The notes under the pieces: generated by a model
Databases searched by the model: none
What the model was told of the DNA's origin: nothing
What the model saw: only the letters and a program-made list of their open reading frames with translations
Assembly: GCA_964618705.1 (NCBI GenBank)
Contig: CAZUBJ010000001.1
Coordinates: 2,050-66,049, forward strand
Direction of reading: 5' to 3'
Source of the DNA: an uncultured Candidatus Saccharibacteria bacterium
GTDB lineage: Bacteria; Patescibacteriota; Minisyncoccia; Phycocordibacterales; Phycocordibacteraceae
DNA: 64,000 bases
Part shown: positions 1 to 64,000 of the stretch, piece after piece
Numbering within the stretch: the stretch's first letter is position 1
Layout of the letters: each line of letters begins with the position of its first letter
Position numbers and translations under genes: made by a program

Positions 1-47
1 AGGGTTGCTTTGCTAAGCGTGCGTCTGATGCGGCAATTATCTGCAAT

Positions 48-461
48 ATGGAAAGTGCGGGTGGTAACCCTCGTGTGGAGAGTGGAAGCGATAAGCTTGA
101 TGGTGGTAAGGGCTCTTCGTACTCTGTCGGACTATGGCAGATAAATTTGACGGTACACAAGATCGTTAAGGATGGCAAAACACTGAACTGTCCGGCGGCT
201 TTCACAAACCCTTGCGACAGAGAACATTACACCGACCCAAATAATCATCCTGGCTGGTGCAATTCCTCCATCAGGAACACACAGGAAGCGCGAGATTTGT
301 ATGCTGCGTGTGTTGCTGCCGCGAAAGATCCCGTAGTAAGCACCGCTGCAGCATGTGCCATGGATAAGAACATGGACTTTAGTGATTGGGCCTGTTCAGC
401 TAGTCGTTGCCAAATATCAGGTGCCCGTGTACTTTCTGGCGGCTGTGCACCAGGTAGATAA
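48..461 (+). CDS. Secreted lytic transglycosylase-like protein (SLT/GH23-like; VirB1-like). May extend 5' beyond the window.
   Basis: The ES...S..G..GLWQIN motif resembles the SLT catalytic region (E-S ... GLMQ). The protein is Cys-rich and looks secreted. There is no in-frame stop between nt 1 and the ATG at 48, so the 5' end may be truncated. Confidence 0.5.
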   Translation: MESAGGNPRVESGSDKLDGGKGSSYSVGLWQINLTVHKIVKDGKTLNCPAAFTNPCDREHYTDPNNHPGWCNSSIRNTQEARDLYAACVAAAKDPVVSTAAACAMDKNMDFSDWACSASRCQISGARVLSGGCAPGR

Positions 462-483
462 TCATGCGTGATACTATTTTTGT

Positions 484-1017
484 ATGAAGTATGTCCTGAT
501 AGCTTTGGGTGCTGTAGTTGTAGCGGTTGCTATTCTTGCGGGTCTGTTCTTTGTTCTTACGCGTGAGAAAGAACCTGTGTCTTCTCCAAATCAAGCACAA
601 AGCCCTTTTGGATTTATCGGGGGCACAGCAACGACACCCACCAAGACACTTTCTCTATCGCTTCGTGATGGCACTGTCGTACAAGCGCACGACTTTACGA
701 AACAGGACCAGCCCGAGTGGGCAGGCGGCGCATCAGGGTATCTGGTTGGCGGCGGTGAGCAGGAGAATTTCATCATTCTTTACTTTGCACCAGATGTACC
801 TAACGGTCAGGGTGAATTCTTGGTGAACGTAAATGCAGAACCTATTGGAGACGCGCGCAGACGTGCGGAGGCTGCGCTCAAGGCTCGTCTTGAGATGACC
901 GAAGAAGAATTGTGCAAGCTTGCCGTTTCTGTACGAACTGCGCCCGGCGTGAGCGCTACCTACGGAGGATATGACCTGGGGCTTAGTTTTTGTCCGGGCG
1001 CTGTAGCTTTGCCGTAG
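484..1017 (+). CDS. Membrane-anchored hypothetical protein
   Basis: It has an N-terminal TM helix (LIALGAVVVAVAILAGLFFVL). It sits 23 nt after the previous gene and 1 nt before the next, which indicates an operon. Confidence 0.45.
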   Translation: MKYVLIALGAVVVAVAILAGLFFVLTREKEPVSSPNQAQSPFGFIGGTATTPTKTLSLSLRDGTVVQAHDFTKQDQPEWAGGASGYLVGGGEQENFIILYFAPDVPNGQGEFLVNVNAEPIGDARRRAEAALKARLEMTEEELCKLAVSVRTAPGVSATYGGYDLGLSFCPGAVALP

Positions 1018-1018
1018 T

Positions 1019-2023
1019 ATGAAGCTCTTCTTGCCACTCCTTGCACTAACCGTCTTGCTGAACGTCGCCGTACCTTTTGCAGTACATGCGCAGGGAATTC
1101 CGACTATTGGGAGCGGGTTCCATATTATTCCGGACGCTAGCGAGTTGGATCCAGCATGCCCCGAGGGAGCACCGCTTTCGTTTGGTGCAGTCATGCAGAT
1201 TGCACAGAACTTGCTTGGCGTTGCAATAGCCTTTGGAGTGCTAATTTTTGTCATTATCATGGCGTGGGCTGGATTCCTTCTCATTACGTCCCCCATTAAC
1301 CCAGAAGCAAAAAGTACTGCACGAAAAATGCTCGGTAATGCTGCTATCGGTTTGCTTATCACGCTCTCCGCGTGGCTTATCGTGGACTTTGTCATGAAGA
1401 CCCTCTATAACCCAAATAAAGCAGGGCTCGGGCCATGGAATAGTATCTTGAGCGGTGGGCCAGCGTGCGTAAAAGAGACTGAGAATATGCAGGCACTCCC
1501 TATAGGACCAATTACTGCAGGTGATCTCGCCATCATAAATGACTGGGAGACGACCGACAGCGGTACGAGTAGTTCAGGTGGTGGTGGCGCGAACTGTCCA
1601 GCTGCGGATACTTCAAAAATGGTTGCATTCCCGGCCTCGGCAACTCAGGGAGAAACGGAGAAGGCAACTCAGACGACGGTAAATAATTTCTTAGCGATGC
1701 GCACAGCAGCACTTAAGGACGGGGTGGACCTTAAGGTTGTGGACGGGTACCGGTCAGATGCGGAACAGGTAGTGCTGTACAAACGCTACTGCAGCTCTGG
1801 CACCTGTGGAGCCAAGAAAGTTGGTAAACCCTGCTCCATGACGGGAGGAAAAGGATCAAATCACAATTCCGGAGAGGCTCTCGATTTGAATGTCGGGTGT
1901 GCGAACGGCGTGAGAAACTGCAATACAAAAACCTATAACTGGTTGAAGGCTAATGGATCCAAGTGGGGATTCAGGAACTCACTTCCTACTGATCCGCCAC
2001 ACTGGTCACCGAGCGGTAGCTAA
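1019..2023 (+). CDS. Fusion protein: TrbC/VirB2-like pilin-type N-terminus (signal peptide plus two hydrophobic helices) joined to a C-terminal peptidase M15 (VanY-like D,D-carboxypeptidase) domain
   Basis: The signal peptide ends at ...FAVHA. Two TM helices, AIAFGVLIFVIIMAWAGFLLITS and IGLLITLSAWLIVDFVM, are separated by a short loop, which is the TrbC/VirB2 topology. The C-terminal half carries VanY/M15 motifs: GYRSDAEQVVLY, SNHNSGEALD and PPHWS (the EPWH-like motif). Confidence 0.6.
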   Translation: MKLFLPLLALTVLLNVAVPFAVHAQGIPTIGSGFHIIPDASELDPACPEGAPLSFGAVMQIAQNLLGVAIAFGVLIFVIIMAWAGFLLITSPINPEAKSTARKMLGNAAIGLLITLSAWLIVDFVMKTLYNPNKAGLGPWNSILSGGPACVKETENMQALPIGPITAGDLAIINDWETTDSGTSSSGGGGANCPAADTSKMVAFPASATQGETEKATQTTVNNFLAMRTAALKDGVDLKVVDGYRSDAEQVVLYKRYCSSGTCGAKKVGKPCSMTGGKGSNHNSGEALDLNVGCANGVRNCNTKTYNWLKANGSKWGFRNSLPTDPPHWSPSGS

Positions 2024-2907
2024 TTGCTGTCCGTAAGTTTGCGAAGCCAGGCTTTCTGATGTCGTGCATAGTGCCAGAGCTTTGTGGAAAGCGTTGGCAG
2101 CAACGTTTCCTCTTCTCGCTCTCTGCGAAGGAATTCGCCAATCACACGATATTCTAGCCCTAGTTCATTCAGGCGGGTATCACCGACATACTCACGGACG
2201 GCCCGTACCTCATCGATAAGTCCTCGTGTGAATGCTGATGCAAGACGCTTCGATATGCGCTCACGTAGCACATCTCGCTCCGGATTAATAACCACCCATT
2301 CAACGCTGAGTAATGGAGTGTCAGTATCGCGCTCAGGTACATGGCCGTGCTCTGCAACTATTTCAAGAGCGCGAATAAGTCTACGTCGATTCTGCAAATC
2401 AATACGCTCTGCACGGCGGGGATCTGTAGCGGTGAGCCTAGCCACCAGTTCCTGCGTCGAGAGCGCCTCAAGGGTCTGGCGCACGAGTGGGTCGGGCACG
2501 CTTGTTTCGGGAAGTCCGTAGATAAGAGCTTCGAAATAGAAGTGCGTGCCTCCTGCAAGGATGGGGCGCTTTCCGCGGGACTCAATCTCCTTGATAAGGA
2601 GTGTCGTGTCGCGCACAAAGTCAGCCGCACTATAGATCTCTCGCGGGTCCAAAATATCTATGAGGTGATGGGGAACACCGTCCATATCCGCCTTGGTGGT
2701 CTTCTCCGTTCCGATATCAAGCATGCGGTAGACTTGGCGCGAGTCTACAGAAATAACCTCGCCATCGAATTCCTTCGCAAGCTCTACTGCACGCGCAGAC
2801 TTACCTGAGGCAGTAGGCCCCACAACGCAGAGAAGTGGGAGGGCGTTATCCAGGTGCTTCACAATACTTGGGATGCTATCATGACCATGAAATAACGGAA
2901 AACCCAT
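2020..2907 (-). CDS. miaA: tRNA dimethylallyltransferase MiaA
   Basis: The P-loop LLCVVGPTASGKS, ISVDSRQVY and HHLIDI motifs are classic MiaA. I chose the start at ATG 2907 (MGFPLF..). The track ORF extends to 2958, which would overlap the prx start on the opposite strand. Confidence 0.8.
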   Translation of the reverse strand: MGFPLFHGHDSIPSIVKHLDNALPLLCVVGPTASGKSARAVELAKEFDGEVISVDSRQVYRMLDIGTEKTTKADMDGVPHHLIDILDPREIYSAADFVRDTTLLIKEIESRGKRPILAGGTHFYFEALIYGLPETSVPDPLVRQTLEALSTQELVARLTATDPRRAERIDLQNRRRLIRALEIVAEHGHVPERDTDTPLLSVEWVVINPERDVLRERISKRLASAFTRGLIDEVRAVREYVGDTRLNELGLEYRVIGEFLRREREEETLLPTLSTKLWHYARHQKAWLRKLTDSN

Positions 2908-3570
2908 ATGACTACTGAACAAAAGAGCAATTACTGTGAACACTGTGGTGATTTCCACGACTCGTACCGCGAATACGCATCGTCAGTTCGCATTGGAGAG
3001 ACGATTCCAGACTATGAGTTTGAGGCGTTTCAGAACAATGATGTGAAGCCGATGAAGTTCTCAGACTTCCGTGGGAAGTGGCTCATTGTCATGTTCTACC
3101 CAGCAGACTTCACATTCGTGTGTCCAACTGAGCTTGAAGAAATGGCAGGACTCTACGCAAAGTTTACAGAACTCGGTGCTGAAGTGGTGTCGTTCTCAAC
3201 GGACACGGTGTTTGTGCATAAGGCGTGGCACGATACGTCTGGGGCCATTAAGAAAATCACCTTCCCAATGGGTGCAGACCCAACTGGAAAGGTGGCAGAT
3301 GCATTCGGTGTCTTGATTCAGGGAGGGGACACGATGCTAACACCAGACGAGGGTCTTGCACTCCGCGGTACGTTCATCGTAGATCCAAAGGGTGTGCTTA
3401 AGACCATGGAGGTGCATGACAACGGCATTGGCCGTTCTGCAAAAGAAACCCTGCGCAAATTGCAGGCAGCGCAGTTTGTGGCAACACACTCAGGACAGGT
3501 GTGTCCTGCGGCGTGGGAGCCAGGAGGGGATACGCTTGAGCCGGGGATGGATTTGGTTGGCAAAATCTAA
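2908..3570 (+). CDS. Peroxiredoxin (typical 2-Cys AhpC/Prx1 family) with a 25-aa N-terminal CxxC-containing extension
   Basis: FTFVCPTE carries the peroxidatic Cys and the resolving Cys lies in GQVCPAAW. Before the conserved RIGE..PDY block there is a CEHCGDFHD extension. Confidence 0.85.
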   Translation: MTTEQKSNYCEHCGDFHDSYREYASSVRIGETIPDYEFEAFQNNDVKPMKFSDFRGKWLIVMFYPADFTFVCPTELEEMAGLYAKFTELGAEVVSFSTDTVFVHKAWHDTSGAIKKITFPMGADPTGKVADAFGVLIQGGDTMLTPDEGLALRGTFIVDPKGVLKTMEVHDNGIGRSAKETLRKLQAAQFVATHSGQVCPAAWEPGGDTLEPGMDLVGKI

Positions 3571-3718
3571 GTAGGAGCAGTCTAAATTACTCCTGCGCTT
3601 CGTTACGGATCCCAGCGAGCTCATCCGTCGTGCTCTGCAGTACGCCTACTTCGCTCACTCTCCCGTGCCTTGAGCATAAGCATTTTAGCTCTGCTCTTGA
3701 GAAGATTGATGTAAAGAA

Positions 3719-3748
3719 AAGGGCCCGGCGCTTCTGCGCCGGGCCCTT
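3719..3748 (-). terminator. Rho-independent terminator (12-bp GC stem AAGGGCCCGGCGC / GCGCCGGGCCCTT, TTCT loop, T-tract on minus strand)
   Basis: The plus strand carries a perfect palindrome preceded by GTAAAGAAAA, which reads as a TTTTCTTTAC tail on the minus strand. Confidence 0.6.
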
Positions 3749-3760
3749 CCCGTTGTGGCT

Positions 3761-3931
3761 CTAGCCGTGGCCGCGTGCGCGCTCGCGCGCCAGGCCAACG
3801 GTGGCGAATTCCTCGATACCGACGAGGGGTGGCTCGTTGGAGCCCGTACCGTCGCTACGGTTAGTGGTCGCGGGTGCAAGCAGAGCGCCAATAACAACGG
3901 GGAAGAACAAATTAACAACGCTAAACGGCAT
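3761..3931 (-). CDS. Small hydrophobic peptide (hypothetical)
   Basis: This 56-aa ORF (MPFSVVNLFFPVVIGALLAPATT...) is GC-rich. A perfect 12-bp hairpin terminator lies directly downstream on the minus strand at 3719-3748. A competing ORF on the plus strand makes the call uncertain. Confidence 0.25.
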   Translation of the reverse strand: MPFSVVNLFFPVVIGALLAPATTNRSDGTGSNEPPLVGIEEFATVGLARERARGHG

Positions 3932-4244
3932 CACTTTTCCTATTACTATCGTTGCGGGAAGTACGAGGATACCATAGTGAAAAAGTTTCGGCGACCTGTG
4001 GGGTGGAGTGACACGGCGATTACGCCTTTTGCCCGCGCGTTGAGAGCTCGTCGTCCACCACAAGGGCATTTCTTATTTACTAACTCGCTGCGCTCCTAAG
4101 AAAATAATGTCACTCGCACTCACGCTGGGCACCGCCTCGCGGTTTTGCTCTACTGAGCAAAACATCGCTCCGGCATTCAAGTCCCGAGCACAACGCGAAG
4201 GCGTTGTGCTCCCCCGGCACAATTTCTCTCTGCGTTCTAAATTG

Positions 4245-4325
4245 TGCCGGGGGAGGGACTTGAACCCTCAAACCTTTCAGTAGTGGGTTTTGAATCCACC
4301 GCGTATACCATTCCGCCACCCCGGC
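4245..4325 (-). tRNA. tRNA-Leu (anticodon CAA), type II with long variable arm, no encoded CCA
   Basis: The reverse complement folds as acceptor GCCGGGG/CCCCGGC, D-arm GCGGAATGGTATACGC, anticodon arm GTGGA-TTCAAAA-CCCAC, a 13-nt variable arm, T-arm GAGGG-TTCAAGT-CCCTC and discriminator A. It is collinear with E. coli tRNA-Leu(CAA). Confidence 0.85.
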
Positions 4326-4387
4326 AATGTTCATAATCCTACTTCTAGATGCACTTCCTCGCAAACGGCTCGTGTTAGAATGCACAC

Positions 4388-5428
4388 ATGAATCCGTTTG
4401 GCGGCGACAAACTCGCATCTACCTACAACGAGCCAACCAAGTACGACTCTGTGTACTGGGTGGAGGTGGACCGCATCCAGCCGAACCCCTATCAACCTCG
4501 CAAGGAGTTTGACGAAGAACGACTTAAGGCTCTCGCAGAAAGTATTCGGCAGTACGGTGTGTTGCAGCCACTGGTAGTAACGCGCACCGAGCGCGAGCTT
4601 CCTGGTGGAGGGTTACAGGCCTCGTATGAACTTATTGCTGGTGAGCGTCGTTTCCGTGCATCAAAACTCATCGGTCTTAAGGAGGTACCCGTTGTTATTC
4701 GTGCGGGGGAACAGACTGACAAGATGAAGCTGGAGCTCGCCATTATTGAGAACCTTCAGCGCGAGGACTTGAACTCTATTGATCGAGCCAAAGCGCTTGC
4801 ACAGCTTGTAGATACCTTCGGGCTTTCTCACGGAGAAGTTGGTGCAAAGGTGGGCCGCAGTCGTGAGTACATCACCAACTCTATTCGCCTCCTCCTCCTT
4901 CCTGAGGAAATCCAGAACGCTGTGGTTGCAAAAGAGATTACTGAAGGACACGCGCGCGCACTCCTCATGCTCCAGGACCGTCCAGAGGAGATGCAGACTC
5001 TGTTTAAGGAGATCATGCTCAAGAAGACGAGCGTGCGCATGGTAGAGCAGATGGCACGCCGCATTGCCACCGACCGTATCCGCAAGCACGACAAAACCAT
5101 GGAGATGATGGAGCTTGAGAAAAGTCTCACAGAAACGCTCGGTACCCGTGTGCTGATTGAGAACCGTCCAAATGGCGGGCGTGTCCTCATTGAGTTTTTC
5201 TCTTCGGAGGACCTCGCAAACATTGCGAACATACTTGCGACGCGCGAGGCACAGCTCTTGGCAGAGAAGGAAGCCCCAGCTGCGAGCGAGAACGACACTG
5301 CCGTGGTGCCGTATCTATTTCCAAACACTACTCCTGTTGTCACTGCGGAACCCACCGCTCAAGTGGTAACTGAGGAAGTTACAGAGCCCGAAGAAGACAT
5401 ATACTCCGTTTCAAGCTTCACCGTTTGA
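4388..5428 (+). CDS. parB: Chromosome partitioning protein ParB/Spo0J, with a C-terminal acidic/Pro-rich extension
   Basis: It has the ParB box (LIAGERRFRA), VVIR, IENLQREDLN and an HTH (SHGEVGAKVGRSREYITNSIRLL). No parA is adjacent within the window. Confidence 0.85.
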   Translation: MNPFGGDKLASTYNEPTKYDSVYWVEVDRIQPNPYQPRKEFDEERLKALAESIRQYGVLQPLVVTRTERELPGGGLQASYELIAGERRFRASKLIGLKEVPVVIRAGEQTDKMKLELAIIENLQREDLNSIDRAKALAQLVDTFGLSHGEVGAKVGRSREYITNSIRLLLLPEEIQNAVVAKEITEGHARALLMLQDRPEEMQTLFKEIMLKKTSVRMVEQMARRIATDRIRKHDKTMEMMELEKSLTETLGTRVLIENRPNGGRVLIEFFSSEDLANIANILATREAQLLAEKEAPAASENDTAVVPYLFPNTTPVVTAEPTAQVVTEEVTEPEEDIYSVSSFTV

Positions 5429-5484
5429 CATTCTACCGCTTTCTTGTACAGTGTTCCTGAACAAGTACAAACGGAGGTAAAACA

Positions 5485-5739
5485 GTGGCCGACGAACGAA
5501 TCCCCGCGATGGCCTGGTTCAGGGATCGCAAGGCATACTACGGAGCAAAGCCGCCTACGAGCCAGGTACGGAGAACCTACGATGTGTTCGAGCGGCTCAT
5601 CATTCTCGTGAGCGACGAGCACCATCTGCTCACCTCCGAGCAGATGGACATTGTGGAGAATACGGTCCTGCACGGACTTAGGTCCGACGCCGACATCTTC
5701 TCAGTCGCCGCCTGGATCAAGACCTGCCCGCGCAGCTGA
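5485..5739 (+). CDS. Hypothetical small protein (84 aa) in a GC-rich islet
   Basis: The ORF runs at about 58% GC against a 50% background. A perfect 12-bp hairpin (5753-5780) follows it immediately. I recognise no family. Confidence 0.35.
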   Translation: MADERIPAMAWFRDRKAYYGAKPPTSQVRRTYDVFERLIILVSDEHHLLTSEQMDIVENTVLHGLRSDADIFSVAAWIKTCPRS

Positions 5740-5752
5740 GCCCGAACGAAAG

Positions 5753-5780
5753 TACCCCAAGCGCGCGAGCGCTTGGGGTA
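5753..5780. terminator. Bidirectional hairpin terminator (TACCCCAAGCGC-GCGA-GCGCTTGGGGTA) between the small ORF and rel
   Basis: A perfect 12-bp inverted repeat lies between the two convergent genes. Confidence 0.5.
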
Positions 5781-5789
5781 TCGTCATAT

Positions 5790-7412
5790 CTATTCCTTCG
5801 CTTTCTTGGGATTTTTCTTCTTCGTAATACGAAGGGGCTTAATCTCCGGGATCGTCGATTCAGGCCGTGCGTGCGTATCCAGATAGCTTCGAATATGACG
5901 TCGAGCAATACTTGTGCGCGCGTAGTCGTGCCATTTTGCCGTTGGGCGAGCGTTCTTACTTTTAATGATTTCTATAATGTCGCCGTTCTTAAGTTCGGTA
6001 TCAAACGAAACCAGCTTCCCATTTATTTTTGCACCCTGCATATGCTCTCCCAGGTCGCTATGAATTGCGAAGGCAAAGTCCACGGGGGTCGAACCGGTGG
6101 GAAGGTCAATCACGTCACCACGAGGTGAGAAGACAAAAATGCGATGCGAAAAGAAGTCAGTCTTAAGTCCTTCTACAAATTCGCTCGACTCCGCAACCTT
6201 TGCGTGCGCATCAGCAAGTTCGGTGAGCCATCCAGGTGTCGGAGCCACCTTTCCGTTCGCAGACGCCGCCTCGTGTGTTGGACGTTTAATATTCATGAGA
6301 TTTGGGAGAAGGTCGCGAATCCAAGGAATGGAGAGCTTCTGCACAGAACCCTGTTTAGCATTTCGTCCAAGTGCCTTATAGGAACCATGAGAAGCAATAC
6401 CAAACTCTGCCTGCTCGTGCATTTCGTTGGTACGAATCTGAATCTCTACAATACCTGCCTCAGGTGTTACGAGCGTGGTGTGAAGTGACTGGTACCCGCT
6501 TGAAGGTTTTGGTACGGCTATATAGTCCTTAAACTCTCCAGGAAGCGGCTTCCATAATGAGTGAAGTACTCCAAGTGCGGTGTAGGCATCCGGTACGGTG
6601 GGCACAATGATACGAAGTGCCGCAATGTCGTGAATTTTTGTGATGTCGTCCCCCTTACGCTTTAGTTTTTGATGCAGGCTCCATAGGCCTTTCATGCGGA
6701 TGCCCGTCTTAAAGTCACGCATGCCTTTACGCGCAAGCGCATGACGCACTTCCTTCTGAACTTTCACAAGGCCCGCCTCTGTTTCTTTTGCAGCTAGCTT
6801 TCGTACTTCAATGGCATGATGGTACGCATCCTCGTCAATAAACGGGAACGCCATGTCCTCAAAGTCCTTTCGAATGCGTCCCATGCCAAGACGATCGGCA
6901 AGTGGGGCATAAATCTCGAGTGTTTCGAGCGCTATACGTCTGCGCTTCTCCACAGGAACATGCTCAAGCGTGGTCATGTTGTGGTAGCGGTCCGCTAATT
7001 TAACAATAAGCACGCGCACATCAGCCGCGGTCGCTACTAGAAGGCGTCTCAAACTCTCTGCGTGGCGCTCTGTGCCCTGATACTTGTGCTGGCCGAGCTT
7101 GGTAACACCTTGCACTAAAAACAGCACCTCAGGGCCAAATTCAGCCGACACTTCTTCGTCAGTGACTTGCGTGTCTTCGATAGCGTCGTGCAGGAGTGCT
7201 GCGGCAACGGTCGGTGCGTCGAGTCCCAACTCAGCCAGGTGCTTAGCAACTGCGCTCGGATGTATAAAATAGGGCTCGCCCGAATAACGAGTGTGTCCCT
7301 CGTGCGCCTTCTTTGCAAAATCGTATGCTTTTTCTACGAGCGCTTTATCGAGAGCGCTCAGGTTAGTCATTTGGGCCAGTATTTCCTTGACCGTCGTCAT
7401 GGTCTTTAGCAT
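5790..7412 (-). CDS. rel: Bifunctional (p)ppGpp synthetase/hydrolase Rel (RelA/SpoT homolog, short 540-aa form)
   Basis: The HD hydrolase motifs (HLAELGLDAPTVAAALLHDAIEDT) and the synthetase domain (RIKDFEDMAFP..., YQSLHTTL) are present, followed by a TGS-like region. Confidence 0.85.
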   Translation of the reverse strand: MLKTMTTVKEILAQMTNLSALDKALVEKAYDFAKKAHEGHTRYSGEPYFIHPSAVAKHLAELGLDAPTVAAALLHDAIEDTQVTDEEVSAEFGPEVLFLVQGVTKLGQHKYQGTERHAESLRRLLVATAADVRVLIVKLADRYHNMTTLEHVPVEKRRRIALETLEIYAPLADRLGMGRIRKDFEDMAFPFIDEDAYHHAIEVRKLAAKETEAGLVKVQKEVRHALARKGMRDFKTGIRMKGLWSLHQKLKRKGDDITKIHDIAALRIIVPTVPDAYTALGVLHSLWKPLPGEFKDYIAVPKPSSGYQSLHTTLVTPEAGIVEIQIRTNEMHEQAEFGIASHGSYKALGRNAKQGSVQKLSIPWIRDLLPNLMNIKRPTHEAASANGKVAPTPGWLTELADAHAKVAESSEFVEGLKTDFFSHRIFVFSPRGDVIDLPTGSTPVDFAFAIHSDLGEHMQGAKINGKLVSFDTELKNGDIIEIIKSKNARPTAKWHDYARTSIARRHIRSYLDTHARPESTIPEIKPLRITKKKNPKKAKE

Positions 7413-7807
7413 ACTGCTCTAATCCGTTTGCGACAAACGGTAACCAGTTTACTGCGTACGCAGTTGTAAAAAATGTAAGCAAATTGCGAGGAGAGTTCTT
7501 TTGAGACCGTTACTGAGTAAGGCTCCATCGCACTGCGGAAAGTGTGGTGGTGTGCACCGTGCCATTCACGGCAAGCGCGTGAATGCGCAGGGAGTTCGAC
7601 TGCTGTGCGAGGAACCCGACACTATCGAGTTTGAGATCGACACCCCGTCATCGCCCTACGTAACGCCGCTTCCTGCCACGGTTGCGGCCTAAGCGAAGAG
7701 CCCGCACCCTATCGGGGCGGGCTCATGCTATGTGTGCCGTTGACTGCGACCAAAACCGCGCTATAGTCCAATTGTTCCACTCGTTTTAACGCAAGGAGAC
7801 TCGAGCC

Positions 7808-7975
7808 ATGCAGTACTGCACTGATTGCGGACAAATGGTGCTGGTGCCTTGCAAGAGCAAGGACCATCCCGAGATTGAGCGTGTGTTTTGCCCCAAACGG
7901 CGAACCATGATTTCCTTCGAACCGGTCATTCCGTCGAAGGTGCTCGCGTTCAATCGCGCCCTGCAAGCGGCCTAG
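7808..7975 (+). CDS. Small zinc-ribbon protein (55 aa, C-x2-C ... C ... C). It is under 60 aa, so it does not appear in the ORF track.
   Basis: It starts at ATG 7808 with an AAGGAG SD 9 nt upstream. The translation is MQYCTDCGQMVLVPCKSKDHPEIERVFCPKRR..., with four Cys. A hairpin terminator follows at 8015-8042. Confidence 0.35.
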   Translation: MQYCTDCGQMVLVPCKSKDHPEIERVFCPKRRTMISFEPVIPSKVLAFNRALQAA

Positions 7976-8014
7976 CCGCCTGCGCCCATCGGCCCTTCGT
8001 GGGCCCACAACAAG

Positions 8015-8042
8015 CCGCCGCGATTCGAAAGAGTCGCGGCGG
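8015..8042. terminator. Hairpin terminator (CCGCCGCGA-N10-TCGCGGCGG) 10 nt downstream of the topA stop. It also closes the small plus-strand ORF.
   Basis: The inverted repeat is 9 bp and is followed on the plus strand by TATCTACTTTTAT. Confidence 0.5.
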
Positions 8043-8051
8043 TATCTACTT

Positions 8052-10454
8052 TTATGCGAGGTAGCTTGCTGCTTCTTCGGGCGAGAGCGTATCGGCGTCA
8101 ATACTTTCGGGAAGCGATATGCGACGGAGCCCCTTTTTGAGGAAGTAGCCAGACTTTGATTTATAGAGCGTCAGCGTCTTTCCGGTCTTTGGGTGCTTTC
8201 CAATCTCGCGCACAATGGTCACGCCCTTTGGTGGAAGTTTTGGCTCGGCAAGCACTGCCACTGCACGTTCCAGTGTAATGGTATACGGGTCGTCGCCCTT
8301 CTTAAGGGAACGGAACTCGCCATCGTGACCGATGTACGGGCCAAAGCGTCCGATGTTTGCAATCATCGTTTTGCCCGTGTCAGGGTGCGCCCCCAACTCG
8401 CGTGGAAGTGAGAGGTAGTGCAGAGCAAGTTTCAAATCAACCGTATCAAGTGGAACTCCTGCGGGAATACTTGCACGACGAAGTTCTGGCTTGGGCTCTG
8501 CTGGCTTCTTCGGCTTTCGCTTGCTTGGCTTGCCGCTTTTGGTAAGGAGCGGAACGTCCTCGGCCGGCGCAACTTCCTTTGGAGGAAGCACCAACTCCAC
8601 GTACGGACCAAAGCGGCCCGTCTTTACATAAATGGGGCTACCTGTAGCAGGGTCAGTGCCAATTGGTTCGTCCGGCTTTACTTCGGTCCCGTCTTCTTGG
8701 CGCGCACCTTCACATTCAGGATAGCGGGTACAACTCATAAAGATACCTCCACGTCCGAGCTTGAACTCCATGGACGCACTACATAACGGACAGGTGAACT
8801 CCGCAGGCACGGCGCCAAGTGAGGTTGCCTTTGGCAGATCCTCCTTGCTCGCTACGGCCTTGGCAAACGGGGTGTAGAACTCCTTGAGCGTCTCTGCGTA
8901 TCCGCGCTCACCGCGAGCAATCTCGTCGAGCTCGTTCTCCATTTCCGCGGTGAATGAATCAGAAACATACTCGGCAAAGTGTTCTTCAAGCCATCCTGAA
9001 ACCACCATACCGGTTGCCGTTGGCGTGAGTGTGCGACCGGTCTTCTCCACGTAACCGCGATCTTGAATGGTCTTCATGATGCTTGCGTAGGTAGATGGTC
9101 TGCCGATACCACGCTTCTCAAGCTCCTTCACAAGTCCAGCTTCAGTGTAGCGATTTGGTGGTTCGGTTTGCTTTTCAAGCGAGCCAAGTTTAATAACGTC
9201 GACGGATTCGCCGACAGTCAGCAATGGAAGTTCAACGTCCTCGCCACGTGCACGCGTATCACACGCAAGCCATCCTGGAGAAATGAGACGGGAACCATTT
9301 GTGCTGAAAAGGGGAATATCCGCCTCCGCTTTAATCTTCACAGCAGTGCGCAGCATGCGCGCGGCCTTCATTTGTGAGGCAAGGGTACGTGCTCGGATAA
9401 GCTCGTAGAGCGCCTGCTCGTCTCCTGGTGTACCAGCACGAGCTCGGGCAGGGTCAGTTGGACGTACGGCTTCGTGCGCCTCCTGTGCATTCTTGCTGGT
9501 TGTCTTATATGCACGAGTCTCGACGTTAGCTGCACCAAATTCTTTTGATACTACCTCGGCAATCTTTGTCACTGCGTCCTTTGCAAGATTTACTGAGTCG
9601 GTACGCATGTAGGTGATGTGTCCTGCCTCATACAGCTTCTGCGCTGCACGCATAGTGCGGCTTGGAGAGAAGCCAAGACGAGTTGACGCGACCTGTTGCA
9701 GTGTAGAAGTGGTGAATGGTGGACGTGGCTTTCGTTCCTCCTCGCGCTCAGTAATATCGCTGATGCTCCAACTGCTTGCACGACCAAGCGTGACGATGCG
9801 TGTCGCTTCTTCGCTCGTGGTTGGCTCTACGGTGCACGCCGCAGGAATGTCCCCGCCCGTTGCATGGAATACAGCGTCGAGTGAGTAGTACGTCTCGGGA
9901 ACAAACGCCTGAATCTCGCGTTCGCGCTCAGCTAGGATGCGAAGTGCAGGGGATTGCACGCGACCTGCTGAGAGCCCGTAGCGCACCTTCTTCCAGATAA
10001 GGCCCGAGAGATCGTAGCCCACAAGTCGGTCTAGCACGCGGCGTGCCTCCTGTGCTTTGCGGAGATTCTCATCAATCTCGCGAGGGTGCTTGAGTGCTTC
10101 CTCCACCGCATTCTTAGTAATTTCGTAAAACACCACGCGCTTCGGATGCTTCATACCCACTGCCTCCTTAACGTGCCAGGCAATGGCTTCACCTTCACGG
10201 TCGGGGTCAGTCGCAAGGAAAATCTCGTCTGCTTTTTTTGCCGCCGTAACGATACGTTCAATTACGTCGCGCTTGTCCGGGGAAACAACGTAGCGCGGCG
10301 TAAATCCATTCTCAATATCGACCGCATCCTTGTTTGTTTTAGGGAGGTCGCGCACGTGACCTACGGATGCCAATACTTCATAGCCAGTACCAAGGTACTG
10401 GCCAATCGTGCGTGCTTTTGCGGGAGACTCTACAATAAGAAGTTTCTTTGCCAT
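8052..10454 (-). CDS. topA: DNA topoisomerase I
   Basis: MAKKLLIVESPAKARTIG marks the Toprim domain, YITYMRTDS carries the catalytic Tyr, and the C-terminus has Zn-ribbon-like Cys and Lys-rich repeats. I chose the start at MAKKLL (ATG 10454). Confidence 0.9.
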   Translation of the reverse strand: MAKKLLIVESPAKARTIGQYLGTGYEVLASVGHVRDLPKTNKDAVDIENGFTPRYVVSPDKRDVIERIVTAAKKADEIFLATDPDREGEAIAWHVKEAVGMKHPKRVVFYEITKNAVEEALKHPREIDENLRKAQEARRVLDRLVGYDLSGLIWKKVRYGLSAGRVQSPALRILAEREREIQAFVPETYYSLDAVFHATGGDIPAACTVEPTTSEEATRIVTLGRASSWSISDITEREEERKPRPPFTTSTLQQVASTRLGFSPSRTMRAAQKLYEAGHITYMRTDSVNLAKDAVTKIAEVVSKEFGAANVETRAYKTTSKNAQEAHEAVRPTDPARARAGTPGDEQALYELIRARTLASQMKAARMLRTAVKIKAEADIPLFSTNGSRLISPGWLACDTRARGEDVELPLLTVGESVDVIKLGSLEKQTEPPNRYTEAGLVKELEKRGIGRPSTYASIMKTIQDRGYVEKTGRTLTPTATGMVVSGWLEEHFAEYVSDSFTAEMENELDEIARGERGYAETLKEFYTPFAKAVASKEDLPKATSLGAVPAEFTCPLCSASMEFKLGRGGIFMSCTRYPECEGARQEDGTEVKPDEPIGTDPATGSPIYVKTGRFGPYVELVLPPKEVAPAEDVPLLTKSGKPSKRKPKKPAEPKPELRRASIPAGVPLDTVDLKLALHYLSLPRELGAHPDTGKTMIANIGRFGPYIGHDGEFRSLKKGDDPYTITLERAVAVLAEPKLPPKGVTIVREIGKHPKTGKTLTLYKSKSGYFLKKGLRRISLPESIDADTLSPEEAASYLA

Positions 10455-10515
10455 TTGCCTATGCATAACGCGCATACCTATATATAGTCAAGCGAGAACG
10501 AATGCACAGTGGTCG

Positions 10516-11376
10516 TTACACTCTGCACCAAGCACCAAATTCTTCTTTGAGTATGCCGCGGATTTCTAGCATGACGAGTGCGGTGAGTACTTCTCCGGCA
10601 GGCAGTCCCGAGTCGCGGATAATCTCGTCGCGTGCTCTTGGTTGTGCAAGCAGTTCGTAGAGCACCAGCTCCTGGGGAGTGAGGTCTCTAAGCGGCACCT
10701 GGCGTGACTCGGCCTTCTGGGAAATGCCGAGCGCTTCCAGAATATGTGCTGGCTCTGCAACAAGGGCCGCACCAAGACGAATGAAGAGGTTGGCAGCGTA
10801 GCCACCTCGGTCCCCAATGCGGTACGGCACGCATAGTAAGTCGCGATTGTATTCGCCCGAGAGCCGCGCTGTGATGAGTGTGCCCGAGCGTTCTGCCGCT
10901 TCAACGACAAGTACGGCGCGGGCAATACCCACCATGAGCCGGTTACGAGCAGGGAACATCCATGGCGCCGCTTGGGTCTCTGGAGGATACTCACTTATGA
11001 GTGCGCCTCCTGAATCTAGAATATTTGCGGCAAGTCCAGTGTTAGTTCTCGGCGCGATTGCTCGGTCATCTATGCCAGAGCCTGGAAAGGCGATGGTGTG
11101 AAGTCCTGCTGAAAGTGCGGCCCGGTGCGCGCACGCGTCAGCACCAAGTGCGAGTCCTGAGACAATGCACACTGGATAGCCAGCAAGTCCAGCAATCAAA
11201 CGCTCAGTTGCTTCTCGCCCATACGAAGAGAGGTCGCGAGAGCCAACAACGGTAAGGTATACCGTTCCCGCGGGTGGGAGGCTGCCTCGTATAAAAAGTG
11301 AGGGTGGGACATCAGGTATTTCCCGAAGCCCTTCGGGGTAGTCCGCAGGAGAGAGTTGTCGCATTTGGGTCTCCAT
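10516..11376 (-). CDS. dprA: DNA processing protein DprA (Smf)
   Basis: The Rossmann-like core SGLALGADACAHRAAL, VLGSG... and a C-terminal wHTH-like domain are present. It lies immediately upstream of topA, which is the conserved smf-topA arrangement. Confidence 0.8.
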   Translation of the reverse strand: METQMRQLSPADYPEGLREIPDVPPSLFIRGSLPPAGTVYLTVVGSRDLSSYGREATERLIAGLAGYPVCIVSGLALGADACAHRAALSAGLHTIAFPGSGIDDRAIAPRTNTGLAANILDSGGALISEYPPETQAAPWMFPARNRLMVGIARAVLVVEAAERSGTLITARLSGEYNRDLLCVPYRIGDRGGYAANLFIRLGAALVAEPAHILEALGISQKAESRQVPLRDLTPQELVLYELLAQPRARDEIIRDSGLPAGEVLTALVMLEIRGILKEEFGAWCRV

Positions 11377-11401
11377 ACTATGCTTTCCTTATTATAGTCC
11401 T

Positions 11402-12670
11402 ATGCTCGATATTCACTTCATTCGCGAGAACAAAGAACTGGTACAGGAAGGTGCCCGTAAAAAGCACATCGATGTAGACATTGACCGTCTCATCGGTGTG
11501 GACGATGAACGTAAGCGCCTTCGCACTGAGCTCGACGAGAAGCGTGCAGAGCAGAACCGCGCGAGCCAGAGCATTGTGAATCTCTCTGGCGAGGAGAAGG
11601 AGAAGCTCCTTGAATCACTAAAGACCCTTAAGGAGGGTATGGCAGAAGCCGAGGAGAAGCTTGTCGGTGTTATGGAGGAGTGGCAGCGCCTCATGCTGTC
11701 TGTTCCAAATATTCCCGACATGACGGTTCCTGAGGGTGATAGCGATGCGGACAATGTAGAGGTTCGCACGTGGGGCGAAATACCAACGTTTGCCTTTGCT
11801 CCGAAGGACCATGTCGAGCTGATGACCAATCTTGGTATGGCGGACTTTGAACGCGGCACCAAGGTGGCAGGATTTCGTGGCTACTTCCTGAAGGGCGATG
11901 GTGTGCTGCTTGCAAACGCCGTGTCGCAGCTTGCGCTCATGCATTTTGTGAAGAAAGGCTTTGAGCCACTCATCACTCCGTCTTTGGTGCGACGCGAGAC
12001 GTTTTTGGGAACAGGATACCTTCCGCAAAGCGAAGAAGATTTGTATAAGACGCAGGACGGTGAGTACCTCTCAGGTACGGCTGAAGTGGCGACGATGGGC
12101 TACTACATGAATGAAACACTTGAAGCGAGTCAGCTGCCCGTAAAGTTCGTGTCCTACTCTCCGTGTTTCCGTCGCGAGGCAGGAAGTCACAGTAAGGACA
12201 CCAAGGGGCTCATTCGTGTGCACGAATTTTTCAAGTGGGAGCAGGTGGTGTTGTGTGAAGCCTCGCACACTGAATCAGTGCGCTTGCACGAGGAACTTAC
12301 GCAGAATTCAGAAGAGTTCTTGCAGCTCCTGAATCTCCCGTACCATGTGGTGGTTAATTGTGGTGGAGACTTGGGTCTTGGGCAGGTGAAGAAGTACGAC
12401 ATAGAAGCGTGGATGCCATCGCAGAACACATACCGCGAAACGCACTCCTCGTCATACTTCCACGATTTCCAGACCAGGCGCCTCACCACGCGCTACCGTG
12501 ATAGCGAAGGTAAGTTGCAGTTTGCTCACTCGCTCAACAACACTGCGGTTGCCATGCCACGCATTCTTTCCATGCTTGTAGAGAATTATCAGCAGGAAGA
12601 CGGCACTATCCGTGTGCCGGAAGCGCTCGTCCCCTATGTCGGCAAAGAAATCCTGGGACGTAGTGCGTAG
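11402..12670 (+). CDS. serS: Serine--tRNA ligase
   Basis: It has the N-terminal coiled-coil arm plus the class II core motifs (FRREAGS, GLIRVHEF, NCGGDLG). Confidence 0.9.
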   Translation: MLDIHFIRENKELVQEGARKKHIDVDIDRLIGVDDERKRLRTELDEKRAEQNRASQSIVNLSGEEKEKLLESLKTLKEGMAEAEEKLVGVMEEWQRLMLSVPNIPDMTVPEGDSDADNVEVRTWGEIPTFAFAPKDHVELMTNLGMADFERGTKVAGFRGYFLKGDGVLLANAVSQLALMHFVKKGFEPLITPSLVRRETFLGTGYLPQSEEDLYKTQDGEYLSGTAEVATMGYYMNETLEASQLPVKFVSYSPCFRREAGSHSKDTKGLIRVHEFFKWEQVVLCEASHTESVRLHEELTQNSEEFLQLLNLPYHVVVNCGGDLGLGQVKKYDIEAWMPSQNTYRETHSSSYFHDFQTRRLTTRYRDSEGKLQFAHSLNNTAVAMPRILSMLVENYQQEDGTIRVPEALVPYVGKEILGRSA

Positions 12671-13631
12671 TGCGCCGCCTGCGCGTGCGCCCGTTTCTGT
12701 ACCTGCGCCTACGCGCGTACGCAGAAATGCTGCGCCTAAACCTACCCGAAAGGTGCAGCCAGCACAACAGTCAGTAGTTGCAACCCGTACCCGCAGGCAG
12801 CCCATTTCGGGCGAGCCGCTTCGTGTGCGCAGGGCGCGCGCCAAGCGCATGTTCTACATCGGTCTTGGTGTGTTCGCAGCACTCATTGTAGCTGCGCTGT
12901 TGTATGCCGCGTGGATGCCTGCACTTCGTATCGAGCATGTCGACGTTGAGGGGCAAGACGCGGAAAGTATCCGTGTGATTGCAGCGGCCTCACTAGAAGG
13001 AACGCACGCGTTCATTGTTCCGCGCAATTCTATTTTCTTTGTTCCCGAATCAGACATGCGTAAGCGAATCCTGGCGGCACATCCGCACATTGTGGCTGTA
13101 TCGTTCCATGCTGCAGGGTTGCAGGGCATACGAGTAGTGCCCGTGCTTCGTTCCAGTGCCTTTCTATGGTGTGGCGCTTCCTACAGTGAGAAATTGGATA
13201 CCTGCTACGGCGCTGACGCAGACGGCTATGTTTTTGCACCGTACACGGGAGCAGAACCAGTCGCTTCATCGACACTACTTCTCAAGGTGTATGTGCCACT
13301 TGAAGGTGGCGCTACAGAGCCATTGCGTGCACATGTAGGTTATGCAAGCGCAATCCCGAATTCTCTGCGTCTTGCCAAGACGTTCCGTTCACTCGGTGCC
13401 AATATTGCCGAGCTGGCCATTCGGGATGACGAAGCTGACTTCTATACGGTTGGAGGAACGCGCATCACCTACGTGATTGATAAGGAGAAGACGGCAGCGC
13501 AACTTGCGGCAAGCGTATTCCCGCAAGTGTCCCTCAATGAGGGTTCTGTTGAGTACGTGGACCTACGCTTTGATAGCAAGGTGTATCTACGAAAGGAAGC
13601 TCAAATCGCTGAAGATCCAGAGGCACCCTAG
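12612..13631 (+). CDS. Cell division protein FtsQ/DivIB-like (basic N-terminal tail, one TM, POTRA-like domain). The start is uncertain.
   Basis: The single TM is FYIGLGVFAALIVAALLYAAW, followed by the POTRA-like LRIEHVDVEG....IVPRNSIFFVP. The track ORF overlaps the serS 3' end by 59 nt, and an alternative ATG lies at 12849. Confidence 0.5.
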   Translation: MCRKRSSPMSAKKSWDVVRSAPPARAPVSVPAPTRVRRNAAPKPTRKVQPAQQSVVATRTRRQPISGEPLRVRRARAKRMFYIGLGVFAALIVAALLYAAWMPALRIEHVDVEGQDAESIRVIAAASLEGTHAFIVPRNSIFFVPESDMRKRILAAHPHIVAVSFHAAGLQGIRVVPVLRSSAFLWCGASYSEKLDTCYGADADGYVFAPYTGAEPVASSTLLLKVYVPLEGGATEPLRAHVGYASAIPNSLRLAKTFRSLGANIAELAIRDDEADFYTVGGTRITYVIDKEKTAAQLAASVFPQVSLNEGSVEYVDLRFDSKVYLRKEAQIAEDPEAP

Positions 13632-13664
13632 ACAGTACTAGCTAAGTGCGGTACCCATACTTCT

Positions 13665-14630
13665 ATGACGTCATTTTGGAACGAGCTCCCACGACCATTC
13701 TTTGTACTTGCGCCCATGGCGGACGTGACTGACCCCGCGTATCGCGCACTTATTGCAGAGACTGGAAAGCCAGACGTCACCTGGACCGAGTTTGTCTCAG
13801 CCGATGGACTCTACGCTACGCGTGAACGCAAGCTAATGCCTGACGCAGAGAATCCGCTTCTGCGCGATTTACAGTTTAGCGAAGCAGAGCGCCCAATCGT
13901 AGCTCAGCTCTTCTCAAGCAACCCAGAGAACATGGCGTATGCCGCAAAGCTGTGCGCTACGCTTGGCTTTGACGGAGTGGATATCAACATGGGTTGTCCC
14001 GACAAGGCTATTGAGAAGCAGGGCTGTGGCTCAGCGATGATGCGGAACCCAGAGAAGGCACGCGCAATCATTCGCGCAGCGAAGGAGAGTGGGCTACCAG
14101 TATCAGTAAAGACTCGTATTGGGTACAACAGCGAGAACATGGACGAGTGGCTCACACAGGTCCTTGAAGAAAAACCCGCAGCGCTCACGGTGCATTTACG
14201 TACGCGCAAGGAGATGAGCAAGGTGCCTGCGCACTGGCTCCTTATGCCACGCGCAGTAGCTATTCGTGACCGCGTAAGCCCCGAGACATTCATTCTCGGG
14301 AATGGTGACGTGGAAACTATTGCAGATGCACGAGAGAAGGTGGCGGCGAGCGGCGCAGACGGCGTCATGCTTGGTCGCGCTATTTTTGGTAATCCATGGC
14401 TCTTTTTGGGAAAGACGCGTGAGGAAGTATCTAAGGAAGAAAAGGTGACCGCCCTTCTCTCGCTTGCTGTACGGTACCAGGCGCTTGCCCCGCAGAAGTC
14501 GTTCCACATCCTTAAGAAGCACGTGAAGGCATTCATTGTGGGGTTTGATGATGCTGCGCCGCTCCGAGCTGCTCTCATGGACGCACCTGACTTTGATGCC
14601 TTCCTCCAGGTTCTTGAGAGTGCCGCCTAG
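13665..14630 (+). CDS. dus: tRNA-dihydrouridine synthase (Dus family)
   Basis: The LAPMADVTD, INMGCP and KTRIG motifs place it in the FMN-dependent TIM-barrel Dus family. Confidence 0.85.
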   Translation: MTSFWNELPRPFFVLAPMADVTDPAYRALIAETGKPDVTWTEFVSADGLYATRERKLMPDAENPLLRDLQFSEAERPIVAQLFSSNPENMAYAAKLCATLGFDGVDINMGCPDKAIEKQGCGSAMMRNPEKARAIIRAAKESGLPVSVKTRIGYNSENMDEWLTQVLEEKPAALTVHLRTRKEMSKVPAHWLLMPRAVAIRDRVSPETFILGNGDVETIADAREKVAASGADGVMLGRAIFGNPWLFLGKTREEVSKEEKVTALLSLAVRYQALAPQKSFHILKKHVKAFIVGFDDAAPLRAALMDAPDFDAFLQVLESAA

Positions 14631-14648
14631 CTGGTATACTGCACGGTA

Positions 14649-15683
14649 ATGGCACATCAGTCGCTGTATCGCGCATATCGTCCGCACACCTTTGACGACC
14701 TGGTAGGACAGGACCACATCGTTCGTCCCCTGAAGGAGCAGCTGGCAAGCAAAAAAATTGGGCACGCGTACTTGTTCTCTGGAAGTCGCGGACTTGGCAA
14801 GACGTCCGTTGCGCGAATCTTCGCGCGTGAGCTTGGGACTGACGAGCGTGATGTGTACGAAATAGATGCTGCGTCAAACAATAGCGTGGAAGATATTCGT
14901 GCACTCACCGAACAGGTATACACCCTGCCATTCAACTCTTCTTTCAAGCTCTACATCCTAGACGAGGCGCACATGCTCTCGAAGAGTGCGTGGAATGCGT
15001 TCCTTAAGACACTTGAAGAGCCACCAGCGCATGCAATTTTTGTACTTGCTACTACGGAGCTTGAGAAAGTTCCTGAGACGGTGCGCTCACGTTGTCAGGT
15101 GTTTGAATTTAAGAAACCAACGCGCGAAGTACTTTCCGGCGTCGTTGCCCGTGTTTCAAAAAAAGAAGGGTACACGCTAGAGCCAGCTGCTGCAGACCTG
15201 GTTGCGCTGTTGGCCGACGGCTCCTATCGCGACGCACTCTCGGTGTTGGAGAAGGTGCTCGCATCAGCCACCGACAAGAAACTGAGTCTTTCCGAAGTCG
15301 AGCAAGCAACAGGGGCGCCACGTCATGCGCTTGTGCATGATTTAGCCGCAGCGCTTTCGGCAGCTACTCCGGAAGCAGCCCTTGTGGCCGTCAGGTCTGC
15401 AGGAACGCAGGGAGTAGACATGAATTTGTATCTGACCCTTGTGCTTGAGCACATGCGCGCGGTGCTCTTGGTGCGTCACGCGCCAGAACTTCGCAAGGAG
15501 ATTGCTCTCGAGCTTGGGAGCGATGTGTATGGGGAAGTCGAGATACTTGCGGGTGCAAAGGATTCCAAACTTACGCACGACACCCTTCGTGTGTTTCTGG
15601 ACGCAGCCAGCCGCATTCGCTTTTCTCCTATTCCATCCCTCCCGCTTGAGCTTGCAGTGATGGAGGTTTCCAGGCAGGATTAG
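14649..15683 (+). CDS. dnaX: DNA polymerase III subunit gamma/tau, short form (344 aa, domains I-III only)
   Basis: YRAYRPHTFDDLVGQDHI, the Walker A GSRGLGKTS and the SRC motif SRCQVFEF identify it. It lacks the tau C-terminal domains. Confidence 0.8.
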   Translation: MAHQSLYRAYRPHTFDDLVGQDHIVRPLKEQLASKKIGHAYLFSGSRGLGKTSVARIFARELGTDERDVYEIDAASNNSVEDIRALTEQVYTLPFNSSFKLYILDEAHMLSKSAWNAFLKTLEEPPAHAIFVLATTELEKVPETVRSRCQVFEFKKPTREVLSGVVARVSKKEGYTLEPAAADLVALLADGSYRDALSVLEKVLASATDKKLSLSEVEQATGAPRHALVHDLAAALSAATPEAALVAVRSAGTQGVDMNLYLTLVLEHMRAVLLVRHAPELRKEIALELGSDVYGEVEILAGAKDSKLTHDTLRVFLDAASRIRFSPIPSLPLELAVMEVSRQD

Positions 15684-15710
15684 AGAGTTCGAAATATTTG
15701 TAGGTAGAGC

Positions 15711-15781
15711 TGGGAGATCGTCTAATGGTAGGACAGCGGCCTTTGAAGCCGTGAATCTAGGTTCGATCCCTAGTCTCCCAG
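15711..15781 (+). tRNA. tRNA-Gln (anticodon TTG)
   Basis: It folds as acceptor TGGGAGA/TCTCCCA (a U1-A72 pair, as in E. coli tRNA-Gln), anticodon arm GCGGC-CTTTGAA-GCCGT, T-arm CTAGG-TTCGATC-CCTAG and discriminator G. Confidence 0.8.
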
Positions 15782-15877
15782 CTGTGCCCGGAAATCATCG
15801 ATAGGTTGCCTTGTTTGCCTTTCAAAATAGTTTCGATACCGTCTCAGACATCCAGCAATATTTGCTAAGATACTTTT

Positions 15878-16390
15878 ATGAAATTAGTGATACTTAACGG
15901 ACCTGCTGGAGTTGGCAAGTCTACCGTTGCAGAAAAGTTGCACGCTGAGATGCCAATGGCGTTCTTGGTGAATGTGGATGCTTGGAGAAGACAAATAAGT
16001 CAGTGGAGGGAAATGAGAAGGGAGAGCCAGGTACTGTCATACAAAATCGCAGCGGCAGCTATAGGTGCGTGTCTTGCCGATGGACACGACGTAATTGTCG
16101 ATAAAGCGATTCTGAATGATGACAGTACTCTCGAAGAGCTCGTGGCAACTGGAGAGAAGTTTGGTGCCGATGTTCACGAAATCATCCTTACAGCGGATAA
16201 AGACGTGGTGATGAATAGAGCCATTAGTAGAGGCTTTAATCCCGCAGGACTACTAAATGAGGAAATGGTTGAAACTCTTTGGAATCTATCCCAAGATTTG
16301 CGAGAGACTAGACCGAATGCAGTTGTCATTGACACCAGTGCCCTAAGCCCCGAGGAGGTTTACGAGAGTGTTAGAAGCATCGTTCTGTAA
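15878..16390 (+). CDS. P-loop NTPase, predicted small-molecule/nucleotide kinase (AAA_33-like)
   Basis: The Walker A motif is LNGPAGVGKST. Its size (170 aa) and layout resemble shikimate-kinase-like or zeta-toxin-like kinases. Confidence 0.5.
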   Translation: MKLVILNGPAGVGKSTVAEKLHAEMPMAFLVNVDAWRRQISQWREMRRESQVLSYKIAAAAIGACLADGHDVIVDKAILNDDSTLEELVATGEKFGADVHEIILTADKDVVMNRAISRGFNPAGLLNEEMVETLWNLSQDLRETRPNAVVIDTSALSPEEVYESVRSIVL

Positions 16391-16472
16391 AGTTTCAATC
16401 ATTGTCCCAGATTGCCAGCACAGTACGCTTCACCTGCCTACAAATGAACCTCGGGTGGAGTACACTAGTGCT

Positions 16473-17072
16473 ATGAAAATGATTCTCATAAGAGTGGTGC
16501 TGTTCGCCGTAGTCTTGGCGGTATTGTTCTACGCACTCAACACCTATATCTATACAGAAAAGCAGGCGCGCTCACCTTTGCCTCCTGCGCCAACGGTAAG
16601 TGATTACAAAGACGCAGACTACCAGATAGATGGTACCGTCGTTCACTTATCGCATGGGGTTTCCGAGACTGAAGCTGCGCCAGGCTCTGCTTCGAAAATC
16701 ACGACTCGGTATTTTGGGAATGAGTACAAAACAGATTTGAATCATGACGGACGTGAAGATGTGGTGTTTCTTCTTACGCAAGAGACTGGTGGTAGTGGCA
16801 CGTTCTACTACGTTGTAGCAGCGCTCAATACTGAGCAGGGCTACGTTGGAAGCGACGGGTATTTGCTCGGCGACAGAATTGCGCCGCAGTCGACTGGCCC
16901 GAGTCAGAGTCCTCGCCATAAGGACGTTGTCGTCGTGAACTACGCTGAACGAGCCGCAGGTGAGCCTGTGACGACTCCACCGTCAGTAGGAAGAAGTGCG
17001 TACCTAAAGTTAGACATTGCTTCAATGCAGTGGGGAATAGTGGAGCCTGATTTTGAAGGAGAATCGCGCTAG
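16473..17072 (+). CDS. Membrane-anchored hypothetical protein (N-terminal TM, extracytoplasmic domain)
   Basis: The TM helix is MKMILIRVVLFAVVLAVLFYAL. I chose the start at ATG 16473; the track ORF starts earlier at 16368. Confidence 0.45.
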   Translation: MKMILIRVVLFAVVLAVLFYALNTYIYTEKQARSPLPPAPTVSDYKDADYQIDGTVVHLSHGVSETEAAPGSASKITTRYFGNEYKTDLNHDGREDVVFLLTQETGGSGTFYYVVAALNTEQGYVGSDGYLLGDRIAPQSTGPSQSPRHKDVVVVNYAERAAGEPVTTPPSVGRSAYLKLDIASMQWGIVEPDFEGESR

Positions 17073-17111
17073 TGCTCGATACAGCACGTCCCACTGGAGT
17101 AGAATAGGTGT

Positions 17112-17417
17112 ATGAAGAAGAAAGGTGTAGTCCACAGCTTGCCTCTCGATTTGCGCAAGGCGATAAATGCCTCCCCGAAGGCAGCATCATCGTGGAAGGA
17201 CATTACGTCACTCGCGCGAAACGAGTGGATTTGTTGGGTAACGTCAGGAAAGAAGGCAGAGACGCGCGGAATTCGGATTGAGAAGACAATTTCAAAACTG
17301 AGTGGGGCATGCGTCGCCCATGCTGTTTTGCTGGCTGCTCTCACAGATAAAAAGAAGCCGCCCGGAGCGAGGCGGAGGATGCTCCGGGCGCTTCAGGCGG
17401 CTATGTTCGCGGGATGA
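17112..17417 (+). CDS. YdeI/OmpD-associated (OmdA) family protein
   Basis: KAINASPKAASSWKDITSLARNEWICWV matches the YdeI/OmdA family. The 3' end overlaps the terminator hairpin of the convergent minus-strand gene. Confidence 0.4.
   Translation: MKKKGVVHSLPLDLRKAINASPKAASSWKDITSLARNEWICWVTSGKKAETRGIRIEKTISKLSGACVAHAVLLAALTDKKKPPGARRRMLRALQAAMFAG
17360..17389 (-). terminator. Rho-independent terminator for gene 17401-17940 (GCCCGGAGC-N12-GCTCCGGGC followed by a TTTTTAT tail on the minus strand)
   Basis: A 9-bp inverted repeat is preceded on the plus strand by the ATAAAAAGAAG A-tract. Confidence 0.5.
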
Positions 17418-17940
17418 CGTGGTACAGCGCGACGTGGGCCTCGCCAAGAATCAACGAATCGGCGCCGTAGGTAGTCAGCATCAGTCTGCCGGGGAGGAAG
17501 TCGAACTCCAGATGAGGAAAAAACTCCATCAGCTCCTCCCGTGCCTGTGCCAGTGCTCTGGCGTTCCGATAGTGTTTGTCGCAGTGGCCCTGCAAGTCGA
17601 TGACGAAGGTCGGCTTCTGTTTCCGGTAGGAAACAGAAATCAGGGCGTGGGCTGTGCGTGGATTGTGCTCCGCGAGGGCTTCCGGTGAAGGGAACTTGAC
17701 GCGACAGACCTGGCACGTCAGCTCGTAGGCCCGCGCCTCGCGAAGTTCAGCCTCGCACTTCTTGCAGCGCTGGTCCAGCGGAACTTCAACGAAGGCGGAA
17801 TCAACAAGGATGTCATGCAGATTCACGTCCTTCGCCCCGCAGGCAGCCTGTTTGGCATTGCCTTGAGTAAGGTCGCGCAGGTGAATCTTATCCTGCAAGA
17901 CGGCAATGTTTCTGGTTCCAGTGTGTTCGGCTTGAGTCAC
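17401..17940 (-). CDS. Hypothetical protein with a C4 zinc-ribbon (CKKCE...CQVCR), in a GC-rich islet
   Basis: The ORF is 179 aa at about 59% GC. A terminator hairpin (17360-17389) with a T-tract follows it on the minus strand. Confidence 0.45.
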   Translation of the reverse strand: MTQAEHTGTRNIAVLQDKIHLRDLTQGNAKQAACGAKDVNLHDILVDSAFVEVPLDQRCKKCEAELREARAYELTCQVCRVKFPSPEALAEHNPRTAHALISVSYRKQKPTFVIDLQGHCDKHYRNARALAQAREELMEFFPHLEFDFLPGRLMLTTYGADSLILGEAHVALYHVIPRT

Positions 17941-18080
17941 GATGTGTCTCCTCGTTTCTGGTGACTATGGGAATGTACAGCTCATTCAGTGCTGTTATAC
18001 CACAGTACTACAGTTTTGTCACCCTCTCCTTGCGAGGTGCTAGAGAAGGTGCCCATGTAATAGGAAGTTCATGCAGAAAA

Positions 18081-18112
18081 CCCACCGGGGCGGGTAGTCC
18101 GCAGCCGGTGGG
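18081..18112 (-). terminator. Hairpin terminator (CCCACCGG-N16-CCGGTGGG) with a T-tract on the minus strand
   Basis: An 8-bp inverted repeat is preceded on the plus strand by GCAGAAAA. Confidence 0.45.
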
Positions 18113-18123
18113 CTGATTCAGTT

Positions 18124-18348
18124 TCAGTCAACGAGGTCGGGCAGGCCGAGCTCTTTGAAGAGAACGAGAGTATCGGGCTCGTAATAGAGCGGGTAGGCCT
18201 TGACCTCATGGCCATTGACCATGACCATCTTCGGGGCATCCAGCACCACTTCAGCTCCTGCGCGCAGTCTCACCGTAGTGGGCAACAGCCCACATCCTGG
18301 GAACTGCTCGTAGGTTGGTACTGCCTGTGGCAGAGTAACCGTGTGCAT
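18124..18348 (-). CDS. Small hypothetical protein (74 aa, possibly a beta-grasp-like fold)
   Basis: It starts at ATG 18348 with a strong GGGAGG SD 8 nt upstream. A terminator hairpin at 18081-18112 follows it, and the ORF is GC-rich. Confidence 0.45.
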   Translation of the reverse strand: MHTVTLPQAVPTYEQFPGCGLLPTTVRLRAGAEVVLDAPKMVMVNGHEVKAYPLYYEPDTLVLFKELGLPDLVD

Positions 18349-18417
18349 CAGAAAAACCTCCCTGTGTCCTGTGCGTGGGCACCATACCATGCAGTTGTGC
18401 CGCTGTATAATGGGTTC

Positions 18418-18894
18418 ATGAAGAAAGTATTCACTACGGGTGTGCCAATAGTGCTGTCGCTCTATATCGCAGTCATATTTCTAGATTCGCTGCGCTATAA
18501 GTTCACCAATCATCCAAAGACTGAGAATATATTTGGTATCCTCGATTCCTGGGCTGGAACACTTGGATTGCCGGGGCTGTTCGCACATACGGGCGTATTC
18601 AGTCAGTACGTTATCGGTTCGGTGGAGCTGCTTGCGGCCGCACTGGTTCTTCTCGGGCTTGTGCCAGCGCTACGAAAACTTTCACTTGTAGGAAGTGGCA
18701 TTGCGTTTGTCGTTATGACGGGTGCGCTTTTCTTCCACCTCTTTACACCGCTTGGTATAGATCCAAATCAAGATGGAGGCGGACTCTTTGTGGCGGCAGT
18801 GCTCCTGTGGTGCGCAAGCATCGTACTCATCAGTATTCGCTTGCGCGAGCGCGGCATAATAGCGAAACAAGCTGACGAAAGCGTGCAAAACTGA
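18418..18894 (+). CDS. DoxX family membrane protein
   Basis: It has four predicted TM helices with the DoxX-like pattern (IAVIFLDSLRYKF, ELLAAALVLLG). Confidence 0.55.
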   Translation: MKKVFTTGVPIVLSLYIAVIFLDSLRYKFTNHPKTENIFGILDSWAGTLGLPGLFAHTGVFSQYVIGSVELLAAALVLLGLVPALRKLSLVGSGIAFVVMTGALFFHLFTPLGIDPNQDGGGLFVAAVLLWCASIVLISIRLRERGIIAKQADESVQN

Positions 18895-18907
18895 TAGACT
18901 GCCTCCG

Positions 18908-19789
18908 ATGCATCAAGTACTGCTTTTCTATAAATACGTCACCATAGAAGACCCAAAAGCTGTCATGGACAGTGTGCGGGCGCTTGCCAAGCAACATAAT
19001 CTCCTCGGGCGAGTGCTTGTGGCTGAGGAAGGAATCAATGGAACGCTTGAGGGTCTCACCGCTGATACGGAGGCGTTTGCACTGGAGCTGGTCAAAGAAC
19101 TGCGCTTCGCAGATATGAACATTAAGCGCAGCGAAGGCACCGGAACGTCTTTTACTAAGCTGTACGTAAAAGTGCGCGACGAGATAGTAGGAACGCGCTT
19201 TCCAAAGAATGTGGACCCTCGTGTGCGCACGGCACCGCACCTCCCGGCAGAGACACTTCGTGAGTGGTACGAGAAAGGTGAAGATTTTGTAGTGGTAGAT
19301 ATGCGCAACGACTACGAGTATCAGTCGGGCCACTTCAAGGATTCGGTGAATCCAGGTATGGAGAATTCGCGCGATTTACCAAAGGTGATGCCGGTACTTG
19401 AGCCGCTGAAGTCAAAGAAGGTGGTGACCGTGTGCACGGGAGGCGTACGCTGCGAAAAGATGTCCGCATTTCTCCTTGAGCACGGATTTGAAGATGTGTA
19501 CCAGCTAGAGAACGGCATGCACACCTATATGGAAAAGTACCCAGGGAAAGATTTCCTCGGTACGCTCTACACATTTGATAAGCGTCTCACTATGGATTTC
19601 GGAGGAGATCGCGAAGTGGTAGGGCGCTGCAAGCTTTGTGGAGACTCTACAGAGAAGTATGTGAACTGCGCAAACAATGACTGCCACCTACACTTCCTCG
19701 CTTGCGAAAGTTGCCAGAAAGAAGACGGAACCTTCTGTTCGGTAGCATGTACTGAACACGTAGCCGCGCACACACCTTCCCATGCCTAA
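18908..19789 (+). CDS. trhO: Rhodanese-domain tRNA uridine(34) hydroxylase TrhO (UPF0176/YceA family)
   Basis: LLFYKY...EGINGT is the N-terminal family signature, the rhodanese Cys loop is VCTGGVRCEK, and a C-terminal Cys cluster follows. Confidence 0.75.
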   Translation: MHQVLLFYKYVTIEDPKAVMDSVRALAKQHNLLGRVLVAEEGINGTLEGLTADTEAFALELVKELRFADMNIKRSEGTGTSFTKLYVKVRDEIVGTRFPKNVDPRVRTAPHLPAETLREWYEKGEDFVVVDMRNDYEYQSGHFKDSVNPGMENSRDLPKVMPVLEPLKSKKVVTVCTGGVRCEKMSAFLLEHGFEDVYQLENGMHTYMEKYPGKDFLGTLYTFDKRLTMDFGGDREVVGRCKLCGDSTEKYVNCANNDCHLHFLACESCQKEDGTFCSVACTEHVAAHTPSHA

Positions 19790-21029
19790 ATCAGGGAACA
19801 CGCACGACGTCATCGTTGTGGGTGGTGGAGCCTCGGGCATGATGGCGGCTGGTATTGCAGCAGAGCAGGGTAAGCGCGTGCTGTTGATCGAGAAGAACGA
19901 AGTGTTGGGAAGGAAACTTTCTATATCTGGTGGAGGTCGCTGCAATATTCTGAACGCAGAGGACGATGTGCACGCGCTGCTTGCCAACTACGGCGAAGCT
20001 GCACCCTTCCTGTATTCGGCATTTGCAGAATTTGGGGTACAAGAAACAACCGCATTCTTTGAACGTATTGGTGTGCCGATTGTTGTGGAAGCGCGTAAGC
20101 GCGCATTCCCTGTATCGCAGCGCGCAGTGCTGGTGGTTGAGGCGTTGGAGGAGTATTTGCGCGAACGAGGTGTAGAGATTCGCACTAGCACCAGTATTGC
20201 GCGCGTAAAGACCGAGGGAAATAGAATTACCGCAATTGTGGCGCAAGGGTTTGAATTTACTGCGGACAACTACATCTTTGCGACGGGTGGTGTGTCGCAC
20301 CCAGAGACCGGCTCCACAGGAGACGGGTTTGATTGGTTGAGTCAGCTTGGGCACACCGTCACTGCACCGACTCCGACTATTGTTCCGCTGGCTGTAAAAG
20401 AGAAGTGGCTGCACTCGCTGAAGGGTACGACACTTTCTGATGCAAAAATTACATTCTATTTGGATGGGGCGAGAAAGTTTAGTAAGCGTGGCGACATCCT
20501 GCTCACGCACTTTGGCATCTCTGGACCAACGATTCTAAACGCAGCGGGTGATGTTGCTGACCTCTTGTACGAGGGGGTGGTTACAGCGACCATAGACATA
20601 TTCCCGACAAAGGACATTGGCATCTTGGATAAGGAGCTCGTCGCTTTGTTTGATGGCAACAAAAACAAATTACTTCGCAACACACTTCCACAGCTCATCC
20701 CGTCTTCTACGGTAGAGACGCTACTTAGTCTTGTTCCGGCAGTTAGCCCCGACACAAAAGTGCATTCGGTGACCAAGGAAGAGCGTCGCGCACTCATTGA
20801 TGTGTTTAAAGGTCTACCGATTACCATTTCGGGACTTATGGGAATGAGTCGCGCCGTCGTTGCTGACGGCGGGGTTGCGCTTACCGAAATTGATATGCGC
20901 ACGATGCAGTCCAAGAAAGTTGAGAACCTGTTCGTGACGGGGGATCTCCTAGATATTACGCGTCCATCGGGTGGCTACTCCTTGCAGCTCTGTTGGACGA
21001 CGGGCTACCTGGCTGGCAAGAACGCGTAA
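19782..21029 (+). CDS. NAD(P)/FAD-dependent oxidoreductase, HI0933/YhiN family (aminoacetone oxidase-like)
   Basis: VIVVGGGASGMMAAG is the FAD-binding GxGxxG motif, followed by GGGRCN, the typical family motif. Confidence 0.75.
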   Translation: MPKSGNTHDVIVVGGGASGMMAAGIAAEQGKRVLLIEKNEVLGRKLSISGGGRCNILNAEDDVHALLANYGEAAPFLYSAFAEFGVQETTAFFERIGVPIVVEARKRAFPVSQRAVLVVEALEEYLRERGVEIRTSTSIARVKTEGNRITAIVAQGFEFTADNYIFATGGVSHPETGSTGDGFDWLSQLGHTVTAPTPTIVPLAVKEKWLHSLKGTTLSDAKITFYLDGARKFSKRGDILLTHFGISGPTILNAAGDVADLLYEGVVTATIDIFPTKDIGILDKELVALFDGNKNKLLRNTLPQLIPSSTVETLLSLVPAVSPDTKVHSVTKEERRALIDVFKGLPITISGLMGMSRAVVADGGVALTEIDMRTMQSKKVENLFVTGDLLDITRPSGGYSLQLCWTTGYLAGKNA

Positions 21030-21048
21030 AACGAATGGCCCCCGCTTT

Positions 21049-21501
21049 TTAGGCGGAGGCCGGGTCGTAGATGCCGACCTCCACCGTTCTGTTCTCTATC
21101 ATTTCGAAGAGAACATCGCGGTCTATCGGAAAGACTTCTACTGGTCGTACAGGTTTGTGTGACACGAAGGCGGCGAGAGTGAGTTCCTCAAACCCCTCTT
21201 TCGGGAGAATATGTACGAAGCCGGGTCCGTGGATGAATCCCAGAGGCACGCGGACATCCAGCGTTGAGGTTGTCGTTTGGGGTGCAAATCCCCACTCGGT
21301 TCGCTTTGTGTGAATGGTTGCATACAACAGGGCAATTTCTATGCAAGTAGTTGCGTAGACGCCCAGGTGGTTGTAGGCGGGTACATCATCGCGCCCGGTG
21401 CGACGAGGCTCAATGATCTCCAACTCATACGGGGATCCATGCATGACATAGCGGTCTTCTGGAATCTCCAGCAGGCGCTGGTACAGTTCGGCGTGGCGCA
21501 T
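21049..21501 (-). CDS. Hypothetical protein (150 aa)
   Basis: It starts at ATG 21501 with an AAAGGAG SD 6 nt upstream. It converges on the previous gene with a 20-nt hairpin-containing gap. Confidence 0.4.
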   Translation of the reverse strand: MRHAELYQRLLEIPEDRYVMHGSPYELEIIEPRRTGRDDVPAYNHLGVYATTCIEIALLYATIHTKRTEWGFAPQTTTSTLDVRVPLGFIHGPGFVHILPKEGFEELTLAAFVSHKPVRPVEVFPIDRDVLFEMIENRTVEVGIYDPASA

Positions 21502-21598
21502 GTGAGACTCCTTTCTCTTGGCGACACTCTGGACAGAGATATAACACAGTTGCGTAATACTTACCAATCCTCACAAAATGTGGTAGAATACCCGAAAC

Positions 21599-23089
21599 GT
21601 GGCTAGCAAACCCAATACAGAACAAGGAGGACCTTCGCGCGAGGTCCTGGTCAAATTTGAGGACGTGTCATTTGGATACGGTCACAATCACCCTATCTTA
21701 GACACGGTGAACTTTTCGTTGCGCCGTGGAATGAAAGTGACGCTCATGGGACAGAACGGCGCTGGTAAGTCGACACTGTTTAGTCTCATTACCGGAGCAC
21801 GCAAGCCAGAGGACGGACGCGTACTTATTCCGCGCGGTACCACGGTTGCTATTGCGGCACAGGTGATTGCGCCGGACGAGCGCGAACTTACCGTGCGTGC
21901 ATTCTTTGAGAAGCGCTTTGCAGAGAAGGTTTACGATATTGATCCAAAGATTGACGCCGCTCTTGAAGTGGTGAATCTGCATGCTCCGCACGACCGCATC
22001 ATTAAGAGCTTCTCCGGTGGTCAGCAGGCACGTTTGCTTCTTGCCTCGGCCCTTATTCAGGATCCAGACCTGCTTTTGCTCGACGAGCCTACCAACAACC
22101 TAGACACTGCAGGCATTGAGCATCTCACTAGCTTCCTCAAGAAGTACGAGAAGAGTGTGATGGTTATTTCCCACGATGCGGAGTTCCTCAACTCATTCAC
22201 GGAGGGTGTGTTGTACCTAGATGTGCACACACGAAAGATTGAGCAGTACGTCGGAAACTACTACGACCTCTTAAAGGAGATTTCAGCACGTATTGAGCGC
22301 GAGAACCGCAAGAACGCCCAGCTTGAAAAGCAAATTCAAGACAATAAGGACAAGGCGAACTTCTTTGCACAAAAGGGAGGAAAGATGCGTGTGGTGGCAA
22401 AGAAGATGCGTACGGCAATTGAAGAGATGGAGGAGAACAAAGTGGATGTGCGTAAGGAGGACAAGACCATTCGCCCGTTCGTGATTCCTGCGCAGCCGGA
22501 GATTGTCGGAGAGCTTCTCACCATTACTTCCTACACAACTATTGACCCAAAGAAGCATGTGCCTGTGACGCACAAGGCAGATATCGTACTTAAGAAGAAG
22601 CAGCACCTGCAGTTAAAGGGACCAAACGGCATTGGTAAGACGACACTCCTTGAGCGACTTGCCTCTGGCGAAGCTGATGGCGCCCAAATTGCAAAGGGTG
22701 TGCGTGTCGGGTATTACCGCCAGGACTTCTCAACGCTTGATTTTGAGCGCACGGTGCGCGAAGAGCTCCTCGCAATCATGGACAAGCAGGATGAAGAGCA
22801 AATGCGCAAAGTTGCCGCAAGCTTCATCATTACGGCTGAGCACATGGGTAAGAAGATTGGCTCACTTTCTGAAGGACAGAAAGGTTTGGTAGCTTTTGCT
22901 CGTCTTGTGCTTATGCGCCCAGGACTCTTGATCCTCGACGAGCCAACAAACCACATTAACTTCCGCCACCTTCCTGTCATTGCAAAAGCACTTGATCAGT
23001 ATGAAGGAGCGATGATTTTGGTATCGCACGTTCCAGAGTTCGTTGAGCAGATTCGCATTGATAACGTTCTCGATCTCGGTAAGAAGTAG
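21599..23089 (+). CDS. ABC-F family ATPase (tandem ABC domains, no TMD)
   Basis: Two Walker A motifs (GQNGAGKST, GPNGIGKTT), two LSGGQ-like signatures (FSGGQQ, LSEGQK) and an interdomain linker are present. Confidence 0.85.
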   Translation: MASKPNTEQGGPSREVLVKFEDVSFGYGHNHPILDTVNFSLRRGMKVTLMGQNGAGKSTLFSLITGARKPEDGRVLIPRGTTVAIAAQVIAPDERELTVRAFFEKRFAEKVYDIDPKIDAALEVVNLHAPHDRIIKSFSGGQQARLLLASALIQDPDLLLLDEPTNNLDTAGIEHLTSFLKKYEKSVMVISHDAEFLNSFTEGVLYLDVHTRKIEQYVGNYYDLLKEISARIERENRKNAQLEKQIQDNKDKANFFAQKGGKMRVVAKKMRTAIEEMEENKVDVRKEDKTIRPFVIPAQPEIVGELLTITSYTTIDPKKHVPVTHKADIVLKKKQHLQLKGPNGIGKTTLLERLASGEADGAQIAKGVRVGYYRQDFSTLDFERTVREELLAIMDKQDEEQMRKVAASFIITAEHMGKKIGSLSEGQKGLVAFARLVLMRPGLLILDEPTNHINFRHLPVIAKALDQYEGAMILVSHVPEFVEQIRIDNVLDLGKK

Positions 23090-23092
23090 CGC

Positions 23093-23344
23093 ATGGCGAG
23101 TACCTGGCACGTCTACATGGTGGAGTGTGCAGACGGAACCCTCTATAGCGGTATCACTACTGATATAGATAGGAGAATCAAAGAGCATAACGAGTCCGAC
23201 AAAGGTGCACGCTACACGCGCGCGAAGCGCCCAGTACTGCTGGTGTATAGCGAAGAACACGCCGACAGGAGTACTGCATCTAAGCGCGAATACGAACTTA
23301 AGCAATTGTCGCGAGAGGAAAAGAAGAAACTGTTTTCCAGCTAG
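23093..23344 (+). CDS. GIY-YIG nuclease family protein (UPF0213/YhbQ-like)
   Basis: WHVYMVECADGTLYSGITTDIDRRIKEHN matches the family. Confidence 0.75.
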   Translation: MASTWHVYMVECADGTLYSGITTDIDRRIKEHNESDKGARYTRAKRPVLLVYSEEHADRSTASKREYELKQLSREEKKKLFSS

Positions 23345-24597
23345 ACTGACCCCATAAAGGGAATAGGAAAGCGCTTCGCACCCTCACTGGTGTAGATAAG
23401 CGAGTCCTCGTGCATGCGCGAGGGGGCGGGACGGCTAGCGTCAGCGGTAATTGAGCGCGCGCTTGTACCAAAGAATACTGCGTGCTCGCCGAACTTATGC
23501 TCTAGGTGGTCTATGGCTTGCATAAGCTTTTTGCTGTGCTCGTGGGTATGAGTACTATCGAAAAGGTTTTGTTGCAGGCTTGCGGGTTCCCGTAGCCCTG
23601 AGAGAGTAATACCCGTAGTCCGGTAGAGAGTGCTCGGTTTGTATACACGAAGGAACTCCGCGCGAAGGAGTGGAAGAATATCGCTCGGGTTGTTGGTAGG
23701 AGCGGAGAGCTTCACATCGCCAGCATGGAAACGGAATGCCTGCGTCTTAAGAAAAAATGATGCATGGGTGGCAACCGTGCCCAGGCGGCGCGCCTTGCGG
23801 CAGCCGTTCTCTACGTGTTGCGAGAGTTCTGAGAAAAGGACGCGCGGGTCAGTGGTGGGAGGATTAAAACTGCGTGTCCGCTGAATAGACTTTTGATCGT
23901 TCGCGTTTACAAAATCCACTGCAAGAACACTCTCTCCATTCAATTCATTCCACAGGTCTACGACTGGTGCGTTGAAGAGACCATGCACACGAGCACGGGG
24001 AAGCTCAGTAAACTGTAGGCTGGTGAGAATACCCATACCCTGCAATCTCGCAGAAGTTTTGGGCCCTAGTCCCCATACATACTGTACGGGTGTTTGTAGA
24101 AGGCACTCTTCTCTGTTCTCTTCCGTAATTACCCAAAAGCCATCCGGCTTCTTGTGTTTGGAGGCAAGCTTTGCGAGAACTTTCGTGGGACCAATACCAA
24201 GAGAGAACGTAATGTTGAGCTCATTCTGCAGTTCCTCCTTAATGCGATGTGCGTCTTCAATGGGGCTCGATAGCAATGAAAGATCGGCGAAGCACTCGTC
24301 GGTGCCGTACTCCTCTACGAGTGGCGCGTAGCGCCGCACAATCGCGTACATACGCTTGGATACTTGCGCGTAGAGCTCAAAATCAGACGGCAGGATGGTC
24401 ACCTGCGGAAAGCGGCTTCGCACCTCAAATATTGGAGTGGCACGACTAATGCCAAGCGCCTTCGCTTCGTAGGTGGCGGCAGTCACAATGCCACGCTCGC
24501 GTCCAACTACCACTGGCTTCCCGCGCAGGTCAGGACGGCGAGAGACCTCGCACATGGCGAAGAAGGCGTCCCCGTCTACGTGCAAGATCATGGACAT
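23341..24597 (-). CDS. dinB: Y-family DNA polymerase (DinB/Pol IV-like)
   Basis: ILHVDGDAFFAMCE, SIDECFADL, ASKHKKPDG and GIGPKT match the family. It is co-oriented with the upstream lexA-like gene, and its start overlaps that gene's stop. Confidence 0.8.
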   Translation of the reverse strand: MSMILHVDGDAFFAMCEVSRRPDLRGKPVVVGRERGIVTAATYEAKALGISRATPIFEVRSRFPQVTILPSDFELYAQVSKRMYAIVRRYAPLVEEYGTDECFADLSLLSSPIEDAHRIKEELQNELNITFSLGIGPTKVLAKLASKHKKPDGFWVITEENREECLLQTPVQYVWGLGPKTSARLQGMGILTSLQFTELPRARVHGLFNAPVVDLWNELNGESVLAVDFVNANDQKSIQRTRSFNPPTTDPRVLFSELSQHVENGCRKARRLGTVATHASFFLKTQAFRFHAGDVKLSAPTNNPSDILPLLRAEFLRVYKPSTLYRTTGITLSGLREPASLQQNLFDSTHTHEHSKKLMQAIDHLEHKFGEHAVFFGTSARSITADASRPAPSRMHEDSLIYTSEGAKRFPIPFMGSV

Positions 24598-25166
24598 TAG
24601 TATTTTCGAACGATTGCGGTCACAACAGCCTCAATGTTCAGATTACTCTTGGGATAGATAGGTTTGTATGCGCTGTTAGCGGGTTCCAGATAGTAGTGCT
24701 CATTCTTCTTGCGTAGATACTTCATGGTGTACTCGCCCTCGATGGAAGCGATGACAATTTGCCCTACTTTGTAGGTAGGCTTGCGCTCTACGATGACCAA
24801 GTCACCTGGATGAATCCCCGCTTCTATCATGGAGTCTCCCTTCACTTTAAGTACGTAGCTCGATTCCTTGTTTGGGGTGAGATACTCGTCAAAGTCCATG
24901 GTGTCGAGCATCTCCTCCTCGGCAGGAGTAGGGAAGCCAGCCTCCACAACACCAAGGAGCGGTACTCCGCGAAGCTCTCGTCCAGGTGTCAGTCGGCCTT
25001 GCAGATCCTTTTCTAGCACGCCCTCGTCTACCATTTTTTCTACAAACTTGTACACCGAGTTTTTGCTCTTTACGCCAAGCAATTTCATAAACTCTTGGTA
25101 GCCTGGCATGCGGCGGTGTTGCTGCCAGAATCCGACAACGGCCCTCTTTCGTGAGTGGTAATCCAT
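24597..25166 (-). CDS. lexA: LexA-like repressor (wHTH plus S24 peptidase with Ala-Gly cleavage site)
   Basis: The wHTH is GYQEFMKLLGVKSKNSVYKFVEKMVDEG. The cleavage site VVEAGFP is followed by KGDSMIEAGIHPGDLV, with Lys in TMKYL. I chose the start at ATG 25166 (MDYHS..); the track ORF begins at a TTG at 25301. Confidence 0.7.
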   Translation of the reverse strand: MDYHSRKRAVVGFWQQHRRMPGYQEFMKLLGVKSKNSVYKFVEKMVDEGVLEKDLQGRLTPGRELRGVPLLGVVEAGFPTPAEEEMLDTMDFDEYLTPNKESSYVLKVKGDSMIEAGIHPGDLVIVERKPTYKVGQIVIASIEGEYTMKYLRKKNEHYYLEPANSAYKPIYPKSNLNIEAVVTAIVRKY

Positions 25167-25181
25167 CTCTTCATAGTAGGG

Positions 25182-25210
25182 GAACCCTGGTTCACCTGTC
25201 AAAGAAACAG
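25182..25210. promoter_or_regulatory. Candidate operator palindromes in the lexA/luxR divergent intergenic region (GAACC-CT-GGTTC and CTGT-N7-ACAG)
   Basis: The inverted repeats lie at 25182-25193 and 25196-25210, upstream of the lexA-like start. I did not compute a consensus match. Confidence 0.25.
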
Positions 25211-25321
25211 GGTGGACAGAGGTGTATTTGTAGACAGATAGTGGTTCCGGCGTATACTCCACGTCGGACCTGTATAGTTCTCCATTGGTCCAATGTTTCA
25301 ACCCCTAACAGGGAGGCTTCC

Positions 25322-25963
25322 ATGACCAGTGGTTATGGACACATAGTGCGCCCCCTGAAAAAAGGGGCAAATCGTGCATCTCTGATTCCGTGCGTATGGA
25401 ATCCGCGTGGCGTAAATGCGGCTCTGTGTAGCGACATAAGCAGTCGGCCTGGCCGGAACGAAGGGTGCTGTAGAGAAGCGTGTACGTCACCAAACCGTGT
25501 GTGCCGAGTATGCATGCATGAAGGAGGTGTGCCCGGCACGGTGGTGGACTTTGTGCTCGGAGTCTGTGAAAGGCATAAGGGCTCCGATTCGAATCCTCAC
25601 CATAACCTGTTGAGCGCGAGCGCTGCAGCTCTCGATCTCGCTTCGTCTAAAATCCTTCGACAGCGTCTCGAGAGAAAGGCTCGTACGCTCAAAGAGGACC
25701 TGCGCGTCCTAGACCCGGTTCTTTATGAGCCCGAGCACTACAAAGATAGGATTGCAACTCTGCCAAAGCGACAGCTAATGGTTCTCGCCTATCTGTCCCA
25801 TGGACTTTCAGACGAGGAAGTGGCTGAACGGTTTCTGTGGAGACCCTGGCGAGTAACGCTGATCATGAAGGAGATTTATCAACACTTTTCTTTGGAGCAA
25901 ATTCCATCCCGTTCGCGACGGGGCGTGCTCGTGGAAATCGCGAAGCTCTGGGCTCGTTCGTAA
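25322..25963 (+). CDS. LuxR/GerE-family HTH transcriptional regulator (C-terminal HTH; Cys-rich N-terminal region)
   Basis: The C-terminal LPKRQLMVLAYLSHGLSDEEVAERF is a LuxR-type HTH. I chose the start at ATG 25322 with a GGGAGG SD 5 nt upstream; the track ORF starts at 25151. Confidence 0.55.
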   Translation: MTSGYGHIVRPLKKGANRASLIPCVWNPRGVNAALCSDISSRPGRNEGCCREACTSPNRVCRVCMHEGGVPGTVVDFVLGVCERHKGSDSNPHHNLLSASAAALDLASSKILRQRLERKARTLKEDLRVLDPVLYEPEHYKDRIATLPKRQLMVLAYLSHGLSDEEVAERFLWRPWRVTLIMKEIYQHFSLEQIPSRSRRGVLVEIAKLWARS

Positions 25964-25977
25964 GTTTGAATCAAAAA

Positions 25978-26000
25978 GGGCCGGCGCAGCGCGCCGGCCC
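25978..26000. terminator. Bidirectional hairpin terminator (GGGCCGGCGC-AGC-GCGCCGGCCC) between luxR and rsuA
   Basis: A perfect 10-bp stem carries an A-tract before it and a T-rich tail after it. Confidence 0.55.
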
Positions 26001-26007
26001 ATTATGT

Positions 26008-26919
26008 TTATGCGAGCCCGAGCGACTTTAAGAACGTTTCAAGTTCGTCGCCTTCAATCGCGCGATAGCTGCCACCCTTCAGTGCGCCAATCTTAATATT
26101 CATAATGCTCATACGGCGCAGGTCAGATACTTCGTTGTGAAGCGCCACCACCATGCGGCGAATCTGGTGACTCTTGCCCTCGGTAAGCGTGATACGGAAT
26201 GCCTTCTCACCAAGCAGATTTACCTTGGCCGGACGGGTCATGTATCCCTCAATAAGCACACCCTTTTCCATGTGGTCTTTAAAAGTTGCCCGTATCGGCT
26301 GCTTGGTGCGTACCTCGTACACTTTCTCGTGCTCGTGGTCAGGATTCAATAGACGGTCAGTAATGCGTCCGTCGTTGGTCAAAATAATGAGACCGTGGGA
26401 TGCCTTGTCCAGGCGACCAATAGGAAACAGGCGCAACTGCTTCAGTTCTGCAGGAAGCGAATCGAAAATATTCTCCGCACCGGTGTCTTCCTGGTGCGTG
26501 TCCATGCCCGCTTGCTTGTTGAATGCAAAATATGCGTACTGCTTGGGGCGACTGTTGCGGCGTACCTCAATAGCGTCATTCTCAAGCACCTTGTCACCAA
26601 CTTGAGCTACGCGGCCATTAATAAGTACAGCCTTACGTGCAACGAGCGTATCAGCTTCGCGGCGGGTAGAGTGGCCCTTGAGTGCCAGATACTTATTAAT
26701 GCGCATTGGGTAGAGTTCTCCCTTTGGAATAGGGGAAGGCCCGCGCTCTTTCACAAAGCGAGGCAGAGGAGTCGCGTCCCGTCCTCGACCCTTGGCGATA
26801 GTGGCAGGCTTTGGCTCAACTACGCGCTTAGAAGCCGCGTGTCGCACGGTGCGAGTTGGCTTCTTTGCAACGGGGGCCTTCTTTAGGGTGAAACCTGGCT
26901 TTCGACGAGAGGATGACAT
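26008..26919 (-). CDS. Pseudouridine synthase, RsuA/RluB family, with a basic N-terminal tail
   Basis: The S4 domain is MRINKYLALKGHSTRREADTLVARKAVLING. The catalytic motif is LFPIGRLDKASHGLIILTNDG. I chose the start at ATG 26919; the track begins at a GTG at 26979. Confidence 0.8.
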   Translation of the reverse strand: MSSSRRKPGFTLKKAPVAKKPTRTVRHAASKRVVEPKPATIAKGRGRDATPLPRFVKERGPSPIPKGELYPMRINKYLALKGHSTRREADTLVARKAVLINGRVAQVGDKVLENDAIEVRRNSRPKQYAYFAFNKQAGMDTHQEDTGAENIFDSLPAELKQLRLFPIGRLDKASHGLIILTNDGRITDRLLNPDHEHEKVYEVRTKQPIRATFKDHMEKGVLIEGYMTRPAKVNLLGEKAFRITLTEGKSHQIRRMVVALHNEVSDLRRMSIMNIKIGALKGGSYRAIEGDELETFLKSLGLA

Positions 26920-27023
26920 TAGTACAAGTATACCACAAGTTTGCAAAAAAGTACAATATGCATCATTCGGTATGCACACCCCGCCTTGCGCTTGGCTATC
27001 TACGGGCTACCATGTAGGTACAG

Positions 27024-27299
27024 ATGAGCGACTTTCTAAAAATGGATATCTTCTTTGCCGTGACGACTGTTGCGGTAATCGTTCTTACATTCCTTTTGAC
27101 GTTAGTCCTCATCCGCGTGCTCGGGGTACTGAGAAAGATTGACGAGGTTGCAACGCTTGTGCGCGAAGAAGGTGAGCAGCTTCGCGAAGACATTCAGAGT
27201 GTACGCGAGAGCGTTACCGAGGGTGGACTTCGTATCGGTCATCTATTCGGGTTTCTGAGCGGCGTTACAAAGCGCAAGCCCCGCGCAAAGCGGTCCTAA
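27024..27299 (+). CDS. DUF948-like small membrane protein (N-terminal TM plus coiled coil; YtxG-like)
   Basis: The TM helix IFFAVTTVAVIVLTFLLTLVLI is followed by a charged helical region. Confidence 0.45.
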   Translation: MSDFLKMDIFFAVTTVAVIVLTFLLTLVLIRVLGVLRKIDEVATLVREEGEQLREDIQSVRESVTEGGLRIGHLFGFLSGVTKRKPRAKRS

Positions 27300-27318
27300 T
27301 AATTTAAGTACATACGGT

Positions 27319-27807
27319 ATGGCTAAGAAAGTTGTAAAGAAAGCAGCAGGTAAGAAAGGGATGAGTGCGCTCGATGCGGTTGAGATTGGTGCAGGAGTAC
27401 TTGCAGCTGTTGCCGCAGCAGGAGCAGCGGGTTACTACTTTTACGGAACGAAGAACGCTGCAGCTCACCGTGAGTCTGCAAGCAAGTGGGCAAAAGGGCT
27501 AAAGCGCGACACGCTCAAGCAGGTGAAGAAGCTTGAGAAGCTCGACGCTAAGAGCGTTGCAGCTGCAGTAGAGAAGGCGTCTGCGGCATATCGCCAGATG
27601 GAGGGTGTTTCTAAAAAGGATGTTGATGCAGCAGTTGAAGAGCTCAAGAAAAATTGGACCAAGATGAAGAAGGAACTTGAGCCATCTACTGACGTGAAGA
27701 AGGCAGTGAAGACTGCTACTAATCCAAAGGCTGCGAAAAAGGCAGTAACTAAGGCGGTCAAGAAGGCGGTCACAACTGCGAAGAAAGCAGTAAAGAAAGC
27801 ACGCTAA
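27319..27807 (+). CDS. YtxH-like protein with a Gly/Ala-zipper segment and a Lys/Ala-rich histone-H1-like C-terminal tail
   Basis: The Gly/Ala-zipper is IGAGVLAAVAAAGAAGYYFYG. The C-terminus carries AKKAVTKAVKKAVTTAKKAVKKAR repeats. Confidence 0.45.
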   Translation: MAKKVVKKAAGKKGMSALDAVEIGAGVLAAVAAAGAAGYYFYGTKNAAAHRESASKWAKGLKRDTLKQVKKLEKLDAKSVAAAVEKASAAYRQMEGVSKKDVDAAVEELKKNWTKMKKELEPSTDVKKAVKTATNPKAAKKAVTKAVKKAVTTAKKAVKKAR

Positions 27808-27971
27808 GCCTGGCTTTCGGCGAAAGGTATCTTTAAAGAACAGCGCTCGTAATCGGGCGCTGTTCTTTTACGGAGGGTGGCTCCGCGCAGCATACTATGG
27901 CACCATAAAGAGGACTCCAAGCCACCAGGTCGCCCTTTTGACAGAAAGGAGCCAACGGCACGTCATACTCT

Positions 27972-28472
27972 ATGGACCAGGACGAAGCAAAAGACTATTT
28001 CCTCCTATCGTACGATACGTACGCCGATGCGATATTTCGCTTCGTCCTTATGAAAGTAAGCGACAAAGAAAAGGCCGAGGACATCACGCAGGAGGTTTTT
28101 ATGCGCTTTTGGCAGGCATTGCGGGAGGGTACGGTACTTAGAAATGATCGAGCCCTTCTGTACGCCATTGCTCGAAATCTCGTAATTGATTGGTACCGCA
28201 AGAAGAAGGAGACATCGCTTGATGCACTCACTGACGAGGGTCTCGAATTTGAAGGCTCAAACGAAGTGCCGATTTTGGAAAGTGCAATGAACGAGGAAGT
28301 GCTCCGCGTGGTATACACGCTGGACGAGCCATCGAGAGAGGCTATGTTGCTGCGATTCGTCGAAGGATTCTCTCCTGCTGAGATTGCGGCGCTTCGGGGA
28401 GAAAGTGCGAACGCCGTCTCGGTGCGGATTAATCGAGCGCTGAAGAAGGTTCGTGAACAACTACACGTATGA
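27972..28472 (+). CDS. ECF (sigma-70 family, group 4) RNA polymerase sigma factor
   Basis: Region 2 is ITQEVFMRFWQ...LYAIARNLVIDWYRKK and region 4 is the HTH PAEIAALRGESANAVSVRINRALKKV. Confidence 0.8.
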   Translation: MDQDEAKDYFLLSYDTYADAIFRFVLMKVSDKEKAEDITQEVFMRFWQALREGTVLRNDRALLYAIARNLVIDWYRKKKETSLDALTDEGLEFEGSNEVPILESAMNEEVLRVVYTLDEPSREAMLLRFVEGFSPAEIAALRGESANAVSVRINRALKKVREQLHV

Positions 28473-29539
28473 TCAACAATGAACGAGAACTATTCCAAGG
28501 GCTAAAGGATCTCACGCTGTCTGAGAAAGCACGCACACACATGCGGAGTGAACTTTCCGCGTACGCAGATATGCATACCTTGCCAGAGACGGAATCAGCT
28601 CCGTTTAACAGCATCTCATTCGTCACGGGTATCTTTTCTACGTCGCGTCCACTTATGGCGGGTGCTTTTGCAATTATTTTTGTCATAACAAGTACCAGTG
28701 CTACTGCGTTTGCGAGCGAGAAGGCACTGCCGGGTGATGTGTTGTACCCAATAAAGGTCGGCGTTGCAGAGCCTGTTGCAAGCGTGTTCGCAGGAACAGG
28801 TGTAGAGAAGGCGCGTTTTCATGCAAAGCTCGCAGTAAAGCGAGTTGAGGAAGCAAAGATGCTCGAAGAGCGCGGCGCGTTAACTGCGGAACAAGAGACA
28901 GAGCTAACTGAGCGATTTATTGCGGAAGCAGAGCGCGTTGAGACCCTAGCAATCGAGTTTGAAACTCGTGACCCTGGCGCTTCGATAGCAATTCGAAGTG
29001 AACTCGCACAAGAGCTTGATGTGCGTATAGATGAGACTCCAGCTGAAGATGTGTCAGCAACTATGGCTATGGCCGATGAGTCAGAGTCAGCGCTAGCAAC
29101 AACGCGTATGGCGAAGGTGGCGAGTGCGCCGAGAGCAGACGAGCCAGACGTGGTGTCATTCAAGAAAATTGTTTCGCAGAAAGTGGCGTACCTGCGCTCG
29201 CTTCAAAACGATCCGCGAGTGCTAGCTGGTGGAGAAGCACTGCGTGCCCTAGAGAGTGAGGAGTCAGGAGCAGAGAAGTCTGCTGTCGCGTCCCGCGGAC
29301 TTCTCTCGGGTGCTTCAGTGATGCGTGCTGAGGAAACAGCATCAACTTCTGCGAGCTCGACTCCCGAGGCTGGTACCCACTTCATTCGTGCGCTTATAAA
29401 GGCAAAGCAGGAGGCGAAGGACGAGCGAAATCAGAGCGACGAATCTGCTACCACTGAGACGCCAGCACTTGATGCTGCGGAGGTAATCGATGCCGTAAAG
29501 AACCCAGGGAGACTGGTTCCAAAACTGCTCAGTCAGTAA
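28469..29539 (+). CDS. Putative anti-sigma factor, DUF5667 family (single TM, LPGDxLYPIK motif)
   Basis: It overlaps the sigma gene by 4 nt. The TM helix is AGAFAIIFVITSTSATAFA and the LPGDVLYPIK motif is typical of DUF5667. Confidence 0.6.
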   Translation: MINNERELFQGLKDLTLSEKARTHMRSELSAYADMHTLPETESAPFNSISFVTGIFSTSRPLMAGAFAIIFVITSTSATAFASEKALPGDVLYPIKVGVAEPVASVFAGTGVEKARFHAKLAVKRVEEAKMLEERGALTAEQETELTERFIAEAERVETLAIEFETRDPGASIAIRSELAQELDVRIDETPAEDVSATMAMADESESALATTRMAKVASAPRADEPDVVSFKKIVSQKVAYLRSLQNDPRVLAGGEALRALESEESGAEKSAVASRGLLSGASVMRAEETASTSASSTPEAGTHFIRALIKAKQEAKDERNQSDESATTETPALDAAEVIDAVKNPGRLVPKLLSQ

Positions 29540-29559
29540 TCTCGTGGTAGGATAGCCCC

Positions 29560-31131
29560 ATGTTCTGGGCAGACCGCATTGCAGACGAAATAATACGAAC
29601 ACGCGCTCCGCGGGATGGGAAATCGTTTCTTATTAGAGACGAGAAGACGCTCTCAGGTCGCGTACACGTGGGAAGTATGCGCGGTGTTGCTATACATGGT
29701 CTTGTACATGAGGCGCTTGCCGCTCGTGGCGTGAAAAGCGAGTACCGCTATGAGTTAAATGACTTTGACCCCTTTGACAGTATCCCTGGCTACCTTGACG
29801 AAGCCGTATTTACTCCGCATTTAGGTAAGCCACTCTACACCGTTCCTTCTCCGGTTGAAGGATACGAAAATTATGCGGAGTACTTTGGTGCGGAGTTTGT
29901 GGCTGTTCATCAGAGGTCAGGTTTTGTACCTACATACTATCGTGCGACCGAATTATATAAGTCGGGAAAGATGGACGAGTGTATCCGCATAGCGCTAACA
30001 CAAGCTGCTGACGTTCGACGCATTTTGAAAGAAGTATCTGGAAGCGTTAAGGACGAATCATGGCTCCCGGTGTCGGTAGTGTGCGAAGCATGCGGAAAGA
30101 TGATGACCACTCGTTCGTTTGATTTCGACGGAGAGACAGTGGGCTATGCGTGTGACAAGGGACCAGACGGTACGGTTCCTTGTGGACATACTGGCCGCGT
30201 GGCCCCATGGAAGGGTGCAGCGAAACTATTCTGGAAGGCTGATTGGGCGGCAAAGTGGGTTGTACAGCAAGTAGATGTCGAGGGTGCAGGTAAGGACCAC
30301 TCCACAAAGGGTGGCTCGCGTGATGCGGCCGCGCACATTGCTCGAGAGCTTTACAACTACGAGCCACCGTTTGATGTACCATACGAGTTTTTCCTTGTTG
30401 GTGGAAAGAAAATGTCTTCATCCAAGGGTAAGGGTTCGTCTGCACATGATATGTGCGCACTCTTCCCTCCGGCAGTGTTCAGACTTGCATTAATTGGCAA
30501 GGACATTAATCAACAAGTAGACGTTGATCCCGAAGGTGACTCTGTTCCGCGTATGTACGACTGGCATGATGATTTGGCGGAGCTGGTGCGGACTGGTGTT
30601 GCAGATGATTTTACGCGGCTCTATGCGTACACTAAGCTGCCAGATGATCGAGCCGAAGGGCATGCGCCATGGATGCTACGTTTCTCCCAAGTTGCTTTCA
30701 TTGCGCAAATGCCTCACATATCGTTGCTTGATGAAGCTACGCGAATCAAAGGCGAAGCACTCACGTCAGAGGAAGTGCTCTTGCTTGAAGAACGTCAGAA
30801 CTATGCGTTGTACTGGCTATCTACCTACGCACCCGAGGCACATCAGTATCGACTACAGGAGCATCTTCCGGAGGGCCTTGAACTCTCGTCCGTGCAACAG
30901 GCCGCACTTCGTACACTTGCGCAGTTTGTTTCTGAGGGGGAACGTACGGGTGAGGAACTGCACGAGAGGTTGCATCAGCTTAAGAGCGAAGTACCAATCC
31001 CACCAAAAGAACTATTCCAAGCACTCTATAAGGTCTTTCTCAATCGCGAGTCCGGACCCAAGGCTGGCTGGTTTCTCTCAGTCCTGCCCCGTGAATACGT
31101 TGTTCGTCAGCTGCAGGCTGCGTGCGCGTAA
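29560..31131 (+). CDS. lysK: Lysine--tRNA ligase, class I (LysRS-I)
   Basis: The class I Rossmann fold has a HIGH-like motif (RVHVGSMRG) and the LysRS-I-specific KMSSSKG variant of KMSKS. A Zn-binding Cys cluster, CEACGKM...C, is also present. Confidence 0.8.
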   Translation: MFWADRIADEIIRTRAPRDGKSFLIRDEKTLSGRVHVGSMRGVAIHGLVHEALAARGVKSEYRYELNDFDPFDSIPGYLDEAVFTPHLGKPLYTVPSPVEGYENYAEYFGAEFVAVHQRSGFVPTYYRATELYKSGKMDECIRIALTQAADVRRILKEVSGSVKDESWLPVSVVCEACGKMMTTRSFDFDGETVGYACDKGPDGTVPCGHTGRVAPWKGAAKLFWKADWAAKWVVQQVDVEGAGKDHSTKGGSRDAAAHIARELYNYEPPFDVPYEFFLVGGKKMSSSKGKGSSAHDMCALFPPAVFRLALIGKDINQQVDVDPEGDSVPRMYDWHDDLAELVRTGVADDFTRLYAYTKLPDDRAEGHAPWMLRFSQVAFIAQMPHISLLDEATRIKGEALTSEEVLLLEERQNYALYWLSTYAPEAHQYRLQEHLPEGLELSSVQQAALRTLAQFVSEGERTGEELHERLHQLKSEVPIPPKELFQALYKVFLNRESGPKAGWFLSVLPREYVVRQLQAACA

Positions 31132-31197
31132 TAGAGAGCGTTGCTATCCGTCTTATACCTCTGTGGGGACAGTGCTCCCTGGTCTATACTTTTATAC

Positions 31198-31881
31198 ATG
31201 AAACGCTCTACACTCATCATTACGTTGTTTACGGTAGTGCTTGTAGCAATTGCGTGCGGGGCAGCCTGGTACCTCGTCGACTCTAGTCAGCGTGTTGCAG
31301 ACTCGCTCGGTGGGGAAAGTGACAACATTCCGATGACTCCCGGGGACGCTATTTATGTCAGCGGGGACTACGGATTCCTGCTCCAGTACCCGGAAGCAGC
31401 GGCTGTGACAGAGACATTTGCGGCAGGATATCACTTGCCACCAACCTGGCGTGCTACGGCTAGCGCGGATACCGTCGGCACGCCCATCGTCTCGTTTACG
31501 ACCTACACAACAAAAAGCGAGACTAACTATCCGCGATACTTTGACGCCCTCATTCGCATCGGTGCAAGTAAGGACTCAAGAGAAGTCGCTCAGTGCTTGA
31601 AAGCCACAAGCGATCAAGGTGAAGTTGAGCTTACTGACATTGTCATAGGCGGCACTACCTGGAAGGCTTTCTCGTTTGAGAATGCTGGCATGCAGCAGTA
31701 TGTACAGGGGATTTCGTATCGAACCGTACATGAGGGCTCCTGCTTTGCTATAGAGAAGCTTGCGGTCGGTTCTAATTACCGCGAAGGAACGAGCGATCAG
31801 GATATTCCTAAAGCCACGTTGGATGCAGAATATGCGAAGCTCGATAGAATTATCCAGACGTTTACATTCGTAGCACAATAG
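31198..31881 (+). CDS. Exported or membrane-anchored hypothetical protein
   Basis: An N-terminal signal/anchor (LIITLFTVVLVAIACGAAWY) is followed by a domain I cannot assign. I chose the start at ATG 31198. Confidence 0.45.
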   Translation: MKRSTLIITLFTVVLVAIACGAAWYLVDSSQRVADSLGGESDNIPMTPGDAIYVSGDYGFLLQYPEAAAVTETFAAGYHLPPTWRATASADTVGTPIVSFTTYTTKSETNYPRYFDALIRIGASKDSREVAQCLKATSDQGEVELTDIVIGGTTWKAFSFENAGMQQYVQGISYRTVHEGSCFAIEKLAVGSNYREGTSDQDIPKATLDAEYAKLDRIIQTFTFVAQ

Positions 31882-31892
31882 CCACACAAGAT

Positions 31893-32231
31893 ATGAACAT
31901 TGTCCATTTCATCGTTTCAGTCGTTGCCATTCTGGTAGCGTCCTACATCGTGCCAAATACCGAAGTAACCTTGGTTGGTGCCATCATCCTTGCGATTGTG
32001 CTTGGTGTTCTTAATCTCTTTGTAAAGCCGATTCTGACCATCCTCACACTTCCGATTACCATACTGACGCTCGGTTTATTCTCCCTCGTAATTAATGCAG
32101 GACTCGTGTTACTTGCGGACGCAATTGTGCCCGACTTCTCTGTGGGTGGCTTCTGGATAGCGGTCCTCTTCTCTGTCGTACTCTCGCTCGTGAATGCGTT
32201 CTTCCACCTCATTCTTCGTAACACTGATTAG
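31893..32231 (+). CDS. DUF360 / phage holin 4_2-like small membrane protein
   Basis: It is 112 aa with three or four TM helices and the characteristic GLVLLADAIVPDFSVGGFW segment. Confidence 0.55.
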   Translation: MNIVHFIVSVVAILVASYIVPNTEVTLVGAIILAIVLGVLNLFVKPILTILTLPITILTLGLFSLVINAGLVLLADAIVPDFSVGGFWIAVLFSVVLSLVNAFFHLILRNTD

Positions 32232-32289
32232 TGCAACTGTGTATAGATAGACACCCGTATACGGCACAACGTGCCGTATACTAGGGAGT

Positions 32290-35031
32290 ATGGAAGGGCC
32301 AATACAGCAGGTAACCTCTCCCGAGGAGGAACTCGCATATCTGCGTGCTCAAATTGCTGCGAAAGAGCAAGAACTTGTATCGCTACGCGAAGAAAAACCG
32401 CGAACAGAAATTGCTCGCGAGCGTATCGTGCATCACCGTATCGCAACGCCAGACGAAGTATTTCATCCAACCTACGTAATGCCGGTAGCAGAGACGGAGC
32501 GTGCAGCCCACACGCTGTCGCTTAATTTGGACCCCGCGAGCACCGACGCGAGCATCGAAGAGTTGCGGGGCATTATGGAGACAAAGGGAGTGCGTAATGC
32601 CATGGCGGTGCTTGATAAGGTTGGAAGCCCGCACCTGGACGACGATTTCCATCGCTTCCTCGTGCAGTACTTACTTGCTGGCATGCCAATACAGGGCATC
32701 GGTGAGAATCAACCAGAGTGGAAGGCGCTTCACATGACCCTCTATGAGATATCACTTCCTGAAAAGAAGGGGGATGATGGTAATAATCGAATCCGCCCGC
32801 TGCGCGAATTGGTTTCGAGCATGGAGCAGTTCTATTCAGGCATGCTGGGGCTTGAAAGCGCGCACGCAGGAGAGTTGTCCTATATGACGCTCGAGCTTGC
32901 GGTGCCTGTGGACCGCTCGCATCTCATGTTCTATGCAGCGGTGCCGAATTCTCGCCGCGACTTGTTTGAGAAGCAGCTAACCGCCGTGTTCCCGGGCGCC
33001 GTTGCTACCATTCAGCCGAACGATTACAACGTGTTTGTGGACGGCGGCACCGCCATGGGAGCAGTGGCCGAGTTTAAGGATCAGCCAATGCTGCCACTGA
33101 AGGACTATCAGGATTTTGACTACGACCCCATCAATGCACTTTTGAATGCGTTTGCAAAAATTGCTCCGGAGGATGAGGGCGCATCGCTCCAGATTGTGTT
33201 CAAGCCAGTGGGGCATCACTACGTCGAGCATTATCGACGCATTTTGCATCAGCTTCGCAAGGGTGAGCATCGTGGACGTGCGTTCAATCTCCCAGAAACA
33301 TTCGTTGGGGACTTTGCGCGTGAAGCAGCGAGTCTTTTTATACCGAAGCAGACACACAACGAGCAACGCCCAGTAGACGAAGCTGCCGTAGAACAAGTTG
33401 AAAAGAAGGTGGCAGCGCCTATTGTTGCAACCAATATTCGCATCGTCGCTTCCTCGATGGACGCGCATCGTGCTGAGCAGATGCTCACTGAGCTAGAGGC
33501 ACCGTTTCATCAGTTTGAGAACACGAAGGGTAACCGTATAGAATTTAAACGTCCAGGTAAGGGCGGGTTAAAGCGATTCTTCCGCGACTTCTCGTTCCGA
33601 CTTTACGAGAAGGCAACAAACATGCCGTTATCACTGCGCGAGTTGACCACGCTCTACCATTTCCCACCACAAGGCATTGAATCATCGCCGCACCTTAAGC
33701 AATCACGTGCGGCAAGCGCTCCAGCACCTATCGGCTTACCTGCCGAGGGCACAATCATTGGTACAAACGATTACCGTGGCGTTACTACCGAGGTACGCAT
33801 TTCACCTGAGGATCGTTTGCGTCACTTATACGTGATTGGACAGACCGGTTCCGGAAAGTCGGGTATGTTGCGTACCTTGATTGATCAAGATATTCGCGCA
33901 GGAAATGGTGTGTGTTTCATTGATCCGCACGGTAACGACGTCGTAGACATATTGGCCAGCATCCCGCCTGAGCGCTATGAGGACGTCATTTACTTTGACC
34001 CAGCAAACATCGAGCGTCCGTTCGGTCTTAATATGCTGGAGTACGATCCAGCACGCCCTGAGCAAAAGTCATTTATTGTGAACGAACTCCTCATGATTTT
34101 CCGTCAGCTCTATGGTGATGTGCCGGAGAGTATGGGTCCTGCGTTCGAGCAGTATTTCCGTAATGCAACTCAGCTCGTGATGGAGGACCCGAGTTCTGGC
34201 TCGACACTCATGGATATTGGTCGCGTGCTTTCCGACGCCTCCTTCCGTAATCTGAAGCTCTCGCGCAGTAACAACCCCGTAGTGAATCAGTTTTGGACTG
34301 AGATTGCGACGAAGGCAGAGGGTGAGGCGAGTTTGCAGAACATTGTGCCGTACATCACCAACAAGTTTGACGAGTTTACCGGCAGTGACTTCATGCGTCC
34401 TATCATTGGTCAGCAGGAATCTTCGTTTAAATTCCGTGAGCTAATCGACAGCAAGAAGATTTTGCTCGTGAATCTTTCAAAAGGTCGCCTAGGGGAGCGC
34501 AATGCGAACCTACTCGGTCTCATCATTGTGGGCAAACTCTTCATGGCTGCGCTTTCGCGCGCAGACTCTGTAGGTACAAACTTCCCACCCTTCTATCTCT
34601 ATATCGATGAGTTCCAGAACATAACCACGTCGTCTATCCCTGGCATTCTCTCAGAAGCTCGCAAGTACAAACTATCGCTTACTGTTGCGCACCAGTACCT
34701 TGCTCAGATTGACGAGAAGATTCGTGGTGCGGTATTTGGTAACGTTGGCAATATGGCGGTGTTCCGTGTGGGCGAGGAAGACGGTGAGTTCTTTGCAAAG
34801 CAGTTCGCGCCAGTATTCACTGCGCTCGACTTCGTAAATACAGAGAATCGCAACGCATACGTTAGAATTCTTGCAAATGGTATGCCGCAGAAGCCGTTCA
34901 ATATAAAAACTATTGATCTGCGGCCGGGCAATCCAGACCAAGTGGATGACCTTAGGCAGTTGTCGTTCCTGACCTATGGGCGAGACCGTGCTACCGTTGA
35001 GGGTATAATTAGGGCACGATACTTATCATAA
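32290..35031 (+). CDS. Large P-loop ATPase of the FtsK/HerA/VirB4 (DUF87-like) superfamily. The N-terminal ~500 aa are of unknown function.
   Basis: The Walker A HLYVIGQTGSGKSG is followed by FIDPHGN. The Walker B is FYLYIDEFQN, then SLTVAHQYLAQI. An AGGGAG SD precedes the ATG. Confidence 0.65.
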   Translation: MEGPIQQVTSPEEELAYLRAQIAAKEQELVSLREEKPRTEIARERIVHHRIATPDEVFHPTYVMPVAETERAAHTLSLNLDPASTDASIEELRGIMETKGVRNAMAVLDKVGSPHLDDDFHRFLVQYLLAGMPIQGIGENQPEWKALHMTLYEISLPEKKGDDGNNRIRPLRELVSSMEQFYSGMLGLESAHAGELSYMTLELAVPVDRSHLMFYAAVPNSRRDLFEKQLTAVFPGAVATIQPNDYNVFVDGGTAMGAVAEFKDQPMLPLKDYQDFDYDPINALLNAFAKIAPEDEGASLQIVFKPVGHHYVEHYRRILHQLRKGEHRGRAFNLPETFVGDFAREAASLFIPKQTHNEQRPVDEAAVEQVEKKVAAPIVATNIRIVASSMDAHRAEQMLTELEAPFHQFENTKGNRIEFKRPGKGGLKRFFRDFSFRLYEKATNMPLSLRELTTLYHFPPQGIESSPHLKQSRAASAPAPIGLPAEGTIIGTNDYRGVTTEVRISPEDRLRHLYVIGQTGSGKSGMLRTLIDQDIRAGNGVCFIDPHGNDVVDILASIPPERYEDVIYFDPANIERPFGLNMLEYDPARPEQKSFIVNELLMIFRQLYGDVPESMGPAFEQYFRNATQLVMEDPSSGSTLMDIGRVLSDASFRNLKLSRSNNPVVNQFWTEIATKAEGEASLQNIVPYITNKFDEFTGSDFMRPIIGQQESSFKFRELIDSKKILLVNLSKGRLGERNANLLGLIIVGKLFMAALSRADSVGTNFPPFYLYIDEFQNITTSSIPGILSEARKYKLSLTVAHQYLAQIDEKIRGAVFGNVGNMAVFRVGEEDGEFFAKQFAPVFTALDFVNTENRNAYVRILANGMPQKPFNIKTIDLRPGNPDQVDDLRQLSFLTYGRDRATVEGIIRARYLS

Positions 35032-35042
35032 TTATTTAGCGT

Positions 35043-38000
35043 ATGGCACGAACCCCGGGTGAGAATCCTCCACGACCAGTTACTAGCCTAACTGGAGAAA
35101 CAGGTAAAGAACTAGTCAAGGACGTGCCAGAGTCTAGTGTTATACCCCAATCCACTCCAGCTTTACCAATTACGGCTAAAGGCGACAAACTCGTTGTAAC
35201 GGTTACTCGTCCGAAGGGAGCGGCGGAAGCTGACACAGCGAAGACGCGACGCGGCACAAGCGGCGGCAAGAAAGACTTGCCACGTCAGCGCGGGAAGAAG
35301 AAACTGGTAATAGCAGAGGGATTGCCAGATCAGGAGCCACTAGTCTTAGGTGACACTATATCAGAACAGGAAGTTGTCATGGGGGCCGCCAAACAATCAT
35401 TCTTGGGCGGTGTTGCTAAGAAGATCAGCGGAAAGAAGCTTCCTAAATACAGTGAAGAGCAGCTCGCGGTGCGCGAACAGCTTAGAACGGCTAAAGAAAG
35501 CACAGAAGGCGTTTCTTTGAAGGATGAATCTGACGCTACCCTCATTTCACTGCGAGACAGAGATCCTGAGCCAGAGAGTATGCCCGCTATGCGCACTACA
35601 CACAACACTCCCATGAGTGAGATATTCGGTAACGCTCCTGTGAACCCGCTCTCACCAGACGTTAACCTTGGAGAAGTTAAAGATGAGCTTAGAAGGCAGA
35701 TTACCGATGAGCAGGCACGGCTAGAGACTGAAGGGAACACGGCAGCAGAGCCACCCGCAAGGAGGAAGGAGACTGCAAAAGAAGTTAAGGAGCGCCTTGC
35801 GCGCAAGGCTGGAGGAGAAAAAGCAAACGCAGAATATCTACAGAAGGACGCGGAGCTCGGTGCCGCAGAACTTGATCGAAAGAATGCGTACTTTGCAGCG
35901 CTCGTGGAATTCCAGAAGAGCCGCTCTATGGGGGATGCTCTTTCGGAGCGACTTGGTGCCAAGTCTGCTGACAAAGTAGAAATGACCGAAGAACTAAAGG
36001 CACTGAAGAAGGAATGGGTACAGTCGAGTAAGGTGCGCGCCAAGAACAGGTTTGATAGTGTGCTGGCTCGTCGCGAAGGTCGCGGTGGTGAGGAGCGACA
36101 GGCTAGAGATACTGAAGCAGTTCTGAGGCGATTTGAGCGTCGTTATGTGCTTCGCGAGGCAGTATTTAAAACCTCCCAGGAGGAAGCTTCTGTGCGAGCA
36201 CGGGCATTAAGTGAGCGCGATAGCCACATTGTCGAGAAGACAGTAAATGGCTTCGCAAATCACTCACTCGTAAAGAAGTGGGGTTCCAAAGCACTACTAG
36301 GTCTCACGACAGTGGGTGTTGGTGGCGGATTGGTTGGCGCCGCATTTACGGTTGGTGCGGGTGCTGTCTTGCCAATACCGTTAGCGATTATTCTTGCCGG
36401 TAGTACCGTGTCTGCTGGGCTCCGTATCCGTGCTGAGCTGCTGAAAGATAAGACTCAGGATCTTGCTGAAAAGGCAAAAGACGCAACAGGAGAAGATAAA
36501 CGAAATATTCTTGACGAAGTAAGGAAGGCACAAGCCAGTCAAGAGAAAGCTCAGAAATGGGCATCACGCCTTACTCTCTCCGGCTGGGCTGGTGGAGCTG
36601 CGAAGTGGTTTACAAGGGATGTGGTCCAGAAGGCAACACGTGACTCAGCAACTCGCAAGGACGCACTTGGTAATATTGGCGGACGAGTAGATGTTGACTG
36701 GAATAGTCAGGATGACTTTGAGCTGCTACGAGAAGAGATTGACGCAGCCACTGCACGCGTGCAACAGGCTGATGTACACCTAGGGTACGCAACTACGGTG
36801 GGTAGTATAGCTGGAGGTGCTGCGCTCGGAGCCGGTGTTGGGTACGCATACTCACACGCAGACGATGTTGTGCGGGCAGCCTCGCCAGTCGTTGATGCTG
36901 GTATCGACAAGGCCGGCGACGCCTTCGATTCTGCAAAGGAATGGACGGGTGGCGCCTCTCACTCAGCAAAGGAGTGGCTAGGCGACCATATTCCTGGACA
37001 GCACGACACCGACGCGGCACCATCCGGCGCGTTGAAAGCCGAGGTTGATAAGGGAGCGCCAGCAGGTGGGGGCGATGCTCCTGCAGCAAAGGCAGACACT
37101 GCGCCTGTAGAAGCGAAAGTCGACACTGCCCCTGCTGCTAAGGTTGATACTGACACTGCGAAAGCTGACGCTGCTCCTGCAGCGAAAGCAGATGTCGTGC
37201 CTGCTCCGGCTGTGCCTAAGGTGGAAGCAACCCCTACTGCTCCAGACGGACTTATGGCAGGTGTTGAGGTTAAGCCAGGACAGGGATTTGGAGAAATGAT
37301 TGTGGCGCTTCGCGGACAGATTCCGGATGATATTCAGAATCCTTCACCTGCGCTTGAGCATGTACTAAACAGCAATGCAAACGCGCTCACGCACGAGTTA
37401 GAAGTTGCTATGGATGGCAAGAGTCTTGTAATGCAACCGGGTGACAAATTCTTTGTCGACAACGACCAGAATATTTGGTTCCAGCAGGTAGGAGAGAAGC
37501 AGCCACACTTGGCGTTTGAGAACGTGACACCGTCGCCAGAGCATCCAGACGGATACGTAGCGCACCCCATTGATGGGAAGATGATGGCAGATCCGGTTCT
37601 CCCTACTCCAAAAGTGGTTGCGGAATCAGTACCAACAACACCGGGCGCTGCCTCTGACATTGTTATCACATCAGGAAACGAAGACATTACTGTGGGTGAC
37701 GTGACCATCTCGCAGGGTGGAGGAATTGTTGACCCATCGCTAGTGTCTACTGGCCCAGAGCAGCTCGTGGTTAACCCAGTTGATTCAGGTCAGGACGTTA
37801 AGCCACTCGTGCAGCCGGAGAAACTAGATACCACCATACCAGCGACCGATGCGCAGGCTCCTGCAGAGGCTCCCAAGGCTGATGCGCCAGCACCTGCGCC
37901 TGAAGTTCAGGCTCCGAAGTTAGAGATTGTGGGCACTGCACATCCGTTTGCAGATCCTGCCGCTGGTCAGGACCTTAATCCGAACGGTGTGGACTTAAAT

Positions 38001-38303
38001 AAGCCCCAGATTCTTGTGAATGAGGGAAGGGTCTGGGCTCACGGTACAAATAATGTAGATAGCTACAATCGTGCAGTTGAGGAATCGCTACGACTAGCAA
38101 AGTTGCCTGGCGCAGCGTCAACGGACGTGTACTTTGTGGTTGAGGGCGTGAATCCTGATACCGGCCAAGCTGAGCTGGTGGTCAGAAAACTTAGCACACC
38201 GCCAGATTCTGTTACCCCGCTTGTTGCGCAATTTGGCCCCGGATCAAAACCTGTCGCTGATCTGCCAGACGCCAGCAAATTTACTCTTCCGACAAAGCGC
38301 TAA
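35043..38303 (+). CDS. Giant membrane protein (1086 aa): coiled-coil N-terminal half, central TM helices, Ala/Pro/Asp-rich repeats and a C-terminal globular region
   Basis: TM and Gly-zipper segments include LLGLTTVGVGGGLVGAAFTVGAGAVLPIPLAIILAGSTV and GYATTVGSIAGGAALGAGVGYAY. Repeats include AKADTAPVEAKVDTAPAAKVDTDTAKADAAPAAKAD. It starts 11 nt after the ATPase gene. Confidence 0.5.
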   Translation: MARTPGENPPRPVTSLTGETGKELVKDVPESSVIPQSTPALPITAKGDKLVVTVTRPKGAAEADTAKTRRGTSGGKKDLPRQRGKKKLVIAEGLPDQEPLVLGDTISEQEVVMGAAKQSFLGGVAKKISGKKLPKYSEEQLAVREQLRTAKESTEGVSLKDESDATLISLRDRDPEPESMPAMRTTHNTPMSEIFGNAPVNPLSPDVNLGEVKDELRRQITDEQARLETEGNTAAEPPARRKETAKEVKERLARKAGGEKANAEYLQKDAELGAAELDRKNAYFAALVEFQKSRSMGDALSERLGAKSADKVEMTEELKALKKEWVQSSKVRAKNRFDSVLARREGRGGEERQARDTEAVLRRFERRYVLREAVFKTSQEEASVRARALSERDSHIVEKTVNGFANHSLVKKWGSKALLGLTTVGVGGGLVGAAFTVGAGAVLPIPLAIILAGSTVSAGLRIRAELLKDKTQDLAEKAKDATGEDKRNILDEVRKAQASQEKAQKWASRLTLSGWAGGAAKWFTRDVVQKATRDSATRKDALGNIGGRVDVDWNSQDDFELLREEIDAATARVQQADVHLGYATTVGSIAGGAALGAGVGYAYSHADDVVRAASPVVDAGIDKAGDAFDSAKEWTGGASHSAKEWLGDHIPGQHDTDAAPSGALKAEVDKGAPAGGGDAPAAKADTAPVEAKVDTAPAAKVDTDTAKADAAPAAKADVVPAPAVPKVEATPTAPDGLMAGVEVKPGQGFGEMIVALRGQIPDDIQNPSPALEHVLNSNANALTHELEVAMDGKSLVMQPGDKFFVDNDQNIWFQQVGEKQPHLAFENVTPSPEHPDGYVAHPIDGKMMADPVLPTPKVVAESVPTTPGAASDIVITSGNEDITVGDVTISQGGGIVDPSLVSTGPEQLVVNPVDSGQDVKPLVQPEKLDTTIPATDAQAPAEAPKADAPAPAPEVQAPKLEIVGTAHPFADPAAGQDLNPNGVDLNKPQILVNEGRVWAHGTNNVDSYNRAVEESLRLAKLPGAASTDVYFVVEGVNPDTGQAELVVRKLSTPPDSVTPLVAQFGPGSKPVADLPDASKFTLPTKR

Positions 38304-38312
38304 TATTCGACC

Positions 38313-38621
38313 ATGACTGACACCACAAAATTCCAACGACTTATAGAAGCGCTCGAGCTCGACGAGCTTGCTCCTGGAGAAGAGCAGGATGAATTGCTCA
38401 CCGACTTAAACGCAGCAATCTTCAAAAGCTCGCTCGTGCGTATGATTGAGAGTATGGACGAGAAGACGCGTGAGGAGTTCGCAACGCTCATGGAGAATGA
38501 GGCGAGCGAGGAGGAGCTTGAAAAGTTTCTGGCAGAGAAAGTTCCTGGCGCTGAGAAGGCAATTGAGGAGGCGGTCGCTTCTATTGCTGATGATATACTT
38601 GCCGTGTCAGACACCGATTAA
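38313..38621 (+). CDS. Small acidic helical protein (102 aa, pI very low)
   Basis: It starts 9 nt after the giant gene. It is rich in E/D/L and has no Trp, so it lacks a WXG motif. Confidence 0.45.
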   Translation: MTDTTKFQRLIEALELDELAPGEEQDELLTDLNAAIFKSSLVRMIESMDEKTREEFATLMENEASEEELEKFLAEKVPGAEKAIEEAVASIADDILAVSDTD

Positions 38622-38647
38622 TCCTATTTGCCCATAGCATCACTGGT

Positions 38648-39178
38648 ATGAATGTCACTGGAACAGGAGTTGCCGTTGCCGTAGCAATTGTCGTCGTAGG
38701 AGGCTTCCTCTTTTTTGGAAGTTCTATTCTAGGATTCTTTGCTCCGCAGCAGGTACTAGGAGAGCCCGAGTTTGCCACTACTACCCTTAGCATGCAAGAA
38801 TCACAGTCTATGAATACAGAAGAATCAGCCGGAGGACTCCCGCAGGAACTCCCAACAACCCTTACCGTTAAGGATACGGTGGTGGGAACTGGGGCAGAAG
38901 CAGTAGCAGGTAAGTCAGTCACTGTGCACTACCTTGGTATGTTGCCAGACGGTACGGTATTTGATGGCTCAAAGAAGCGTGGACAGCCGTTCACCTTCAC
39001 ACTTGGTGCAGGCCAGGTAATTGCAGGATGGGACCAGGGTGTCGCTGGTATGAAAGTTGGTGGAACACGCCAGCTCATCATCCCACCAGATATGGGCTAT
39101 GGAGCACAAGGAGCTGGAGGAGTTATTCCCCCAAACGCAACACTTATCTTTGAAGTTGAGTTGCTTGAAGTGAAGTAA
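38648..39178 (+). CDS. FKBP-type peptidyl-prolyl cis-trans isomerase with N-terminal TM anchor
   Basis: The FKBP core is VHYLGMLPDGTVFDGS...FTLGAGQVIAGWDQGVAGMKVGGTRQLIIPPDMGYG...LIFEVELLEV. Confidence 0.85.
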   Translation: MNVTGTGVAVAVAIVVVGGFLFFGSSILGFFAPQQVLGEPEFATTTLSMQESQSMNTEESAGGLPQELPTTLTVKDTVVGTGAEAVAGKSVTVHYLGMLPDGTVFDGSKKRGQPFTFTLGAGQVIAGWDQGVAGMKVGGTRQLIIPPDMGYGAQGAGGVIPPNATLIFEVELLEVK

Positions 39179-39201
39179 TAGAGAGTCGCATATAAAAAGA
39201 A

Positions 39202-39234
39202 ATCGCGCGTGTGGCCGGGGGCCGCACGCGCGAT
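39202..39234 (+). terminator. Rho-independent terminator after FKBP (ATCGCGCGTG-N13-CACGCGCGAT plus a GTTCTGTTCT tail)
   Basis: A 10-bp inverted repeat is preceded by AAAAAGAA and followed by a T-rich run. Confidence 0.5.
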
Positions 39235-39265
39235 GTTCTGTTCTAGACCCAGAAGGTCAGAACAG

Positions 39266-39904
39266 CTAGTCGTAGGTCGGGGGGTCTTCACCCGGGGCCA
39301 GCACCTTGATGGGCTTGCCCTTCATGCCGGGGAGTTGAATCCCCACCAGGCTGCCGACGATGTCGTCGTGCCGCTTGATCATCTCGGTCACGCAGTTTGC
39401 GTGAGCCGACATGAGGATCATGCCGACCTGCTGGTCCGCCGCCTCGAGGGAGGCGAACATGCCGGTGCCGGTGGTGAGGCCGACGACCTGCTGGAAGGTG
39501 TCCGCGGTCGGTGCCTTGAAGGCCAAGACCGTGCTGAGGACGGAGCCCAGGATTTGGGCACTGCCAGCACGTCCTCCACGCTTCAGGACCGTCAAGCCGA
39601 CTTCATCGACGTACTCGATGATGCCGGTGGCGCAGAAGTTATTGATTTGCGCCAGGGCGAAGTTCTCCTCCATGGTCAGGACGGTGCGCCGATGGAGCAC
39701 GCCCTTGGAGTCGAAGCCGTCGTCGATCAGCACCGTGTAGTTGATGGTGCGGAGCGCCGTGGTGATGGCGGCCTTGGGGTCCGGCAGTTGTTGGGCCGCC
39801 GCTTCACGAACGGAAGCGTCGGGTCCGAGTCCACCGCCGAGGCCTCCAGTGGTGCTGCAGGCAGCGAGCAGGCAGGTGGCGGCGACGAGGGCAAGAGCCT
39901 TCAT
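39266..39904 (-). CDS. Lipoprotein (hypothetical) in a GC-rich islet
   Basis: A signal peptide plus the lipobox LLAAC|S is present. The region 39200-39960 runs at about 62% GC, against about 50% in neighbouring genes. Confidence 0.5.
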   Translation of the reverse strand: MKALALVAATCLLAACSTTGGLGGGLGPDASVREAAAQQLPDPKAAITTALRTINYTVLIDDGFDSKGVLHRRTVLTMEENFALAQINNFCATGIIEYVDEVGLTVLKRGGRAGSAQILGSVLSTVLAFKAPTADTFQQVVGLTTGTGMFASLEAADQQVGMILMSAHANCVTEMIKRHDDIVGSLVGIQLPGMKGKPIKVLAPGEDPPTYD

Positions 39905-40091
39905 TCCGCGCGAGATCAAGGTATTCATCGAAGGTCTCCCTGTTGCGATGATTGGTTGATGCCCGTTCCAACGATATTCTGTGTGGAAAGAGCGTACTCC
40001 TATAGTATATACAAGTTAGACACTCTTGTCAAGTTGACTAGACGCCCGAAAATACTTGCTAAATGGGCGGTTCCCGCCTAGTCTCCTATAT

Positions 40092-41327
40092 ATGCGACCC
40101 ATTCGGTTTACGGTTACCGCTCGGGAGGGCAAGGCACGCGCAGGCGTCCTATCTACTCCTCATGGCGACATACGCACCCCGGCCTTTGTGCCGGTCGGTA
40201 CTAAGGCCGGAGTAAAAGGCATTCTCCCTGCCCAGCTTGAGACCCTTGGTTCCCAGGTGGTGCTCGCTAATACCTATCACCTGTATCTGCAGCCAGGTGA
40301 GAAGCTTGTAGAGGATTCCGGAGGGTTGGGGAAGTTCATGGGATTTGCCGGCCCAACGATAACTGATTCAGGAGGCTTCCAAGTGTTCTCGCTTGGTGCT
40401 GGGTTCGGAAAGAGCTTTCAAACGGTGCGAGAGGACGACAAGAACCGTGAAGAAGAAGGCGTTACGCTGTACGACGAGGATGTACAAACCCAACACGGAC
40501 AGCTCGCGATTATTGATGAAGAGGGTGTGACGTTTACGTCGCACATTGATGGTTCACTCCATCGTTTTACGCCAGAGCGCTCGGTAGAGATTCAGCACGC
40601 GCTTGGGGCAGATATCTTCTTTGCATTTGATGAGTGCACTGCGCCAGACGCTCCGTACGAGTATCAAAAGGAAGCAATGTACCGCACACACCGCTGGGCC
40701 GACCGTAGTCTAAAAGCACATCGGCAGAACATCACTGCTAATCAGCAGCAAGGACTCTACGGCATTGGTCAGGGCGGGCAGTTTGCAGACCTGCGTAAGG
40801 AAAGCACCAAAGCAATCGTTGAGATGGGCTTTGATGGGTTTGGACTTGGCGGCTCGTTTAGTAAAAAGTACGGAGAGAGTATGTTGCCGCTCGCACTTGA
40901 GGCATTGGTGGACGTGCCAGAGGACATGCCACGCCACGGGCTTGGGGTGGGAGAGCCTGGCGACTTGCTCCTTGGTATCGCGCACGGCGTGGACACGTTT
41001 GACTGTGTGTCTCCAACGCGCCATGGACGCCACGGAGTGCTCTATACCAAACGAGGCACGCTCAACATCACCAACGAGAAGTACAAGAATGACCTCACGA
41101 CGCTCGGCGAGTTGTGTCTCCCGGGCACCCTTCCATCAGGAAGTGAGCAGTTCACCCTCGCCTACGTGGCGCACCAGTTTAGGAGTGGGGAAATGCTCGG
41201 ACCCATCATTGCCTCACTCCACAATGTGGCCTTCCTTACGCGCCTTGTAGACGGCGCACGCGAGGCAATCGAACAGGGAACGTTCAGCGACTACCAGCAA
41301 AACTTCGCACGCGAGTACTACGGATAA
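40092..41327 (+). CDS. tgt: Queuine tRNA-ribosyltransferase
   Basis: FMPVGT-like (FVPVGTKAG), DSGGFQ and the DEC motif (FAFDECT) identify it. Zn-binding residues lie near CVSPTRHGRHG. I chose the start at ATG 40092. Confidence 0.85.
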   Translation: MRPIRFTVTAREGKARAGVLSTPHGDIRTPAFVPVGTKAGVKGILPAQLETLGSQVVLANTYHLYLQPGEKLVEDSGGLGKFMGFAGPTITDSGGFQVFSLGAGFGKSFQTVREDDKNREEEGVTLYDEDVQTQHGQLAIIDEEGVTFTSHIDGSLHRFTPERSVEIQHALGADIFFAFDECTAPDAPYEYQKEAMYRTHRWADRSLKAHRQNITANQQQGLYGIGQGGQFADLRKESTKAIVEMGFDGFGLGGSFSKKYGESMLPLALEALVDVPEDMPRHGLGVGEPGDLLLGIAHGVDTFDCVSPTRHGRHGVLYTKRGTLNITNEKYKNDLTTLGELCLPGTLPSGSEQFTLAYVAHQFRSGEMLGPIIASLHNVAFLTRLVDGAREAIEQGTFSDYQQNFAREYYG

Positions 41328-41362
41328 CGAAAGGAGGTGAGTGTGGTATCGTCTTTCTATCT

Positions 41363-43450
41363 ATGGCGAACTTTAAGCTCCATACCCCCTTTCCTCCAGC
41401 TGGTGACCAACCGGTGGCTATTGCCACACTCACCGAAGGATTGAAGGAGGGTATGCGTCACCAGACACTGCTTGGTGTGACCGGCTCAGGAAAGACGTTC
41501 ACTGCAGCAAATGTGATTGCTAACTTTGATAAGCCAACACTTGTGCTGGCACACAACAAGACGCTCGCTGCGCAGCTGGCCCAAGAGTACAAGGAATTCT
41601 TCCCTGAGAACGCCGTGCACTACTTTGTGTCGTACTACGACTACTATCAGCCGGAAGCGTACCTCGCGCATTCCGACACTTATATTGAGAAGGAAGCACA
41701 GATTAACGCGGAGATTGACCGTTTGCGTCATGCTGCTACCCAGGCGCTCCTGACGCGCAAAGACGTCATCATTGTGGCGTCAGTGTCTGCCATTTACGGA
41801 CTCGGCTCTCCTGCACAGTACGAGAAGGTGCACATAAAGCTCGTGAAGGGCGCTCCAGAGAATCGGGCTGCACTCATTCGTAAATTGATTGATATTCATT
41901 TCAACCGAACTCCAGCAGACCTTTCGCCAGGGCAGCTGCGCGCAGTAGGTAACACCGTAGAGCTTATGCCAGTGAACGAGCGTGCCCTCTATCGCATCTC
42001 CTTTGATGGAGAGAACATCGCCTTTATTGAACACCTCGACCCTGTCTCGCGCGCGAAAATTGGTGAGCTGGATTCCTTATTCATATTCCCTGCAAAGCAC
42101 TTTGTGGCTAACGAAGAGGAGCGCCTACGCGCCGTGGACGATATCAAGCAAGAGCTTGAGGAGCGCCTTGCAGAGCTGAAGCGCGAAGAGAAGCCGCTTG
42201 AGTACGAGCGGTTGAAGCGTCGCACCACGCACGACTTGGCCATGATTCGCGAAGTTGGGTACACCAACGGCATTGAGAACTACTCACGCCACTTTGACGG
42301 CCGTGCTCAAGGCGAGGCTCCCGACACACTACTGTCCTATTTCCCACACAAGAAGGACGGGTCCGCAGACTTCCTCACCATCATTGATGAGTCGCACGTT
42401 ACCGTGACCCAGATTGGTGGTATGTACGCGGGTGACCGCTCGCGCAAGGACGCGCTTGTTGAATTCGGCTTCCGCCTACCGAGTGCTCGCGATAACCGCC
42501 CACTTCGATTCGAGGAGTTTGAGGCGCGCGTAGGGCAGACCATCTATACAAGCGCTACGCCAGGTAATTACGAGCGCGAGCACAGCGTTCCGCCGGATGG
42601 GCAAGTGGCGGAGCAAATCATTCGCCCTACAGGCCTCATTGACCCTGAGCTCGTCATTCGACCGATTGTTGGTACCGATACGTATCCTGGGCAGGTGGCG
42701 GACTTTATCGCGGAGTCGGAGAAGACTATCAGTGGTGGCGGGCGTGTGCTTGCTACAACACTCACCAAGCAGATGGCAGAGGACCTCTCTGACTTCCTAA
42801 AGCAAAAGGGTATGAAGGCTGAATACTTGCACAGCGACATTAAGACCATTGAGCGTATCGATATTCTGACCGCTTTCCGCAAGGGCCTGTTTGACGTGCT
42901 GGTTGGTGTGAATCTGCTTCGCGAAGGACTCGACCTGCCAGAGGTGGAACTTGTGGGCATTTTGGATGCAGATAAAGAAGGCTTCCTGCGCTCAGAGACA
43001 TCACTCATTCAGACGATTGGACGCGCTGCGCGCAACGTCCTTGGGCGTGTGATTCTCTACGCAGACGGTATGACTGGTTCTATGGAGCGCGCCATTGGGG
43101 AGACAGAGCGCAGACGCACCAAGCAGCTTGCATACAACAAAAAGCACGGCATTACCCCTATCACGATTAAGAAGGAGATTCGCGACATTGCGGAGAGTAT
43201 GCGCAGCGAGCACCAGAAGACGGTGGATTCGCTCCTCGTACTCGATAGCAAACTATTTGAGGAGGACCCAGAGACGTTCATTGCAGACAAGCGTCTCCAG
43301 ATGGGTGAGGCGGTTGAAGCACTCGACTTTGAGACCGCCGCTATCATTCGCGACGAGATCTATAAGCTTGAGGGCAAGATTGTACCGCCACCTCCGTCAA
43401 AGAATCCGGTACATAAGAAAAAGAAAGGCAATTGGACCGTGATAGAGTAA
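41363..43450 (+). CDS. uvrB: Excinuclease ABC subunit B
   Basis: GVTGSGKT, DESH and helicase motifs are present, together with the C-terminal UvrB-UvrC interaction coiled-coil (AAIIRDEI). Confidence 0.9.
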   Translation: MANFKLHTPFPPAGDQPVAIATLTEGLKEGMRHQTLLGVTGSGKTFTAANVIANFDKPTLVLAHNKTLAAQLAQEYKEFFPENAVHYFVSYYDYYQPEAYLAHSDTYIEKEAQINAEIDRLRHAATQALLTRKDVIIVASVSAIYGLGSPAQYEKVHIKLVKGAPENRAALIRKLIDIHFNRTPADLSPGQLRAVGNTVELMPVNERALYRISFDGENIAFIEHLDPVSRAKIGELDSLFIFPAKHFVANEEERLRAVDDIKQELEERLAELKREEKPLEYERLKRRTTHDLAMIREVGYTNGIENYSRHFDGRAQGEAPDTLLSYFPHKKDGSADFLTIIDESHVTVTQIGGMYAGDRSRKDALVEFGFRLPSARDNRPLRFEEFEARVGQTIYTSATPGNYEREHSVPPDGQVAEQIIRPTGLIDPELVIRPIVGTDTYPGQVADFIAESEKTISGGGRVLATTLTKQMAEDLSDFLKQKGMKAEYLHSDIKTIERIDILTAFRKGLFDVLVGVNLLREGLDLPEVELVGILDADKEGFLRSETSLIQTIGRAARNVLGRVILYADGMTGSMERAIGETERRRTKQLAYNKKHGITPITIKKEIRDIAESMRSEHQKTVDSLLVLDSKLFEEDPETFIADKRLQMGEAVEALDFETAAIIRDEIYKLEGKIVPPPPSKNPVHKKKKGNWTVIE

Positions 43451-43456
43451 AGACAT

Positions 43457-44551
43457 ATGAGTCTTCGGGGCCTGTTCGGCGTCCTTCTGGTAGGTATTCT
43501 GTTAGCTACCTTTGCCGTAGTGCTTCCGTCGTTTCTGTTTCTGCAGAATCAACTCGGGGTGATATTTCCCGCTGAGCTTGTTTCGCAATCAAGTGGTTCG
43601 CTCTACATACTTCTGGCATGGCAGGCAATCATCACTATTGGTGTTCTTGCAGTCCTGCTCCTCGTGTTCTATGTACTGCTTGAACGCTTCATCATTACCC
43701 CGCTGAAGCTTGTAGTAAGTGCCATGGAAGCTTTTGCTGTCTCGGGCGAACGTCTTCCCCTTCCACGTATTAAGAACCTACCGCAGGAACTGCAGACGGT
43801 TACTAAGGCGTTTGATCAAGTTGTTGATAGGGTTGAGATTTCGCACAAGAAGGATGTGGAGGTCTCGCGTGTTAAGTCAGACTTTATATCAACCGCAGCG
43901 CACCAGCTACGAACACCGCTTACTGGTATTCGTTGGGCGCTTGAAGCACTAGAAAAGAGTGACTTGAGCGAGGATCACCAAGCACTTGTCAAAAGCGCCA
44001 AGGACAAAAGTCATGAACTGGTAGCCATTGTCGGCACGCTTCTTGATATCTCTGCTATTGAGTCCGGTAAATACAAGTACACGTTTGAGACAATCGCAAT
44101 CGAGGATATGGCGGAGGAAGTCGTCCGTGACTTTATGCCAATGGCACAGAAAGCCCAAGTCAGTGTGTATGTGGAGCGAAGCACTCAAACTGCACGCGTA
44201 CGAGCAGATAAGGAGCGCATCAAGTGGGTTTTGAATAACTTGATTGAGAATGCTATTCGGTACACACCAGCAGGAGGTACTGTGCGTATATCAAGTAGTG
44301 AGCGGTCGGGTAAGGTGTTTCTACAAGTCCGGGACAGTGGCATCGGTATAGCCCCGGAAGATCGCGACAACATCTTTGAGCGTTTCTACCGAGCCCAGAA
44401 CGCAATTGCTATCCAGAACGGAGGGAATGGGCTTGGTCTCTACATTGCCCGCACCATCGCCACCGACCACGGCGGGGACCTAACATTTGCAGCGAATGAG
44501 GACGGAATAGGGACCACGTTTACGTTGACTGTGCCAATTGCGGAGCGGTAG
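43457..44551 (+). CDS. Sensor histidine kinase (two TM helices, HisKA plus HATPase_c)
   Basis: The H-box is AAHQLRTPLTGI. The N, G1 and G2 boxes are NLIENAIRYT, DSGIGI and GNGLGL. Confidence 0.8.
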   Translation: MSLRGLFGVLLVGILLATFAVVLPSFLFLQNQLGVIFPAELVSQSSGSLYILLAWQAIITIGVLAVLLLVFYVLLERFIITPLKLVVSAMEAFAVSGERLPLPRIKNLPQELQTVTKAFDQVVDRVEISHKKDVEVSRVKSDFISTAAHQLRTPLTGIRWALEALEKSDLSEDHQALVKSAKDKSHELVAIVGTLLDISAIESGKYKYTFETIAIEDMAEEVVRDFMPMAQKAQVSVYVERSTQTARVRADKERIKWVLNNLIENAIRYTPAGGTVRISSSERSGKVFLQVRDSGIGIAPEDRDNIFERFYRAQNAIAIQNGGNGLGLYIARTIATDHGGDLTFAANEDGIGTTFTLTVPIAER

Positions 44552-44573
44552 GAGGGCGGTATACTTGGTACAT

Positions 44574-44966
44574 ATGACTGATACCAAATTCATTCTCGTG
44601 GTTGAGGATGATCCCATCCTTAAGAACCTGCTAGGGCATACACTTGCTGGTAAGTACCAGACGCTCTATGCGAATGACGGAAACGAGGCTATCGCGCTGT
44701 TTGATCAGTACAAGCCATCAATCGTGTTGCTCGATCTCATGCTGCCAACCATGGACGGGTTCGCAGTGCTTGAAAGTATTCGTAAGCACGAGGGGCCAGA
44801 GAAGAACACCCCCATCATCATTGTGTCTAACCTCGGACAGCAGAAAGACATTGAGCGCGCAAAGGCACTTGGTGCGAACGATTACCTTGTAAAGGCAGAA
44901 GTCGCCATCGAGGAAATCATCGGAAAGATTGAGAACTTGCTTGCACAACAAGCACCTGCTGCATAG
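44574..44966 (+). CDS. Response regulator, receiver domain only (CheY-like)
   Basis: ILVVEDD...DLMLP carries the phospho-acceptor Asp, and no output domain follows. I chose the start at ATG 44574. Confidence 0.75.
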   Translation: MTDTKFILVVEDDPILKNLLGHTLAGKYQTLYANDGNEAIALFDQYKPSIVLLDLMLPTMDGFAVLESIRKHEGPEKNTPIIIVSNLGQQKDIERAKALGANDYLVKAEVAIEEIIGKIENLLAQQAPAA

Positions 44967-44969
44967 AGC

Positions 44970-45764
44970 ATGTTTGGTGAACAAACTCCCAAGTCGATAT
45001 CGAAGCTACCCACCCAATCTGCAGGGGAGCACACACTTAAGCCCATAGCACTTAAGGAAGCAGACCCAACGCGTTCTTCTCAGCTGCCGCTTACAGGCAA
45101 TATGCAACATACAGTTGACTTTGATGCGAGAGCAAGACCACACACGATAGGCGTGCACGAGTCAGGAGAATATGTTGAATTGCGAAAGGATCCGAAAGTG
45201 CAAATGGCCGTGGCACTACTGGCTAAAGGCATTGTTCCTGTTGCCGACGTGGTGCAACTCCAAGACAAGCCAGAAAAGCATTACTCAAAAGTAATGCCGC
45301 TTGAGCGCATTGGGCAAAAGACAGCAGAGAGCGAACTGCTAGCGTATCTTGAGTTCATGAATCTTGTGTTTGGGGATGCAGACCATAGAAAAAGCCGCGG
45401 GGCACCTCATAACTACGTGTACACGGACGGGAAAGCAGCACTCTACGATTTTGGTGATGTAGATCTGAACATGGAGTTTCGAGGACTATTCCCACCGCGT
45501 CAGGCCGAGCACACTGTGGAATCCTTAGTTCACCTTAAAGAACTTTTGGCACAATTTCAGGCCAGAATTGAGGGAGAGGAGGGCGAGAAATTTATAGAAT
45601 CTGTCCTCGAGCATGCGCGCCTACAACCCTCAGATTTGCTTGGAAGAGAGGGTACGCGTTCCGTTAATGATATTCAGGAGGTGCTTCTGTCGCGCACAAA
45701 TCGGTCTATGCTTATTGCTGAGAACGAGCGACGAGAATTGCTGGCGGCATCGGAAGCCAAGTAG
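44970..45764 (+). CDS. Hypothetical protein (264 aa)
   Basis: It lies in the operon 3 nt after the receiver gene. I recognise no domain. Confidence 0.4.
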   Translation: MFGEQTPKSISKLPTQSAGEHTLKPIALKEADPTRSSQLPLTGNMQHTVDFDARARPHTIGVHESGEYVELRKDPKVQMAVALLAKGIVPVADVVQLQDKPEKHYSKVMPLERIGQKTAESELLAYLEFMNLVFGDADHRKSRGAPHNYVYTDGKAALYDFGDVDLNMEFRGLFPPRQAEHTVESLVHLKELLAQFQARIEGEEGEKFIESVLEHARLQPSDLLGREGTRSVNDIQEVLLSRTNRSMLIAENERRELLAASEAK

Positions 45765-45824
45765 AGTGGTCTGTGATACAGTGCACTAGTACCAGTCCCG
45801 CCACGGACTGGCCATTTCCATAGT

Positions 45825-48482
45825 ATGGCTACAGCAAAAAGGAAAGAAAGCTCACACGAGCAACATCAAGGCGCTGATTGGATATCAGTGAAGGGTGCTC
45901 GTACCCACAACCTGAAGAATGTCTCGGTAGAGATTCCCCGTGGCGTGATGACCGTGCTCACGGGACTCTCTGGTTCGGGAAAGTCCTCGCTCGCTTTTGA
46001 TACGATTTTTGCCGAGGGACAGCGCCGCTACGTGGAGTCCCTTTCTGCATACGCGCGTCAGTTCTTGAATCAGATGCAGAAGCCAGATGTAGACGAGATT
46101 ACCGGACTCTCTCCTGCAATTTCCATCGACCAGAAGAGTCGCTCCAACAACCCACGCTCAACGGTGGCAACCGTCACCGAGATATATGACTATCTGCGCG
46201 TCTTGTATGCACGTGCAGGTCAGCCGTACTGTATTCACCACGATGTACCCATCTCTCGCCTCTCAAAGGAGGAAATGATTCGTATGGTGTGGGAGCGTGT
46301 GCTCGCAAAGACCACTCAGCCTTCTAAGAAGAAGGGAGAGACAGAGACGGTTATGGGAATTGAGTTTGATAGAACACAGGTTGTTATACATGCGCCGGTA
46401 GTGGTTGGAAGAAAGGGTGAGTACTATCAGCTGCTCTACGACCTCCTCAGTAAAGGATACGAGAAGGTTTTGGTAGACGGGAAGCCGCACTCGCTGCGCG
46501 AGAAGCTCGTACTCGACCGTAACAAGCGTCACGATATTGATGCGGTGGTGGATTCCATCTTCGTTAGCGAGTTCGTGCGTACGCCAGAGCAGGCGCGTGA
46601 GCGCTTGAGCGAGGCGCTAGAGCTTGCACTCAAGGAAAGCGATGGGCTCGTAAAGATTCTCCATGCTGACGGAACATTTGAGACGCTCTCAGCAAAGTTT
46701 ATTTGTCCTGAGGACGGCACGTCGTTCCCTGAGGTGGAGCCACGCCTATTCTCTTTCAACAGTCCGTACGGGGCGTGTGTAGCGTGTAATGGGCTTGGTA
46801 CCAAGTCGCTGTTTTCAGACGAAGTATGTCCGGTATGTGAGGGCAAGCGTCTAAAACCAGAAGCGCTACGCGTGTACATCAAGCAAAAGAAGAGTAAGGA
46901 CCTCGGTATCAACGTGGTTGATTTCACCAACTTCTCTATTAAGGAGGCGAAGGAGTTCATGGACACTATTGAGTTGTCCGAAATGCGCATGGAAATTGCA
47001 GCGCCAATCATTCGTGAAATCACGAGCCGTCTGGAATTCATGCTGAATGTCGGTTTGGATTACCTGACACTCAATCGTTCTGCTGCAACGCTCTCGGGTG
47101 GAGAAGCACAGCGCATCCGCTTGGCTTCTCAGCTTGGTACGGGCCTTGTAGGCGCGCTCTATGTGCTCGACGAGCCTACCATTGGTCTACACCAGCGCGA
47201 CAACGACCGCCTGATTAATACGCTACTGACACTCAAGAAGCTCGGCAACACGATTCTCGTAGTTGAGCACGACGAAGACACCATCTACGCCGCTGACTAC
47301 ATTGTGGACATTGGTCCTGGAGCAGGAACCCACGGAGGTAACGTGGTGGTCTCTGGCTGGCTCGACGAGCTTCTAACTGCGCCAAAGAATGACTCCGGAT
47401 CGAAGACGCTTTCGTACCTGCGTGGAGAGACAGAGATTGAAGTACCTGAGGATCGCCGCACAGGAGAGAAGGGTTCTATCAAGATTAAGGGAGCTACGCT
47501 CCACAACTTGAAGAATCAGAACGTAGATATTCCGCTTGGAAAGCTCGTGTGTATCACCGGCGTGTCTGGCTCGGGCAAGTCTACGTTCCTCTACGACATT
47601 CTGCACAAGAACGTAGCGGCGCGTTTTGCAAAGCGCGAGGCAAAGCTTGAACACGTAGCAAGCATGACGGGTACGGAGTACGTGGGTCGCGTAGTGCTTA
47701 TTGATCAGTCACCGATTGGTCGCACGCCACGCTCAAACCCTGCCACCTACACGGGAGCATTCACGCATATTCGTGACTTGTTTGCAGCAACAAGCGAGGC
47801 TCGTGCACGCGGGTGGAAGCCAGGGCGATTCTCATTCAACGTTGCGGGCGGTCGCTGTGAGACCTGTCAGGGTAACGGCATGATTGCCGTAGAGATGCAT
47901 TTCCTACCAACCGTGTATGTGACCTGTGACGTCTGTAACGGTAAGCGCTTTATGCGTGAGACTCTTGAAGTCACGTTCCGTGGCAAGAATATCCACGACG
48001 TGTTGCAGATGACGGTAGAAGAGGCGGCAACTTTCTTTGAGGATATTCCTGCCATTCACGACCGTTTGGACTCACTAAAGCGGACCGGTCTTGAGTATCT
48101 GACCCTTGGTCAATCAGCTACGACTCTCTCGGGTGGAGAAGCACAGCGTGTGAAGATTGCATCCGAACTCTATCGCCCTATTACTATGAAGACGCTGTAT
48201 CTGCTCGATGAGCCAACGGTGGGTCTTCACTATGAGGATGTGCGCAAGCTGCTCGAGATTCTGCAGGAGCTCGTGCGCCGCAGCAACACGGTGGTGGTTA
48301 TTGAGCACAATCTAGACATCATCAAGTCCGCCGACCATTTGATTGATTTTGGTCCTGAGGGAGGTGTCGGTGGCGGCAAGGTGGTAGCAAAGGGAACACC
48401 TGAGGAAGTCGCGGAGGTAGAGGGCTCACACACCGGCCATTACCTGGCAAAGATGCTGAAGAAGGCGAAGAAGAGAAAGTAA
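45825..48482 (+). CDS. uvrA: Excinuclease ABC subunit A
   Basis: Two ABC modules ([19 protein letters not shown]; LSGGE signatures) and Zn-finger Cys clusters (CPEDG...C, CETCQGNG...CDVCNG) are present. Confidence 0.9.
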
Positions 48483-48545
48483 ACAAAAACCGCGAGGAGG
48501 AATGAATCCTCTCTCGCGGCCGCCCATTAGGGCTTGTTGATGTTG

Positions 48546-49049
48546 CTAGTCCGCGTTGCGGACAGCGACGATGACCCAGCAGATGAGGGCCAGAATGCCG
48601 CTCACCGACGCCCACCAGAAGAACAGGCCGTTGAAGGGGAAGACGCTGATGCCGTCCGGGGCGGTCAGGCTGTCGCCCGACTCCCCGTTATCGAGCAGGG
48701 TCTCCCGCAGCTTCATCAGCACATTGCTCTTCTCGAGCTGGCTGGCGTCCGGCTTTACGGACTTCAGCTCCTCCAGGGAGGCGCTGACGTTCTCGTACCA
48801 GAAGCCGACGTCGTTCTTGGGGCTGGGCCACAGGGCGCCGGTGTTGCCGGAGGTCATGGAGTTGGACTCCATGTAGGCGACGGCGACTTTCAGGTTCTGC
48901 TCGGCCAGTTCGATGGTGTTCGAGTTGGCGGCACGTTCCAGGTAGTTGCCGCAGCGCAGGTCGAACATGACCTTGCTGTAGGTAGCGCACCCGCCCCAGA
49001 CCAGAAAGACGATCGAGGACAGGATGGCGACGAGAGTCGAAGCACGCAT
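48546..49049 (-). CDS. Hypothetical membrane protein (N- and C-terminal hydrophobic segments) in a GC-rich islet
   Basis: The ORF is 167 aa at about 61% GC. Confidence 0.4.
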   Translation of the reverse strand: MRASTLVAILSSIVFLVWGGCATYSKVMFDLRCGNYLERAANSNTIELAEQNLKVAVAYMESNSMTSGNTGALWPSPKNDVGFWYENVSASLEELKSVKPDASQLEKSNVLMKLRETLLDNGESGDSLTAPDGISVFPFNGLFFWWASVSGILALICWVIVAVRNAD

Positions 49050-49202
49050 AAGATTTTAACCGGTTTCCCGGCTCCCTCACGAAATCGGTCGGTCCGATTC
49101 CTCTGCACATACTATAGAGTACTTATTGGTATTTGTCAAACATTGCTACCTAGATGGTACAGTTAAGTTTTAGAGAGTCACCCATTTACGAAAGGATGCG
49201 GG

Positions 49203-49487
49203 ATGACCCACGTTGCTCTTGATTGCCTGCAAATTGTCGGCCAGTTCAGCGAAGAGGATATCTTCACCACCGTCAGGAAGCACCTCTCCCAGTTTCCTGA
49301 CTTCCGTCCCGACTTCTCCGATGAAGACTTGTTCGCGTTCGCGTACGCCAAGGGACATGCTGTCTCTATGAATGCGCAGATGACGCGGGCTCGGACGAAC
49401 GGGGACTACGGACGCTGGACGAACGACAAGGTGCTGCCGTGTTATATGGGCAGCTGGTTCAACGAGGCGCGCAGATGCGCCGAGTAA
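49203..49487 (+). CDS. Hypothetical small protein (94 aa) in a GC-rich islet
   Basis: A hairpin follows at 49499-49520 (CGGGTCCGC-TTTT-GCGGACCCG). Confidence 0.35.
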   Translation: MTHVALDCLQIVGQFSEEDIFTTVRKHLSQFPDFRPDFSDEDLFAFAYAKGHAVSMNAQMTRARTNGDYGRWTNDKVLPCYMGSWFNEARRCAE

Positions 49488-49628
49488 GACCAGGGCTACG
49501 GGTCCGCTTTTGCGGACCCGGCTCATTTCTTGACCAGGCAAGTCAAAAGGCCCATACTCCCGCCAGTTGAGATCACACCCGTGACCACTGCGTTCTTTGT
49601 GGTTGCCATCAATTGGAAGGAGATAGGT

Positions 49629-50213
49629 ATGTTAGACCGACCCACACGCCCTCCGACAATGAGGGCTCTCGCCAAACAGGCGACCCGCGCCAAGGTTCTC
49701 GCCGCCGCCCGCGAGACGATCACCAATTGCGGGTACGAGGATACGACTATTCGCGACATCGCGAAGCTGGCCGGCATGTCGACCGGCGCCGTGTTCTCCA
49801 GTTTCGACAGCAAGGAAGAGCTGTTGATCGCCGTGCTTGAAGCGGAGCACGAGGAAGAAAAAGCGTTCATGAAGGACGTTGCGTTTTCCAACAACGACCC
49901 GGTGCAACGCATCGGGTCCATGCTCGCGGCCAACTACAGCTTCTGGCAGCAAAAGCTGAATCTGCTCAGCTGCAGGCTCAGTCTCGCGAGGAGCAATGAT
50001 GCCTTCGGAGAGTTCACCGACAAGGTCGACTGCGCTCTCACCAACGCCATTTGCGCCGTTCTTCTGGAGCACGGCGTCGTGGAGGCGGAACTGAAGGCTC
50101 AGGTGCTGCTGGCCGTGCACCTGCGCAACCTGCAGGTCCAAACCGGCTTCCCTTGGCACGTTGATCCGAAGATGCCCATCGGCCAGTCCGTAAACCTCGT
50201 TCTCCAGTCGTAG
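49629..50213 (+). CDS. TetR/AcrR family transcriptional regulator
   Basis: The N-terminal HTH is TTIRDIAKLAGMSTGAVFSSF. I chose the start at ATG 49629 with a GGAAGGAGA SD 5 nt upstream. Confidence 0.7.
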   Translation: MLDRPTRPPTMRALAKQATRAKVLAAARETITNCGYEDTTIRDIAKLAGMSTGAVFSSFDSKEELLIAVLEAEHEEEKAFMKDVAFSNNDPVQRIGSMLAANYSFWQQKLNLLSCRLSLARSNDAFGEFTDKVDCALTNAICAVLLEHGVVEAELKAQVLLAVHLRNLQVQTGFPWHVDPKMPIGQSVNLVLQS

Positions 50214-50303
50214 GTGACCGGCTTGAGACAATGGAGGAAACCCCGCGCTAGCGAGAGCTAGCGCGGGGAATTCATTTACAAACAGCTGTGAATAGAACGA
50301 CTT

Positions 50304-50330
50304 CCGGGTCCGCACAGAGTGCGGACCCGG
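50304..50330. terminator. Hairpin (CCGGGTCCGCAC-AGA-GTGCGGACCCGG) sharing its core with the hairpin at 49499-49520
   Basis: A 12-bp stem lies downstream of both the TetR gene (plus) and the 50340-50742 gene (minus). Confidence 0.5.
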
Positions 50331-50339
50331 TTAGATTGC

Positions 50340-50742
50340 TCAGGACGCGACGAGTCCGGCGATGCTCTGGATGGATTCAGCAGCGAAGTTCCTATTGCCT
50401 GCTGAGTACTCCCAGGAGACTTTTGCCCCAGATCGGTCAAAGGCGTAGGCGGGTGCCTTCCAGAGGAACTGACAGGAGAGGGCTTGCGCCACTTCTTCGT
50501 CGGTGAATGGTTCAATTACGGCGAGAACCTGGGCGACTGCAGGATCTGCATGTTTCTGTGCACGGTCGCACAGGTCGATAACAGGACCATCGTGACTCCC
50601 AATCCAGGCCTTCATCGTGAACGTTCTGGTCGACTCATCAAGGTCTAGGCGGATCTTTCCGAGAACACGGAATCCGCCCACCTCCTCAAAGAAGGGGTTG
50701 AGAACTTTTGCGACTTCTTCGTCTTTTTGTGATGGGAACATC
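50340..50742 (-). CDS. Hypothetical protein (133 aa; possibly SnoaL/NTF2-like) adjacent to TetR
   Basis: It starts at ATG 50742 with a GGGAGA SD 6 nt upstream. The region is GC-rich. Confidence 0.4.
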
Positions 50743-50839
50743 ACAATCTCCCTATATGGCTGACAGGTAGTCTGACTGCGATGGTACAGGAGCGGAAAGC
50801 CAATAGCAATCAAATTGAAAAGCAGTAGTATACAAATAC

Positions 50840-52093
50840 ATGGAACGCGCAGCACTAGAGAAGTTTGATTTACCCGACTGCCCGGGTGTGTACTTCTTTA
50901 CGCTCGGTAAGGGTGCGAATAAGAAGGTGCTGTATGTAGGTAAGGCAACCAGCCTGCGTGATCGCGTGCGCTCGTATTTCGATGCAGAGCTTATCGCCAC
51001 TCGCGGTCCGCGCATTGTAGATATGGTGACTGCTGCGGACGGTATTGATTACGAGACCACACCTACAGTGCTTGAGGCTCTCGTGCGCGAGGCTGCGCTT
51101 ATCCGCAAGCACGAGCCCAAAGCAAACGCGATGGGCAAGGATGACAAGACATTCTTGTATGCAGTGATTACGGACGAGGAAATCCCCCGCGTACTAGCAG
51201 TGCGTGGTGGAGAAATAGACTTTACGAAGAAAGTCACCAATGGAGTGAAGCTGAAGGCAATCCACGGCCCGTTTCCGTCGGGCTACCAGCTGCGCCAGGG
51301 GCTAAAGCTAATACGTAAGATTTTCCCTTTCTTTGATACTCCACGCCCGGTAGGCGAGGGCAACAAGCACACGCGCGGAAAGGTAGAGTTCAATCGCCAG
51401 ATTGGGCTCTATCCGCGCGACATGAATAGTTCGTCCTACGGACGCTCTATTCGGAACGTATCGCTCTTTCTTGCAGGAAGAGTAAAGACGCTGCGCGCCA
51501 CGCTCACCCGCGACATGAAGGAAGCTGCAAAAGAGGAGCGATTTGAGGACGCTGCCATTATCCGTAAGCAGCTATTTGCTCTAGACCACATTCAGGATGT
51601 GTCGCTCATTCGTGACGAACGCGAGGGCTCAGAGACCGGTCCACGTATAGAGGCGTACGACACGGCACATATTTCAGGAATGAATGCCATTGGCGTGATG
51701 GTGGTGGTAGAGGACGGATTGGCACAGAAGAAGGAGTATCGAATGTTTCGTATTCGTGAGCAGGGTGCAAAATCATTGAATGACGATATTGCTTCGTTGA
51801 AGCAAATTTTGACTCGTCGTTTGGGACACAATGAGTGGCCGCTTCCAAAAGCGTTTGTGGTGGACGGTGGCAAGACGCACAAGAAGGCCGCAGAGGAAGT
51901 GCTGGCGAGCGTAGGAGTAGGAATCCCTGTGGTGGCAGTGGTAAAGGACGAAAAGCACCGTCCTCGAGAGGTGCTCGGGTCCCTTCGGGCGGGGATTACT
52001 GACGCAGACGCAGTGCTTGCCAACAGCGAGGCGCACCGATTCTCCCTGGCCGCTCACCGAAAGGCTCGTAGCCGCGCCATGCGCGGAGCTTGA
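50840..52093 (+). CDS. uvrC: Excinuclease ABC subunit C, short form lacking the C-terminal (HhH)2 domain
   Basis: The GIY-YIG N-terminus is GVYFF...VLYVGKA. The UvrB-interaction motif (FEDAAIIRKQL) and the RNase H-like endonuclease domain (YDTAHISGMNAIGVMVV) are present. At 417 aa it is shorter than the usual ~600 aa. Confidence 0.75.
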   Translation: MERAALEKFDLPDCPGVYFFTLGKGANKKVLYVGKATSLRDRVRSYFDAELIATRGPRIVDMVTAADGIDYETTPTVLEALVREAALIRKHEPKANAMGKDDKTFLYAVITDEEIPRVLAVRGGEIDFTKKVTNGVKLKAIHGPFPSGYQLRQGLKLIRKIFPFFDTPRPVGEGNKHTRGKVEFNRQIGLYPRDMNSSSYGRSIRNVSLFLAGRVKTLRATLTRDMKEAAKEERFEDAAIIRKQLFALDHIQDVSLIRDEREGSETGPRIEAYDTAHISGMNAIGVMVVVEDGLAQKKEYRMFRIREQGAKSLNDDIASLKQILTRRLGHNEWPLPKAFVVDGGKTHKKAAEEVLASVGVGIPVVAVVKDEKHRPREVLGSLRAGITDADAVLANSEAHRFSLAAHRKARSRAMRGA

Positions 52094-52541
52094 TATTTTC
52101 CATAATGGGTGTAGATTTGCACTTACGCCCGGCTGCGGAGAAATCCGGTAAGCTTGGCGTCGCTCGCGGGCCTCGACATGAGAAGAGGCTCGCCGCTGCC
52201 CAGAACGGGTTTGCACACGTATCAACCGAGGAAAACCTACGCTCACTTGTGGGTATAGGGGGAAGCAGGAGGTTGCGTGGTCAATAAGGATAACTAAGAC
52301 GCCACTCCTCGCAACGTCGAGGAAGGGTGGAGGAAACCACGGAAGGGAGGAAGCGAATGCACAAACAAACTGCGTAGTGCGTGAGAGTGCTCTTGCTCGA
52401 GCAGGGACAGTCTCACGCGCTCCGCGAAATGACTTCTGGCGTCATATGCCAATGAAGTTGTGTTCTTCAATACAAACGGTTACCGACAGGGGCCCGCGCA
52501 ACGCGCACATGGCCCGAGGAACGTAGGGACCGAAGAAGAAC

Positions 52542-52566
52542 AGGCCGGACTTAAAAACTCCGGCCT
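52542..52566 (+). terminator. Hairpin plus T-rich tail (AGGCCGGA-N10-TCCGGCCT TTCGCATTTCC) immediately upstream of ddl
   Basis: An 8-bp GC stem lies 32 nt before the ddl ATG, at the end of a ~500-nt non-coding region. Confidence 0.4.
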
Positions 52567-52597
52567 TTCGCATTTCCATACTGGTATACTCACTACT

Positions 52598-53563
52598 ATG
52601 AAAGGCACGGTAGTTGCAGTTCTTCGGGGCGGTCCTTCACGCGAACATGACGTGTCGCTGAAGTCGGGCCACACTATTCTCACCCACCTTCCTCGTGAGC
52701 AGTTCATGCCGCGCGACATTTACATAGATAGACAGGGGATTTGGCACGAGCGCGGTATACCTACCACGCCAGAGCGCGTGCTACGAGGCACTGACGTGGT
52801 CCTTCTTGGGCTCCATGGGGAATATGGCGAGGATGGCGAGGTGCAGAAGCTGCTGGAGAAGTTTGGTGTGCCGTATGCAGGTACCAAATCTTTTGAGTCT
52901 TATGTTGCCATGCACAAGATGCTGTCTAAACAGAAGGCGATACATGCAGGATTGCTCACGCCAAAGTTTGCATATGTTGAAGAGTCGTCTGACATTGCGC
53001 AGGTAGCGCGCGAAGTGAATCGCACCTTCTTGCAGCCGGTCATTGTAAAGCCGGTGAAGTGGGGCTCGTCTGTGGGCGTGTCGTTTGTACATGGCTATGC
53101 GCCCCTTGAGGCTGCCGTACGCAAGCTTATGGAGGAAGGAGCAGGTGGAGTGCTTATCGAGGAGGTGATTCGCGGAACTGAGGCCACGGTGGGAGTCGTG
53201 GAGGGACTGCGGGGTGAGGCACTCTATGGCCTGCCGCCTGTAGAGATCATTCCGCCCGAGAAGGACTTCTTTTCGTACGACGCAAAGTACTCGGGAAGCT
53301 CTCGTGAGATATGCCCAGCGCGATTGCCTCGCAACATTACCGACGAGCTTATTCGCCACGCAAAGACCATGCATGGGGAATTGGGACTTCGCCACTACTC
53401 CCGTTCTGATTTCATTGTTTCTCCAAAGGGTATTTACTACCTGGAAACAAACACTCTGCCAGGGCTTACGCAGGAGTCCCTGTTCCCGAAGTCTTTGGCT
53501 TCAGTGGGGGTCACCTTGCCCGACTTTTTCACCCACCTTGCGGGTCTAGCGCTCACCAAATAG
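52598..53563 (+). CDS. ddl: D-alanine--D-alanine ligase
   Basis: The ATP-grasp domain has HGEYGEDGEVQKLLE and GSSVGV, plus the C-terminal ETNTLPGL. I chose the start at ATG 52598. Confidence 0.85.
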   Translation: MKGTVVAVLRGGPSREHDVSLKSGHTILTHLPREQFMPRDIYIDRQGIWHERGIPTTPERVLRGTDVVLLGLHGEYGEDGEVQKLLEKFGVPYAGTKSFESYVAMHKMLSKQKAIHAGLLTPKFAYVEESSDIAQVAREVNRTFLQPVIVKPVKWGSSVGVSFVHGYAPLEAAVRKLMEEGAGGVLIEEVIRGTEATVGVVEGLRGEALYGLPPVEIIPPEKDFFSYDAKYSGSSREICPARLPRNITDELIRHAKTMHGELGLRHYSRSDFIVSPKGIYYLETNTLPGLTQESLFPKSLASVGVTLPDFFTHLAGLALTK

Positions 53564-53616
53564 GGTGTGGTATAGTCTTTCCTGTTAGGCCCTTGTGGTC
53601 TGGCACCCATAACTAT

Positions 53617-53689
53617 GGGCCGTTAGCTCAGTTGGTAGAGCATCTCATTTTCAATGAGAGGGTCGCAGGTTCGAATCCTGTACGGTCCA
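53617..53689 (+). tRNA. tRNA with anticodon TTC (Glu by anticodon)
   Basis: It folds as acceptor GGGCCGT/ACGGTCC, D-arm GCTCAGTTGGTAGAGC, anticodon arm TCTCA-TTTTCAA-TGAGA, T-arm GCAGG-TTCGAAT-CCTGT and discriminator A. The isotype is inferred from the anticodon only. Confidence 0.7.
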
Positions 53690-53819
53690 CACCATAAAGT
53701 TCGAACATGTCACGGCGGCCTTTTGGTCGCTTTTGACGGTTTTTGAGCGCAGGATCAGCAGCAGGGAGTTGTCCAGGCGGTGTCCGCTCGTACGGTGTTA
53801 GTAGTGATACAGTATTGGT

Positions 53820-54239
53820 GTGAATCCATTCGAGCGACCAACACAACCTAAACCTTCCAACAGCGCAGAGGTCGCCCTTCAAGGCGTTGCAAGCCAGCAC
53901 GATTCCCTCGCGCGTGAGCACGCGTATCAAGCGCAATATGAAAGTGAGATTCTCCCGCTTCTGCGCGACGCTGAGAGGCTTCAGATCAATTTGGGGGTGG
54001 CTGAGCAGAAGCTTCGCGGCGCAGAGCTCAAGAGCCCAAATCAACCGGAAATACTTGCGCTTCAGAAGCAACTCCGCGCTCTACGGGGAGAACCCGAGCT
54101 AGACACTGTTCCTGGCAACGATAGTGCACTCACTGCTGCTCAATTGGAGTACGACACGGCCAAGACCGCACTGGAGGCTACGAGGAACGAGATAGCCGAG
54201 CGAACTGCTGAGCTACGTCGCGCCCACGGGCTCAGTTAG
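53820..54239 (+). CDS. Hypothetical coiled-coil protein (139 aa)
   Basis: The ORF lies downstream of the tRNA at about 55% GC. I recognise no family. Confidence 0.3.
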   Translation: MNPFERPTQPKPSNSAEVALQGVASQHDSLAREHAYQAQYESEILPLLRDAERLQINLGVAEQKLRGAELKSPNQPEILALQKQLRALRGEPELDTVPGNDSALTAAQLEYDTAKTALEATRNEIAERTAELRRAHGLS

Positions 54240-54559
54240 ATGTCTTTCTCGTGCTGCTGCTTCATCCTTGTCAACTCAGAGGCCCTTGCAATTCCGACCT
54301 AACTTGCGAGAATTGAAGAAGAACGACTGACCTTGAGATTTCTCCCGAGGCCAGACGTTCGCAGGTCTTTGCGCTCCAAATGTCAGTCGACTTTCGGCAC
54401 CGGTGCCGAGCGTGCTCGGCAGTCTGACGATGCGCCCAAATGCGACTAAACAGAACTACGAGCTTGTCCATGTGGACAATTCTCCTTGGTCGGCAGCCTC
54501 CCCTTAGGTTGGTACCCTCGGAGACTTAGTCTCCGGTTGGTGGGGTTGCTGATTAGGAT

Positions 54560-54593
54560 GGGCCTCCGCTTTCGAGCGGGGGCCCAGTTTTTT
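54560..54593 (+). terminator. Strong rho-independent terminator (GGGCCTCCGCT-TTCG-AGCGGGGGCCC plus AGTTTTTTG)
   Basis: An 11-bp stem is followed by a T6 tract. There is no confident CDS upstream between 54240 and 54560. Confidence 0.6.
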
Positions 54594-54982
54594 GTGCCGC
54601 CCGATTCGAAAAGGAGGGGTGGTGGACTGCAGCTGGCCTCACTGTCTTTCACTTAGGCGTTCCACGCTTCTCACGCTCCTCTCGGATGGCGATGCGCAGC
54701 AAGACTCGTACAAATTCATACAGTCGTTCGCGCGCCTCGACACGCTCAACAAGTGTGGCGTCAGGCATGTATTTGTAGATGAGGTGGGCTCCTGGTGGGC
54801 AAATGCACTTTGGTGTTGTTGTCATACCGCCGCAGTATGCAGAATTGCCTACCAGGCCGCTAGTCGGTCATCAGTGTCTTCATACTTCAGACTCTGTTCT
54901 ATCGAGGACAAAAGGGACTTCATGTCTGGACTTTGGGGAGGTCGAACCTGGGCCCGAGCTGGTCCACAAACGACATTTGAAA

Positions 54983-55007
54983 GCCCCGAAAGGGGCTTTT
55001 GTCGTTT
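54983..55007 (+). terminator. Hairpin terminator (GCCCCGAAAGGGGC plus TTTTGTCGTTT) nested inside a longer palindrome (AAACGACA...TGTCGTTT)
   Basis: A perfect GNRA-type hairpin (GAAA loop) with a T-tract sits in a non-coding stretch. Confidence 0.5.
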
Positions 55008-55160
55008 GCGGGCCGTAGCAGAGTGTCTGCACACTCTGCGGCAGGATTCGAAAGTGGTTGAGTATGTCGCAACGAGTTCGAAGCTTTGTGAGAACGACGT
55101 GAGACACGAGACCCACACCGTTCCTGTAAGGAAAGGATCCTGTACGGTCGAAATTCAAAA

Positions 55161-55185
55161 AGGCCCGGACATTCATCCGGGCCTT
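55161..55185 (-). terminator. Rho-independent terminator for the ECF sigma gene (AGGCCCGGA-N7-TCCGGGCCT plus a TTTTTGAATTT tail on the minus strand)
   Basis: A 9-bp stem lies 19 nt downstream of the sigma stop on the minus strand. Confidence 0.6.
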
Positions 55186-55203
55186 GCGCATGTGCGCGAG
55201 TGA

Positions 55204-55683
55204 TTATTGCGTCGCCGCTATGAGCTGTTCGCGTCCGAGTCGGAAGTAGCCCTTCACGGTGCCGTGCGGTCGCTTCAGAATTGCCGCAATTTCCGAGTCC
55301 GAGAACCCGATGCTTCCGAGCAGAATCGCCTTTCGGCGATCAGACTGCATGTTCGCCACGTACGCGAGCACTTCTGTGAGCTCTACCTGCACTTCCTGGA
55401 CCGCTTCGGTGCGGTCGCTGTTCAAGCGCAGTCGGGAGAGCATCCGCCCCTCCGTCCTTTCCTTGCGGATGGAGTCAATGAACAAGCGCTTCATAATCAC
55501 CTGTGCCCAGGGCAAGAGCTCTCGGGTAGGGTCGTATGCGCTCCGTTGATCGAGCAGTTTGGCGACGGTGGTCTGCACCAGGTCTTCTGCGCGTTCACGG
55601 TGGCGGGTCAGCTTCTTCGCGTAGTTGCGCAGTGCGCTATAGGTCGCCAGTATCCGGCGACCATACTCAACTTCGTTTTGCAT
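55204..55683 (-). CDS. ECF (sigma-70 family) RNA polymerase sigma factor
   Basis: Region 2 is DLVQTTVAKLL...WAQVIMKRLFIDSIRKE and region 4 is the HTH SDSEIAAILKRPHGTVKGYFRLGREQL. I chose the start at ATG 55683 with an AGGAGG SD 5 nt upstream. Confidence 0.75.
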   Translation of the reverse strand: MQNEVEYGRRILATYSALRNYAKKLTRHRERAEDLVQTTVAKLLDQRSAYDPTRELLPWAQVIMKRLFIDSIRKERTEGRMLSRLRLNSDRTEAVQEVQVELTEVLAYVANMQSDRRKAILLGSIGFSDSEIAAILKRPHGTVKGYFRLGREQLIAATQ

Positions 55684-55770
55684 GGTTGCCTCCTTCTGGC
55701 TATCCACAACCTACAGCACATATTCTGGAGACGCCAGAGCCCCACTGTGCGCAGTGCTACTATTACCCCA

Positions 55771-57357
55771 ATGCTTCGGCGCATCATTGCCACTATAGAG
55801 TCCTCATCACTCACCCTGTATTCATTCATGGGTGCAGTGGCGGGAGTCGTCTTTCTCCGTTTCTTCCTAGAATCCTTTAGCGCCCGCACCCCTACGGGTT
55901 TTGTCGCAAGCGACGCGCCCACACTCGTTCACTACGGACTCTTCTTCCTGGCAGCGCTCCTATTGCATACACTCATCGTTGCGTTTGTGACGCGCGAGAA
56001 GATGCTCACTGTGCTCAAAATCAGCACGTACGCACTCCCGCTCATCCTGATTGCTCCGATCATCGACATATTCATGGGTGGGGGAACGATGGCGTATTTG
56101 ATACAGCCACTGCCAGAGCTGATTGCAGACTTCCTCACATTCTTTGGTCCACTACAGGGCTCAGGTGCTACGGTGGGTATTCGTATTGAGCTTGCCATAG
56201 TGCTTGCGGGTCTTGGAACTTATATATGGCTCAAGACTGCCAGTGTGTGGCGTACCGCGCTTGGCGTGTTTCTCTCCTATGTGGTGGTGTTTGGCATGGG
56301 CGCATGGCCAAGCCTGGTAGCCATTGCCACTGGCGGCACCGCGCATGTGATGTTCCTGGCAAGTGACTTGAGCAGCTCACTCATTGCACGCTCGTTCCTA
56401 CACCCAAGCGAGGTGTACAGCGGATTCCGTCTTCTTGAGATGTACTTCAGTGCCTACATGGCGCAGAGCATGTTCCTCCTCTCGCTTATCTGTGGCTACT
56501 TTGTACTGCGCTCTATTTCTCCACGCGTGGTGAAAGCAGTGAAGGCGAACATGCGCCCGCTACGTCTACTAAACTATATGGCGCTGGCGACACTGGGCTT
56601 TTTGCTTGCGCTCTACTTCGCTCCTATCACCTGGTCTGTCTACGACGTCATTACGGTGCTTGTCGCGTTTTCCTGTATCAAGCTTCTGTGGGTCTTTGCG
56701 GTCACCGCAAACGATTTGGGAGACGAAGATATCGACCGTATTTCAAATGCTTCCCGCCCTCTTATTACGGGTGCGATGAGTCGAACCGAAATGATCCAGG
56801 TCGCCGTAGGAGCTCTTATATTGGTGATTTTGGGAGGTCTCTCGCTTGGGTCCTATTCGCTGTTCTATCTCCTTATATATGTAGCCATCGTTGTGGTGTA
56901 CTCGTTCCCGCCACTGCGCCTGCGCCGATTCCCTGTGGTGTCGCACATGCTCATTGGCTTTGCGTGCCTGTGCATGGTCCTCATGGGATTCTTTCTCGCT
57001 TCACCCGCGCGCGAACTTGCGGCATTCCCACCATACGCTGCGCTTCTCGTTGTCATTATTTTTACGCTTGGACTTAACTTGAAAGATTTGAAGGACGAAG
57101 CGGGAGACCGAGCCGCAGGTGTGGTCACCATAGCGACGCTACTTGGTGCGAAGCGCGCACAGTATGTGATTGCTGCATTACTGTTTGTGGCAGCATTGCT
57201 TGTGCCATTTATGCTGCAGGAGCCGTCACTTTGGATTCCGTGCATTGTAAGCGGCGCCATTGTTGCCGCTGGAGTAGCGAAAGGGAAGCGGGAAAAGTTT
57301 GTTTTTGTAATCTATTTCTTATTTGTGCTGTACCTGATATTCAGACTGGTGGCATAG
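55771..57357 (+). CDS. Polytopic membrane protein: N-terminal ~240-aa multi-TM domain fused to a C-terminal UbiA-family prenyltransferase-like domain
   Basis: The C-terminal half carries UbiA Asp-rich motifs NDLGDEDIDRI (NDxxDxxxD) and KDLKDEAGDRAAG (DxxDxxxD). It has more than 12 TM helices. The track ORF start (55207) overlaps the sigma gene on the opposite strand, so I chose ATG 55771. Confidence 0.55.
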   Translation: MLRRIIATIESSSLTLYSFMGAVAGVVFLRFFLESFSARTPTGFVASDAPTLVHYGLFFLAALLLHTLIVAFVTREKMLTVLKISTYALPLILIAPIIDIFMGGGTMAYLIQPLPELIADFLTFFGPLQGSGATVGIRIELAIVLAGLGTYIWLKTASVWRTALGVFLSYVVVFGMGAWPSLVAIATGGTAHVMFLASDLSSSLIARSFLHPSEVYSGFRLLEMYFSAYMAQSMFLLSLICGYFVLRSISPRVVKAVKANMRPLRLLNYMALATLGFLLALYFAPITWSVYDVITVLVAFSCIKLLWVFAVTANDLGDEDIDRISNASRPLITGAMSRTEMIQVAVGALILVILGGLSLGSYSLFYLLIYVAIVVVYSFPPLRLRRFPVVSHMLIGFACLCMVLMGFFLASPARELAAFPPYAALLVVIIFTLGLNLKDLKDEAGDRAAGVVTIATLLGAKRAQYVIAALLFVAALLVPFMLQEPSLWIPCIVSGAIVAAGVAKGKREKFVFVIYFLFVLYLIFRLVA

Positions 57358-57435
57358 GCTGTTCTAGTTCGTTCAGTATATACGGCGCATAATTTGCTAT
57401 AGACAGCCAAAGCAGGGGGCGTACACTTATTTGCA

Positions 57436-60400
57436 ATGACACTGGGGGTGTCCGGGCGTTGGGAACATTACACGCAGAACATTTTTAGTATGACTATTTC
57501 ACAGAAGCTAGCGAGCTTCGCTCGCCGCGCATCGTTTGCATTTATTGCAGCTGCGCTTTTATTCACCAGTACTGCGGACATCGCGTTTGCGGTTGCTCCT
57601 CTAGCAGTTAATGACAACTACAGCGCAACAATGGACGTTCAGTTGTCTGTTAATGCATTGGACGGTGTCCTAACTAACGACTCAGACGATGTCGGACCGA
57701 TTGCTGCAATAGCTGTTGTGGCAGGGTCAACTACTGCGGGAGGCTCGTACGACTTAAGTACTGACGGGTCGTTTGTGTACACGCCGCCTTCTGGGTATAG
57801 AGGTTCAGATACTTTCACCTATGAAGTGAACGACATTGCCCTTGAAGGCCCCTCCTCCGCCACTGTTGAAATTCTCGTGGAAGACCCGGCTGTCGCAAAT
57901 GTAGCAACTCTCTCGGAGTTGAATGCTGCTCTAGGAAATCCTGCAAAAACCACTATCAATCTCACCGCGGACATAAGCGGTATTACTGACACTGTGGTTC
58001 TGAATCGTGCATTGACGCTAAATGGAGGAGGAAATTCTCTTTCCTTTACTGGTCTAGAAGCAGCCACCCCAAACGACGAGGGAGTAACTATCGTGGCTCC
58101 AGCAACGATCAATAATCTAGTTGTGGATGCTGGCCTTGTAGTACCTGCTACTTGGGTTGGTACCTACGCTGTTCAGGTATACAACTCAACTGCGACACTA
58201 CATAACGTCACAGCGACAGGTGCAAACGGAGGTATCATGGTGAACAACTCAAACGTGACGCTCACAGGCACCGTAGACGTCTCTGGAAACGGATTTGGTG
58301 GCATTGAGTCTTCGAACGGTTCTGTTCTTACTGTTTCGTCTGCTTCATTCACGAATACTTCGGAAGTGTATGGCAAGCCTACTCTCTGGGAGGACGGACT
58401 AACGGGCACCACTGTTGTAAATTACGGTTCGATTACAAGAATTGAGAAGGGCTCTCAGTATCAGTTTTACCTTTCCGCAGACAACGCCAAAATTCCTCAG
58501 ACGATTACCTTCGCTGACCCTACAGATCTCACCTACGGTGATTTCGCAACATTCTCTGTAGCCCCAACTGCAGACTCAAGCCTTCTTGTTTCTATCGGAA
58601 CCAGTGGTGCCTGTAGCAAGGCCGGGTTCCTTGTGACTGTTACTGGCGCTGGTACCTGTACCATTACTGCGACACAGACCGGAGACGCAATCTACGCCGC
58701 AGCCACTCCTGTAGTGCAGTCAGTGACTATCAGCCCCCGCGCAGTGACTGTCACCGCCGCGAGTGTTACAAAGGAATACGACACTACGACTTCCTCTGCA
58801 GGTACCCCAACTTTGACCGCAGGCTCCCTCGCGTTCTTTGAATCAGCAACATACAGCCAGACATACGTGTCTTCTGATGTTGGGGTAGGAATTGTAATTG
58901 AATCAGCTTCTTCGCTCGATTCCAATGCAAACTACGCCGTTACTCATGTAGACGGTTCAGGCGATATCACTCCAGCATCACTCACTGCAACAGCAGTAGC
59001 GGCTGACAAGGAGTACGATGGCAATACAACAACAACCGCTGCTGTATCTGTGACTCCTCTTGCTGGGGATACGGTGACTGCAACATATACAACAGCTATC
59101 TTTGACACTAAAGATGTTGGGGTGGGAAAGACGGTCACGGTGTCTGGTATTGCGCTTGATGGAGCGGACAAAGACAACTATGCGCTTACGATCAACTCTG
59201 CTACGGACGGAGCAGATGTTACAGCTAAAGCGCTTACGGTAGATGTAACGGTAGACAACAAGGTGTACGACAACACCACGGCAGCTACCATTACTGGATA
59301 TACCCCAGTGGGACTTGTCGGGCTTGAGACCGTCACCATTAACGGCGGAGTCGCAACGTTCACCGACAACGAGAACGTCGGGGCGGGAAAGCCAGTATCA
59401 ATCACAGGTCTAAACCTCGTGGCTAATGCAGTGTCTGCGAACTACTCATTCACAACAACTGATACCACCACGGCAAACATCACCACTCGTGCTATCACGG
59501 TGACCGCCGTGACTGCTACAAAGGTGTATGACGGACACACGACTTCAGCAGGGACCCCGGCTATCACTGGTCTCGGACTCGCGACGGGCGATACTTCAGG
59601 ATTCTCACAGGTATATGACACTGCGAACGCAGGAACAGGAAAGTCCCTTTCAGTTGCCGGTGCAGTGAATGATGGCAACGGTGGAAACAACTACGCCGTA
59701 ACTCCAGTCTCAGTAAGTACTGGGGAGATTACCAAGGCACCACTCACTATCACGGCGCAGGACAAGACTAAGGTGTATGGGGACGCCAATCCTGTGGCTA
59801 CTGCAAGCTACTCTGGATTCGTTAACAGTGAGAACGAGTCAATACTCGATGTCGCGGTTACGCTCGTGGTTGTCGCTAACAACCAGACTGACGTAAACAA
59901 TCACCCAATCACGGCGTTTGGTGCCGCTGACGGGAACTATGCCATCACGCACGTGAATGGAAACTTGGAAATTACCAAGCGCCCACTCACCACGACGGTT
60001 GTCGCAACAGACAAGGAATACGACGGCACCACTGACGCTGATGTAGCACTTACCTTAAACGGCGTACTCTTCGCAGATGTGGTGACGGTAAGCAATACCG
60101 ACGCAGACTTTGACACAAAGAATGTGGGCACAGGCAAGACGGTGACTGCTACGGGTGTAGCTATTGCGGGTGCTGACGCAGGGAATTACAGCATCGCGGC
60201 CACTGCTACTGACACTGCAGACATCACTGCAGCACCACTTTCAGTGACTGCTAACGCGGCCACAAAAGTGTATGGAGATGCTGACCCAGTATTCACCTAC
60301 ACTGCAACAGGACTTGTGTCAGGCGACAGCTTCACAGGCGCGCTATCTCGTGACGCTGGAGAGGATGTAAGCGACTACGCGATGGAAATCGGTTCCCTGT

Positions 60401-61587
60401 CAGCTGGTTCGAACTACGGCACCATCGTATTCACGCCAGCAGACCTAAGCATCACCAAGGCCCCGCTCACTATCACCGCTGACGACAAGACTCGAGTGTA
60501 TGGAAACGCTAATCCAACTTTCACTCTTACATACAGCGCTTTCCAGTTCAGTGACGACGAGAATAATCTGGACACCGCTGTTGAGGGTTATACCGTAGCT
60601 GGGCAGTTTGACGACGCCGGTACGTACAGCATTGATGTTGTGGAAGACGGTGGGGGATTTGGTCCATCAGCATTGGTTGAAGACGACAACTACGAGCTCA
60701 TGCTTGTAAGCGGAACACTCACTATCGAGCGTGCGGACCAGGAAATTACCTTTGATCCGCTCGCGGACATGGAATTCGGAGATGCAGACTTTGACGTAGC
60801 TGCTACATCGGATTCCGATGAAGACGTAGTGTTCAGTGCAGCTGGCGCATGTACGGTATCTGGAGCAACGGTTCACCTTACTACCAAGGGCACCTGCACC
60901 ATCACTGCCTCCGTTCCAGCAAGCACTAACTACAACGCAGCAGTGTCTGTAGACCAGAGCTTTGAAGTGGCCGACGTTGCTGTGCCAGTAATCACTCTTG
61001 CTGGTTCTGCGTCACTCACCCTGACGACAGGAGATGGCTACGTTGATGCGGGAGCAACCGCAACTGACGACGTGGACGGAGACATCACAGCAAGCATTGT
61101 GACGGTGAATCCGGTAAACATGGATCTCGCAGGCACCTACACCATCACATACAACGTGACGGATGGAGCCGGGAACATTGGAGCAGAAGCGACACGCACC
61201 GTAGTGGTAGAACGACGCAGTAGCGGTGGTGGTGGAGGCTCGTCTCGCAACACAGAGACTGTGGCCACTGGTGGTCGCGTGCTCGGTGCTGCCCTCTACT
61301 TCTTTGCAACTGACCTCACTGTCGGCTCTACGGGAGCAGATGTTATGGAGCTTCAGAAGGTTCTTATTGAGGCTGGCTACCTAAAGATTGCAGCTCCAAC
61401 TGGCTACTTTGGTCCAATGACGCAGGCAGCGGTAAAGCTGTACCAGGCGGCAAAGGGAATCCAGACAACGGGATACGTTGGTCCACTTACGCGCGCAGCG
61501 CTTAACCAGGGAACAGCACCAAAGACCGCAGAGGAGCAGATTGCCGATTTGATGGCGCAACTTAAGGCGCTTCAGGCCCAGCAGTAA
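57436..61587 (+). CDS. Giant cell-surface protein (1383 aa): signal peptide, cadherin/Ig-like domain, right-handed beta-helix region, ~8 MBG (YDG/KVYGD) repeats, DUF5011 Ig-like domain, Gly-rich linker and a C-terminal peptidoglycan-binding (PG_binding_1) domain
   Basis: The signal peptide is MTISQKLASFARRASFAFIAAALLFTSTADIAFA, and an alternative ATG lies at 57490. The cadherin/Ig-like motif is VNDNYSATMDVQL..VLTNDSD. Repeated KVYGDANP, KEYDGTT and KVYDGHT blocks are present. The DUF5011-like domain is TATDDVDGDIT. The C-terminal PG-binding domain is VMELQKVLIEAGYL...GYFGPMTQAAVKLYQ. Confidence 0.7.
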   Translation: MTLGVSGRWEHYTQNIFSMTISQKLASFARRASFAFIAAALLFTSTADIAFAVAPLAVNDNYSATMDVQLSVNALDGVLTNDSDDVGPIAAIAVVAGSTTAGGSYDLSTDGSFVYTPPSGYRGSDTFTYEVNDIALEGPSSATVEILVEDPAVANVATLSELNAALGNPAKTTINLTADISGITDTVVLNRALTLNGGGNSLSFTGLEAATPNDEGVTIVAPATINNLVVDAGLVVPATWVGTYAVQVYNSTATLHNVTATGANGGIMVNNSNVTLTGTVDVSGNGFGGIESSNGSVLTVSSASFTNTSEVYGKPTLWEDGLTGTTVVNYGSITRIEKGSQYQFYLSADNAKIPQTITFADPTDLTYGDFATFSVAPTADSSLLVSIGTSGACSKAGFLVTVTGAGTCTITATQTGDAIYAAATPVVQSVTISPRAVTVTAASVTKEYDTTTSSAGTPTLTAGSLAFFESATYSQTYVSSDVGVGIVIESASSLDSNANYAVTHVDGSGDITPASLTATAVAADKEYDGNTTTTAAVSVTPLAGDTVTATYTTAIFDTKDVGVGKTVTVSGIALDGADKDNYALTINSATDGADVTAKALTVDVTVDNKVYDNTTAATITGYTPVGLVGLETVTINGGVATFTDNENVGAGKPVSITGLNLVANAVSANYSFTTTDTTTANITTRAITVTAVTATKVYDGHTTSAGTPAITGLGLATGDTSGFSQVYDTANAGTGKSLSVAGAVNDGNGGNNYAVTPVSVSTGEITKAPLTITAQDKTKVYGDANPVATASYSGFVNSENESILDVAVTLVVVANNQTDVNNHPITAFGAADGNYAITHVNGNLEITKRPLTTTVVATDKEYDGTTDADVALTLNGVLFADVVTVSNTDADFDTKNVGTGKTVTATGVAIAGADAGNYSIAATATDTADITAAPLSVTANAATKVYGDADPVFTYTATGLVSGDSFTGALSRDAGEDVSDYAMEIGSLSAGSNYGTIVFTPADLSITKAPLTITADDKTRVYGNANPTFTLTYSAFQFSDDENNLDTAVEGYTVAGQFDDAGTYSIDVVEDGGGFGPSALVEDDNYELMLVSGTLTIERADQEITFDPLADMEFGDADFDVAATSDSDEDVVFSAAGACTVSGATVHLTTKGTCTITASVPASTNYNAAVSVDQSFEVADVAVPVITLAGSASLTLTTGDGYVDAGATATDDVDGDITASIVTVNPVNMDLAGTYTITYNVTDGAGNIGAEATRTVVVERRSSGGGGGSSRNTETVATGGRVLGAALYFFATDLTVGSTGADVMELQKVLIEAGYLKIAAPTGYFGPMTQAAVKLYQAAKGIQTTGYVGPLTRAALNQGTAPKTAEEQIADLMAQLKALQAQQ

Positions 61588-61633
61588 TTACCTGCATGTT
61601 AGTAGTAGCAAAGCGCCCGCGAAAGCGGGCGCT

Positions 61634-62134
61634 TTGTGCGTGCTACCATTTATGTATATGACCACATTGCGTACCGTAGGTATCTTTCTCATCTGTATCG
61701 CAGCGTCGCTTCTAGCGGGCTTCTGGGGCTCTACAGGCACCGTAGGAAGCATTGCTGGCTGGTACTCCATAATCAACAAACCGTTCTGGACGCCACCGAA
61801 CTGGGTGTTCATGCCGGTATGGACACTGCTCTTTATCCTTATGGGCACAGCAGCTGCGCTGGTGTGGAAGAGTGGAAAGAAGGATGCGTGGAAGCCGGTG
61901 CTATTCTTCTTCGCTCACCTAGTGGTGAACACGTACTGGTCTATCGTATTCTTTACGAACCAGGACCCGGTCACGGCACTCTACGTCATTGCTGTTCTGT
62001 GGCTCATGATTGTCGGCATGATGGTGTGGTTCTGGCGCTACTCACGCGTCGCCACGTACTTGCTCGTGCCGTACATTCTGTGGGTGAGCTACGCCACCAC
62101 GCTTAACATCGGCATTGTCCTTCTAAATCAATAA
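61634..62134 (+). CDS. tspO: TspO/MBR family tryptophan-rich sensory protein
   Basis: It has five TM helices and is Trp-rich (GWYSIINKPFWTPPNWVFMPVWTLLFILMG). Its size is typical of the family. Confidence 0.75.
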   Translation: MCVLPFMYMTTLRTVGIFLICIAASLLAGFWGSTGTVGSIAGWYSIINKPFWTPPNWVFMPVWTLLFILMGTAAALVWKSGKKDAWKPVLFFFAHLVVNTYWSIVFFTNQDPVTALYVIAVLWLMIVGMMVWFWRYSRVATYLLVPYILWVSYATTLNIGIVLLNQ

Positions 62135-62136
62135 TT

Positions 62137-62541
62137 ATGCGCTACGTACAACTCTTTGCTCTGACTCTTCCTATTGCCCTCGTTCTTGATGTTATCTGGA
62201 TTGTAGGAATCGCTATGCCGTTCTACCGTGCAGAGCTTGGTGGGCTACTCGCAACTGACGTGGTGTGGCCGGCTGCTATTGCGTTCTATGTGTTCTACAT
62301 AATCGCGCTCATTGTGTTTGTGCTAAAGCCAGCAATCATTGCGCACTCATTGAAGAAGGCCGTACTTCTCGGGGCTTTTCTTGGCTTCACGGCGTACATG
62401 ACGTACGACCTCACCAACCTCGCTACCACTGAGGGCTGGTCGCTCGCGGTTGCGTTGGTGGATATGCTCTGGGGCACCGTCTTTACCGCGGTGCTAGCTG
62501 CTATCTCGTACACCTTCGCTACAAAGTGGTTGAAGATGTAG
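62137..62541 (+). CDS. DUF2177 family small membrane protein
   Basis: It is 134 aa with four TM helices and the YMTYDLTNLAT motif. It lies 2 nt after tspO. Confidence 0.5.
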   Translation: MRYVQLFALTLPIALVLDVIWIVGIAMPFYRAELGGLLATDVVWPAAIAFYVFYIIALIVFVLKPAIIAHSLKKAVLLGAFLGFTAYMTYDLTNLATTEGWSLAVALVDMLWGTVFTAVLAAISYTFATKWLKM

Positions 62542-62566
62542 GAAGTTTGTTCGTCTGGGTATAGAA

Positions 62567-62593
62567 AAACGGGCGGCCAAGGGCCGCCCGTTT
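62567..62593. terminator. Bidirectional terminator (AAACGGGCGGCC-AAG-GGCCGCCCGTTT)
   Basis: A perfect 12-bp stem lies between DUF2177 (plus) and the small basic-protein gene (minus). On the minus strand its tail is TTTTTCTATAC. Confidence 0.6.
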
Positions 62594-62616
62594 CACTCGA
62601 GCTAGTCCACCGTCCA

Positions 62617-62931
62617 TTAGAGGGCGGAGCGCCGTCCGTAGGTTTCGGGATCCCAGGTGATCCGTCCGCCAGTCAGACTCGTCTCGCGCGAAGCTGGGGG
62701 AGCGGCGACGCGCGCAGGGCGGACCTTGGGGCCGCGCATGGCATCGACCTGCCGGAACAGACGCTGACGCAGTTCGTCGACAGTGATGCCGCCGTCACTT
62801 GCCCGTGACTGAAACTCGGCGGTGCGACGGCTCTTGTTCAGCCGCTTGCGAATGCTGGCCTTCTTCTGGCCGGGATGCGTCCGCGAGATTCGAGTGGCGG
62901 GCTTTTTGGGCAGAGTGCGCTGAGCAAACAT
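62617..62931 (-). CDS. Small highly basic protein (104 aa, Arg/Lys-rich) in a GC-rich islet
   Basis: The ORF runs at about 63% GC. A strong terminator lies directly downstream on the minus strand. I recognise no family. Confidence 0.35.
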   Translation of the reverse strand: MFAQRTLPKKPATRISRTHPGQKKASIRKRLNKSRRTAEFQSRASDGGITVDELRQRLFRQVDAMRGPKVRPARVAAPPASRETSLTGGRITWDPETYGRRSAL

Positions 62932-63001
62932 GAAAGATCGTCTCCTTGGTGTTCAGAAGTGAACAGGAGTGATAATGGTTCAAAGAGAGATAATTGGCAA
63001 G

Positions 63002-63967
63002 TTACTTGCCCTGACCGTAGTATTTCTTGAGTAGTTTTACGTGCTCCTGGTAGGTTTCAGTGCAGTGGAAATTGCCACGTGCGTCATGGAAATAGAATAT
63101 GCAATCGGTATTCTTTGGATTGAGTGCTGCGAGCACCGCCGCCATGGATGGGTTTGCGATAGGGCCTGGAGGAAGTCCCTTATTTTGGTACGTGTTGTAC
63201 GCAGACTTGATGTACTTGTCTGCAGGGAGTGGGGTTGGCCACCAACTCTTGGTGGTGCCCTTGTTTGCCTTTGCATACTGAAGCGTTGCGTCAATTTGCA
63301 GGTTCATGCCCATCCAGAGACGGTTCCAAATAATGCCAGAGATTACGCGCATTTCGGTCGGGTCCTGCGTTTCTTTCTGTAGAAGGGACGCGATGGTGAG
63401 TGCATCATCGAGTGGCAGAATTTCCTCCGTCTCTATGCTGTAGCGCGCAACGATTTCTTTCTGGAATCGCTCGTGCAACATGATCTGCACATCTGCGGGA
63501 GTCATGAGGCCGCGCACAGCGTACGTGCCAGGCACCACTTGCCCCTCCGTCATGATTGGCTCTATGGTGCGCATCTGCTTTAGAAAAAGTGCCTTCTGCG
63601 CTGTGTTCCAACCAAGCTGTTTTGCGAACACGGTTGCCACTTCTTCTTGGCGGTATCCCGCACGCACCGTCACAATGCCGCTGGCGCCTACGCTCGCGAG
63701 TGATTGATGAATGGGAAGTGCGGAAATATATTCAGCAAGGCGAGTGATAAGCTCGCTGGCAGTTCCCGCAGCTGCTTGAAGGGAATTGGTATGGAGCGTC
63801 AGCATCTCTTCCACTTTCGGGTCCTCCACAATCTTTTGCTCTTCAGGATAGACAGTAATAGGGAACGCTGGCTGCACGGGCTGAAGAGATGCCCAGTGCA
63901 CGTCTACAGAAATGGCCGTAGGGAGCGCAAAGACCGAAGCGACAAGGGCGAGCATGACCGCAAACAA
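63002..63967 (-). CDS. mltG: Endolytic murein transglycosylase MltG (YceG family). The 5' end may run past the window end.
   Basis: The C-terminal YNTYQNKGLPPGPIANPS and YFHDARGNFHCTETYQEH motifs are typical of MltG, and the protein has an N-terminal TM. The track start is a TTG at 63967, and the frame stays open to nt 64000. Confidence 0.75.
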   Translation of the reverse strand: MFAVMLALVASVFALPTAISVDVHWASLQPVQPAFPITVYPEEQKIVEDPKVEEMLTLHTNSLQAAAGTASELITRLAEYISALPIHQSLASVGASGIVTVRAGYRQEEVATVFAKQLGWNTAQKALFLKQMRTIEPIMTEGQVVPGTYAVRGLMTPADVQIMLHERFQKEIVARYSIETEEILPLDDALTIASLLQKETQDPTEMRVISGIIWNRLWMGMNLQIDATLQYAKANKGTTKSWWPTPLPADKYIKSAYNTYQNKGLPPGPIANPSMAAVLAALNPKNTDCIFYFHDARGNFHCTETYQEHVKLLKKYYGQGK

Positions 63968-64000
63968 AGAGCCCGCCGTGACTAGGCGTGTTGCGAGTGT

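What the first reader, a model, noticed from the sequence alone, without database searches (positions are those of the whole stretch)
48490..50760. A 2.3-kb GC-rich islet inserted between uvrA and uvrC, carrying a TetR regulator and three small genes, bounded by hairpins that share a GGGTCCGC core
uvrA ends at 48482 and uvrC starts at 50840. The sequence between them runs at roughly 60-62% GC, against about 50% for the flanking uvr genes. It encodes a membrane protein on the minus strand, a 94-aa protein, a TetR-family regulator with a strong SD, and a divergent 133-aa protein.

Two hairpins with nearly identical arms sit at 49499-49520 and 50304-50330 (cGGGTCCGC ... GCGGACCCg). They bracket the TetR gene. 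They could be terminators, or the ends of a small inserted element. The compositional jump argues for horizontal acquisition of this cassette into a conserved uvrA-uvrC junction.
Basis: seen in the sequence. Interest (0 to 1): 0.55.

Follow-up and report, generated by a model that had tools for sequence, protein, structure and literature searches.

The report
Variable small-gene slot between uvrA and uvrC
The DNA between two repair genes of an ultra-small (Patescibacteria) bacterium is a slot where relatives carry different small genes; only the TetR regulator looks foreign, and the hairpins are ordinary transcription terminators, so the finding is mostly ordinary.

Summary
The bulk GC contrast was overstated: the region is 57.6% GC and the window 53.0%, not 60-62% against 50%. 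At third codon positions the anomaly is strong for three of the four genes: GC3 is 0.92 for mem167, 0.75 for p94 and 0.79 for tetR, against 0.55 ± 0.05 for the window's long genes. p133 is normal.

This is not one inserted cassette. uvrA-uvrC-ddl order holds in about 80 related Paceibacteria-like genomes, but the uvrA-uvrC gap runs from -29 to 3547 bp and holds different small genes.
- **mem167:** sits at the same slot, same orientation and also GC3-rich, in four other related lineages.
- **p94:** present with hairpin 1 in the closest relative, L044, which lacks mem167, tetR and p133.
- **p133:** its only homolog sits in the same slot in L002.
- **tetR:** unique to this genome. The next-best hits are 36-39% identical, and every named one is alphaproteobacterial (Phenylobacterium).

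Hairpin 1 is the conserved p94 terminator, supported by compensatory changes. Hairpin 2 and a third hairpin terminate the convergent tetR/p133 pair. No integrase, transposase, flanking repeats or further hairpin copies were found.

This is an accessory-gene hotspot without mobile-element genes, between core genes. The persistent GC3 excess of mem167 and the shared hairpin arm remain unexplained.

The parts
45825..48482 (+). uvrA (885 aa), conserved left flank of the slot
   Evidence: NCBIfam PRK00349 UvrA 1238 bits. It is 98% aa identical to L044 and 65-93% to the other relatives.
48490..48519 (.). Hairpin between convergent uvrA and mem167. It acts as the intrinsic terminator of mem167, with a U-run on the minus strand.
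   Evidence: RNA fold of the minus-strand 76-nt segment containing it gives -32.3 kcal/mol, followed by UUUUUGUUU. The terminator scan lists an inner stem at 48494-48511 on the minus strand.
48546..49049 (-). mem167: a membrane protein with an N-terminal and a C-terminal TM helix around a four-helix bundle. It belongs to a Patescibacteria-wide family without a Pfam model. GC3 is 0.92.
   Evidence: 496 homologs, and every named one is Patescibacteria or CPR. AF2 mean pLDDT is 95.2, with no PDB fold match at E<=0.001. Orthologs of 64-73% identity sit in the same slot in L082/L083, L086, L214/L215 and L216. GC3.
49111..49139 (-). Promoter-like site for mem167 (TTGACA-17-TATAGT, 11 of 12)
   Evidence: Consensus scan. 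This is a prediction only.
49203..49487 (+). p94: a small lineage-restricted protein of unknown function, resident in the slot. GC3 is 0.75.
   Evidence: 75% identical to the L044 gene in the same place. Homologs are in the slot of L082 (40%), L015, L068 and L064. Only 12 cluster representatives among 1.84 billion proteins. Invariant C8, L43, W72, P79, S84.
49499..49520 (+). Hairpin 1: intrinsic terminator of p94 (CGGGTCCGC-TTTT-GCGGACCCG, then GCTCATTTCTT)
   Evidence: The stem is identical in L044 while the loop differs. Orthologous hairpins follow the p94 homologs in L015, L068 and L064. 98% of cells are paired and 4 of 9 pairs carry compensatory changes. Folding energy of the 46-nt segment is -24.9 kcal/mol.
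49530..49558 (+). Promoter-like site of tetR (TTGACC-17-CATACT). The perfect palindrome TTGACCAGGCAAGTCAA (49530-49546) overlaps the -35 box and is the candidate auto-operator.
   Evidence: Promoter scan. The palindrome occurs exactly once in the window; 1-mismatch matches total 4 against 2 expected. Operator function is inferred.
49629..50213 (+). tetR: TetR/AcrR-family regulator (194 aa), unique to this genome among the relatives sampled, GC3 0.79, probably foreign
   Evidence: PF00440 at 53.5 bits. Best non-self hits are 36-39% identical over 82-92% of the length, and the named ones are all Phenylobacterium or Proteobacteria. The top unnamed hit looked up, P0003, has Phenylobacterium-type synteny. 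Absent from the sampled slots and stored flanks of relatives. No plasmid hit above 33% identity among the records listed.
50241..50268 (.). tetR terminator hairpin (12-bp stem). It has a T-rich tail on the + strand and UUUCCUCC on the minus strand.
   Evidence: Top hit of the terminator scan. Folding energy of the 55-nt segment is -29.3 kcal/mol.
50304..50330 (.). Hairpin 2: terminator directly downstream of p133 on the minus strand. Together with 50241-50268 it forms a double bidirectional terminator between convergent tetR and p133. It shares an 11-nt arm with hairpin 1.
   Evidence: The terminator of the p133 homolog in L002 is CGGGTCGGGAC..GTTCCCGGCCCG, matching 9 of 11 positions of the hairpin 2 arm (read by eye).
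50340..50741 (-). p133: orphan protein of unknown function with normal GC3 (0.59) and SD GGGAGA
   Evidence: Only a self-hit in the 5.8-billion-protein search. One homolog (48% identity; phmmer 5e-37) lies in the uvrA-uvrC slot of L002 on the same strand. The single-sequence AF2 model is unusable (pLDDT 40).
50825..50831 (+). -10-like GTAGTAT 8 nt before the uvrC ATG, probably a leaderless uvrC promoter. This is the likely true right edge of block B.
   Evidence: GGTAGGAT lies 6 nt before the uvrC ATG in L044, L015, L068 and L064. Read directly from the sequence. Inference.
50840..52093 (+). uvrC (417 aa, short form), conserved right flank of the slot
   Evidence: Pfam UvrC_RNaseH_dom, UVR and GIY-YIG. 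44-98% identical in 80 related loci.

Best explanation
The uvrA-uvrC spacer of this Paceibacteria/Kaiserbacteria-like Patescibacterium is a lineage-specific accessory-gene hotspot between two conserved core genes. It is not a discrete inserted element.

In this genome it holds four independent single-gene transcription units of different ages.
- mem167 and p94 are older residents of the slot, shared with related species.
- p133 belongs to a rare slot family known otherwise only from L002.
- The TetR regulator is a genome-specific addition of probably foreign origin; the donor is unresolved.

Content most likely turns over by deletion and by recombination anchored in the conserved flanking genes. 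That step is inferred, not shown.

The GC-rich hairpins are Rho-independent terminators that insulate the units from each other and from uvrC.
- Hairpin 1 ends p94.
- 50241-50268 and hairpin 2 form a two-way stop between tetR and p133.
- 48490-48519 ends mem167.

TetR most likely represses its own promoter through the palindrome TTGACCAGGCAAGTCAA over its -35 box. This is inferred, and any further target is unknown.
For: - **Synteny and variability.** uvrA-uvrC-ddl order is conserved in the related loci. In the 74 scorable relatives and the window the gap ranges from -29 to 3547 bp, median 452.
- **Mosaic content.**
  - window: mem(-), p94(+), tetR(+), p133(-)
  - L044: p94 only
  - L082: mem + p91
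  - L086 and L214: mem + fam14
  - L002: p133 homolog + fam14
  - L004: fam14
  - L006: nothing (33 bp)
  - Other relatives carry a histidine phosphatase, a NUDIX protein or orphan ORFs.
- **Two blocks, not one.** Against L044, homology resumes at 49171-49528, so the extra DNA is two blocks.
- **No mobility signatures.** No Pfam match to an integrase or transposase among the window's slot genes or the 19 relatives' slot ORFs sampled. No bounding direct repeats, no adjacent tRNA, no Rfam family.
- **Hairpin 1 is a conserved structure** with compensatory changes. All four hairpins sit within about 60 nt of a stop codon, and two have U-rich tails.
- **tetR.** Absent from the sampled slots and flanks of relatives, GC3 0.79, next-best homologs 36-39% identical in a Phenylobacterium-type orthogroup.
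- **Not an assembly artefact.** Logan contigs of SRR12762304 match 47102-50395 and 50378-52313 at 100%.
- **Known pattern.** Hotspots without mobile elements between core genes are described (PMC5635113). HGT and islands in Patescibacteria, mostly between Patescibacteria, are described (PMC12455944).
Against: - No recombination breakpoint is visible. uvrA and uvrC are uniformly about 85% identical to L044 right up to the slot.
- The closest relative is a different species (about 85% nt identity), so the order of gains and losses cannot be polarised.
- mem167's GC3 of 0.92 is higher than simple vertical residence predicts.
- The identical 11-nt arm of hairpins 1 and 2 is not explained by 'independent terminators'. 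My rough estimate of chance is a few in a thousand, made post hoc.
- Hairpins 1 and 2 have weak U-tails.
- There are no expression data. Promoters, operator and terminators are predictions.
Confidence: 0.75

Rival explanations
1. One reading: a single 2.3-kb cassette acquired horizontally from a high-GC taxon and inserted between uvrA and uvrC, with the two GGGTCCGC hairpins as its ends.
For: The region is among the most GC-rich stretches of its size in the window. Three of the four genes have strongly deviant GC3. L006 and about 16 other relatives have an essentially empty junction.
Against: - The extra DNA against L044 is two blocks separated by homologous p94 + hairpin 1.
- mem167, p94 and p133 all have slot homologs in relatives.
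- The hairpins bracket only tetR, not the islet.
- Hairpin 1 is present in L044, which has no insert.
- mem167 homologs are all Patescibacteria.
- p133 has normal composition.
Confidence: 0.04
2. Narrow insertion model: the ancestor had p94 -> one bidirectional hairpin <- p133. The tetR unit (promoter, gene and its own terminator, about 49521-50303) inserted at that hairpin and duplicated it. Hairpins 1 and 2 are then the two copies of the target.
For: - The two hairpins lie exactly at the two ends of the tetR unit and share an 11-nt arm. No other pair among the 21 hairpins in 64 kb does.
- Homology with L044 ends 8 nt after hairpin 1.
- tetR is the one gene with no slot homolog.
Against: - No sampled genome carries p94 and p133 together, so the ancestral state is hypothetical and needs an extra loss in L044.
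- Identity is confined to the stem. Loop length (4 nt against 3-7 nt) and the flanks differ.
- The p133 homolog of L002 has its own similar CGGGTC... terminator, so hairpin 2 may simply have come with p133.
- This palindrome occurs on its own in more than 120 unrelated, mostly high-GC metagenome contigs, so it is a generic terminator-like sequence.
- No transposase or recombinase is present.
Confidence: 0.25
3. The GC3 excess of mem167 and p94 does not mark horizontal acquisition. It is a gene-specific equilibrium, kept up by codon selection in a strongly expressed envelope protein or by GC-biased gene conversion in a recombination-prone slot.
For: - mem orthologs in L082, L086, L214 and L216 keep GC3 0.76-0.79 against 0.51-0.57 in their own uvrA/uvrC.
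- Four-fold sites of uvrA/uvrC are nearly saturated between these genomes (identity 0.35-0.38).
- mem167 has a near-consensus promoter.
- Its four-fold sites are C-skewed (C 60%, G 33%).
- In distant CPR genomes the mem gene has the GC3 of its host.
Against: - No highly expressed marker gene is in the window to show that C/G-ending codons are the preferred ones.
- rpoB/rpoC-sized genes are at 0.46-0.56.
- The flanking ends of uvrA and uvrC are not GC-enriched, as biased conversion would predict.
- p133 in the same slot is normal.
- Repeated replacement from GC-rich clade members (for example L068, uvrC GC3 0.80) would give the same pattern.
Confidence: 0.4
4. Assembly or binning chimera: the GC-rich segment belongs to another organism and was joined in error.
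For: The source is a metagenome-assembled contig. Logan contigs break inside p133.
Against: - Logan contigs match 47102-50395 (uvrA 3' end through tetR into p133) and 50378-52313 (p133 into uvrC) at 100%.
- mem and p94 occupy the same slot in several independent assemblies.
Confidence: 0.02

Closest known systems
HGT hotspots without mobile genetic elements between core genes (Oliveira, Touchon, Cury & Rocha 2017, PMC5635113)
   Same: An interval between two conserved, syntenic core genes. Gene content turns over quickly between related genomes and consists mostly of small genes of unknown function. No integrase or transposase is present.
   Different: That study defined hotspots statistically within species pan-genomes of cultured bacteria. 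Here the comparison is across species- to family-level MAGs of Patescibacteria. Recombination in the flanks was looked for against one relative and not seen.
TetR/AcrR-family one-component repressors (Pfam PF00440), such as TtgR, AcrR and ScbR-like receptors
   Same: N-terminal HTH above the Pfam threshold, a length of 194 aa, full-length similarity to annotated TetR/AcrR proteins, and a perfect palindrome over its own -35 box.
   Different: There is no divergently transcribed target gene. The best characterised relatives score far below the equivalog cut-offs (ScbR model 60 bits against 150). The ligand and regulon are unknown. No other Patescibacteria protein appears among the named hits.
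Rho-independent (intrinsic) terminators, including bidirectional ones between convergent genes
   Same: GC-rich perfect stems of 9-12 bp with loops of 3-4 nt, placed 12-60 nt after stop codons. Two of them have U-rich tails. Hairpin 1 is conserved with compensatory changes.
   Different: Hairpins 1 and 2 have poor U-tracts. Two terminators of different genes share an identical 11-nt arm, which is unusual.
Genomic islands and horizontally transferred genes of Patescibacteria (PMC12455944)
   Same: A compositionally atypical segment in a streamlined CPR genome, containing genes with relatives inside Patescibacteria and one gene with relatives outside the phylum.
   Different: Only 2.4 kb, with no mobility genes, and made of parts of different ages. 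It is well below the size of islands usually called by island predictors.

Membership tests
TetR/AcrR transcriptional regulators | N-terminal TetR-type helix-turn-helix (PF00440) above the gathering score | tested here: met
   53.5 bits against a cut-off of 24, residues 24-69.
TetR/AcrR transcriptional regulators | About 190-220 aa with a C-terminal helical ligand-binding or dimerisation domain | tested here: met
   194 aa. It aligns over 82-92% of its length with 215-217-aa annotated TetR/AcrR proteins. PDB TetR chains align up to residue 188 (3him). No structure was predicted.
TetR/AcrR transcriptional regulators | Palindromic operator at its own or a target promoter | tested here: inconclusive
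   The perfect palindrome TTGAC-N7-GTCAA overlaps the predicted -35 box and is unique in the window. Binding was not tested.
TetR/AcrR transcriptional regulators | Adjacent, usually divergent, regulated gene | tested here: not met
   The upstream neighbour p94 is co-directional and separated by a terminator. The downstream neighbour p133 is convergent.
Integrative mobile element or genomic island | Integrase, recombinase or transposase gene | tested here: not met
   No Pfam, NCBIfam or PHROG hit other than TetR in the four genes. None among the 19 relatives' slot ORFs sampled.
Integrative mobile element or genomic island | Flanking direct repeats (att sites or target duplication) or insertion next to a tRNA gene | tested here: not met
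   No direct repeat bounds 48483-50839 or either block. The nearest tRNA is at 53617, beyond uvrC and ddl.
Integrative mobile element or genomic island | Present or absent as one unit among relatives | tested here: not met
   The genes occur in different combinations in different relatives.
Integrative mobile element or genomic island | Atypical composition | tested here: met
   GC3 z-scores of +8.0, +4.4 and +5.4 for mem167, p94 and tetR. p133 is normal.
HGT hotspot lacking mobile elements (PMC5635113) | Interval bounded by the same two core genes across genomes | tested here: met
   uvrA and uvrC are adjacent and co-oriented in the 74 scorable relatives and the window.
HGT hotspot lacking mobile elements (PMC5635113) | High diversity and turnover of accessory genes in that interval | tested here: met
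   At least 10 unrelated ORF families and gap sizes of -29 to 3547 bp.
HGT hotspot lacking mobile elements (PMC5635113) | Homologous recombination in the flanking core genes | tested here: inconclusive
   Sliding identity to L044 is flat, with no breakpoint. Only one close genome was available and no formal recombination test was run.
Intrinsic terminator | GC-rich stem-loop just downstream of a stop codon, followed by a U-tract | tested here: met
   All four hairpins lie 12-60 nt after a stop codon. The terminator scan reports 20 sites against 7.1 expected in 45000-53000. 50241-50268 and 49499-49520 are its two best-ranked hits. U-tracts are good for 48490-48519(-) and 50241-50268, and weak for hairpins 1 and 2.
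Intrinsic terminator | Structure conserved in orthologous positions with compensatory substitutions | tested here: met
   For hairpin 1 with its four orthologs and hairpin 2, 98.1% of cells are paired and 4 of 9 pairs change on both sides. No shuffle of 500 reaches the observed covariation score. The sample is small (six sequences).
REP/MITE-like dispersed palindromic repeats | Many copies dispersed in intergenic regions of the genome | tested here: not met
   Two copies in 64 kb. The only copy in the 81 loci then held is the L044 ortholog. The rest of the genome is not available.

The most novel reading that the evidence does not exclude
The uvrA|uvrC slot of this Paceibacteria clade may be a dedicated exchange site. 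Small self-contained units (promoter, gene, GC-rich terminator) would be swapped between species by transformation and recombination anchored in the near-invariant uvrA and uvrC. Under this reading, the lasting GC3 excess of its residents (mem167 0.76-0.92 in five lineages despite saturated synonymous divergence) is the footprint of repeated GC-biased conversion or repeated import from GC-rich clade members. The shared hairpin arm is the scar of a terminator-targeted insertion.
Probability: 0.12. Interest if true: 0.5.

Novelty: new member of a known kind. Interest (0 to 1): 0.25.

Why it matters
This matters little beyond the lineage. It gives a clean, well-sampled example of accessory genes accumulating at one fixed interval between core repair genes in genome-reduced, uncultured Patescibacteria, without any mobile-element machinery.

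It also flags three uncharacterised protein families for people annotating CPR genomes:
- a CPR-wide membrane-anchored four-helix-bundle protein
- the p94 family
- a roughly 160-aa family (fam14)

It also flags a rare TetR regulator in this group. The persistent GC3 excess of one resident gene across species is a small puzzle. It bears on using composition as an HGT marker: here composition alone would have mis-called an old resident as a recent import.

Tried and rejected
- **Metagenome scan for the hairpin.** Median GC of the hits is 69%, and none encodes p94, p133, mem167 or uvrC. The palindrome is therefore generic.
- **Hairpin as TetR operator.** Rejected. Half-site spacing differs between the two copies (4 nt against 7 nt between the GGGTCCGC/GCGGACCC halves), and hairpin 1 exists in L044, which has no tetR.
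- **p133 function.** No Pfam, NCBIfam, PHROG or PADLOC hit. Only a self-hit in the protein database. The single-sequence AF2 model has pLDDT 40 and is unusable.
- **p94 function.** No family hit, and no PDB hit even with a profile. It is unrelated to fam14 by hhalign (probability 0.2%).
- **mem167 fold.** The model is excellent, but Foldseek against the PDB returns only generic four-helix bundles (BRIL fusions, E >= 0.05). The AFDB library was not available.
- **Defence system or phage origin.** No credible PADLOC or PHROG hits.
- **Plasmid origin of tetR.** No hit above 33% identity among the records listed.
- **Known RNA families in 48000-51500.** None at E <= 1.
- **Recombination breakpoints in the uvrA and uvrC flanks against L044.** None seen.
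- **Exact-sequence look-up of the 194-aa TetR.** It failed because gene callers start the gene at the second Met (184 aa, P0001).


Full report
**What is in the sequence**

The window comes from a Patescibacteria genome of the Paceibacteria/Kaiserbacteria type, judging by the titles of the 80 loci found with its UvrC. uvrA is 45825-48482 and uvrC is 50840-52093. Both are on the + strand and securely identified.

The wider context is a repair cluster: uvrB, a histidine kinase, a response regulator, a 264-aa ORF, uvrA, the gap, uvrC, then ddl.
- mem167, 48546-49049 (-)
- p94, 49203-49487 (+)
- a TetR-family regulator, 49629-50213 (+), PF00440 at 53.5 bits, with AAGGAG 6 nt before the ATG
- p133, 50340-50741 (-)

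Both hairpins are at the stated coordinates and share the arm TGCGGACCCGG. Two more strong hairpins were not mentioned. One is at 48490-48519, between uvrA and mem167. The other is at 50241-50268, directly after tetR.

**Composition**

The bulk GC contrast is real but smaller than claimed. The region is 57.6% GC and the window 53.0%; uvrA is 52.7% and uvrC 54.5%. The region is among the most GC-rich stretches of its size in the window, in the top 0.4%.

The signal is concentrated at synonymous sites. The reference is 31 long genes with GC3 of 0.548 ± 0.046 and a maximum of 0.617.

| Gene | GC3 | z-score |
|---|---|---|
| mem167 | 0.92 | +8.0 |
| p94 | 0.75 | +4.4 |
| tetR | 0.79 | +5.4 |
| p133 | 0.59 | +0.9 (normal) |

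At four-fold sites mem167 has A 1%, C 60%, G 33% and T 7%. The genome has 24, 25, 24 and 27%. The 210-aa + strand ORF over mem167 is an antisense by-product of this composition.

**Comparison with relatives**

uvrA-uvrC-ddl order holds in the related loci. In the 74 scorable relatives and the window, the gap varies from an overlap of 29 bp to 3547 bp, with a median of 452 bp. ORFs in the gaps fall into many unrelated families. The content is a mosaic:

| Genome | Genes in the slot |
|---|---|
| window | mem(-), p94(+), tetR(+), p133(-) |
| L044 | p94 only |
| L082/L083 | mem(-), p91(+) |
| L086, L214/L215 | mem(-), fam14(+) |
| L216 | mem next to uvrA (contig too short to show more) |
| L002 | p133 homolog(-), fam14(+) |
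| L004 | fam14 |
| L006 and about 16 others | nothing |

Other relatives carry a histidine phosphatase, a NUDIX protein or orphan ORFs. None of the slot ORFs I sampled matched an integrase or transposase.

The closest relative is L044, with UvrA 98% and UvrC 96% identical at the protein level and about 85% at the nucleotide level. Against it, homology stops at the uvrA stop codon, resumes at 49171-49528 (p94 plus hairpin 1), stops again, and resumes at the uvrC start. The extra DNA is therefore two separate blocks: 48475-49170 (mem167) and 49529-50839 (tetR + p133).

**The four genes**

*mem167* belongs to a large, well-conserved family with no Pfam model.
- It has 496 hits, and every named one is Patescibacteria or CPR.
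- The AlphaFold model is confident (pLDDT 95). It shows an N-terminal and a C-terminal transmembrane helix around a four-helix bundle, with no informative PDB match.
- Its nearest relatives (64-73% identity) all sit in the same slot and orientation. Distant family members in Peregrinibacteria and Doudnabacteria lie elsewhere in their genomes.

*p94* is a tiny family, with 12 cluster representatives among 1.84 billion proteins. It has an invariant Cys, Trp, Pro and Ser.

*p133* has only one homolog anywhere, in the slot of L002.

*tetR* has no homolog in the slot or stored flanks of any sampled relative. After its own genome, the best hits are 36-39% identical. Every named one is Phenylobacterium or Proteobacteria. 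The top unnamed hit I looked up (P0003) has the same Phenylobacterium-type neighbourhood. That orthogroup has GC3 of 0.89. I conclude that tetR is probably of foreign, high-GC origin. The identity is too low to name a donor.

**The hairpins**

Hairpin 1 is the terminator of p94.
- It follows the stop codon by 12 nt.
- Its stem is identical in L044, while the loop differs.
- The p94 homologs of L015, L068 and L064 carry the orthologous GGGGCCCGC..GCGGGCC version.
- In the six-sequence alignment (hairpin 1, its four orthologs and hairpin 2), 98% of cells pair and 4 of 9 pairs show changes on both sides.

Hairpin 2 lies 10 nt downstream of the p133 stop codon on the minus strand. Together with the tetR terminator at 50241-50268, it forms a double, two-way stop between the convergent genes. 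The hairpin at 48490-48519 is a classical terminator for mem167, with a UUUUUGUUU tail.

The palindrome has no other copy in the window. Its only copy in the 81 loci then held is the L044 ortholog. A metagenome scan returned more than 120 unrelated, mostly high-GC contigs. No Rfam family matches the region. There is thus no evidence for a repeat family or for element ends.

**What stays open**

1. *Why hairpins 1 and 2 share an 11-nt arm.* There are three options:
   - The tetR unit inserted into an ancestral shared p94/p133 terminator and duplicated it. The geometry fits, but no genome shows the ancestral state.
   - Short gene conversion occurred between two already similar terminators. The p133 homolog of L002 ends in CGGGTCGGGAC..., which matches 9 of 11 positions.
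   - It is coincidence among generic GC-rich stems.

2. *Why mem167 stays GC3-rich.* Four-fold sites of uvrA and uvrC are close to saturation between the window and L082 (identity 0.35-0.38) and well diverged from L044 (0.49-0.50). Yet mem orthologs hold GC3 of 0.76-0.79 in four other lineages and 0.92 here. By my rough decay estimate, a passive relic of one ancient transfer should have decayed further. That leaves gene-specific selection, biased conversion, or repeated replacement from GC-rich clade members. I could not separate these.

**Mechanism I commit to**

This is an accessory-gene hotspot between core genes, populated by independent, terminator-insulated single-gene units. Turnover is by deletion and flank-anchored recombination. 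The turnover is shown; the mechanism is inferred.

TetR probably autoregulates through the unique palindrome TTGACCAGGCAAGTCAA over its -35 box. This is inferred. uvrC keeps its own promoter right at the ATG.

This matches the known category of hotspots without mobile elements (PMC5635113) and the reported prevalence of HGT in Patescibacteria (PMC12455944).

**Verdict**

- The finding is a new member of a known kind, of low to moderate interest.

Noticed in passing
window 50825-50839; L044 9985-10000; L015, L068, L064 just upstream of uvrC: uvrC appears to be transcribed as a leaderless or near-leaderless mRNA. A -10-like GGTAGGAT lies 6 nt before the ATG in four relatives, and GTAGTAT lies 8 nt before it in the window. 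None has a Shine-Dalgarno sequence.
   Followed up: partly
window 50840-52093 and all 80 related loci: UvrC is a short form (about 415-447 aa) with GIY-YIG, UVR and RNaseH-like domains. No Pfam hit covers a C-terminal helix-hairpin-helix region.
   Followed up: no
window 41363-45764; L082 9282-12501: A histidine kinase and response regulator pair, plus a 264-aa ORF without a Pfam hit, lies between uvrB and uvrA. The kinase/regulator pair occupies the same place in L082.
   Followed up: no
window 39001-40081: This is the only other stretch at about 60% GC. ORF 39209-40081 (290 aa) has GC1 of 0.75 and no Pfam hit, and follows an FKBP-type isomerase gene.
   Followed up: no
window 55720-61272 against L044 15589-16385: A second variable region: 5.5 kb in the window against 0.8 kb in L044. 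It covers part of a 716-aa UbiA-domain gene and most of a 1383-aa ORF (57436-61587).
   Followed up: no
slot of L002, L004, L007-L010, L013, L016, L018, L020, L024, L035, L049, L050, L086, L214, L215: An uncharacterised family of about 155-175 aa ('fam14') lies directly upstream of and co-directional with uvrC. It has invariant Pro, Trp, Cys, Arg and Asp residues and a conserved RMP motif. It has no Pfam hit and is unrelated to p94.
   Followed up: partly
window 48534-49166 (+): A 210-aa ORF lies antisense to mem167 with GC1 of 0.80. It is a shadow ORF created by the GC3-rich sense gene, not a gene.
   Followed up: yes
window 50378-50395 (L212/L001 overlap): The Logan assembly of SRR12762304 breaks inside the 3' end of p133, with only 18 bp of overlap. 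This may reflect strain variation or a coverage change at that point.
   Followed up: no
L213 4001-5309; L217 6001-7304: The Phenylobacterium-type TetR orthogroup closest to the window's TetR always occurs as a tandem pair of TetR genes. The pair sits next to HIG_1_N, cobalamin adenosyltransferase and ETF genes.
   Followed up: no

What the first reader, a model, noticed from the sequence alone, without database searches (positions are those of the whole stretch)
53690..55203. A 1.5-kb region downstream of tRNA-Glu with almost no confident CDS but several strong terminators and nested hairpins: candidate ncRNA locus or integration remnant
After tRNA-Glu (53617-53689) there is only one weak ORF (53820-54239). 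The track ORFs beyond it are Cys/Trp-rich and overlapping, and look spurious.

The DNA holds a textbook intrinsic terminator at 54560-54593 (11-bp stem plus T6). It also holds a nested palindrome with a GAAA-loop hairpin and T-tract (54971-55007), a 9-bp hairpin (55018-55039) and the sigma-gene terminator (55161-55185).

A terminator with no upstream CDS within about 320 nt suggests a non-coding transcript of a few hundred nt ending at about 54593. tRNA 3' flanks are classic integration sites, so a decayed mobile element is the alternative.

I looked for tmRNA motifs (5' GGGG..TCGAC, tag reading frame, 3' T-arm-CCACCA) and RNase P motifs (GGAAAGTCCGGGC, ACAGAACCCGGCUUA) and could not find them. 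The identity of any RNA stays open.
Basis: seen in the sequence. Interest (0 to 1): 0.5.

Follow-up and report, generated by a model that had tools for sequence, protein, structure and literature searches.

The report
Small islet inserted behind a tRNA
This 1.5-kb stretch is mainly a small piece of mobile DNA carrying two tiny protein genes, inserted exactly at the end of a tRNA gene, followed by the worn-down remains of a structured RNA element that trails tRNA genes in this group of ultra-small bacteria.

Summary
The hairpins and terminators are real, but "almost no CDS" is wrong and the ncRNA idea is unsupported where it was proposed.

- **Insertion.** The closest relative (L001) runs straight from the tRNA into window 54961-55052. 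Window 53692-54960 (1.27 kb) is therefore an insertion at the tRNA 3' end, flanked by GGTCCACA repeats.
- **Genes.** It carries two conserved orphan genes: ORF139 (53820-54239 +) and ORF58 (54649-54825 -).
- **Spacer.** A lineage-specific 409-bp hairpin-rich spacer holds the strong terminator.
- **Recombinase.** The islet has none.
- **Mobility.** A 99%-identical copy sits between different flanks in another assembly (L227). Relatives hold tandem islets with the same ends but other cargo, and large serine recombinase elements at the same tRNA.
- **Trailer remnant.** Window 54961-55152 is the displaced original tRNA trailer. It is a decayed copy of a structured RNA family absent from Rfam. In 56 distinct sequences, all 26 pairs show compensatory changes. 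The family trails tRNA genes of at least 15 types in metagenomes, and its closing helix repeats the 3' end of its own tRNA.
- **The tRNA.** "tRNA-Glu" is a tRNA-Ala body (G3:U70) with one anticodon change (TGC to TTC) that L227 lacks.

The parts
53617..53690 (+). tRNA gene with a tRNA-Ala body (G3:U70) and anticodon TTC. It serves as the attachment site of the islet.
   Evidence: ARAGORN and Rfam. Relatives carry the same tRNA with TGC. L227 has G at 53651.
53684..53691 (+). Left direct repeat GGTCCACA (the tRNA 3' end plus CA).
   Evidence: The L001 alignment breaks here. The repeat occurs again at 54961-54968.
53692..54960 (.). Inserted islet of 1269 bp with no recombinase gene.
   Evidence: Absent from L001. 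About 99% identical in L227 between different flanks. Family-specific ends recur in L003, L004, L005, L011, L042, L049, L060 and L063.
53692..53744 (+). Conserved left end of the islet (CCATAAAGTTCGAACATGTCACGGC). It includes the hairpin GCGGCC-TTTT-GGTCGC (53715-53730) and T-rich runs, probably a replacement terminator for the tRNA.
   Evidence: 47 nt are 85% identical to two sites in L004, and related to L005, L011, L042, L060 and L063. The terminator role is inferred.
53820..54239 (+). ORF139, a conserved orphan protein predicted to be a helical-hairpin coiled coil.
   Evidence: Homologues P0002-P0004 and L004. Differences are biased to third codon positions. AlphaFold2 pLDDT 83. No Pfam, PHROG or PADLOC match.
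54240..54648 (.). Lineage-specific hairpin-rich spacer between the two convergent genes.
   Evidence: Absent in L004 and L064; replaced by 3.5 kb of other cargo in L063. Fold z-scores -3.5 (+) and -4.1 (-). No homologue found in any fetched locus; the whole islet finds no match in phage records.
54559..54593 (+). Strong intrinsic terminator (12-bp stem, then a T run), probably ending the ORF139 transcript.
   Evidence: The assignment to ORF139 is inferred.
54649..54825 (-). ORF58, a conserved small protein (CxCPPGAH..YKYMP..RLYEFVRV) predicted as a short helix plus a long basic helix.
   Evidence: Homologues in L004 (75%), L227 (100%) and L064 (74%, with an in-frame stop). AlphaFold2 pLDDT 83.
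54937..54968 (+). Conserved right end of the islet (GGTCGAACCTGGGCCCGAGCT), followed by the right direct repeat GGTCCACA (54961-54968).
   Evidence: 96.5% identical to L063 9971-9999. Related ends occur in L003, L004, L005, L042 and L064.
54961..55054 (+). Original tRNA trailer. It holds a long nested hairpin (54967-55008), then GGGCCGTA (the same sequence as the tRNA's own 5' acceptor strand; pairs with its 3' end with a G-U at position 3), the hairpin 55018-55039 with a CUGC-containing loop, and CAGGATTCGAAAG. Together these form the 5' shell of a tRNA-trailer RNA element.
   Evidence: 97.8% identical to L001 7081-7172, against about 85% in flanking genes. The same layout occurs in L044, L019 and L015, with covarying stems.
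55055..55136 (+). Degenerate interior. The conserved core of the RNA family is missing here.
   Evidence: R1 with filters off matches only the closing helix (15.9 bits; 67 core positions absent). A type-II HMM matches only 17 nt. Window 55085-55155 equals L113 6737-6807, which there lies after a complete element.
55137..55149 (+). Second exact copy of the tRNA 3' end (ATCCTGTACGGTC), forming the 3' strand of the closing helix.
   Evidence: 0.02 expected by chance. The same arrangement occurs in L001, L009, L014, L019, L020 and L033.
55160..55185 (-). Terminator of the ECF sigma factor gene (55204-55707, - strand). Not part of the islet.
   Evidence: 97.9% identical to L001.

Best explanation
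The region is a tRNA-anchored integration hot spot in a Patescibacteria (Paceibacterota-like) genome.

**The islet.** A 1.27-kb cassette-like islet (53692-54960) has recombined into the CA that follows ...GGTCCA at the 3' end of the tRNA-Ala-derived gene. It brought its own copy of GGTCCACA and a small hairpin that probably replaces the tRNA's terminator. Its cargo is two convergent orphan genes: ORF139, a coiled-coil protein, and ORF58, a small basic helical protein. The genes are separated by a 409-bp hairpin-rich spacer. The strong terminator in that spacer most likely ends ORF139 transcription.

**How it moves.** The islet has no recombinase. I infer it is moved in trans by a site-specific recombinase. 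The best candidate type is the large serine recombinase, which sits at this same tRNA in three relatives. Such islets can pile up in tandem.

**The displaced trailer.** The insertion pushed the tRNA's original trailer 1.27 kb downstream (54961-55152). That trailer is a remnant of a structured RNA family that follows tRNA genes. Its outer helix is built from an inverted and a direct copy of the tRNA's own 3' end. Here the conserved core is lost.

**Shown:** the insertion, the repeats, the coding status of ORF139 (for ORF58, only conservation of the protein), the horizontal spread, family membership of the relatives' trailers, and the loss of the core here.

**Inferred:** the recombinase type, the terminator assignments, and any function of the genes or of the RNA family.
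For: 1. **Empty site.** In L001 (Ddl 98% aa identical) the tRNA is followed directly by the equivalent of window 54961-55052. The two alignments overlap by exactly GGTCCACA.
2. **Repeats.** GGTCCACA occurs at both junctions. The right end also carries a T-loop-like TCGAAC motif.
3. **Horizontal spread.** L227, an independent assembly, holds the tRNA plus islet. I count 11 differences across the 1269-bp islet, with a single SNP across 53652-54846. Its leader upstream of the tRNA does not align, and its hairpin after GGTCCAC is different, followed by intact RNA elements.
4. **A family of islets.** The same left end (..TGTCACGGC..) and right end (TTCGAAC..GGTCCAC) bound islets with different cargo. 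L063 carries a KAP NTPase matching PADLOC PDC-S49 at 3e-20, followed by a second islet with a STAND-like ATPase. L004 holds two islets in tandem. L005, L011, L042 and L060 hold others.
5. **Recombinases use this tRNA.** L002, L006 and L034 carry large serine recombinase genes abutting the tRNA-Ala. L002 and L034 match Resolvase + Recombinase + Zn_ribbon_recom and phrog_95; L002 also has Prim-Pol. L006 rests on a tblastn match to the L002 protein (28% over 481 residues, 3e-29).
6. **Real genes.** ORF139 shows third-position bias and a conserved 139-aa length. ORF58 is 75% identical in L004 at about 68% DNA identity.
7. **The trailer.** The 92 nt at 54961-55052 are 97.8% identical to L001, against about 85% in the neighbouring genes. 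L001's copy is a member of the RNA family (R1 35.9 bits, E about 1e-7). The window's copy keeps only the closing helix.
Against: - No recombinase was found in the islet, in any islet of this family, or in the 64-kb window. The mechanism of movement is therefore inferred.
- The serine recombinase elements in L002, L006 and L034 have different ends from this islet family.
- The direct repeat is only 8 bp, and that 8-mer occurs 4 times in the window. On its own it is weak; the argument rests on the empty site and on L227.
- G+C content of the islet does not differ from its surroundings.
- The 409-bp spacer is more structured than shuffled sequence. An RNA function for it cannot be excluded.
- No expression data are available.
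Confidence: 0.8

Rival explanations
1. An independent small non-coding RNA gene lies in 54240-54593 and ends at the strong terminator. It could coexist with the islet as part of its cargo.
For: There is a strong terminator with no CDS in the 320 nt upstream. The stretch folds better than shuffles (z -3.5), with a long imperfect hairpin at 54487-54548 just before the terminator.
Against: No promoter-like site was found, and no Rfam match at E <= 10. No homologue exists anywhere except the near-identical L227, so there is no conservation or covariation signal. Related islets (L004, L064) lack the stretch entirely and L063 has protein-coding cargo there. The terminator is equally well explained as the end of the ORF139 mRNA.
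Confidence: 0.15
2. The 1.27 kb is ancestral and was deleted in L001-like genomes. The repeats would then be the substrate or scar of deletion, not of integration.
For: Short direct repeats can mediate deletions. The G+C content is native-like.
Against: ORF139 has a tblastn match in only one (L004) of the 62 relatives fetched with Ddl, and many run from the tRNA straight into a simple terminator or an RNA-family trailer. L227 has a near-identical islet between unrelated flanks. Tandem islets share ends. Cargo differs between identical ends.
Confidence: 0.05
3. The stretch 54961-55152 is still a working member of the tRNA-trailer RNA family, of a divergent subtype. That RNA would then be the functional heart of the region.
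For: The shell is intact and 97.8% identical to L001. The closing helix and exact repeat are present. The fold z-score is -2.8. The interior resembles a segment of L113 (84.5%).
Against: The conserved core motifs (GnCGGAG .. CGAGnCGGGG.CG .. GUGACC) are absent. The matching L113 segment lies outside its complete element. The islet now separates this stretch from the tRNA.
Confidence: 0.1
4. The hairpins are ordinary terminators and chance palindromes in a gene-poor intergenic region. Nothing was inserted and nothing is structured for a purpose.
For: Several hairpins are terminator-like.
Against: The empty site, the conserved ends, the conserved genes, the 13-nt exact tRNA-end repeat (0.02 expected by chance) and the covarying relatives all contradict this.
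Confidence: 0.02

Closest known systems
Genomic islands and islets integrated at the 3' end of tRNA genes, especially recombinase-less derivatives such as cis-mobilizable elements (CIMEs) and tandem island arrays (own knowledge; Williams 2002 on tRNA/tmRNA integration sites is recalled, not read here; islands in Patescibacteria are reported in PMC12455944)
   Same: Insertion exactly at the tRNA 3' end with the tRNA end duplicated. An empty site exists in a relative. Islets with shared ends but different cargo accumulate in tandem. Some cargo resembles phage-defence genes. The islet lacks its own integrase, as CIMEs do.
   Different: It is very small (1.27 kb, two orphan genes). The repeat is only 8 bp. 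No autonomous parent element with the same ends has been found, so the recombinase is unknown. The setting is a CPR genome, where such cassette-like islets have not, to my knowledge, been described.
Integron gene cassettes and integrase-less cassette arrays (own knowledge)
   Same: Short one-to-three-gene units stacked head to tail at one site. Each is bounded by a roughly 55-bp junction with inverted symmetry (TTCGAAC .. GGTCCAC .. TTCGAA). No recombinase is present locally.
   Different: There is no attC R-box/L-box consensus and no integron integrase or attI. The anchor is a tRNA gene. The gene orientations are mixed. The resemblance is architectural only and was not tested further.
Large serine recombinase (phiC31/Bxb1-type) integrative elements
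   Same: Elements with such recombinases occupy the same tRNA-Ala 3' end in L002, L006 and L034. A minimal repeat at the junction fits a crossover at a central dinucleotide.
   Different: The window's islet has no such gene, and its ends differ from those of the L002 and L006 elements.
tmRNA and other tRNA-like RNAs (YrlA, viral tRNA-like structures), as a comparison for the trailer RNA family
   Same: The 5' and 3' ends pair into an acceptor-like helix that copies a tRNA, with G3:U70 in most tRNA-Ala-linked copies. A GGAUUCGA motif resembles the tmRNA D-loop region. The remaining domain is inserted between the two strands.
   Different: There is no separate T-arm: the T-stem is formed by the two ends. 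There is no conserved tag reading frame. ARAGORN and Rfam tmRNA/YrlA models find nothing. The family is multi-copy and linked to at least 15 different tRNA types. The GGAUUCGAA motif is explained by being the inverted copy of the palindromic T-loop.
RNAs released from tRNA operon trailers or spacers (E. coli RtT RNA, 3'ETS-leuZ; own knowledge)
   Same: The position is immediately downstream of, or between, tRNA genes.
   Different: Those RNAs have no conserved three-way-junction core and do not copy the tRNA's 3' end. Rfam RtT does not match.

Membership tests
tRNA-targeting integrative island/islet | Present/absent polymorphism with a precise empty site in a relative | tested here: met
   L001 joins the tRNA directly to the equivalent of window 54961.
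tRNA-targeting integrative island/islet | Direct repeat of the tRNA 3' end at both junctions | tested here: met
   GGTCCACA lies at 53684-53691 and 54961-54968. It is short (8 bp).
tRNA-targeting integrative island/islet | Element-encoded integrase or recombinase | tested here: not met
   No recombinase domain in any ORF of the islet. The two serine-recombinase queries find no match in the 64-kb window (tyrosine recombinases were not searched). No recombinase among the ORFs of related islets that were scanned; other ORFs listed were not scanned. The islet is therefore filed as a non-autonomous islet.
tRNA-targeting integrative island/islet | Evidence of horizontal movement | tested here: met
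   L227 has a 99%-identical islet between non-homologous flanks. Cargo differs between identical ends in L063.
tRNA-targeting integrative island/islet | Atypical base composition | tested here: not met
   G+C is 0.53-0.58, like the surroundings. This is not required for exchange within a clade.
Independent sRNA gene | Own promoter, a terminator, and conservation or covariation in relatives | tested here: not met
   A terminator is present. No promoter-like site was found. No homologues exist outside the near-identical L227. No Rfam match.
tmRNA | tRNA-like domain with a T-arm and CCA end, a tag reading frame, and detection by ARAGORN or the Rfam tmRNA models | tested here: not met
   ARAGORN finds none in the window or 13 loci. 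No Rfam tmRNA model matches at E <= 5-10. Hand translation of the frames in the sequences (no tool run) showed no conserved tag frame.
tRNA-trailer structured RNA family (model R1, defined here) | Conserved core: GnCGGAG, hairpin, CGAGnCGGGG.CG, hairpin, GUGACC, enclosed by the closing helix | tested here: not met
   Window 55042-55142 scores 15.9 bits on the closing helix only. The type-II HMM aligns 17 nt. The L001 orthologue scores 35.9 bits. Window 4184-4014 (-) does match (E 1.3e-5).
tRNA-trailer structured RNA family (model R1, defined here) | Closing helix made of an inverted and a direct copy of the 3' end of the upstream tRNA | tested here: met
   GGGCCGTA..CAGGATTCGAA lies at 55010-55052, and ATCCTGTACGGTC at 55137-55149. 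Across the family the median exact repeat is 12 nt, against 5 in controls.
tRNA-Glu | Anticodon UUC on a tRNA-Glu body | tested here: not met
   The anticodon is TTC. The body differs by one base from the tRNA-Ala(TGC) of L227 and carries G3:U70. That AlaRS reads G3:U70 and not the anticodon is established knowledge, not tested here.

The most novel reading that the evidence does not exclude
The remnant at 54961-55152, and the better copy behind tRNA-Leu at about 4218-3992 (-), belong to an undescribed class of structured RNA elements. These trail tRNA genes in Patescibacteria, and each element's closing helix is tailored to its own tRNA: an inverted plus a direct copy of that tRNA from the T-loop to the 3' end, including CCA where it is encoded.

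The most novel reading has two forms. The elements could be functional tRNA mimics, cut out by RNase P and the 3'-end enzymes, possibly CCA-tailed or even aminoacylated. Alternatively, they could be elements that copy tRNA ends by a templated mechanism. In either case, by duplicating the tRNA 3' end they would create secondary attachment sites that shape where islets like this one land. In L001, a 1.75-kb insert sits right after the second copy of the tRNA end.
Probability: 0.4. Interest if true: 0.8.

Novelty: new member of a known kind. Interest (0 to 1): 0.5.

Why it matters
**For annotation.** The region should carry two protein genes, an islet boundary and a corrected tRNA identity, rather than 'ncRNA candidate'.

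**For biology.**
- Ultra-small CPR genomes keep a tRNA-anchored hot spot where tiny recombinase-less cassettes, some with defence-like cargo, are swapped between strains. This gives a concrete handle (conserved end sequences) for finding the recombinase that moves them.
- The work uncovered a well-supported structured RNA family, absent from Rfam, that shadows tRNA genes and mimics their ends. If functional, it bears on how tRNA transcripts are processed or exploited in organisms with minimal RNA-processing machinery.
- The anticodon change, if real, would make an alanine-charged tRNA read glutamate codons.

Tried and rejected
- **tmRNA and RNase P.** ARAGORN and Rfam were negative. The tmRNA-like GGAUUCGA motif turned out to be the inverted T-loop. 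Candidate tag frames were not conserved.
- **Viral contigs.** A scan for the core motif returned only reverse-complement tRNA genes.
- **Phage records.** No match to the islet.
- **ORF139 and ORF58.** No Pfam, PHROG or PADLOC match. Foldseek on both AlphaFold2 models gave only generic coiled coils and helices.
- **Other ORFs in the region** (66, 68, 56, 103, 89, 203, 147 and 79 aa). No protein-level homologues. Their tblastn hits reflect tRNA and trailer DNA conservation.
- **Exact-sequence look-up of P0001.** Not on record.
- **Att-like motifs inside the 409-bp spacer** (GTGGTGGAC, AGCTGGCCTCAC). These are suggestive by eye, but BLAST shows no similarity to islet ends, so the idea was left as inconclusive.
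- **Genes next to stand-alone copies of the RNA family.** No recurrent neighbour was found; neighbours include a beta-lactamase, a glycosyltransferase and UvrC.
- **Literature.** Searches for a described tRNA-trailing RNA in CPR found nothing relevant.
- **Loop-loop pairing.** A possible kissing interaction between the CUGC loop and the CAGCAG loop was not consistent across members.
Full report
**Setting.** The window comes from a Patescibacteria (CPR) genome close to Paceibacterota/Kaiserbacteria-type MAGs. I used the D-Ala-D-Ala ligase gene just upstream (52460-53563; Pfam) to fetch 62 related loci. The best is L001, with 98% amino-acid identity. Downstream of the region lies an ECF sigma factor gene on the minus strand (55204-55707).

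**Checking the observation.**
- The tRNA (53617-53690, anticodon TTC) is real.
- So is the strong + strand terminator at 54559-54593, and the sigma terminator at 55160-55185.
- The nested hairpin at 54967-55008 and the 8-bp hairpin at 55018-55039 are in the sequence.
- Terminator-like sites are about twice as frequent as in shuffles: 7 against 3.0 +/- 1.8.
- Rfam at E <= 10 finds only the tRNA, and ARAGORN finds no tmRNA.

The claim of 'almost no confident CDS' does not hold.
- ORF139 (53820-54239 +) has full-length homologues of 137-139 aa. These are P0002 (84%), P0003 (74%), P0004 (71%) and an L004 copy (54%).
- Differences against three of them fall at codon positions 1/2/3 as 15/7/47, 24/14/67 and 27/21/75. 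This is the signature of a protein under purifying selection.
- A second gene on the other strand, ORF58 (54649-54825 -), is 75% identical at protein level in L004 and 100% in L227. In L064 it carries an in-frame stop.
- Neither protein matches Pfam, PHROGs or PADLOC.
- AlphaFold2 predicts a helical-hairpin coiled coil for ORF139 and a short helix plus a long helix for ORF58, both at pLDDT 83. Neither has an informative structural neighbour.

**The central result: an insertion.**
- In L001 the tRNA (L001 7004-7088) is followed immediately by the equivalent of window 54961-55052 (L001 7081-7172). The two alignments overlap by exactly GGTCCACA.
- Window 53692-54960 (1269 bp) is therefore extra DNA sitting at the tRNA's 3' end, between two copies of GGTCCACA.
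- An independent assembly (L227, 1755 nt) carries the tRNA plus islet. I count 11 differences in the 1269-bp islet, and one SNP across 53652-54846.
- The L227 leader upstream of the tRNA does not align with the window. After GGTCCAC it continues into a different hairpin and intact RNA elements.
- Near-identity inside and divergence outside, with breakpoints at the repeat, argue for recent site-specific movement rather than vertical descent or deletion.

**A family of islets.**
- The first 40 nt or so of the islet (CCATAAAGTTCGAACATGTCACGGCGGCC..) recur in relatives. So do its last 30 nt or so (TCGAACCTGGGCCCGAGCTGGTCCAC). They appear at the same tRNA in L003, L004, L005, L011, L042, L049, L060, L063 and L064.
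- L004 has two islets in tandem. The second carries the ORF139/ORF58 pair directly convergent.
- L063 starts with ORF139 and ends with the same right end (96.5% identical). In between it carries a KAP-family NTPase matching the candidate defence family PDC-S49 (3e-20) plus two more ORFs. A second islet follows, with a STAND-like ATPase.
- No islet of this family encodes a recombinase. The two serine-recombinase queries also found no match in the 64-kb window.
- The same tRNA-Ala is nevertheless used by bona fide integrative elements. L002 (Ddl 96% identical), L006 and L034 carry large serine recombinase genes abutting it. L002 and L034 match Resolvase + Recombinase + Zn_ribbon_recom; L006 rests on tblastn similarity to the L002 protein.
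- I therefore read the islet as a non-autonomous, cassette-like element moved in trans. A serine recombinase is the leading candidate, but this step is inferred.

**The 409-bp spacer and its terminator.**
- Window 54240-54648 is present, and identical, only in the window and L227. It is absent from L004 and L064, where the two genes abut. In L063 it is replaced by other cargo.
- It folds more stably than shuffles (z -3.5 and -4.1).
- It has no promoter-like site, no Rfam match and no homologue in any fetched locus; the whole islet has no match in phage records.
- The simplest role for the terminator is to end ORF139 transcription before it collides with convergent ORF58.
- A cargo sRNA cannot be excluded. 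I give it about 15%.

**The displaced trailer (54961-55152).**
- The first 92 nt are 97.8% identical to L001, while the flanking genes are about 85% identical.
- The layout is as follows:
  - a long hairpin;
  - GGGCCGTA (identical to the tRNA's own 5' acceptor strand; it pairs with the tRNA's 3' end with a G-U at position 3);
  - a hairpin with a CUGC-containing loop;
  - CAGGATTCGAAAG;
  - about 80 nt of interior;
  - an exact 13-nt copy of the tRNA 3' end at 55137-55149 (0.02 expected by chance).
- The same layout follows the tRNA-Ala in L001, L009, L014, L015, L019, L020, L033, L044, L046 and L059. It also follows the islets in L004.
- Alignment of these copies, and of metagenomic copies found with a motif scan, revealed a conserved three-way-junction core:
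  - closing helix CAGGAUUC/GAAUCCUG;
  - GAAAG;
  - a 3-bp helix GNC/GN'C enclosing GGAG-hairpin-CGAG;
  - GGGG.CG-hairpin-GUGACC.
- A covariance model (R1) finds 58 members in the sequence I hold. On these, 92% of cells are paired and all 26 pairs show compensatory changes. The covariation score is 0.58, against 0.17 for shuffles and at most 0.10 for slid partners. One caveat applies: the alignment is fitted to the model.
- 39 of 64 hits lie within 130 nt downstream of a same-strand tRNA gene of 15 different types. Several more are tandem second copies, or are separated from the tRNA by islets.
- In 27 of 38 tRNA-linked copies, the element's 3' end repeats at least 10 nt of its own tRNA's 3' end. 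The repeat reaches up to 21 nt and includes CCA where it is encoded. With mismatched tRNAs the median is 5 nt.
- Rfam 15 has no model that matches canonical members, and I found no description in the literature.
- The copy in the finding is a remnant. R1 with filters off matches only the closing helix (15.9 bits, 67 core positions missing). A type-II profile aligns only 17 nt. Window 55085-55155 corresponds to a segment that in L113 lies after a complete element.
- A better member sits elsewhere in the window, behind tRNA-Leu (4184-4014 -, E 1.3e-5).

**What the RNA family does is unknown.** Two readings fit.
- It may be a tRNA-mimicking RNA matured by tRNA-processing enzymes.
- It may be a dispersed selfish element whose structure, as RNA or single-stranded DNA, is conserved.

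Stand-alone copies have no recurrent neighbouring gene.

**The tRNA itself.**
- All relatives with a call at this position have tRNA-Ala(TGC).
- The window's gene differs in the anticodon loop by one base (CTCATTTGCAATGAG becomes CTCATTTTCAATGAG). It keeps the G3:U70 pair.
- L227, otherwise identical across the tRNA, has G at 53651.
- The 'tRNA-Glu' is therefore an anticodon variant of tRNA-Ala: either a real mutation or population variant, or a consensus error.
- Because alanyl-tRNA synthetase recognises G3:U70 and not the anticodon (established knowledge, not tested here), a real variant would insert alanine at GAA/GAG codons.

**Verdict.**
The ncRNA proposal is unsupported at the place proposed.
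- The main feature is a new member of a known kind: a recombinase-less islet at a tRNA gene.
- The by-product, a covariation-supported RNA family that copies tRNA ends, is the more novel lead. It deserves its own study.

Noticed in passing
window 53651 (anticodon 53650-53652): The 'tRNA-Glu(TTC)' is one base away from the tRNA-Ala(TGC) of all relatives and keeps G3:U70. The near-identical assembly L227 has G here. It is either a mistranslating anticodon mutant or a consensus error.
   Followed up: partly
window about 4218-3992 (-), downstream of tRNA-Leu(caa) 4325-4244: A better-preserved member of the same tRNA-trailer RNA family. It has an inverted copy of the tRNA-Leu 3' end (TGCCGGGGGAG..GGGACTTGAA), a type-II core (nhmmer E 1.3e-5; R1 E 0.044) and a degenerate direct repeat.
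   Followed up: partly
L001 about 7300-9049: The closest relative has 1.75 kb that the window lacks. It holds three ORFs, including an AAA_33-type kinase, inserted right after the second copy of the tRNA end (ATCCTGTACGGTCG). The duplicated tRNA end may act as a second insertion site.
   Followed up: partly
L002 3019-4680 (-), L006 7260-8615 (-), L034 7052-8533 (-): Large serine recombinase genes directly abut the tRNA-Ala in three relatives. L002 also has a Prim-Pol/AAA_25 gene, which suggests an integrated plasmid- or phage-like element.
   Followed up: partly
L063 6502-11563: Islets with the same ends as the window's carry a KAP NTPase matching PADLOC PDC-S49 (3e-20) and a STAND/AAA_16-like ATPase. 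The hot spot carries defence-like cargo.
   Followed up: partly
L030 8797-9037; L140 4267-5035; L212 3665-4036; L014 5848-6305; L227 (near its end): RNA-family members occur in tandem and between consecutive tRNA genes (for example tRNA-Val, element, tRNA-Pro). In L030 the tRNA-like helix is reduced to UUUGUGG/CCACAAA, shared with the flanking terminator-like hairpins.
   Followed up: partly
L064 3752-3913 (-): The ORF58 homologue there has an in-frame stop and was called as 41 aa. ORF58 is dispensable in at least one lineage.
   Followed up: no
window 55207-57357 (+): A 716-aa ORF starts antisense inside the sigma factor gene. Its true start is probably much further downstream, and the product looks like a multi-pass membrane protein. 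Not examined.
   Followed up: no
L046 about 7850-7870: The direct repeat at the end of this RNA element is cut short (CGAATCCTGTA|TTAATATT..). This suggests another insertion or rearrangement inside the repeat.
   Followed up: no
window 54847-54921: Ten of the 11 islet differences between the window and L227 cluster in the 75 nt upstream of ORF58, while the remaining 1.2 kb of the islet has one. This is a local hot spot of change in the presumed ORF58 promoter region.
   Followed up: no

What the first reader, a model, noticed from the sequence alone, without database searches (positions are those of the whole stretch)
55204..62541. Cell-envelope module: divergent ECF sigma, a membrane protein fused to a UbiA-like prenyltransferase, a 1383-aa MBG-repeat surface protein with a PG-binding anchor, TspO and DUF2177
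An ECF sigma gene on the minus strand, with an SD and its own terminator, is divergent from a plus-strand gene of about 530 aa. That gene's C-terminal half carries both UbiA Asp-rich motifs (NDLGDEDID and DLKDEAGD). It is fused to an unrelated N-terminal polytopic domain.

Next comes a 4.1-kb gene for a secreted protein. Its domains run cadherin/Ig-like, beta-helix, about eight MBG (YDG/KVYGD) repeats, DUF5011 Ig-like, a Gly linker and a C-terminal PG_binding_1 domain. This is a giant fibre anchored to peptidoglycan. TspO and a DUF2177 membrane protein follow, 2 nt apart from each other.

The arrangement suggests an ECF-controlled surface adhesin together with lipid-linked glycoconjugate or prenyl-carrier biosynthesis. 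A UbiA-like fusion of this kind next to an MBG adhesin is not a textbook arrangement.
Basis: partly seen in the sequence, partly recalled or inferred. Interest (0 to 1): 0.5.

Follow-up and report, generated by a model that had tools for sequence, protein, structure and literature searches.

The report
Mosaic envelope locus, not one module

Summary
Observation confirmed. Window 55204-62541 encodes five genes: an ECF-type sigma (159 aa), a 528-aa membrane protein with a true UbiA domain, a 1383-aa MBG/YDG-repeat protein ending in PG_binding_1, TspO, and DUF2177.

Interpretation mostly not supported.
- The UbiA-fusion and TspO genes start with the TGnTAnnnT, leaderless-type promoter that housekeeping genes of this window also use. 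No AAC/CGT ECF motif is present.
- In 80 related genome loci, no sigma, MBG, PG-binding or DUF2177 gene lies beside the fusion gene. RsmA does in 64 of 80, with UvrD and a type-IV-secretion-like cluster.
- In two close relatives the same sigma is directly divergent from TspO-DUF2177. UbiA-fusion plus MBG gene therefore behave as a two-gene presence/absence cassette.
- DUF2177 also sits in sigmaE-ChrR clusters of Alphaproteobacteria, so TspO-DUF2177 is the likelier partner of the sigma.

The fusion belongs to a large family (1370 cluster representatives) in which the N-terminal six-helix domain is essentially always joined to UbiA. That domain has no Pfam or PDB relative. Its conserved polar residues are predicted to face outward, while the UbiA Asp motifs face the cytoplasm. 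The substrate is unknown. The fusion is a new variant of a known kind, of moderate interest.

The parts
55160..55185 (-). Terminator-like hairpin after the sigma gene
   Evidence: 11-pair stem with 7 GC pairs, followed by a TTTGAATTT tail.
55204..55683 (-). ECF-type (group IV) sigma factor, 159 aa, with an AGGAGG Shine-Dalgarno sequence
   Evidence: Only six close homologs exist (79-100% identity); the next is at 39%.
55755..55763 (+). TGcTACTAT extended -10, 7 nt before the fusion ATG (probably a leaderless mRNA)
   Evidence: It lies within the only upstream stretch conserved in all four close loci. The genome-wide pattern is shown.
55771..56556 (+). N-terminal six-helix membrane domain of the fusion (aa 1-262). 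Unknown fold; invariant R30, E34, H54, P96, D99, F121, G136, Y170, P180.
56557..57357 (+). UbiA-superfamily prenyltransferase domain (aa 263-528, nine helices). Asp-rich motif 1 is at nt 56710-56736 and motif 2 at nt 57085-57108.
57400..57427 (+). Sigma-70-like promoter TAGACA-16-TACACT upstream of the big gene
   Evidence: The ATG at 57436 follows 8 nt after the -10 element.
57436..61587 (+). Secreted MBG/YDG-repeat fibre with a C-terminal PG_binding_1 domain, 1383 aa (alternative start 57490). Layout in nt: signal peptide 57490-57591; Big_9/Cadherin 57595-57873; pectate-lyase-like beta-helix 57895-58485; eight YDG/MBG repeats 58735-60735; Ig-like 60736-61209; Gly linker; PG_binding_1 61330-61503; coiled tail.
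   Evidence: Orthologs are 1260, 350 and 328 aa long.
61613..61632 (+). GC-rich hairpin (GCGCCCGC-GAAA-GCGGGCGC) between the big gene and TspO
   Evidence: Sequence. Conserved in L004 and L008.
61641..61649 (+). TGcTACCAT extended -10, 8 nt before the TspO ATG at 61658
61658..62134 (+). TspO/MBR family protein (158 aa from ATG 61658; the ORF opens at 61634)
   Evidence: Pfam E=4.5e-42.
62137..62541 (+). DUF2177 membrane protein, 134 aa, 2 nt after TspO
   Evidence: Pfam E=1.2e-36. Paired with TspO in all six related loci examined.
55720..61640 (+). Approximate extent of the two-gene (fusion + MBG) presence/absence cassette between sigma and TspO
   Evidence: The L093 and L094 spacers equal the left part of the sigma-fusion spacer joined to the right part of the big-TspO spacer.

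Best explanation
The region is a mosaic of four transcription units in a Patescibacteria (Paceibacteria-like) chromosome.

1. A lineage-restricted ECF-type sigma gene.

2 and 3. A two-gene cassette present in some close relatives and absent in others.
- Its first gene encodes a 15-helix membrane enzyme. A C-terminal UbiA-fold domain with intact Asp-rich, Mg-diphosphate-binding motifs faces the cytoplasm and should transfer a prenyl group from a prenyl diphosphate to an unknown acceptor. The N-terminal six-helix domain, which is essentially always fused to it, carries all its conserved polar residues near the outer leaflet. I infer that it binds, translocates or further processes the prenylated lipid on the outside.
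- Its second gene encodes a length-variable, secreted MBG/YDG-repeat fibre held on the wall by a PG_binding_1 domain.

4. A TspO-DUF2177 operon. This is the constant neighbour of the sigma gene in relatives. It resembles the sigmaE-ChrR-DUF2177 clusters of Alphaproteobacteria, whose sigmaE-ChrR system controls the singlet-oxygen response in Rhodobacter sphaeroides.

Shown: the gene and domain identities, the family distribution, the contexts and the promoter pattern. Inferred: the membrane topology, the outward-facing site, any regulation by the sigma factor, and the substrate.
For: - Domain identities.
- N-domain profile: 1370 cluster representatives. Of the best 150, 127 are at least 500 aa, meaning fused. 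Three of the short hits were read: two run on into the first UbiA helix and one breaks off inside the N-domain, so they are fragments.
- Topology: helices; K/R-rich loops at aa 75-78, 155-161 and 250-265; and the established N-in topology of UbiA. Together these place R30, E34, H54, D99, Y109 and R138 at the outer side.
- Relatives with an extra C-terminal CrtC-lipocalin or TPR domain put a lipid- or ligand-binding module on that same side.
- Usual context of the family: RsmA in 64 of 80 loci, UvrD 54, TrbL-like 44, PrgI 31, TraC 27; sigma, MBG, PG-binding and DUF2177 all 0.
- Cassette behaviour.
- Housekeeping-type leaderless promoters.
- DUF2177 next to sigmaE-ChrR.
Against: - No experiment or substrate-specific signature identifies the acceptor. 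All NCBIfam UbiA-subfamily matches fall far below their cutoffs.
- The outward-facing site rests on a predicted model and the positive-inside rule, not on coordinates that I could inspect.
- Within the clade the fusion and MBG genes always travel together (4 of 4 loci). A functional link between those two is therefore not excluded.
- An ECF promoter too divergent from the AAC/CGT consensus would have been missed.
- The window sigma is only 27-30% identical to sigmaE of the ChrR clusters, and no anti-sigma gene is adjacent.
Confidence: 0.6

Rival explanations
1. One reading: one ECF-controlled envelope module. The divergent sigma factor would drive the fusion enzyme, which makes a prenyl carrier or lipid-linked glycoconjugate, together with the adhesin, TspO and DUF2177.
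For: - Sigma is divergent from the fusion gene in the window, L004 and L095, and one gene away in L008.
- All five genes are membrane or envelope related.
Against: - No ECF-type promoter. The promoters are of the housekeeping extended -10, leaderless type.
- A hairpin lies between the big gene and TspO, and the big gene has its own promoter-like site.
- Co-occurrence is 0 of 80 outside the clade.
- Sigma occurs without the fusion or MBG gene in L093 and L094, and the fusion and MBG genes occur without sigma in L009.
- No glycosyltransferase is present in the region.
Confidence: 0.12
2. The fusion enzyme and the MBG fibre form a functional pair independent of the sigma factor. For example, the enzyme could make a prenylated lipid that anchors, modifies or helps export the fibre.
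For: - The two genes are adjacent in 4 of 4 clade members (window, L004, L008, L009).
- They are missing together in L093 and L094, so they behave as one cassette.
Against: - Outside the clade the gene downstream of the fusion gene is an unrelated 270-aa membrane-anchored protein with no Pfam match, and no MBG or PG-binding gene is nearby (0 of 80).
- The fibre has its own signal peptide, its own PG_binding_1 anchor and its own promoter-like site.
- The fibre varies from 328 to 1383 aa while the enzyme stays at 70-92% identity.
Confidence: 0.2
3. The fusion is a DGGGP-synthase-like ether-lipid enzyme that attaches isoprenoid chains to a glycerol phosphate backbone. This would let a lipid-auxotrophic CPR cell build or remodel membrane lipids.
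For: - NCBIfam hits fall in the DGGGPS / chlorophyll synthase / homogentisate phytyltransferase group.
- DGGGPS-like genes have been reported in a Parcubacteria genome (PMC7852524).
Against: - All subfamily scores are far below their cutoffs (43-68 bits against 226-353).
- The contexts that were annotated with Pfam list no GGGP synthase or G1P dehydrogenase. The 80 genome loci were not screened for these two genes.
- The obligate N-domain is absent from known DGGGP synthases.
Confidence: 0.12
4. The fusion is a polyprenyl-phosphate phosphoribosyltransferase (DPPR-synthase-like), with the N-domain acting as an outward-facing transferase or flippase for a lipid-linked sugar.
For: - The conserved outward-facing acidic and basic residues in the N-domain resemble, in logic only, enzymes that act on lipid-linked sugars at the outer face (this is inference).
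Against: - The N-domain shows no GT-C or flippase similarity.
Confidence: 0.08

Closest known systems
UbiA-superfamily intramembrane prenyltransferases (AfUbiA 4tq3, ApUbiA 4od4, DGGGP synthase 6m31, UBIAD1, chlorophyll synthase)
   Different: An obligate extra N-terminal six-helix domain with no known relative. The protein reaches no curated subfamily cutoff. Within what I sampled, the family occurs mostly in organisms labelled Patescibacteria. From general knowledge, not tested here, such organisms are thought to lack quinone, haem and chlorophyll pathways.
SigmaE-ChrR singlet-oxygen response clusters of Alphaproteobacteria (Rhodobacter sphaeroides RpoE-ChrR and the rhizobial equivalents seen here)
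   Same: An ECF sigma gene lies next to a DUF2177 gene. In Rhizobium daejeonense and Ensifer adhaerens the order is sigma-ChrR-DUF2177 on one strand. In Phyllobacterium, DUF2177 lies beside DUF1295-hydrolase-ChrR-sigma. In close relatives of this window the sigma is directly divergent from TspO-DUF2177.
   Different: No ChrR-type anti-sigma gene, and no cfa, DUF1365 or photolyase gene here. The sigma is only 27-30% identical. The TspO promoter looks housekeeping-type.
Stress-sigma control of tspO in Pseudomonas fluorescens (AlgU and RpoH; PMC4585239)
   Same: A precedent for an ECF sigma being required for tspO expression. I take this from the paper's title and abstract, as listed.
   Different: No regulatory data exist for this organism. 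Adjacency is the only evidence here.
MBG/YDG-repeat surface adhesins with cell-wall binding domains
   Same: A tandem array of about 80-aa YDG/MBG_2 repeats with Ig-like and beta-helix modules and a PG_binding_1 domain.
   Different: The anchor is a C-terminal non-covalent PG_binding_1 domain plus a short coiled tail. The orthologous locus ranges from 328 to 1383 aa among close relatives.

Membership tests
UbiA prenyltransferase superfamily | Pfam PF01040 score above the gathering cutoff | tested here: met
   95.4 bits against a cutoff of 34.2, E=4.4e-27.
UbiA prenyltransferase superfamily | Two Asp-rich motifs (NDxxDxxxD and DxxxGD-like) that are conserved | tested here: met
   N314, D318, D322 and D442, G445, D446 are invariant in 35 sequences. 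They align to the motifs of 6m31.
UbiA prenyltransferase superfamily | Nine-helix UbiA fold | tested here: met
Specific UbiA subfamilies (DGGGP synthase, ChlG/BchG, homogentisate phytyltransferase, and others) | NCBIfam equivalog or subfamily score at or above the curated cutoff | tested here: not met
   Best hits are 68.1 bits against 226 (HPT), 54.1 against 313 (ChlG) and 43.4 against 296 (DGGGPS).
Prenyltransferase catalytic activity and substrate | Mg-dependent prenyl transfer to a defined acceptor | not testable with these tools
   Requires biochemistry.
ECF (group IV) sigma factors | Only the sigma2 and sigma4 regions in a small protein, with family models above their cutoffs | tested here: met
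   159 aa. Sigma70_r2 48.9 bits against 24. Sigma70_ECF 22.3 against 21.1 over aa 23-163 of the 167-aa translation scanned. TIGR02937 49.7 against 42.9 over aa 13-154.
ECF (group IV) sigma factors | A cognate anti-sigma factor encoded next to the sigma gene | tested here: not met
   No anti-sigma-like gene flanks sigma in the window, L004, L008, L093 or L094. This is not obligatory for all ECF groups.
ECF (group IV) sigma factors | An ECF-type AAC(-35)/CGT(-10) promoter upstream of itself or of neighbouring target genes | tested here: not met
   No match on either strand of 55640-55800, and none on the + strand upstream of the big gene or TspO.
SigmaE-ChrR singlet-oxygen system | A ChrR anti-sigma gene, plus cfa, DUF1365, FAD-oxidoreductase or photolyase genes nearby | tested here: not met
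   Absent from the Pfam and ORF annotation of the window's flanks and of the relatives. Only the link between sigma and DUF2177 is shared.
TspO/MBR | Pfam PF03073 score above cutoff, five helices | tested here: met
   143.7 bits against 24. The hydropathy scan gives five segments, two of which overlap.
DUF2177 | Pfam PF09945 score above cutoff | tested here: met
   126 bits against 26.9.
MBG/YDG-repeat, peptidoglycan-binding surface protein | YDG, MBG_2 and PG_binding_1 domains above cutoff, plus a signal peptide | tested here: met
   160.2, 151.8 and 59.5 bits. Hydrophobic segment at aa 35-53 followed by AFA.
   No such domain in the five genes. The N-domain shows no GT-C or flippase similarity.

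The most novel reading that the evidence does not exclude
The N-domain/UbiA fusion is a bifunctional envelope enzyme found almost entirely in candidate-phyla-radiation bacteria. It would make a prenylated lipid at the inner face and hand it to an outward-facing site of a new fold. Its persistent linkage to the UvrD/RsmA/type-IV-secretion-like neighbourhood would then reflect a role in building the cell surface used for host attachment or DNA uptake. In this lineage a divergent copy has been captured, together with a hypervariable wall-anchored fibre, as a strain-variable cassette.
Probability: 0.15. Interest if true: 0.7.

Novelty: new variant of a known kind. Interest (0 to 1): 0.4.

Why it matters
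From general knowledge (not tested here), Patescibacteria are thought to lack quinone, haem, chlorophyll and most lipid synthesis. A widespread, conserved UbiA-type prenyltransferase in them therefore has no obvious product.

A family of more than a thousand sequence clusters with an obligate, structurally unassigned partner domain is a concrete target for working out how these ultra-small, probably host-dependent bacteria build or modify their envelope.

The finding also corrects a tempting over-reading: neighbouring envelope genes here do not form a regulon. It adds comparative support for a recurrent link between ECF sigma genes and DUF2177 (with TspO in this lineage), which could help assign a function to DUF2177.

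Tried and rejected
- Metagenome scans for more close-clade loci. The single-protein query found nothing. The clade alignment found only two distant short contigs.
- The afdb50 fold library was unavailable.
- Tandem-repeat search in the big gene found no recent DNA-level repeats.
- Rfam on the whole window found only three tRNAs.
- The fusion protein against phage genomes gave no match.
- The context of the Edwardsbacteria TPR-bearing homolog was uninformative.
- I checked my recollection that DUF2177 belongs to the R. sphaeroides RSP1087-1091 operon. The gene sizes in PMC7380195 (245, 186 and 402 aa) do not fit a protein of about 130 aa, so I dropped it.
- Rejected: that the N-domain occurs on its own. 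The short hits that I read are truncated fusion proteins.
- Rejected: that the UbiA motifs are chance matches.
Full report
**1. Observation**

- **Sigma, 55204-55683(-).** 159 aa from an ATG preceded by AGGAGG. It passes Sigma70_r2, Sigma70_ECF and TIGR02937 (sigma70-ECF). It is followed by an 11-pair hairpin at 55185-55160.
- **Large gene, 57436-61587(+).** 1383 aa, or 1365 aa from the ATG at 57490. It has a signal peptide, Big_9/Cadherin_5, a pectate-lyase-like beta-helix, five YDG and three MBG_2 domains, two Ig-like modules, a Gly linker and PG_binding_1. The eight repeats start at aa 446, 525, 609, 696, 779, 860, 944 and 1020.
- **TspO and DUF2177.** They follow the large gene and lie 2 nt apart.

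**2. The fusion protein is a member of a large, unnamed family**

- A word-indexed search found 38 full-length homologs of about 515-555 aa, with a few longer variants. Those that carry a source name are called Paceibacterota or Edwardsbacteria. Only three exceed 70% identity; the rest are at most 38%.
- A profile of the N-terminal 262 aa, searched against 1.84 billion cluster representatives, found 1370 proteins at E<=1e-3 and 1088 at E<=1e-10. Of the best 150, 127 are at least 500 aa.
- Three of the short hits were read. Two run on into the first UbiA helix and one breaks off inside the N-domain, so they are fragments. The N-domain is thus essentially always fused to UbiA.
- The N-domain has no Pfam match and no PDB relative by sequence profile.
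- NCBIfam places the UbiA half nearest homogentisate phytyltransferase, chlorophyll synthase and DGGGP synthase, but far below every cutoff.

**3. Topology (inference)**

The model gives six helices in the N-domain (aa 16-37, 49-74, 78-101, 135-156, 159-186, 218-249) and nine in the UbiA domain. K/R-rich loops lie at aa 75-78, 155-161 and 250-265. Solved UbiA enzymes have an established N-in, C-out topology with the Asp motifs on the cytoplasmic side. Together these give a 15-helix N-in/C-out protein.

On that topology, all invariant or near-invariant polar residues of the N-domain (R30, E34, H54, D99, Y109, R138) sit at the outer-leaflet ends of helices or in outer loops. The catalytic Asp motifs sit inside.

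Some relatives add a C-terminal, and therefore outside, CrtC-type lipocalin pair or TPR repeats.

This suggests a two-face enzyme: prenyl transfer inside, and binding or processing of the lipid product outside. I could not inspect the coordinates, so this remains a hypothesis.

**4. Comparative context outside the clade**

A scan of 185,579 species genomes returned 178 relatives. The best 80 loci are nearly all Patescibacteria MAGs, at most 39% identical. The tblastn counts of neighbours are below.

| Neighbour | Loci with a match (of 80) |
|---|---|
| Sigma | 0 |
| MBG array | 0 |
| PG-binding tail | 0 |
| DUF2177 | 0 |
| TspO | 1 |
| RsmA | 64 |
| UvrD | 54 |
| TrbL-like | 44 |
| PrgI | 31 |
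| TraC | 27 |

- The fusion gene keeps this UvrD/RsmA/type-IV-secretion-like neighbourhood in several orders and orientations.
- Exceptions include L080, where the fusion gene sits inside the S12-S7-EF-G-EF-Tu operon with TspO 3 kb away.
- No homolog of the RsmA, TrbL-like, PrgI or TraC proteins of locus L001 was found in the 64-kb window.
- The window clade is also more divergent: 33% mean identity to the other family members, against 42% among those others.

**5. Comparative context inside the clade**

- L004 (fusion 90% identical): sigma | fusion - 350-aa MBG/PG_binding protein - TspO - DUF2177 - YceG. A defence island lies upstream of sigma.
- L008 (92%): the same order, with a 1260-aa fibre and one extra gene between sigma and the fusion gene.
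- L009 (71%): fusion - 328-aa fibre - TspO - DUF2177, with no sigma.

The sigma factor has only six close homologs.

In L093 and L094 the sigma proteins are 81% and 79% identical to the window's, and TspO and MltG are 88-93% identical. There the sigma gene is directly divergent from TspO-DUF2177, across 77-96 nt, with no fusion or MBG gene between them. Their spacer equals the left part of the window's sigma-fusion spacer joined to the right part of its big-gene-TspO spacer.

Hence the fusion and fibre genes (about 55720-61640) form a two-gene presence/absence cassette. TspO-DUF2177 is the constant block.

The fibre itself is hypervariable. Its C-terminal anchor is conserved, while the N-terminal part ranges from one MBG domain to the 1383-aa array.

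**6. Promoters**

- The only stretch conserved upstream of the fusion gene in all four close loci is CAGTGCTAC(T/G)AATTAT...ATG. This contains TGcTACTAT, ending 7 nt before the ATG.
- TspO has TGcTACCAT 8 nt before its ATG.
- Across the window, TGnTAnnnT followed 5-9 nt later by the start of an ORF of at least 100 aa occurs at 14 of 71 motif sites, against 1-5 for shifted spacings or scrambled motifs. The 14 include LysRS, Ddl and a histidine kinase.
- These are therefore ordinary housekeeping-type promoters, probably giving leaderless mRNAs.
- No AAC...CGT motif is present.
- The big gene has its own TAGACA-16-TACACT site. A conserved GC hairpin separates it from TspO.

**7. The sigma factor and TspO-DUF2177**

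- tblastn of DUF2177 against plasmid and chromid records found 60 matching records.
- In Rhizobium daejeonense the order is sigma - ChrR anti-sigmaE - DUF2177 on one strand, divergent from FAD-oxidoreductase - DUF1365 - cfa. Ensifer adhaerens has the same order.
- In Phyllobacterium, DUF2177 lies beside DUF1295 - hydrolase - ChrR - sigma, with DUF1365 and photolyase nearby.
- In the literature, a DUF2177 gene is induced by singlet oxygen in a SAK1-dependent way in Chlamydomonas (PMC4067076). DUF2177 neighbours heliorhodopsin genes (bioRxiv 10.1101/2021.02.16.431466). tspO of Pseudomonas fluorescens needs the ECF sigma AlgU (PMC4585239; title and abstract).
- A link between an ECF sigma and (TspO-)DUF2177 is therefore recurrent, and it is the more parsimonious association for this sigma.
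- It rests on adjacency only. The window sigma is just 27-30% identical to those sigmaE proteins, and no ChrR gene is adjacent.

**8. Verdict**

The single-module, ECF-controlled adhesin/glycoconjugate interpretation is not supported.

What remains of interest is the obligate N-domain/UbiA family. It is an uncharacterised and, in the data sampled here, predominantly patescibacterial variant of a known enzyme superfamily. A lesser point is the strain-variable pairing of a divergent copy with a hypervariable wall-anchored fibre.

Noticed in passing
window, whole; e.g. 484, 4388, 14649, 15878, 18908, 21599, 29560, 43457, 52598, 53820, 55771, 61658, 26919(-): Many genes start 5-9 nt after a TGnTAnnnT extended -10 element: 14 of 71 motif sites, against 1-5 in controls. 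This implies widespread leaderless transcription in this genome. It also pins the start codons of the fusion gene (55771), TspO (61658) and Ddl (52598).
   Followed up: partly
window 53617-55203: tRNA-Glu (53617-53690) is followed by about 1.5 kb with only one plausible gene: orf139 at 53820-54239, which has its own TGaTACAGT promoter and no Pfam match. A strong hairpin lies at 54559-54586. In L004 the stretch just upstream of sigma holds a roughly 9-kb defence island (type I R-M, ArdC, SMODS + S_4TM, AAA_21). In L008, between Ddl and sigma, there are other small genes plus an AAA_33 kinase. This looks like a variable island.
   Followed up: partly
window 62617-62931 (-): A small, very basic 104-aa ORF lies between DUF2177 and MltG/YceG. 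It has a tblastn match in L009 (46.5% identity over 101 aa), and small ORFs (96 and 87 aa) are called at the same position in L008 and L093. It has no Pfam match.
   Followed up: partly
window 32290-38303: A VirD4/TraG-like coupling-protein gene (913 aa; DUF87 + TraG-D_C) is followed by a 1086-aa ORF with no Pfam match. No homolog of the TrbL-like, PrgI or TraC proteins of locus L001 was found in the window.
   Followed up: no
L001, L005-L007 and L010-L089: The fusion family stays in the UvrD/RsmA/type-IV-secretion-like neighbourhood, although its order and strand relative to RsmA change: upstream, downstream or inverted. This may reflect a functional link or merely slow synteny decay.
   Followed up: partly
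L080 5796-14483: Here the fusion gene is inserted in the str operon (S12-S7-fusion-EF-G-Sua5-TspO-EF-Tu). This is a second, independent case of the fusion gene and TspO lying within 3 kb of each other.
   Followed up: no
P0162, P0173, P0034: Family variants carry an extra C-terminal, predicted extracytoplasmic, domain: a CrtC lipocalin plus Lipocalin_9 domain, or TPR repeats.
   Followed up: partly
L096, L097, L098 (alphaproteobacterial replicons); L099 (Acetoanaerobium): DUF2177 lies immediately downstream of rpoE-chrR, or beside DUF1295-hydrolase-ChrR-sigma, in three Alphaproteobacteria. In a Clostridia genome it lies about 2 kb from a DUF1295 gene.
   Followed up: partly
window 55755-55763 and 61641-61649: The fusion gene and TspO promoters share GTGCTAC(T/C)A. 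In relatives without the cassette a single copy remains. The cassette may therefore have been gained or lost by recombination at this repeated promoter.
   Followed up: partly
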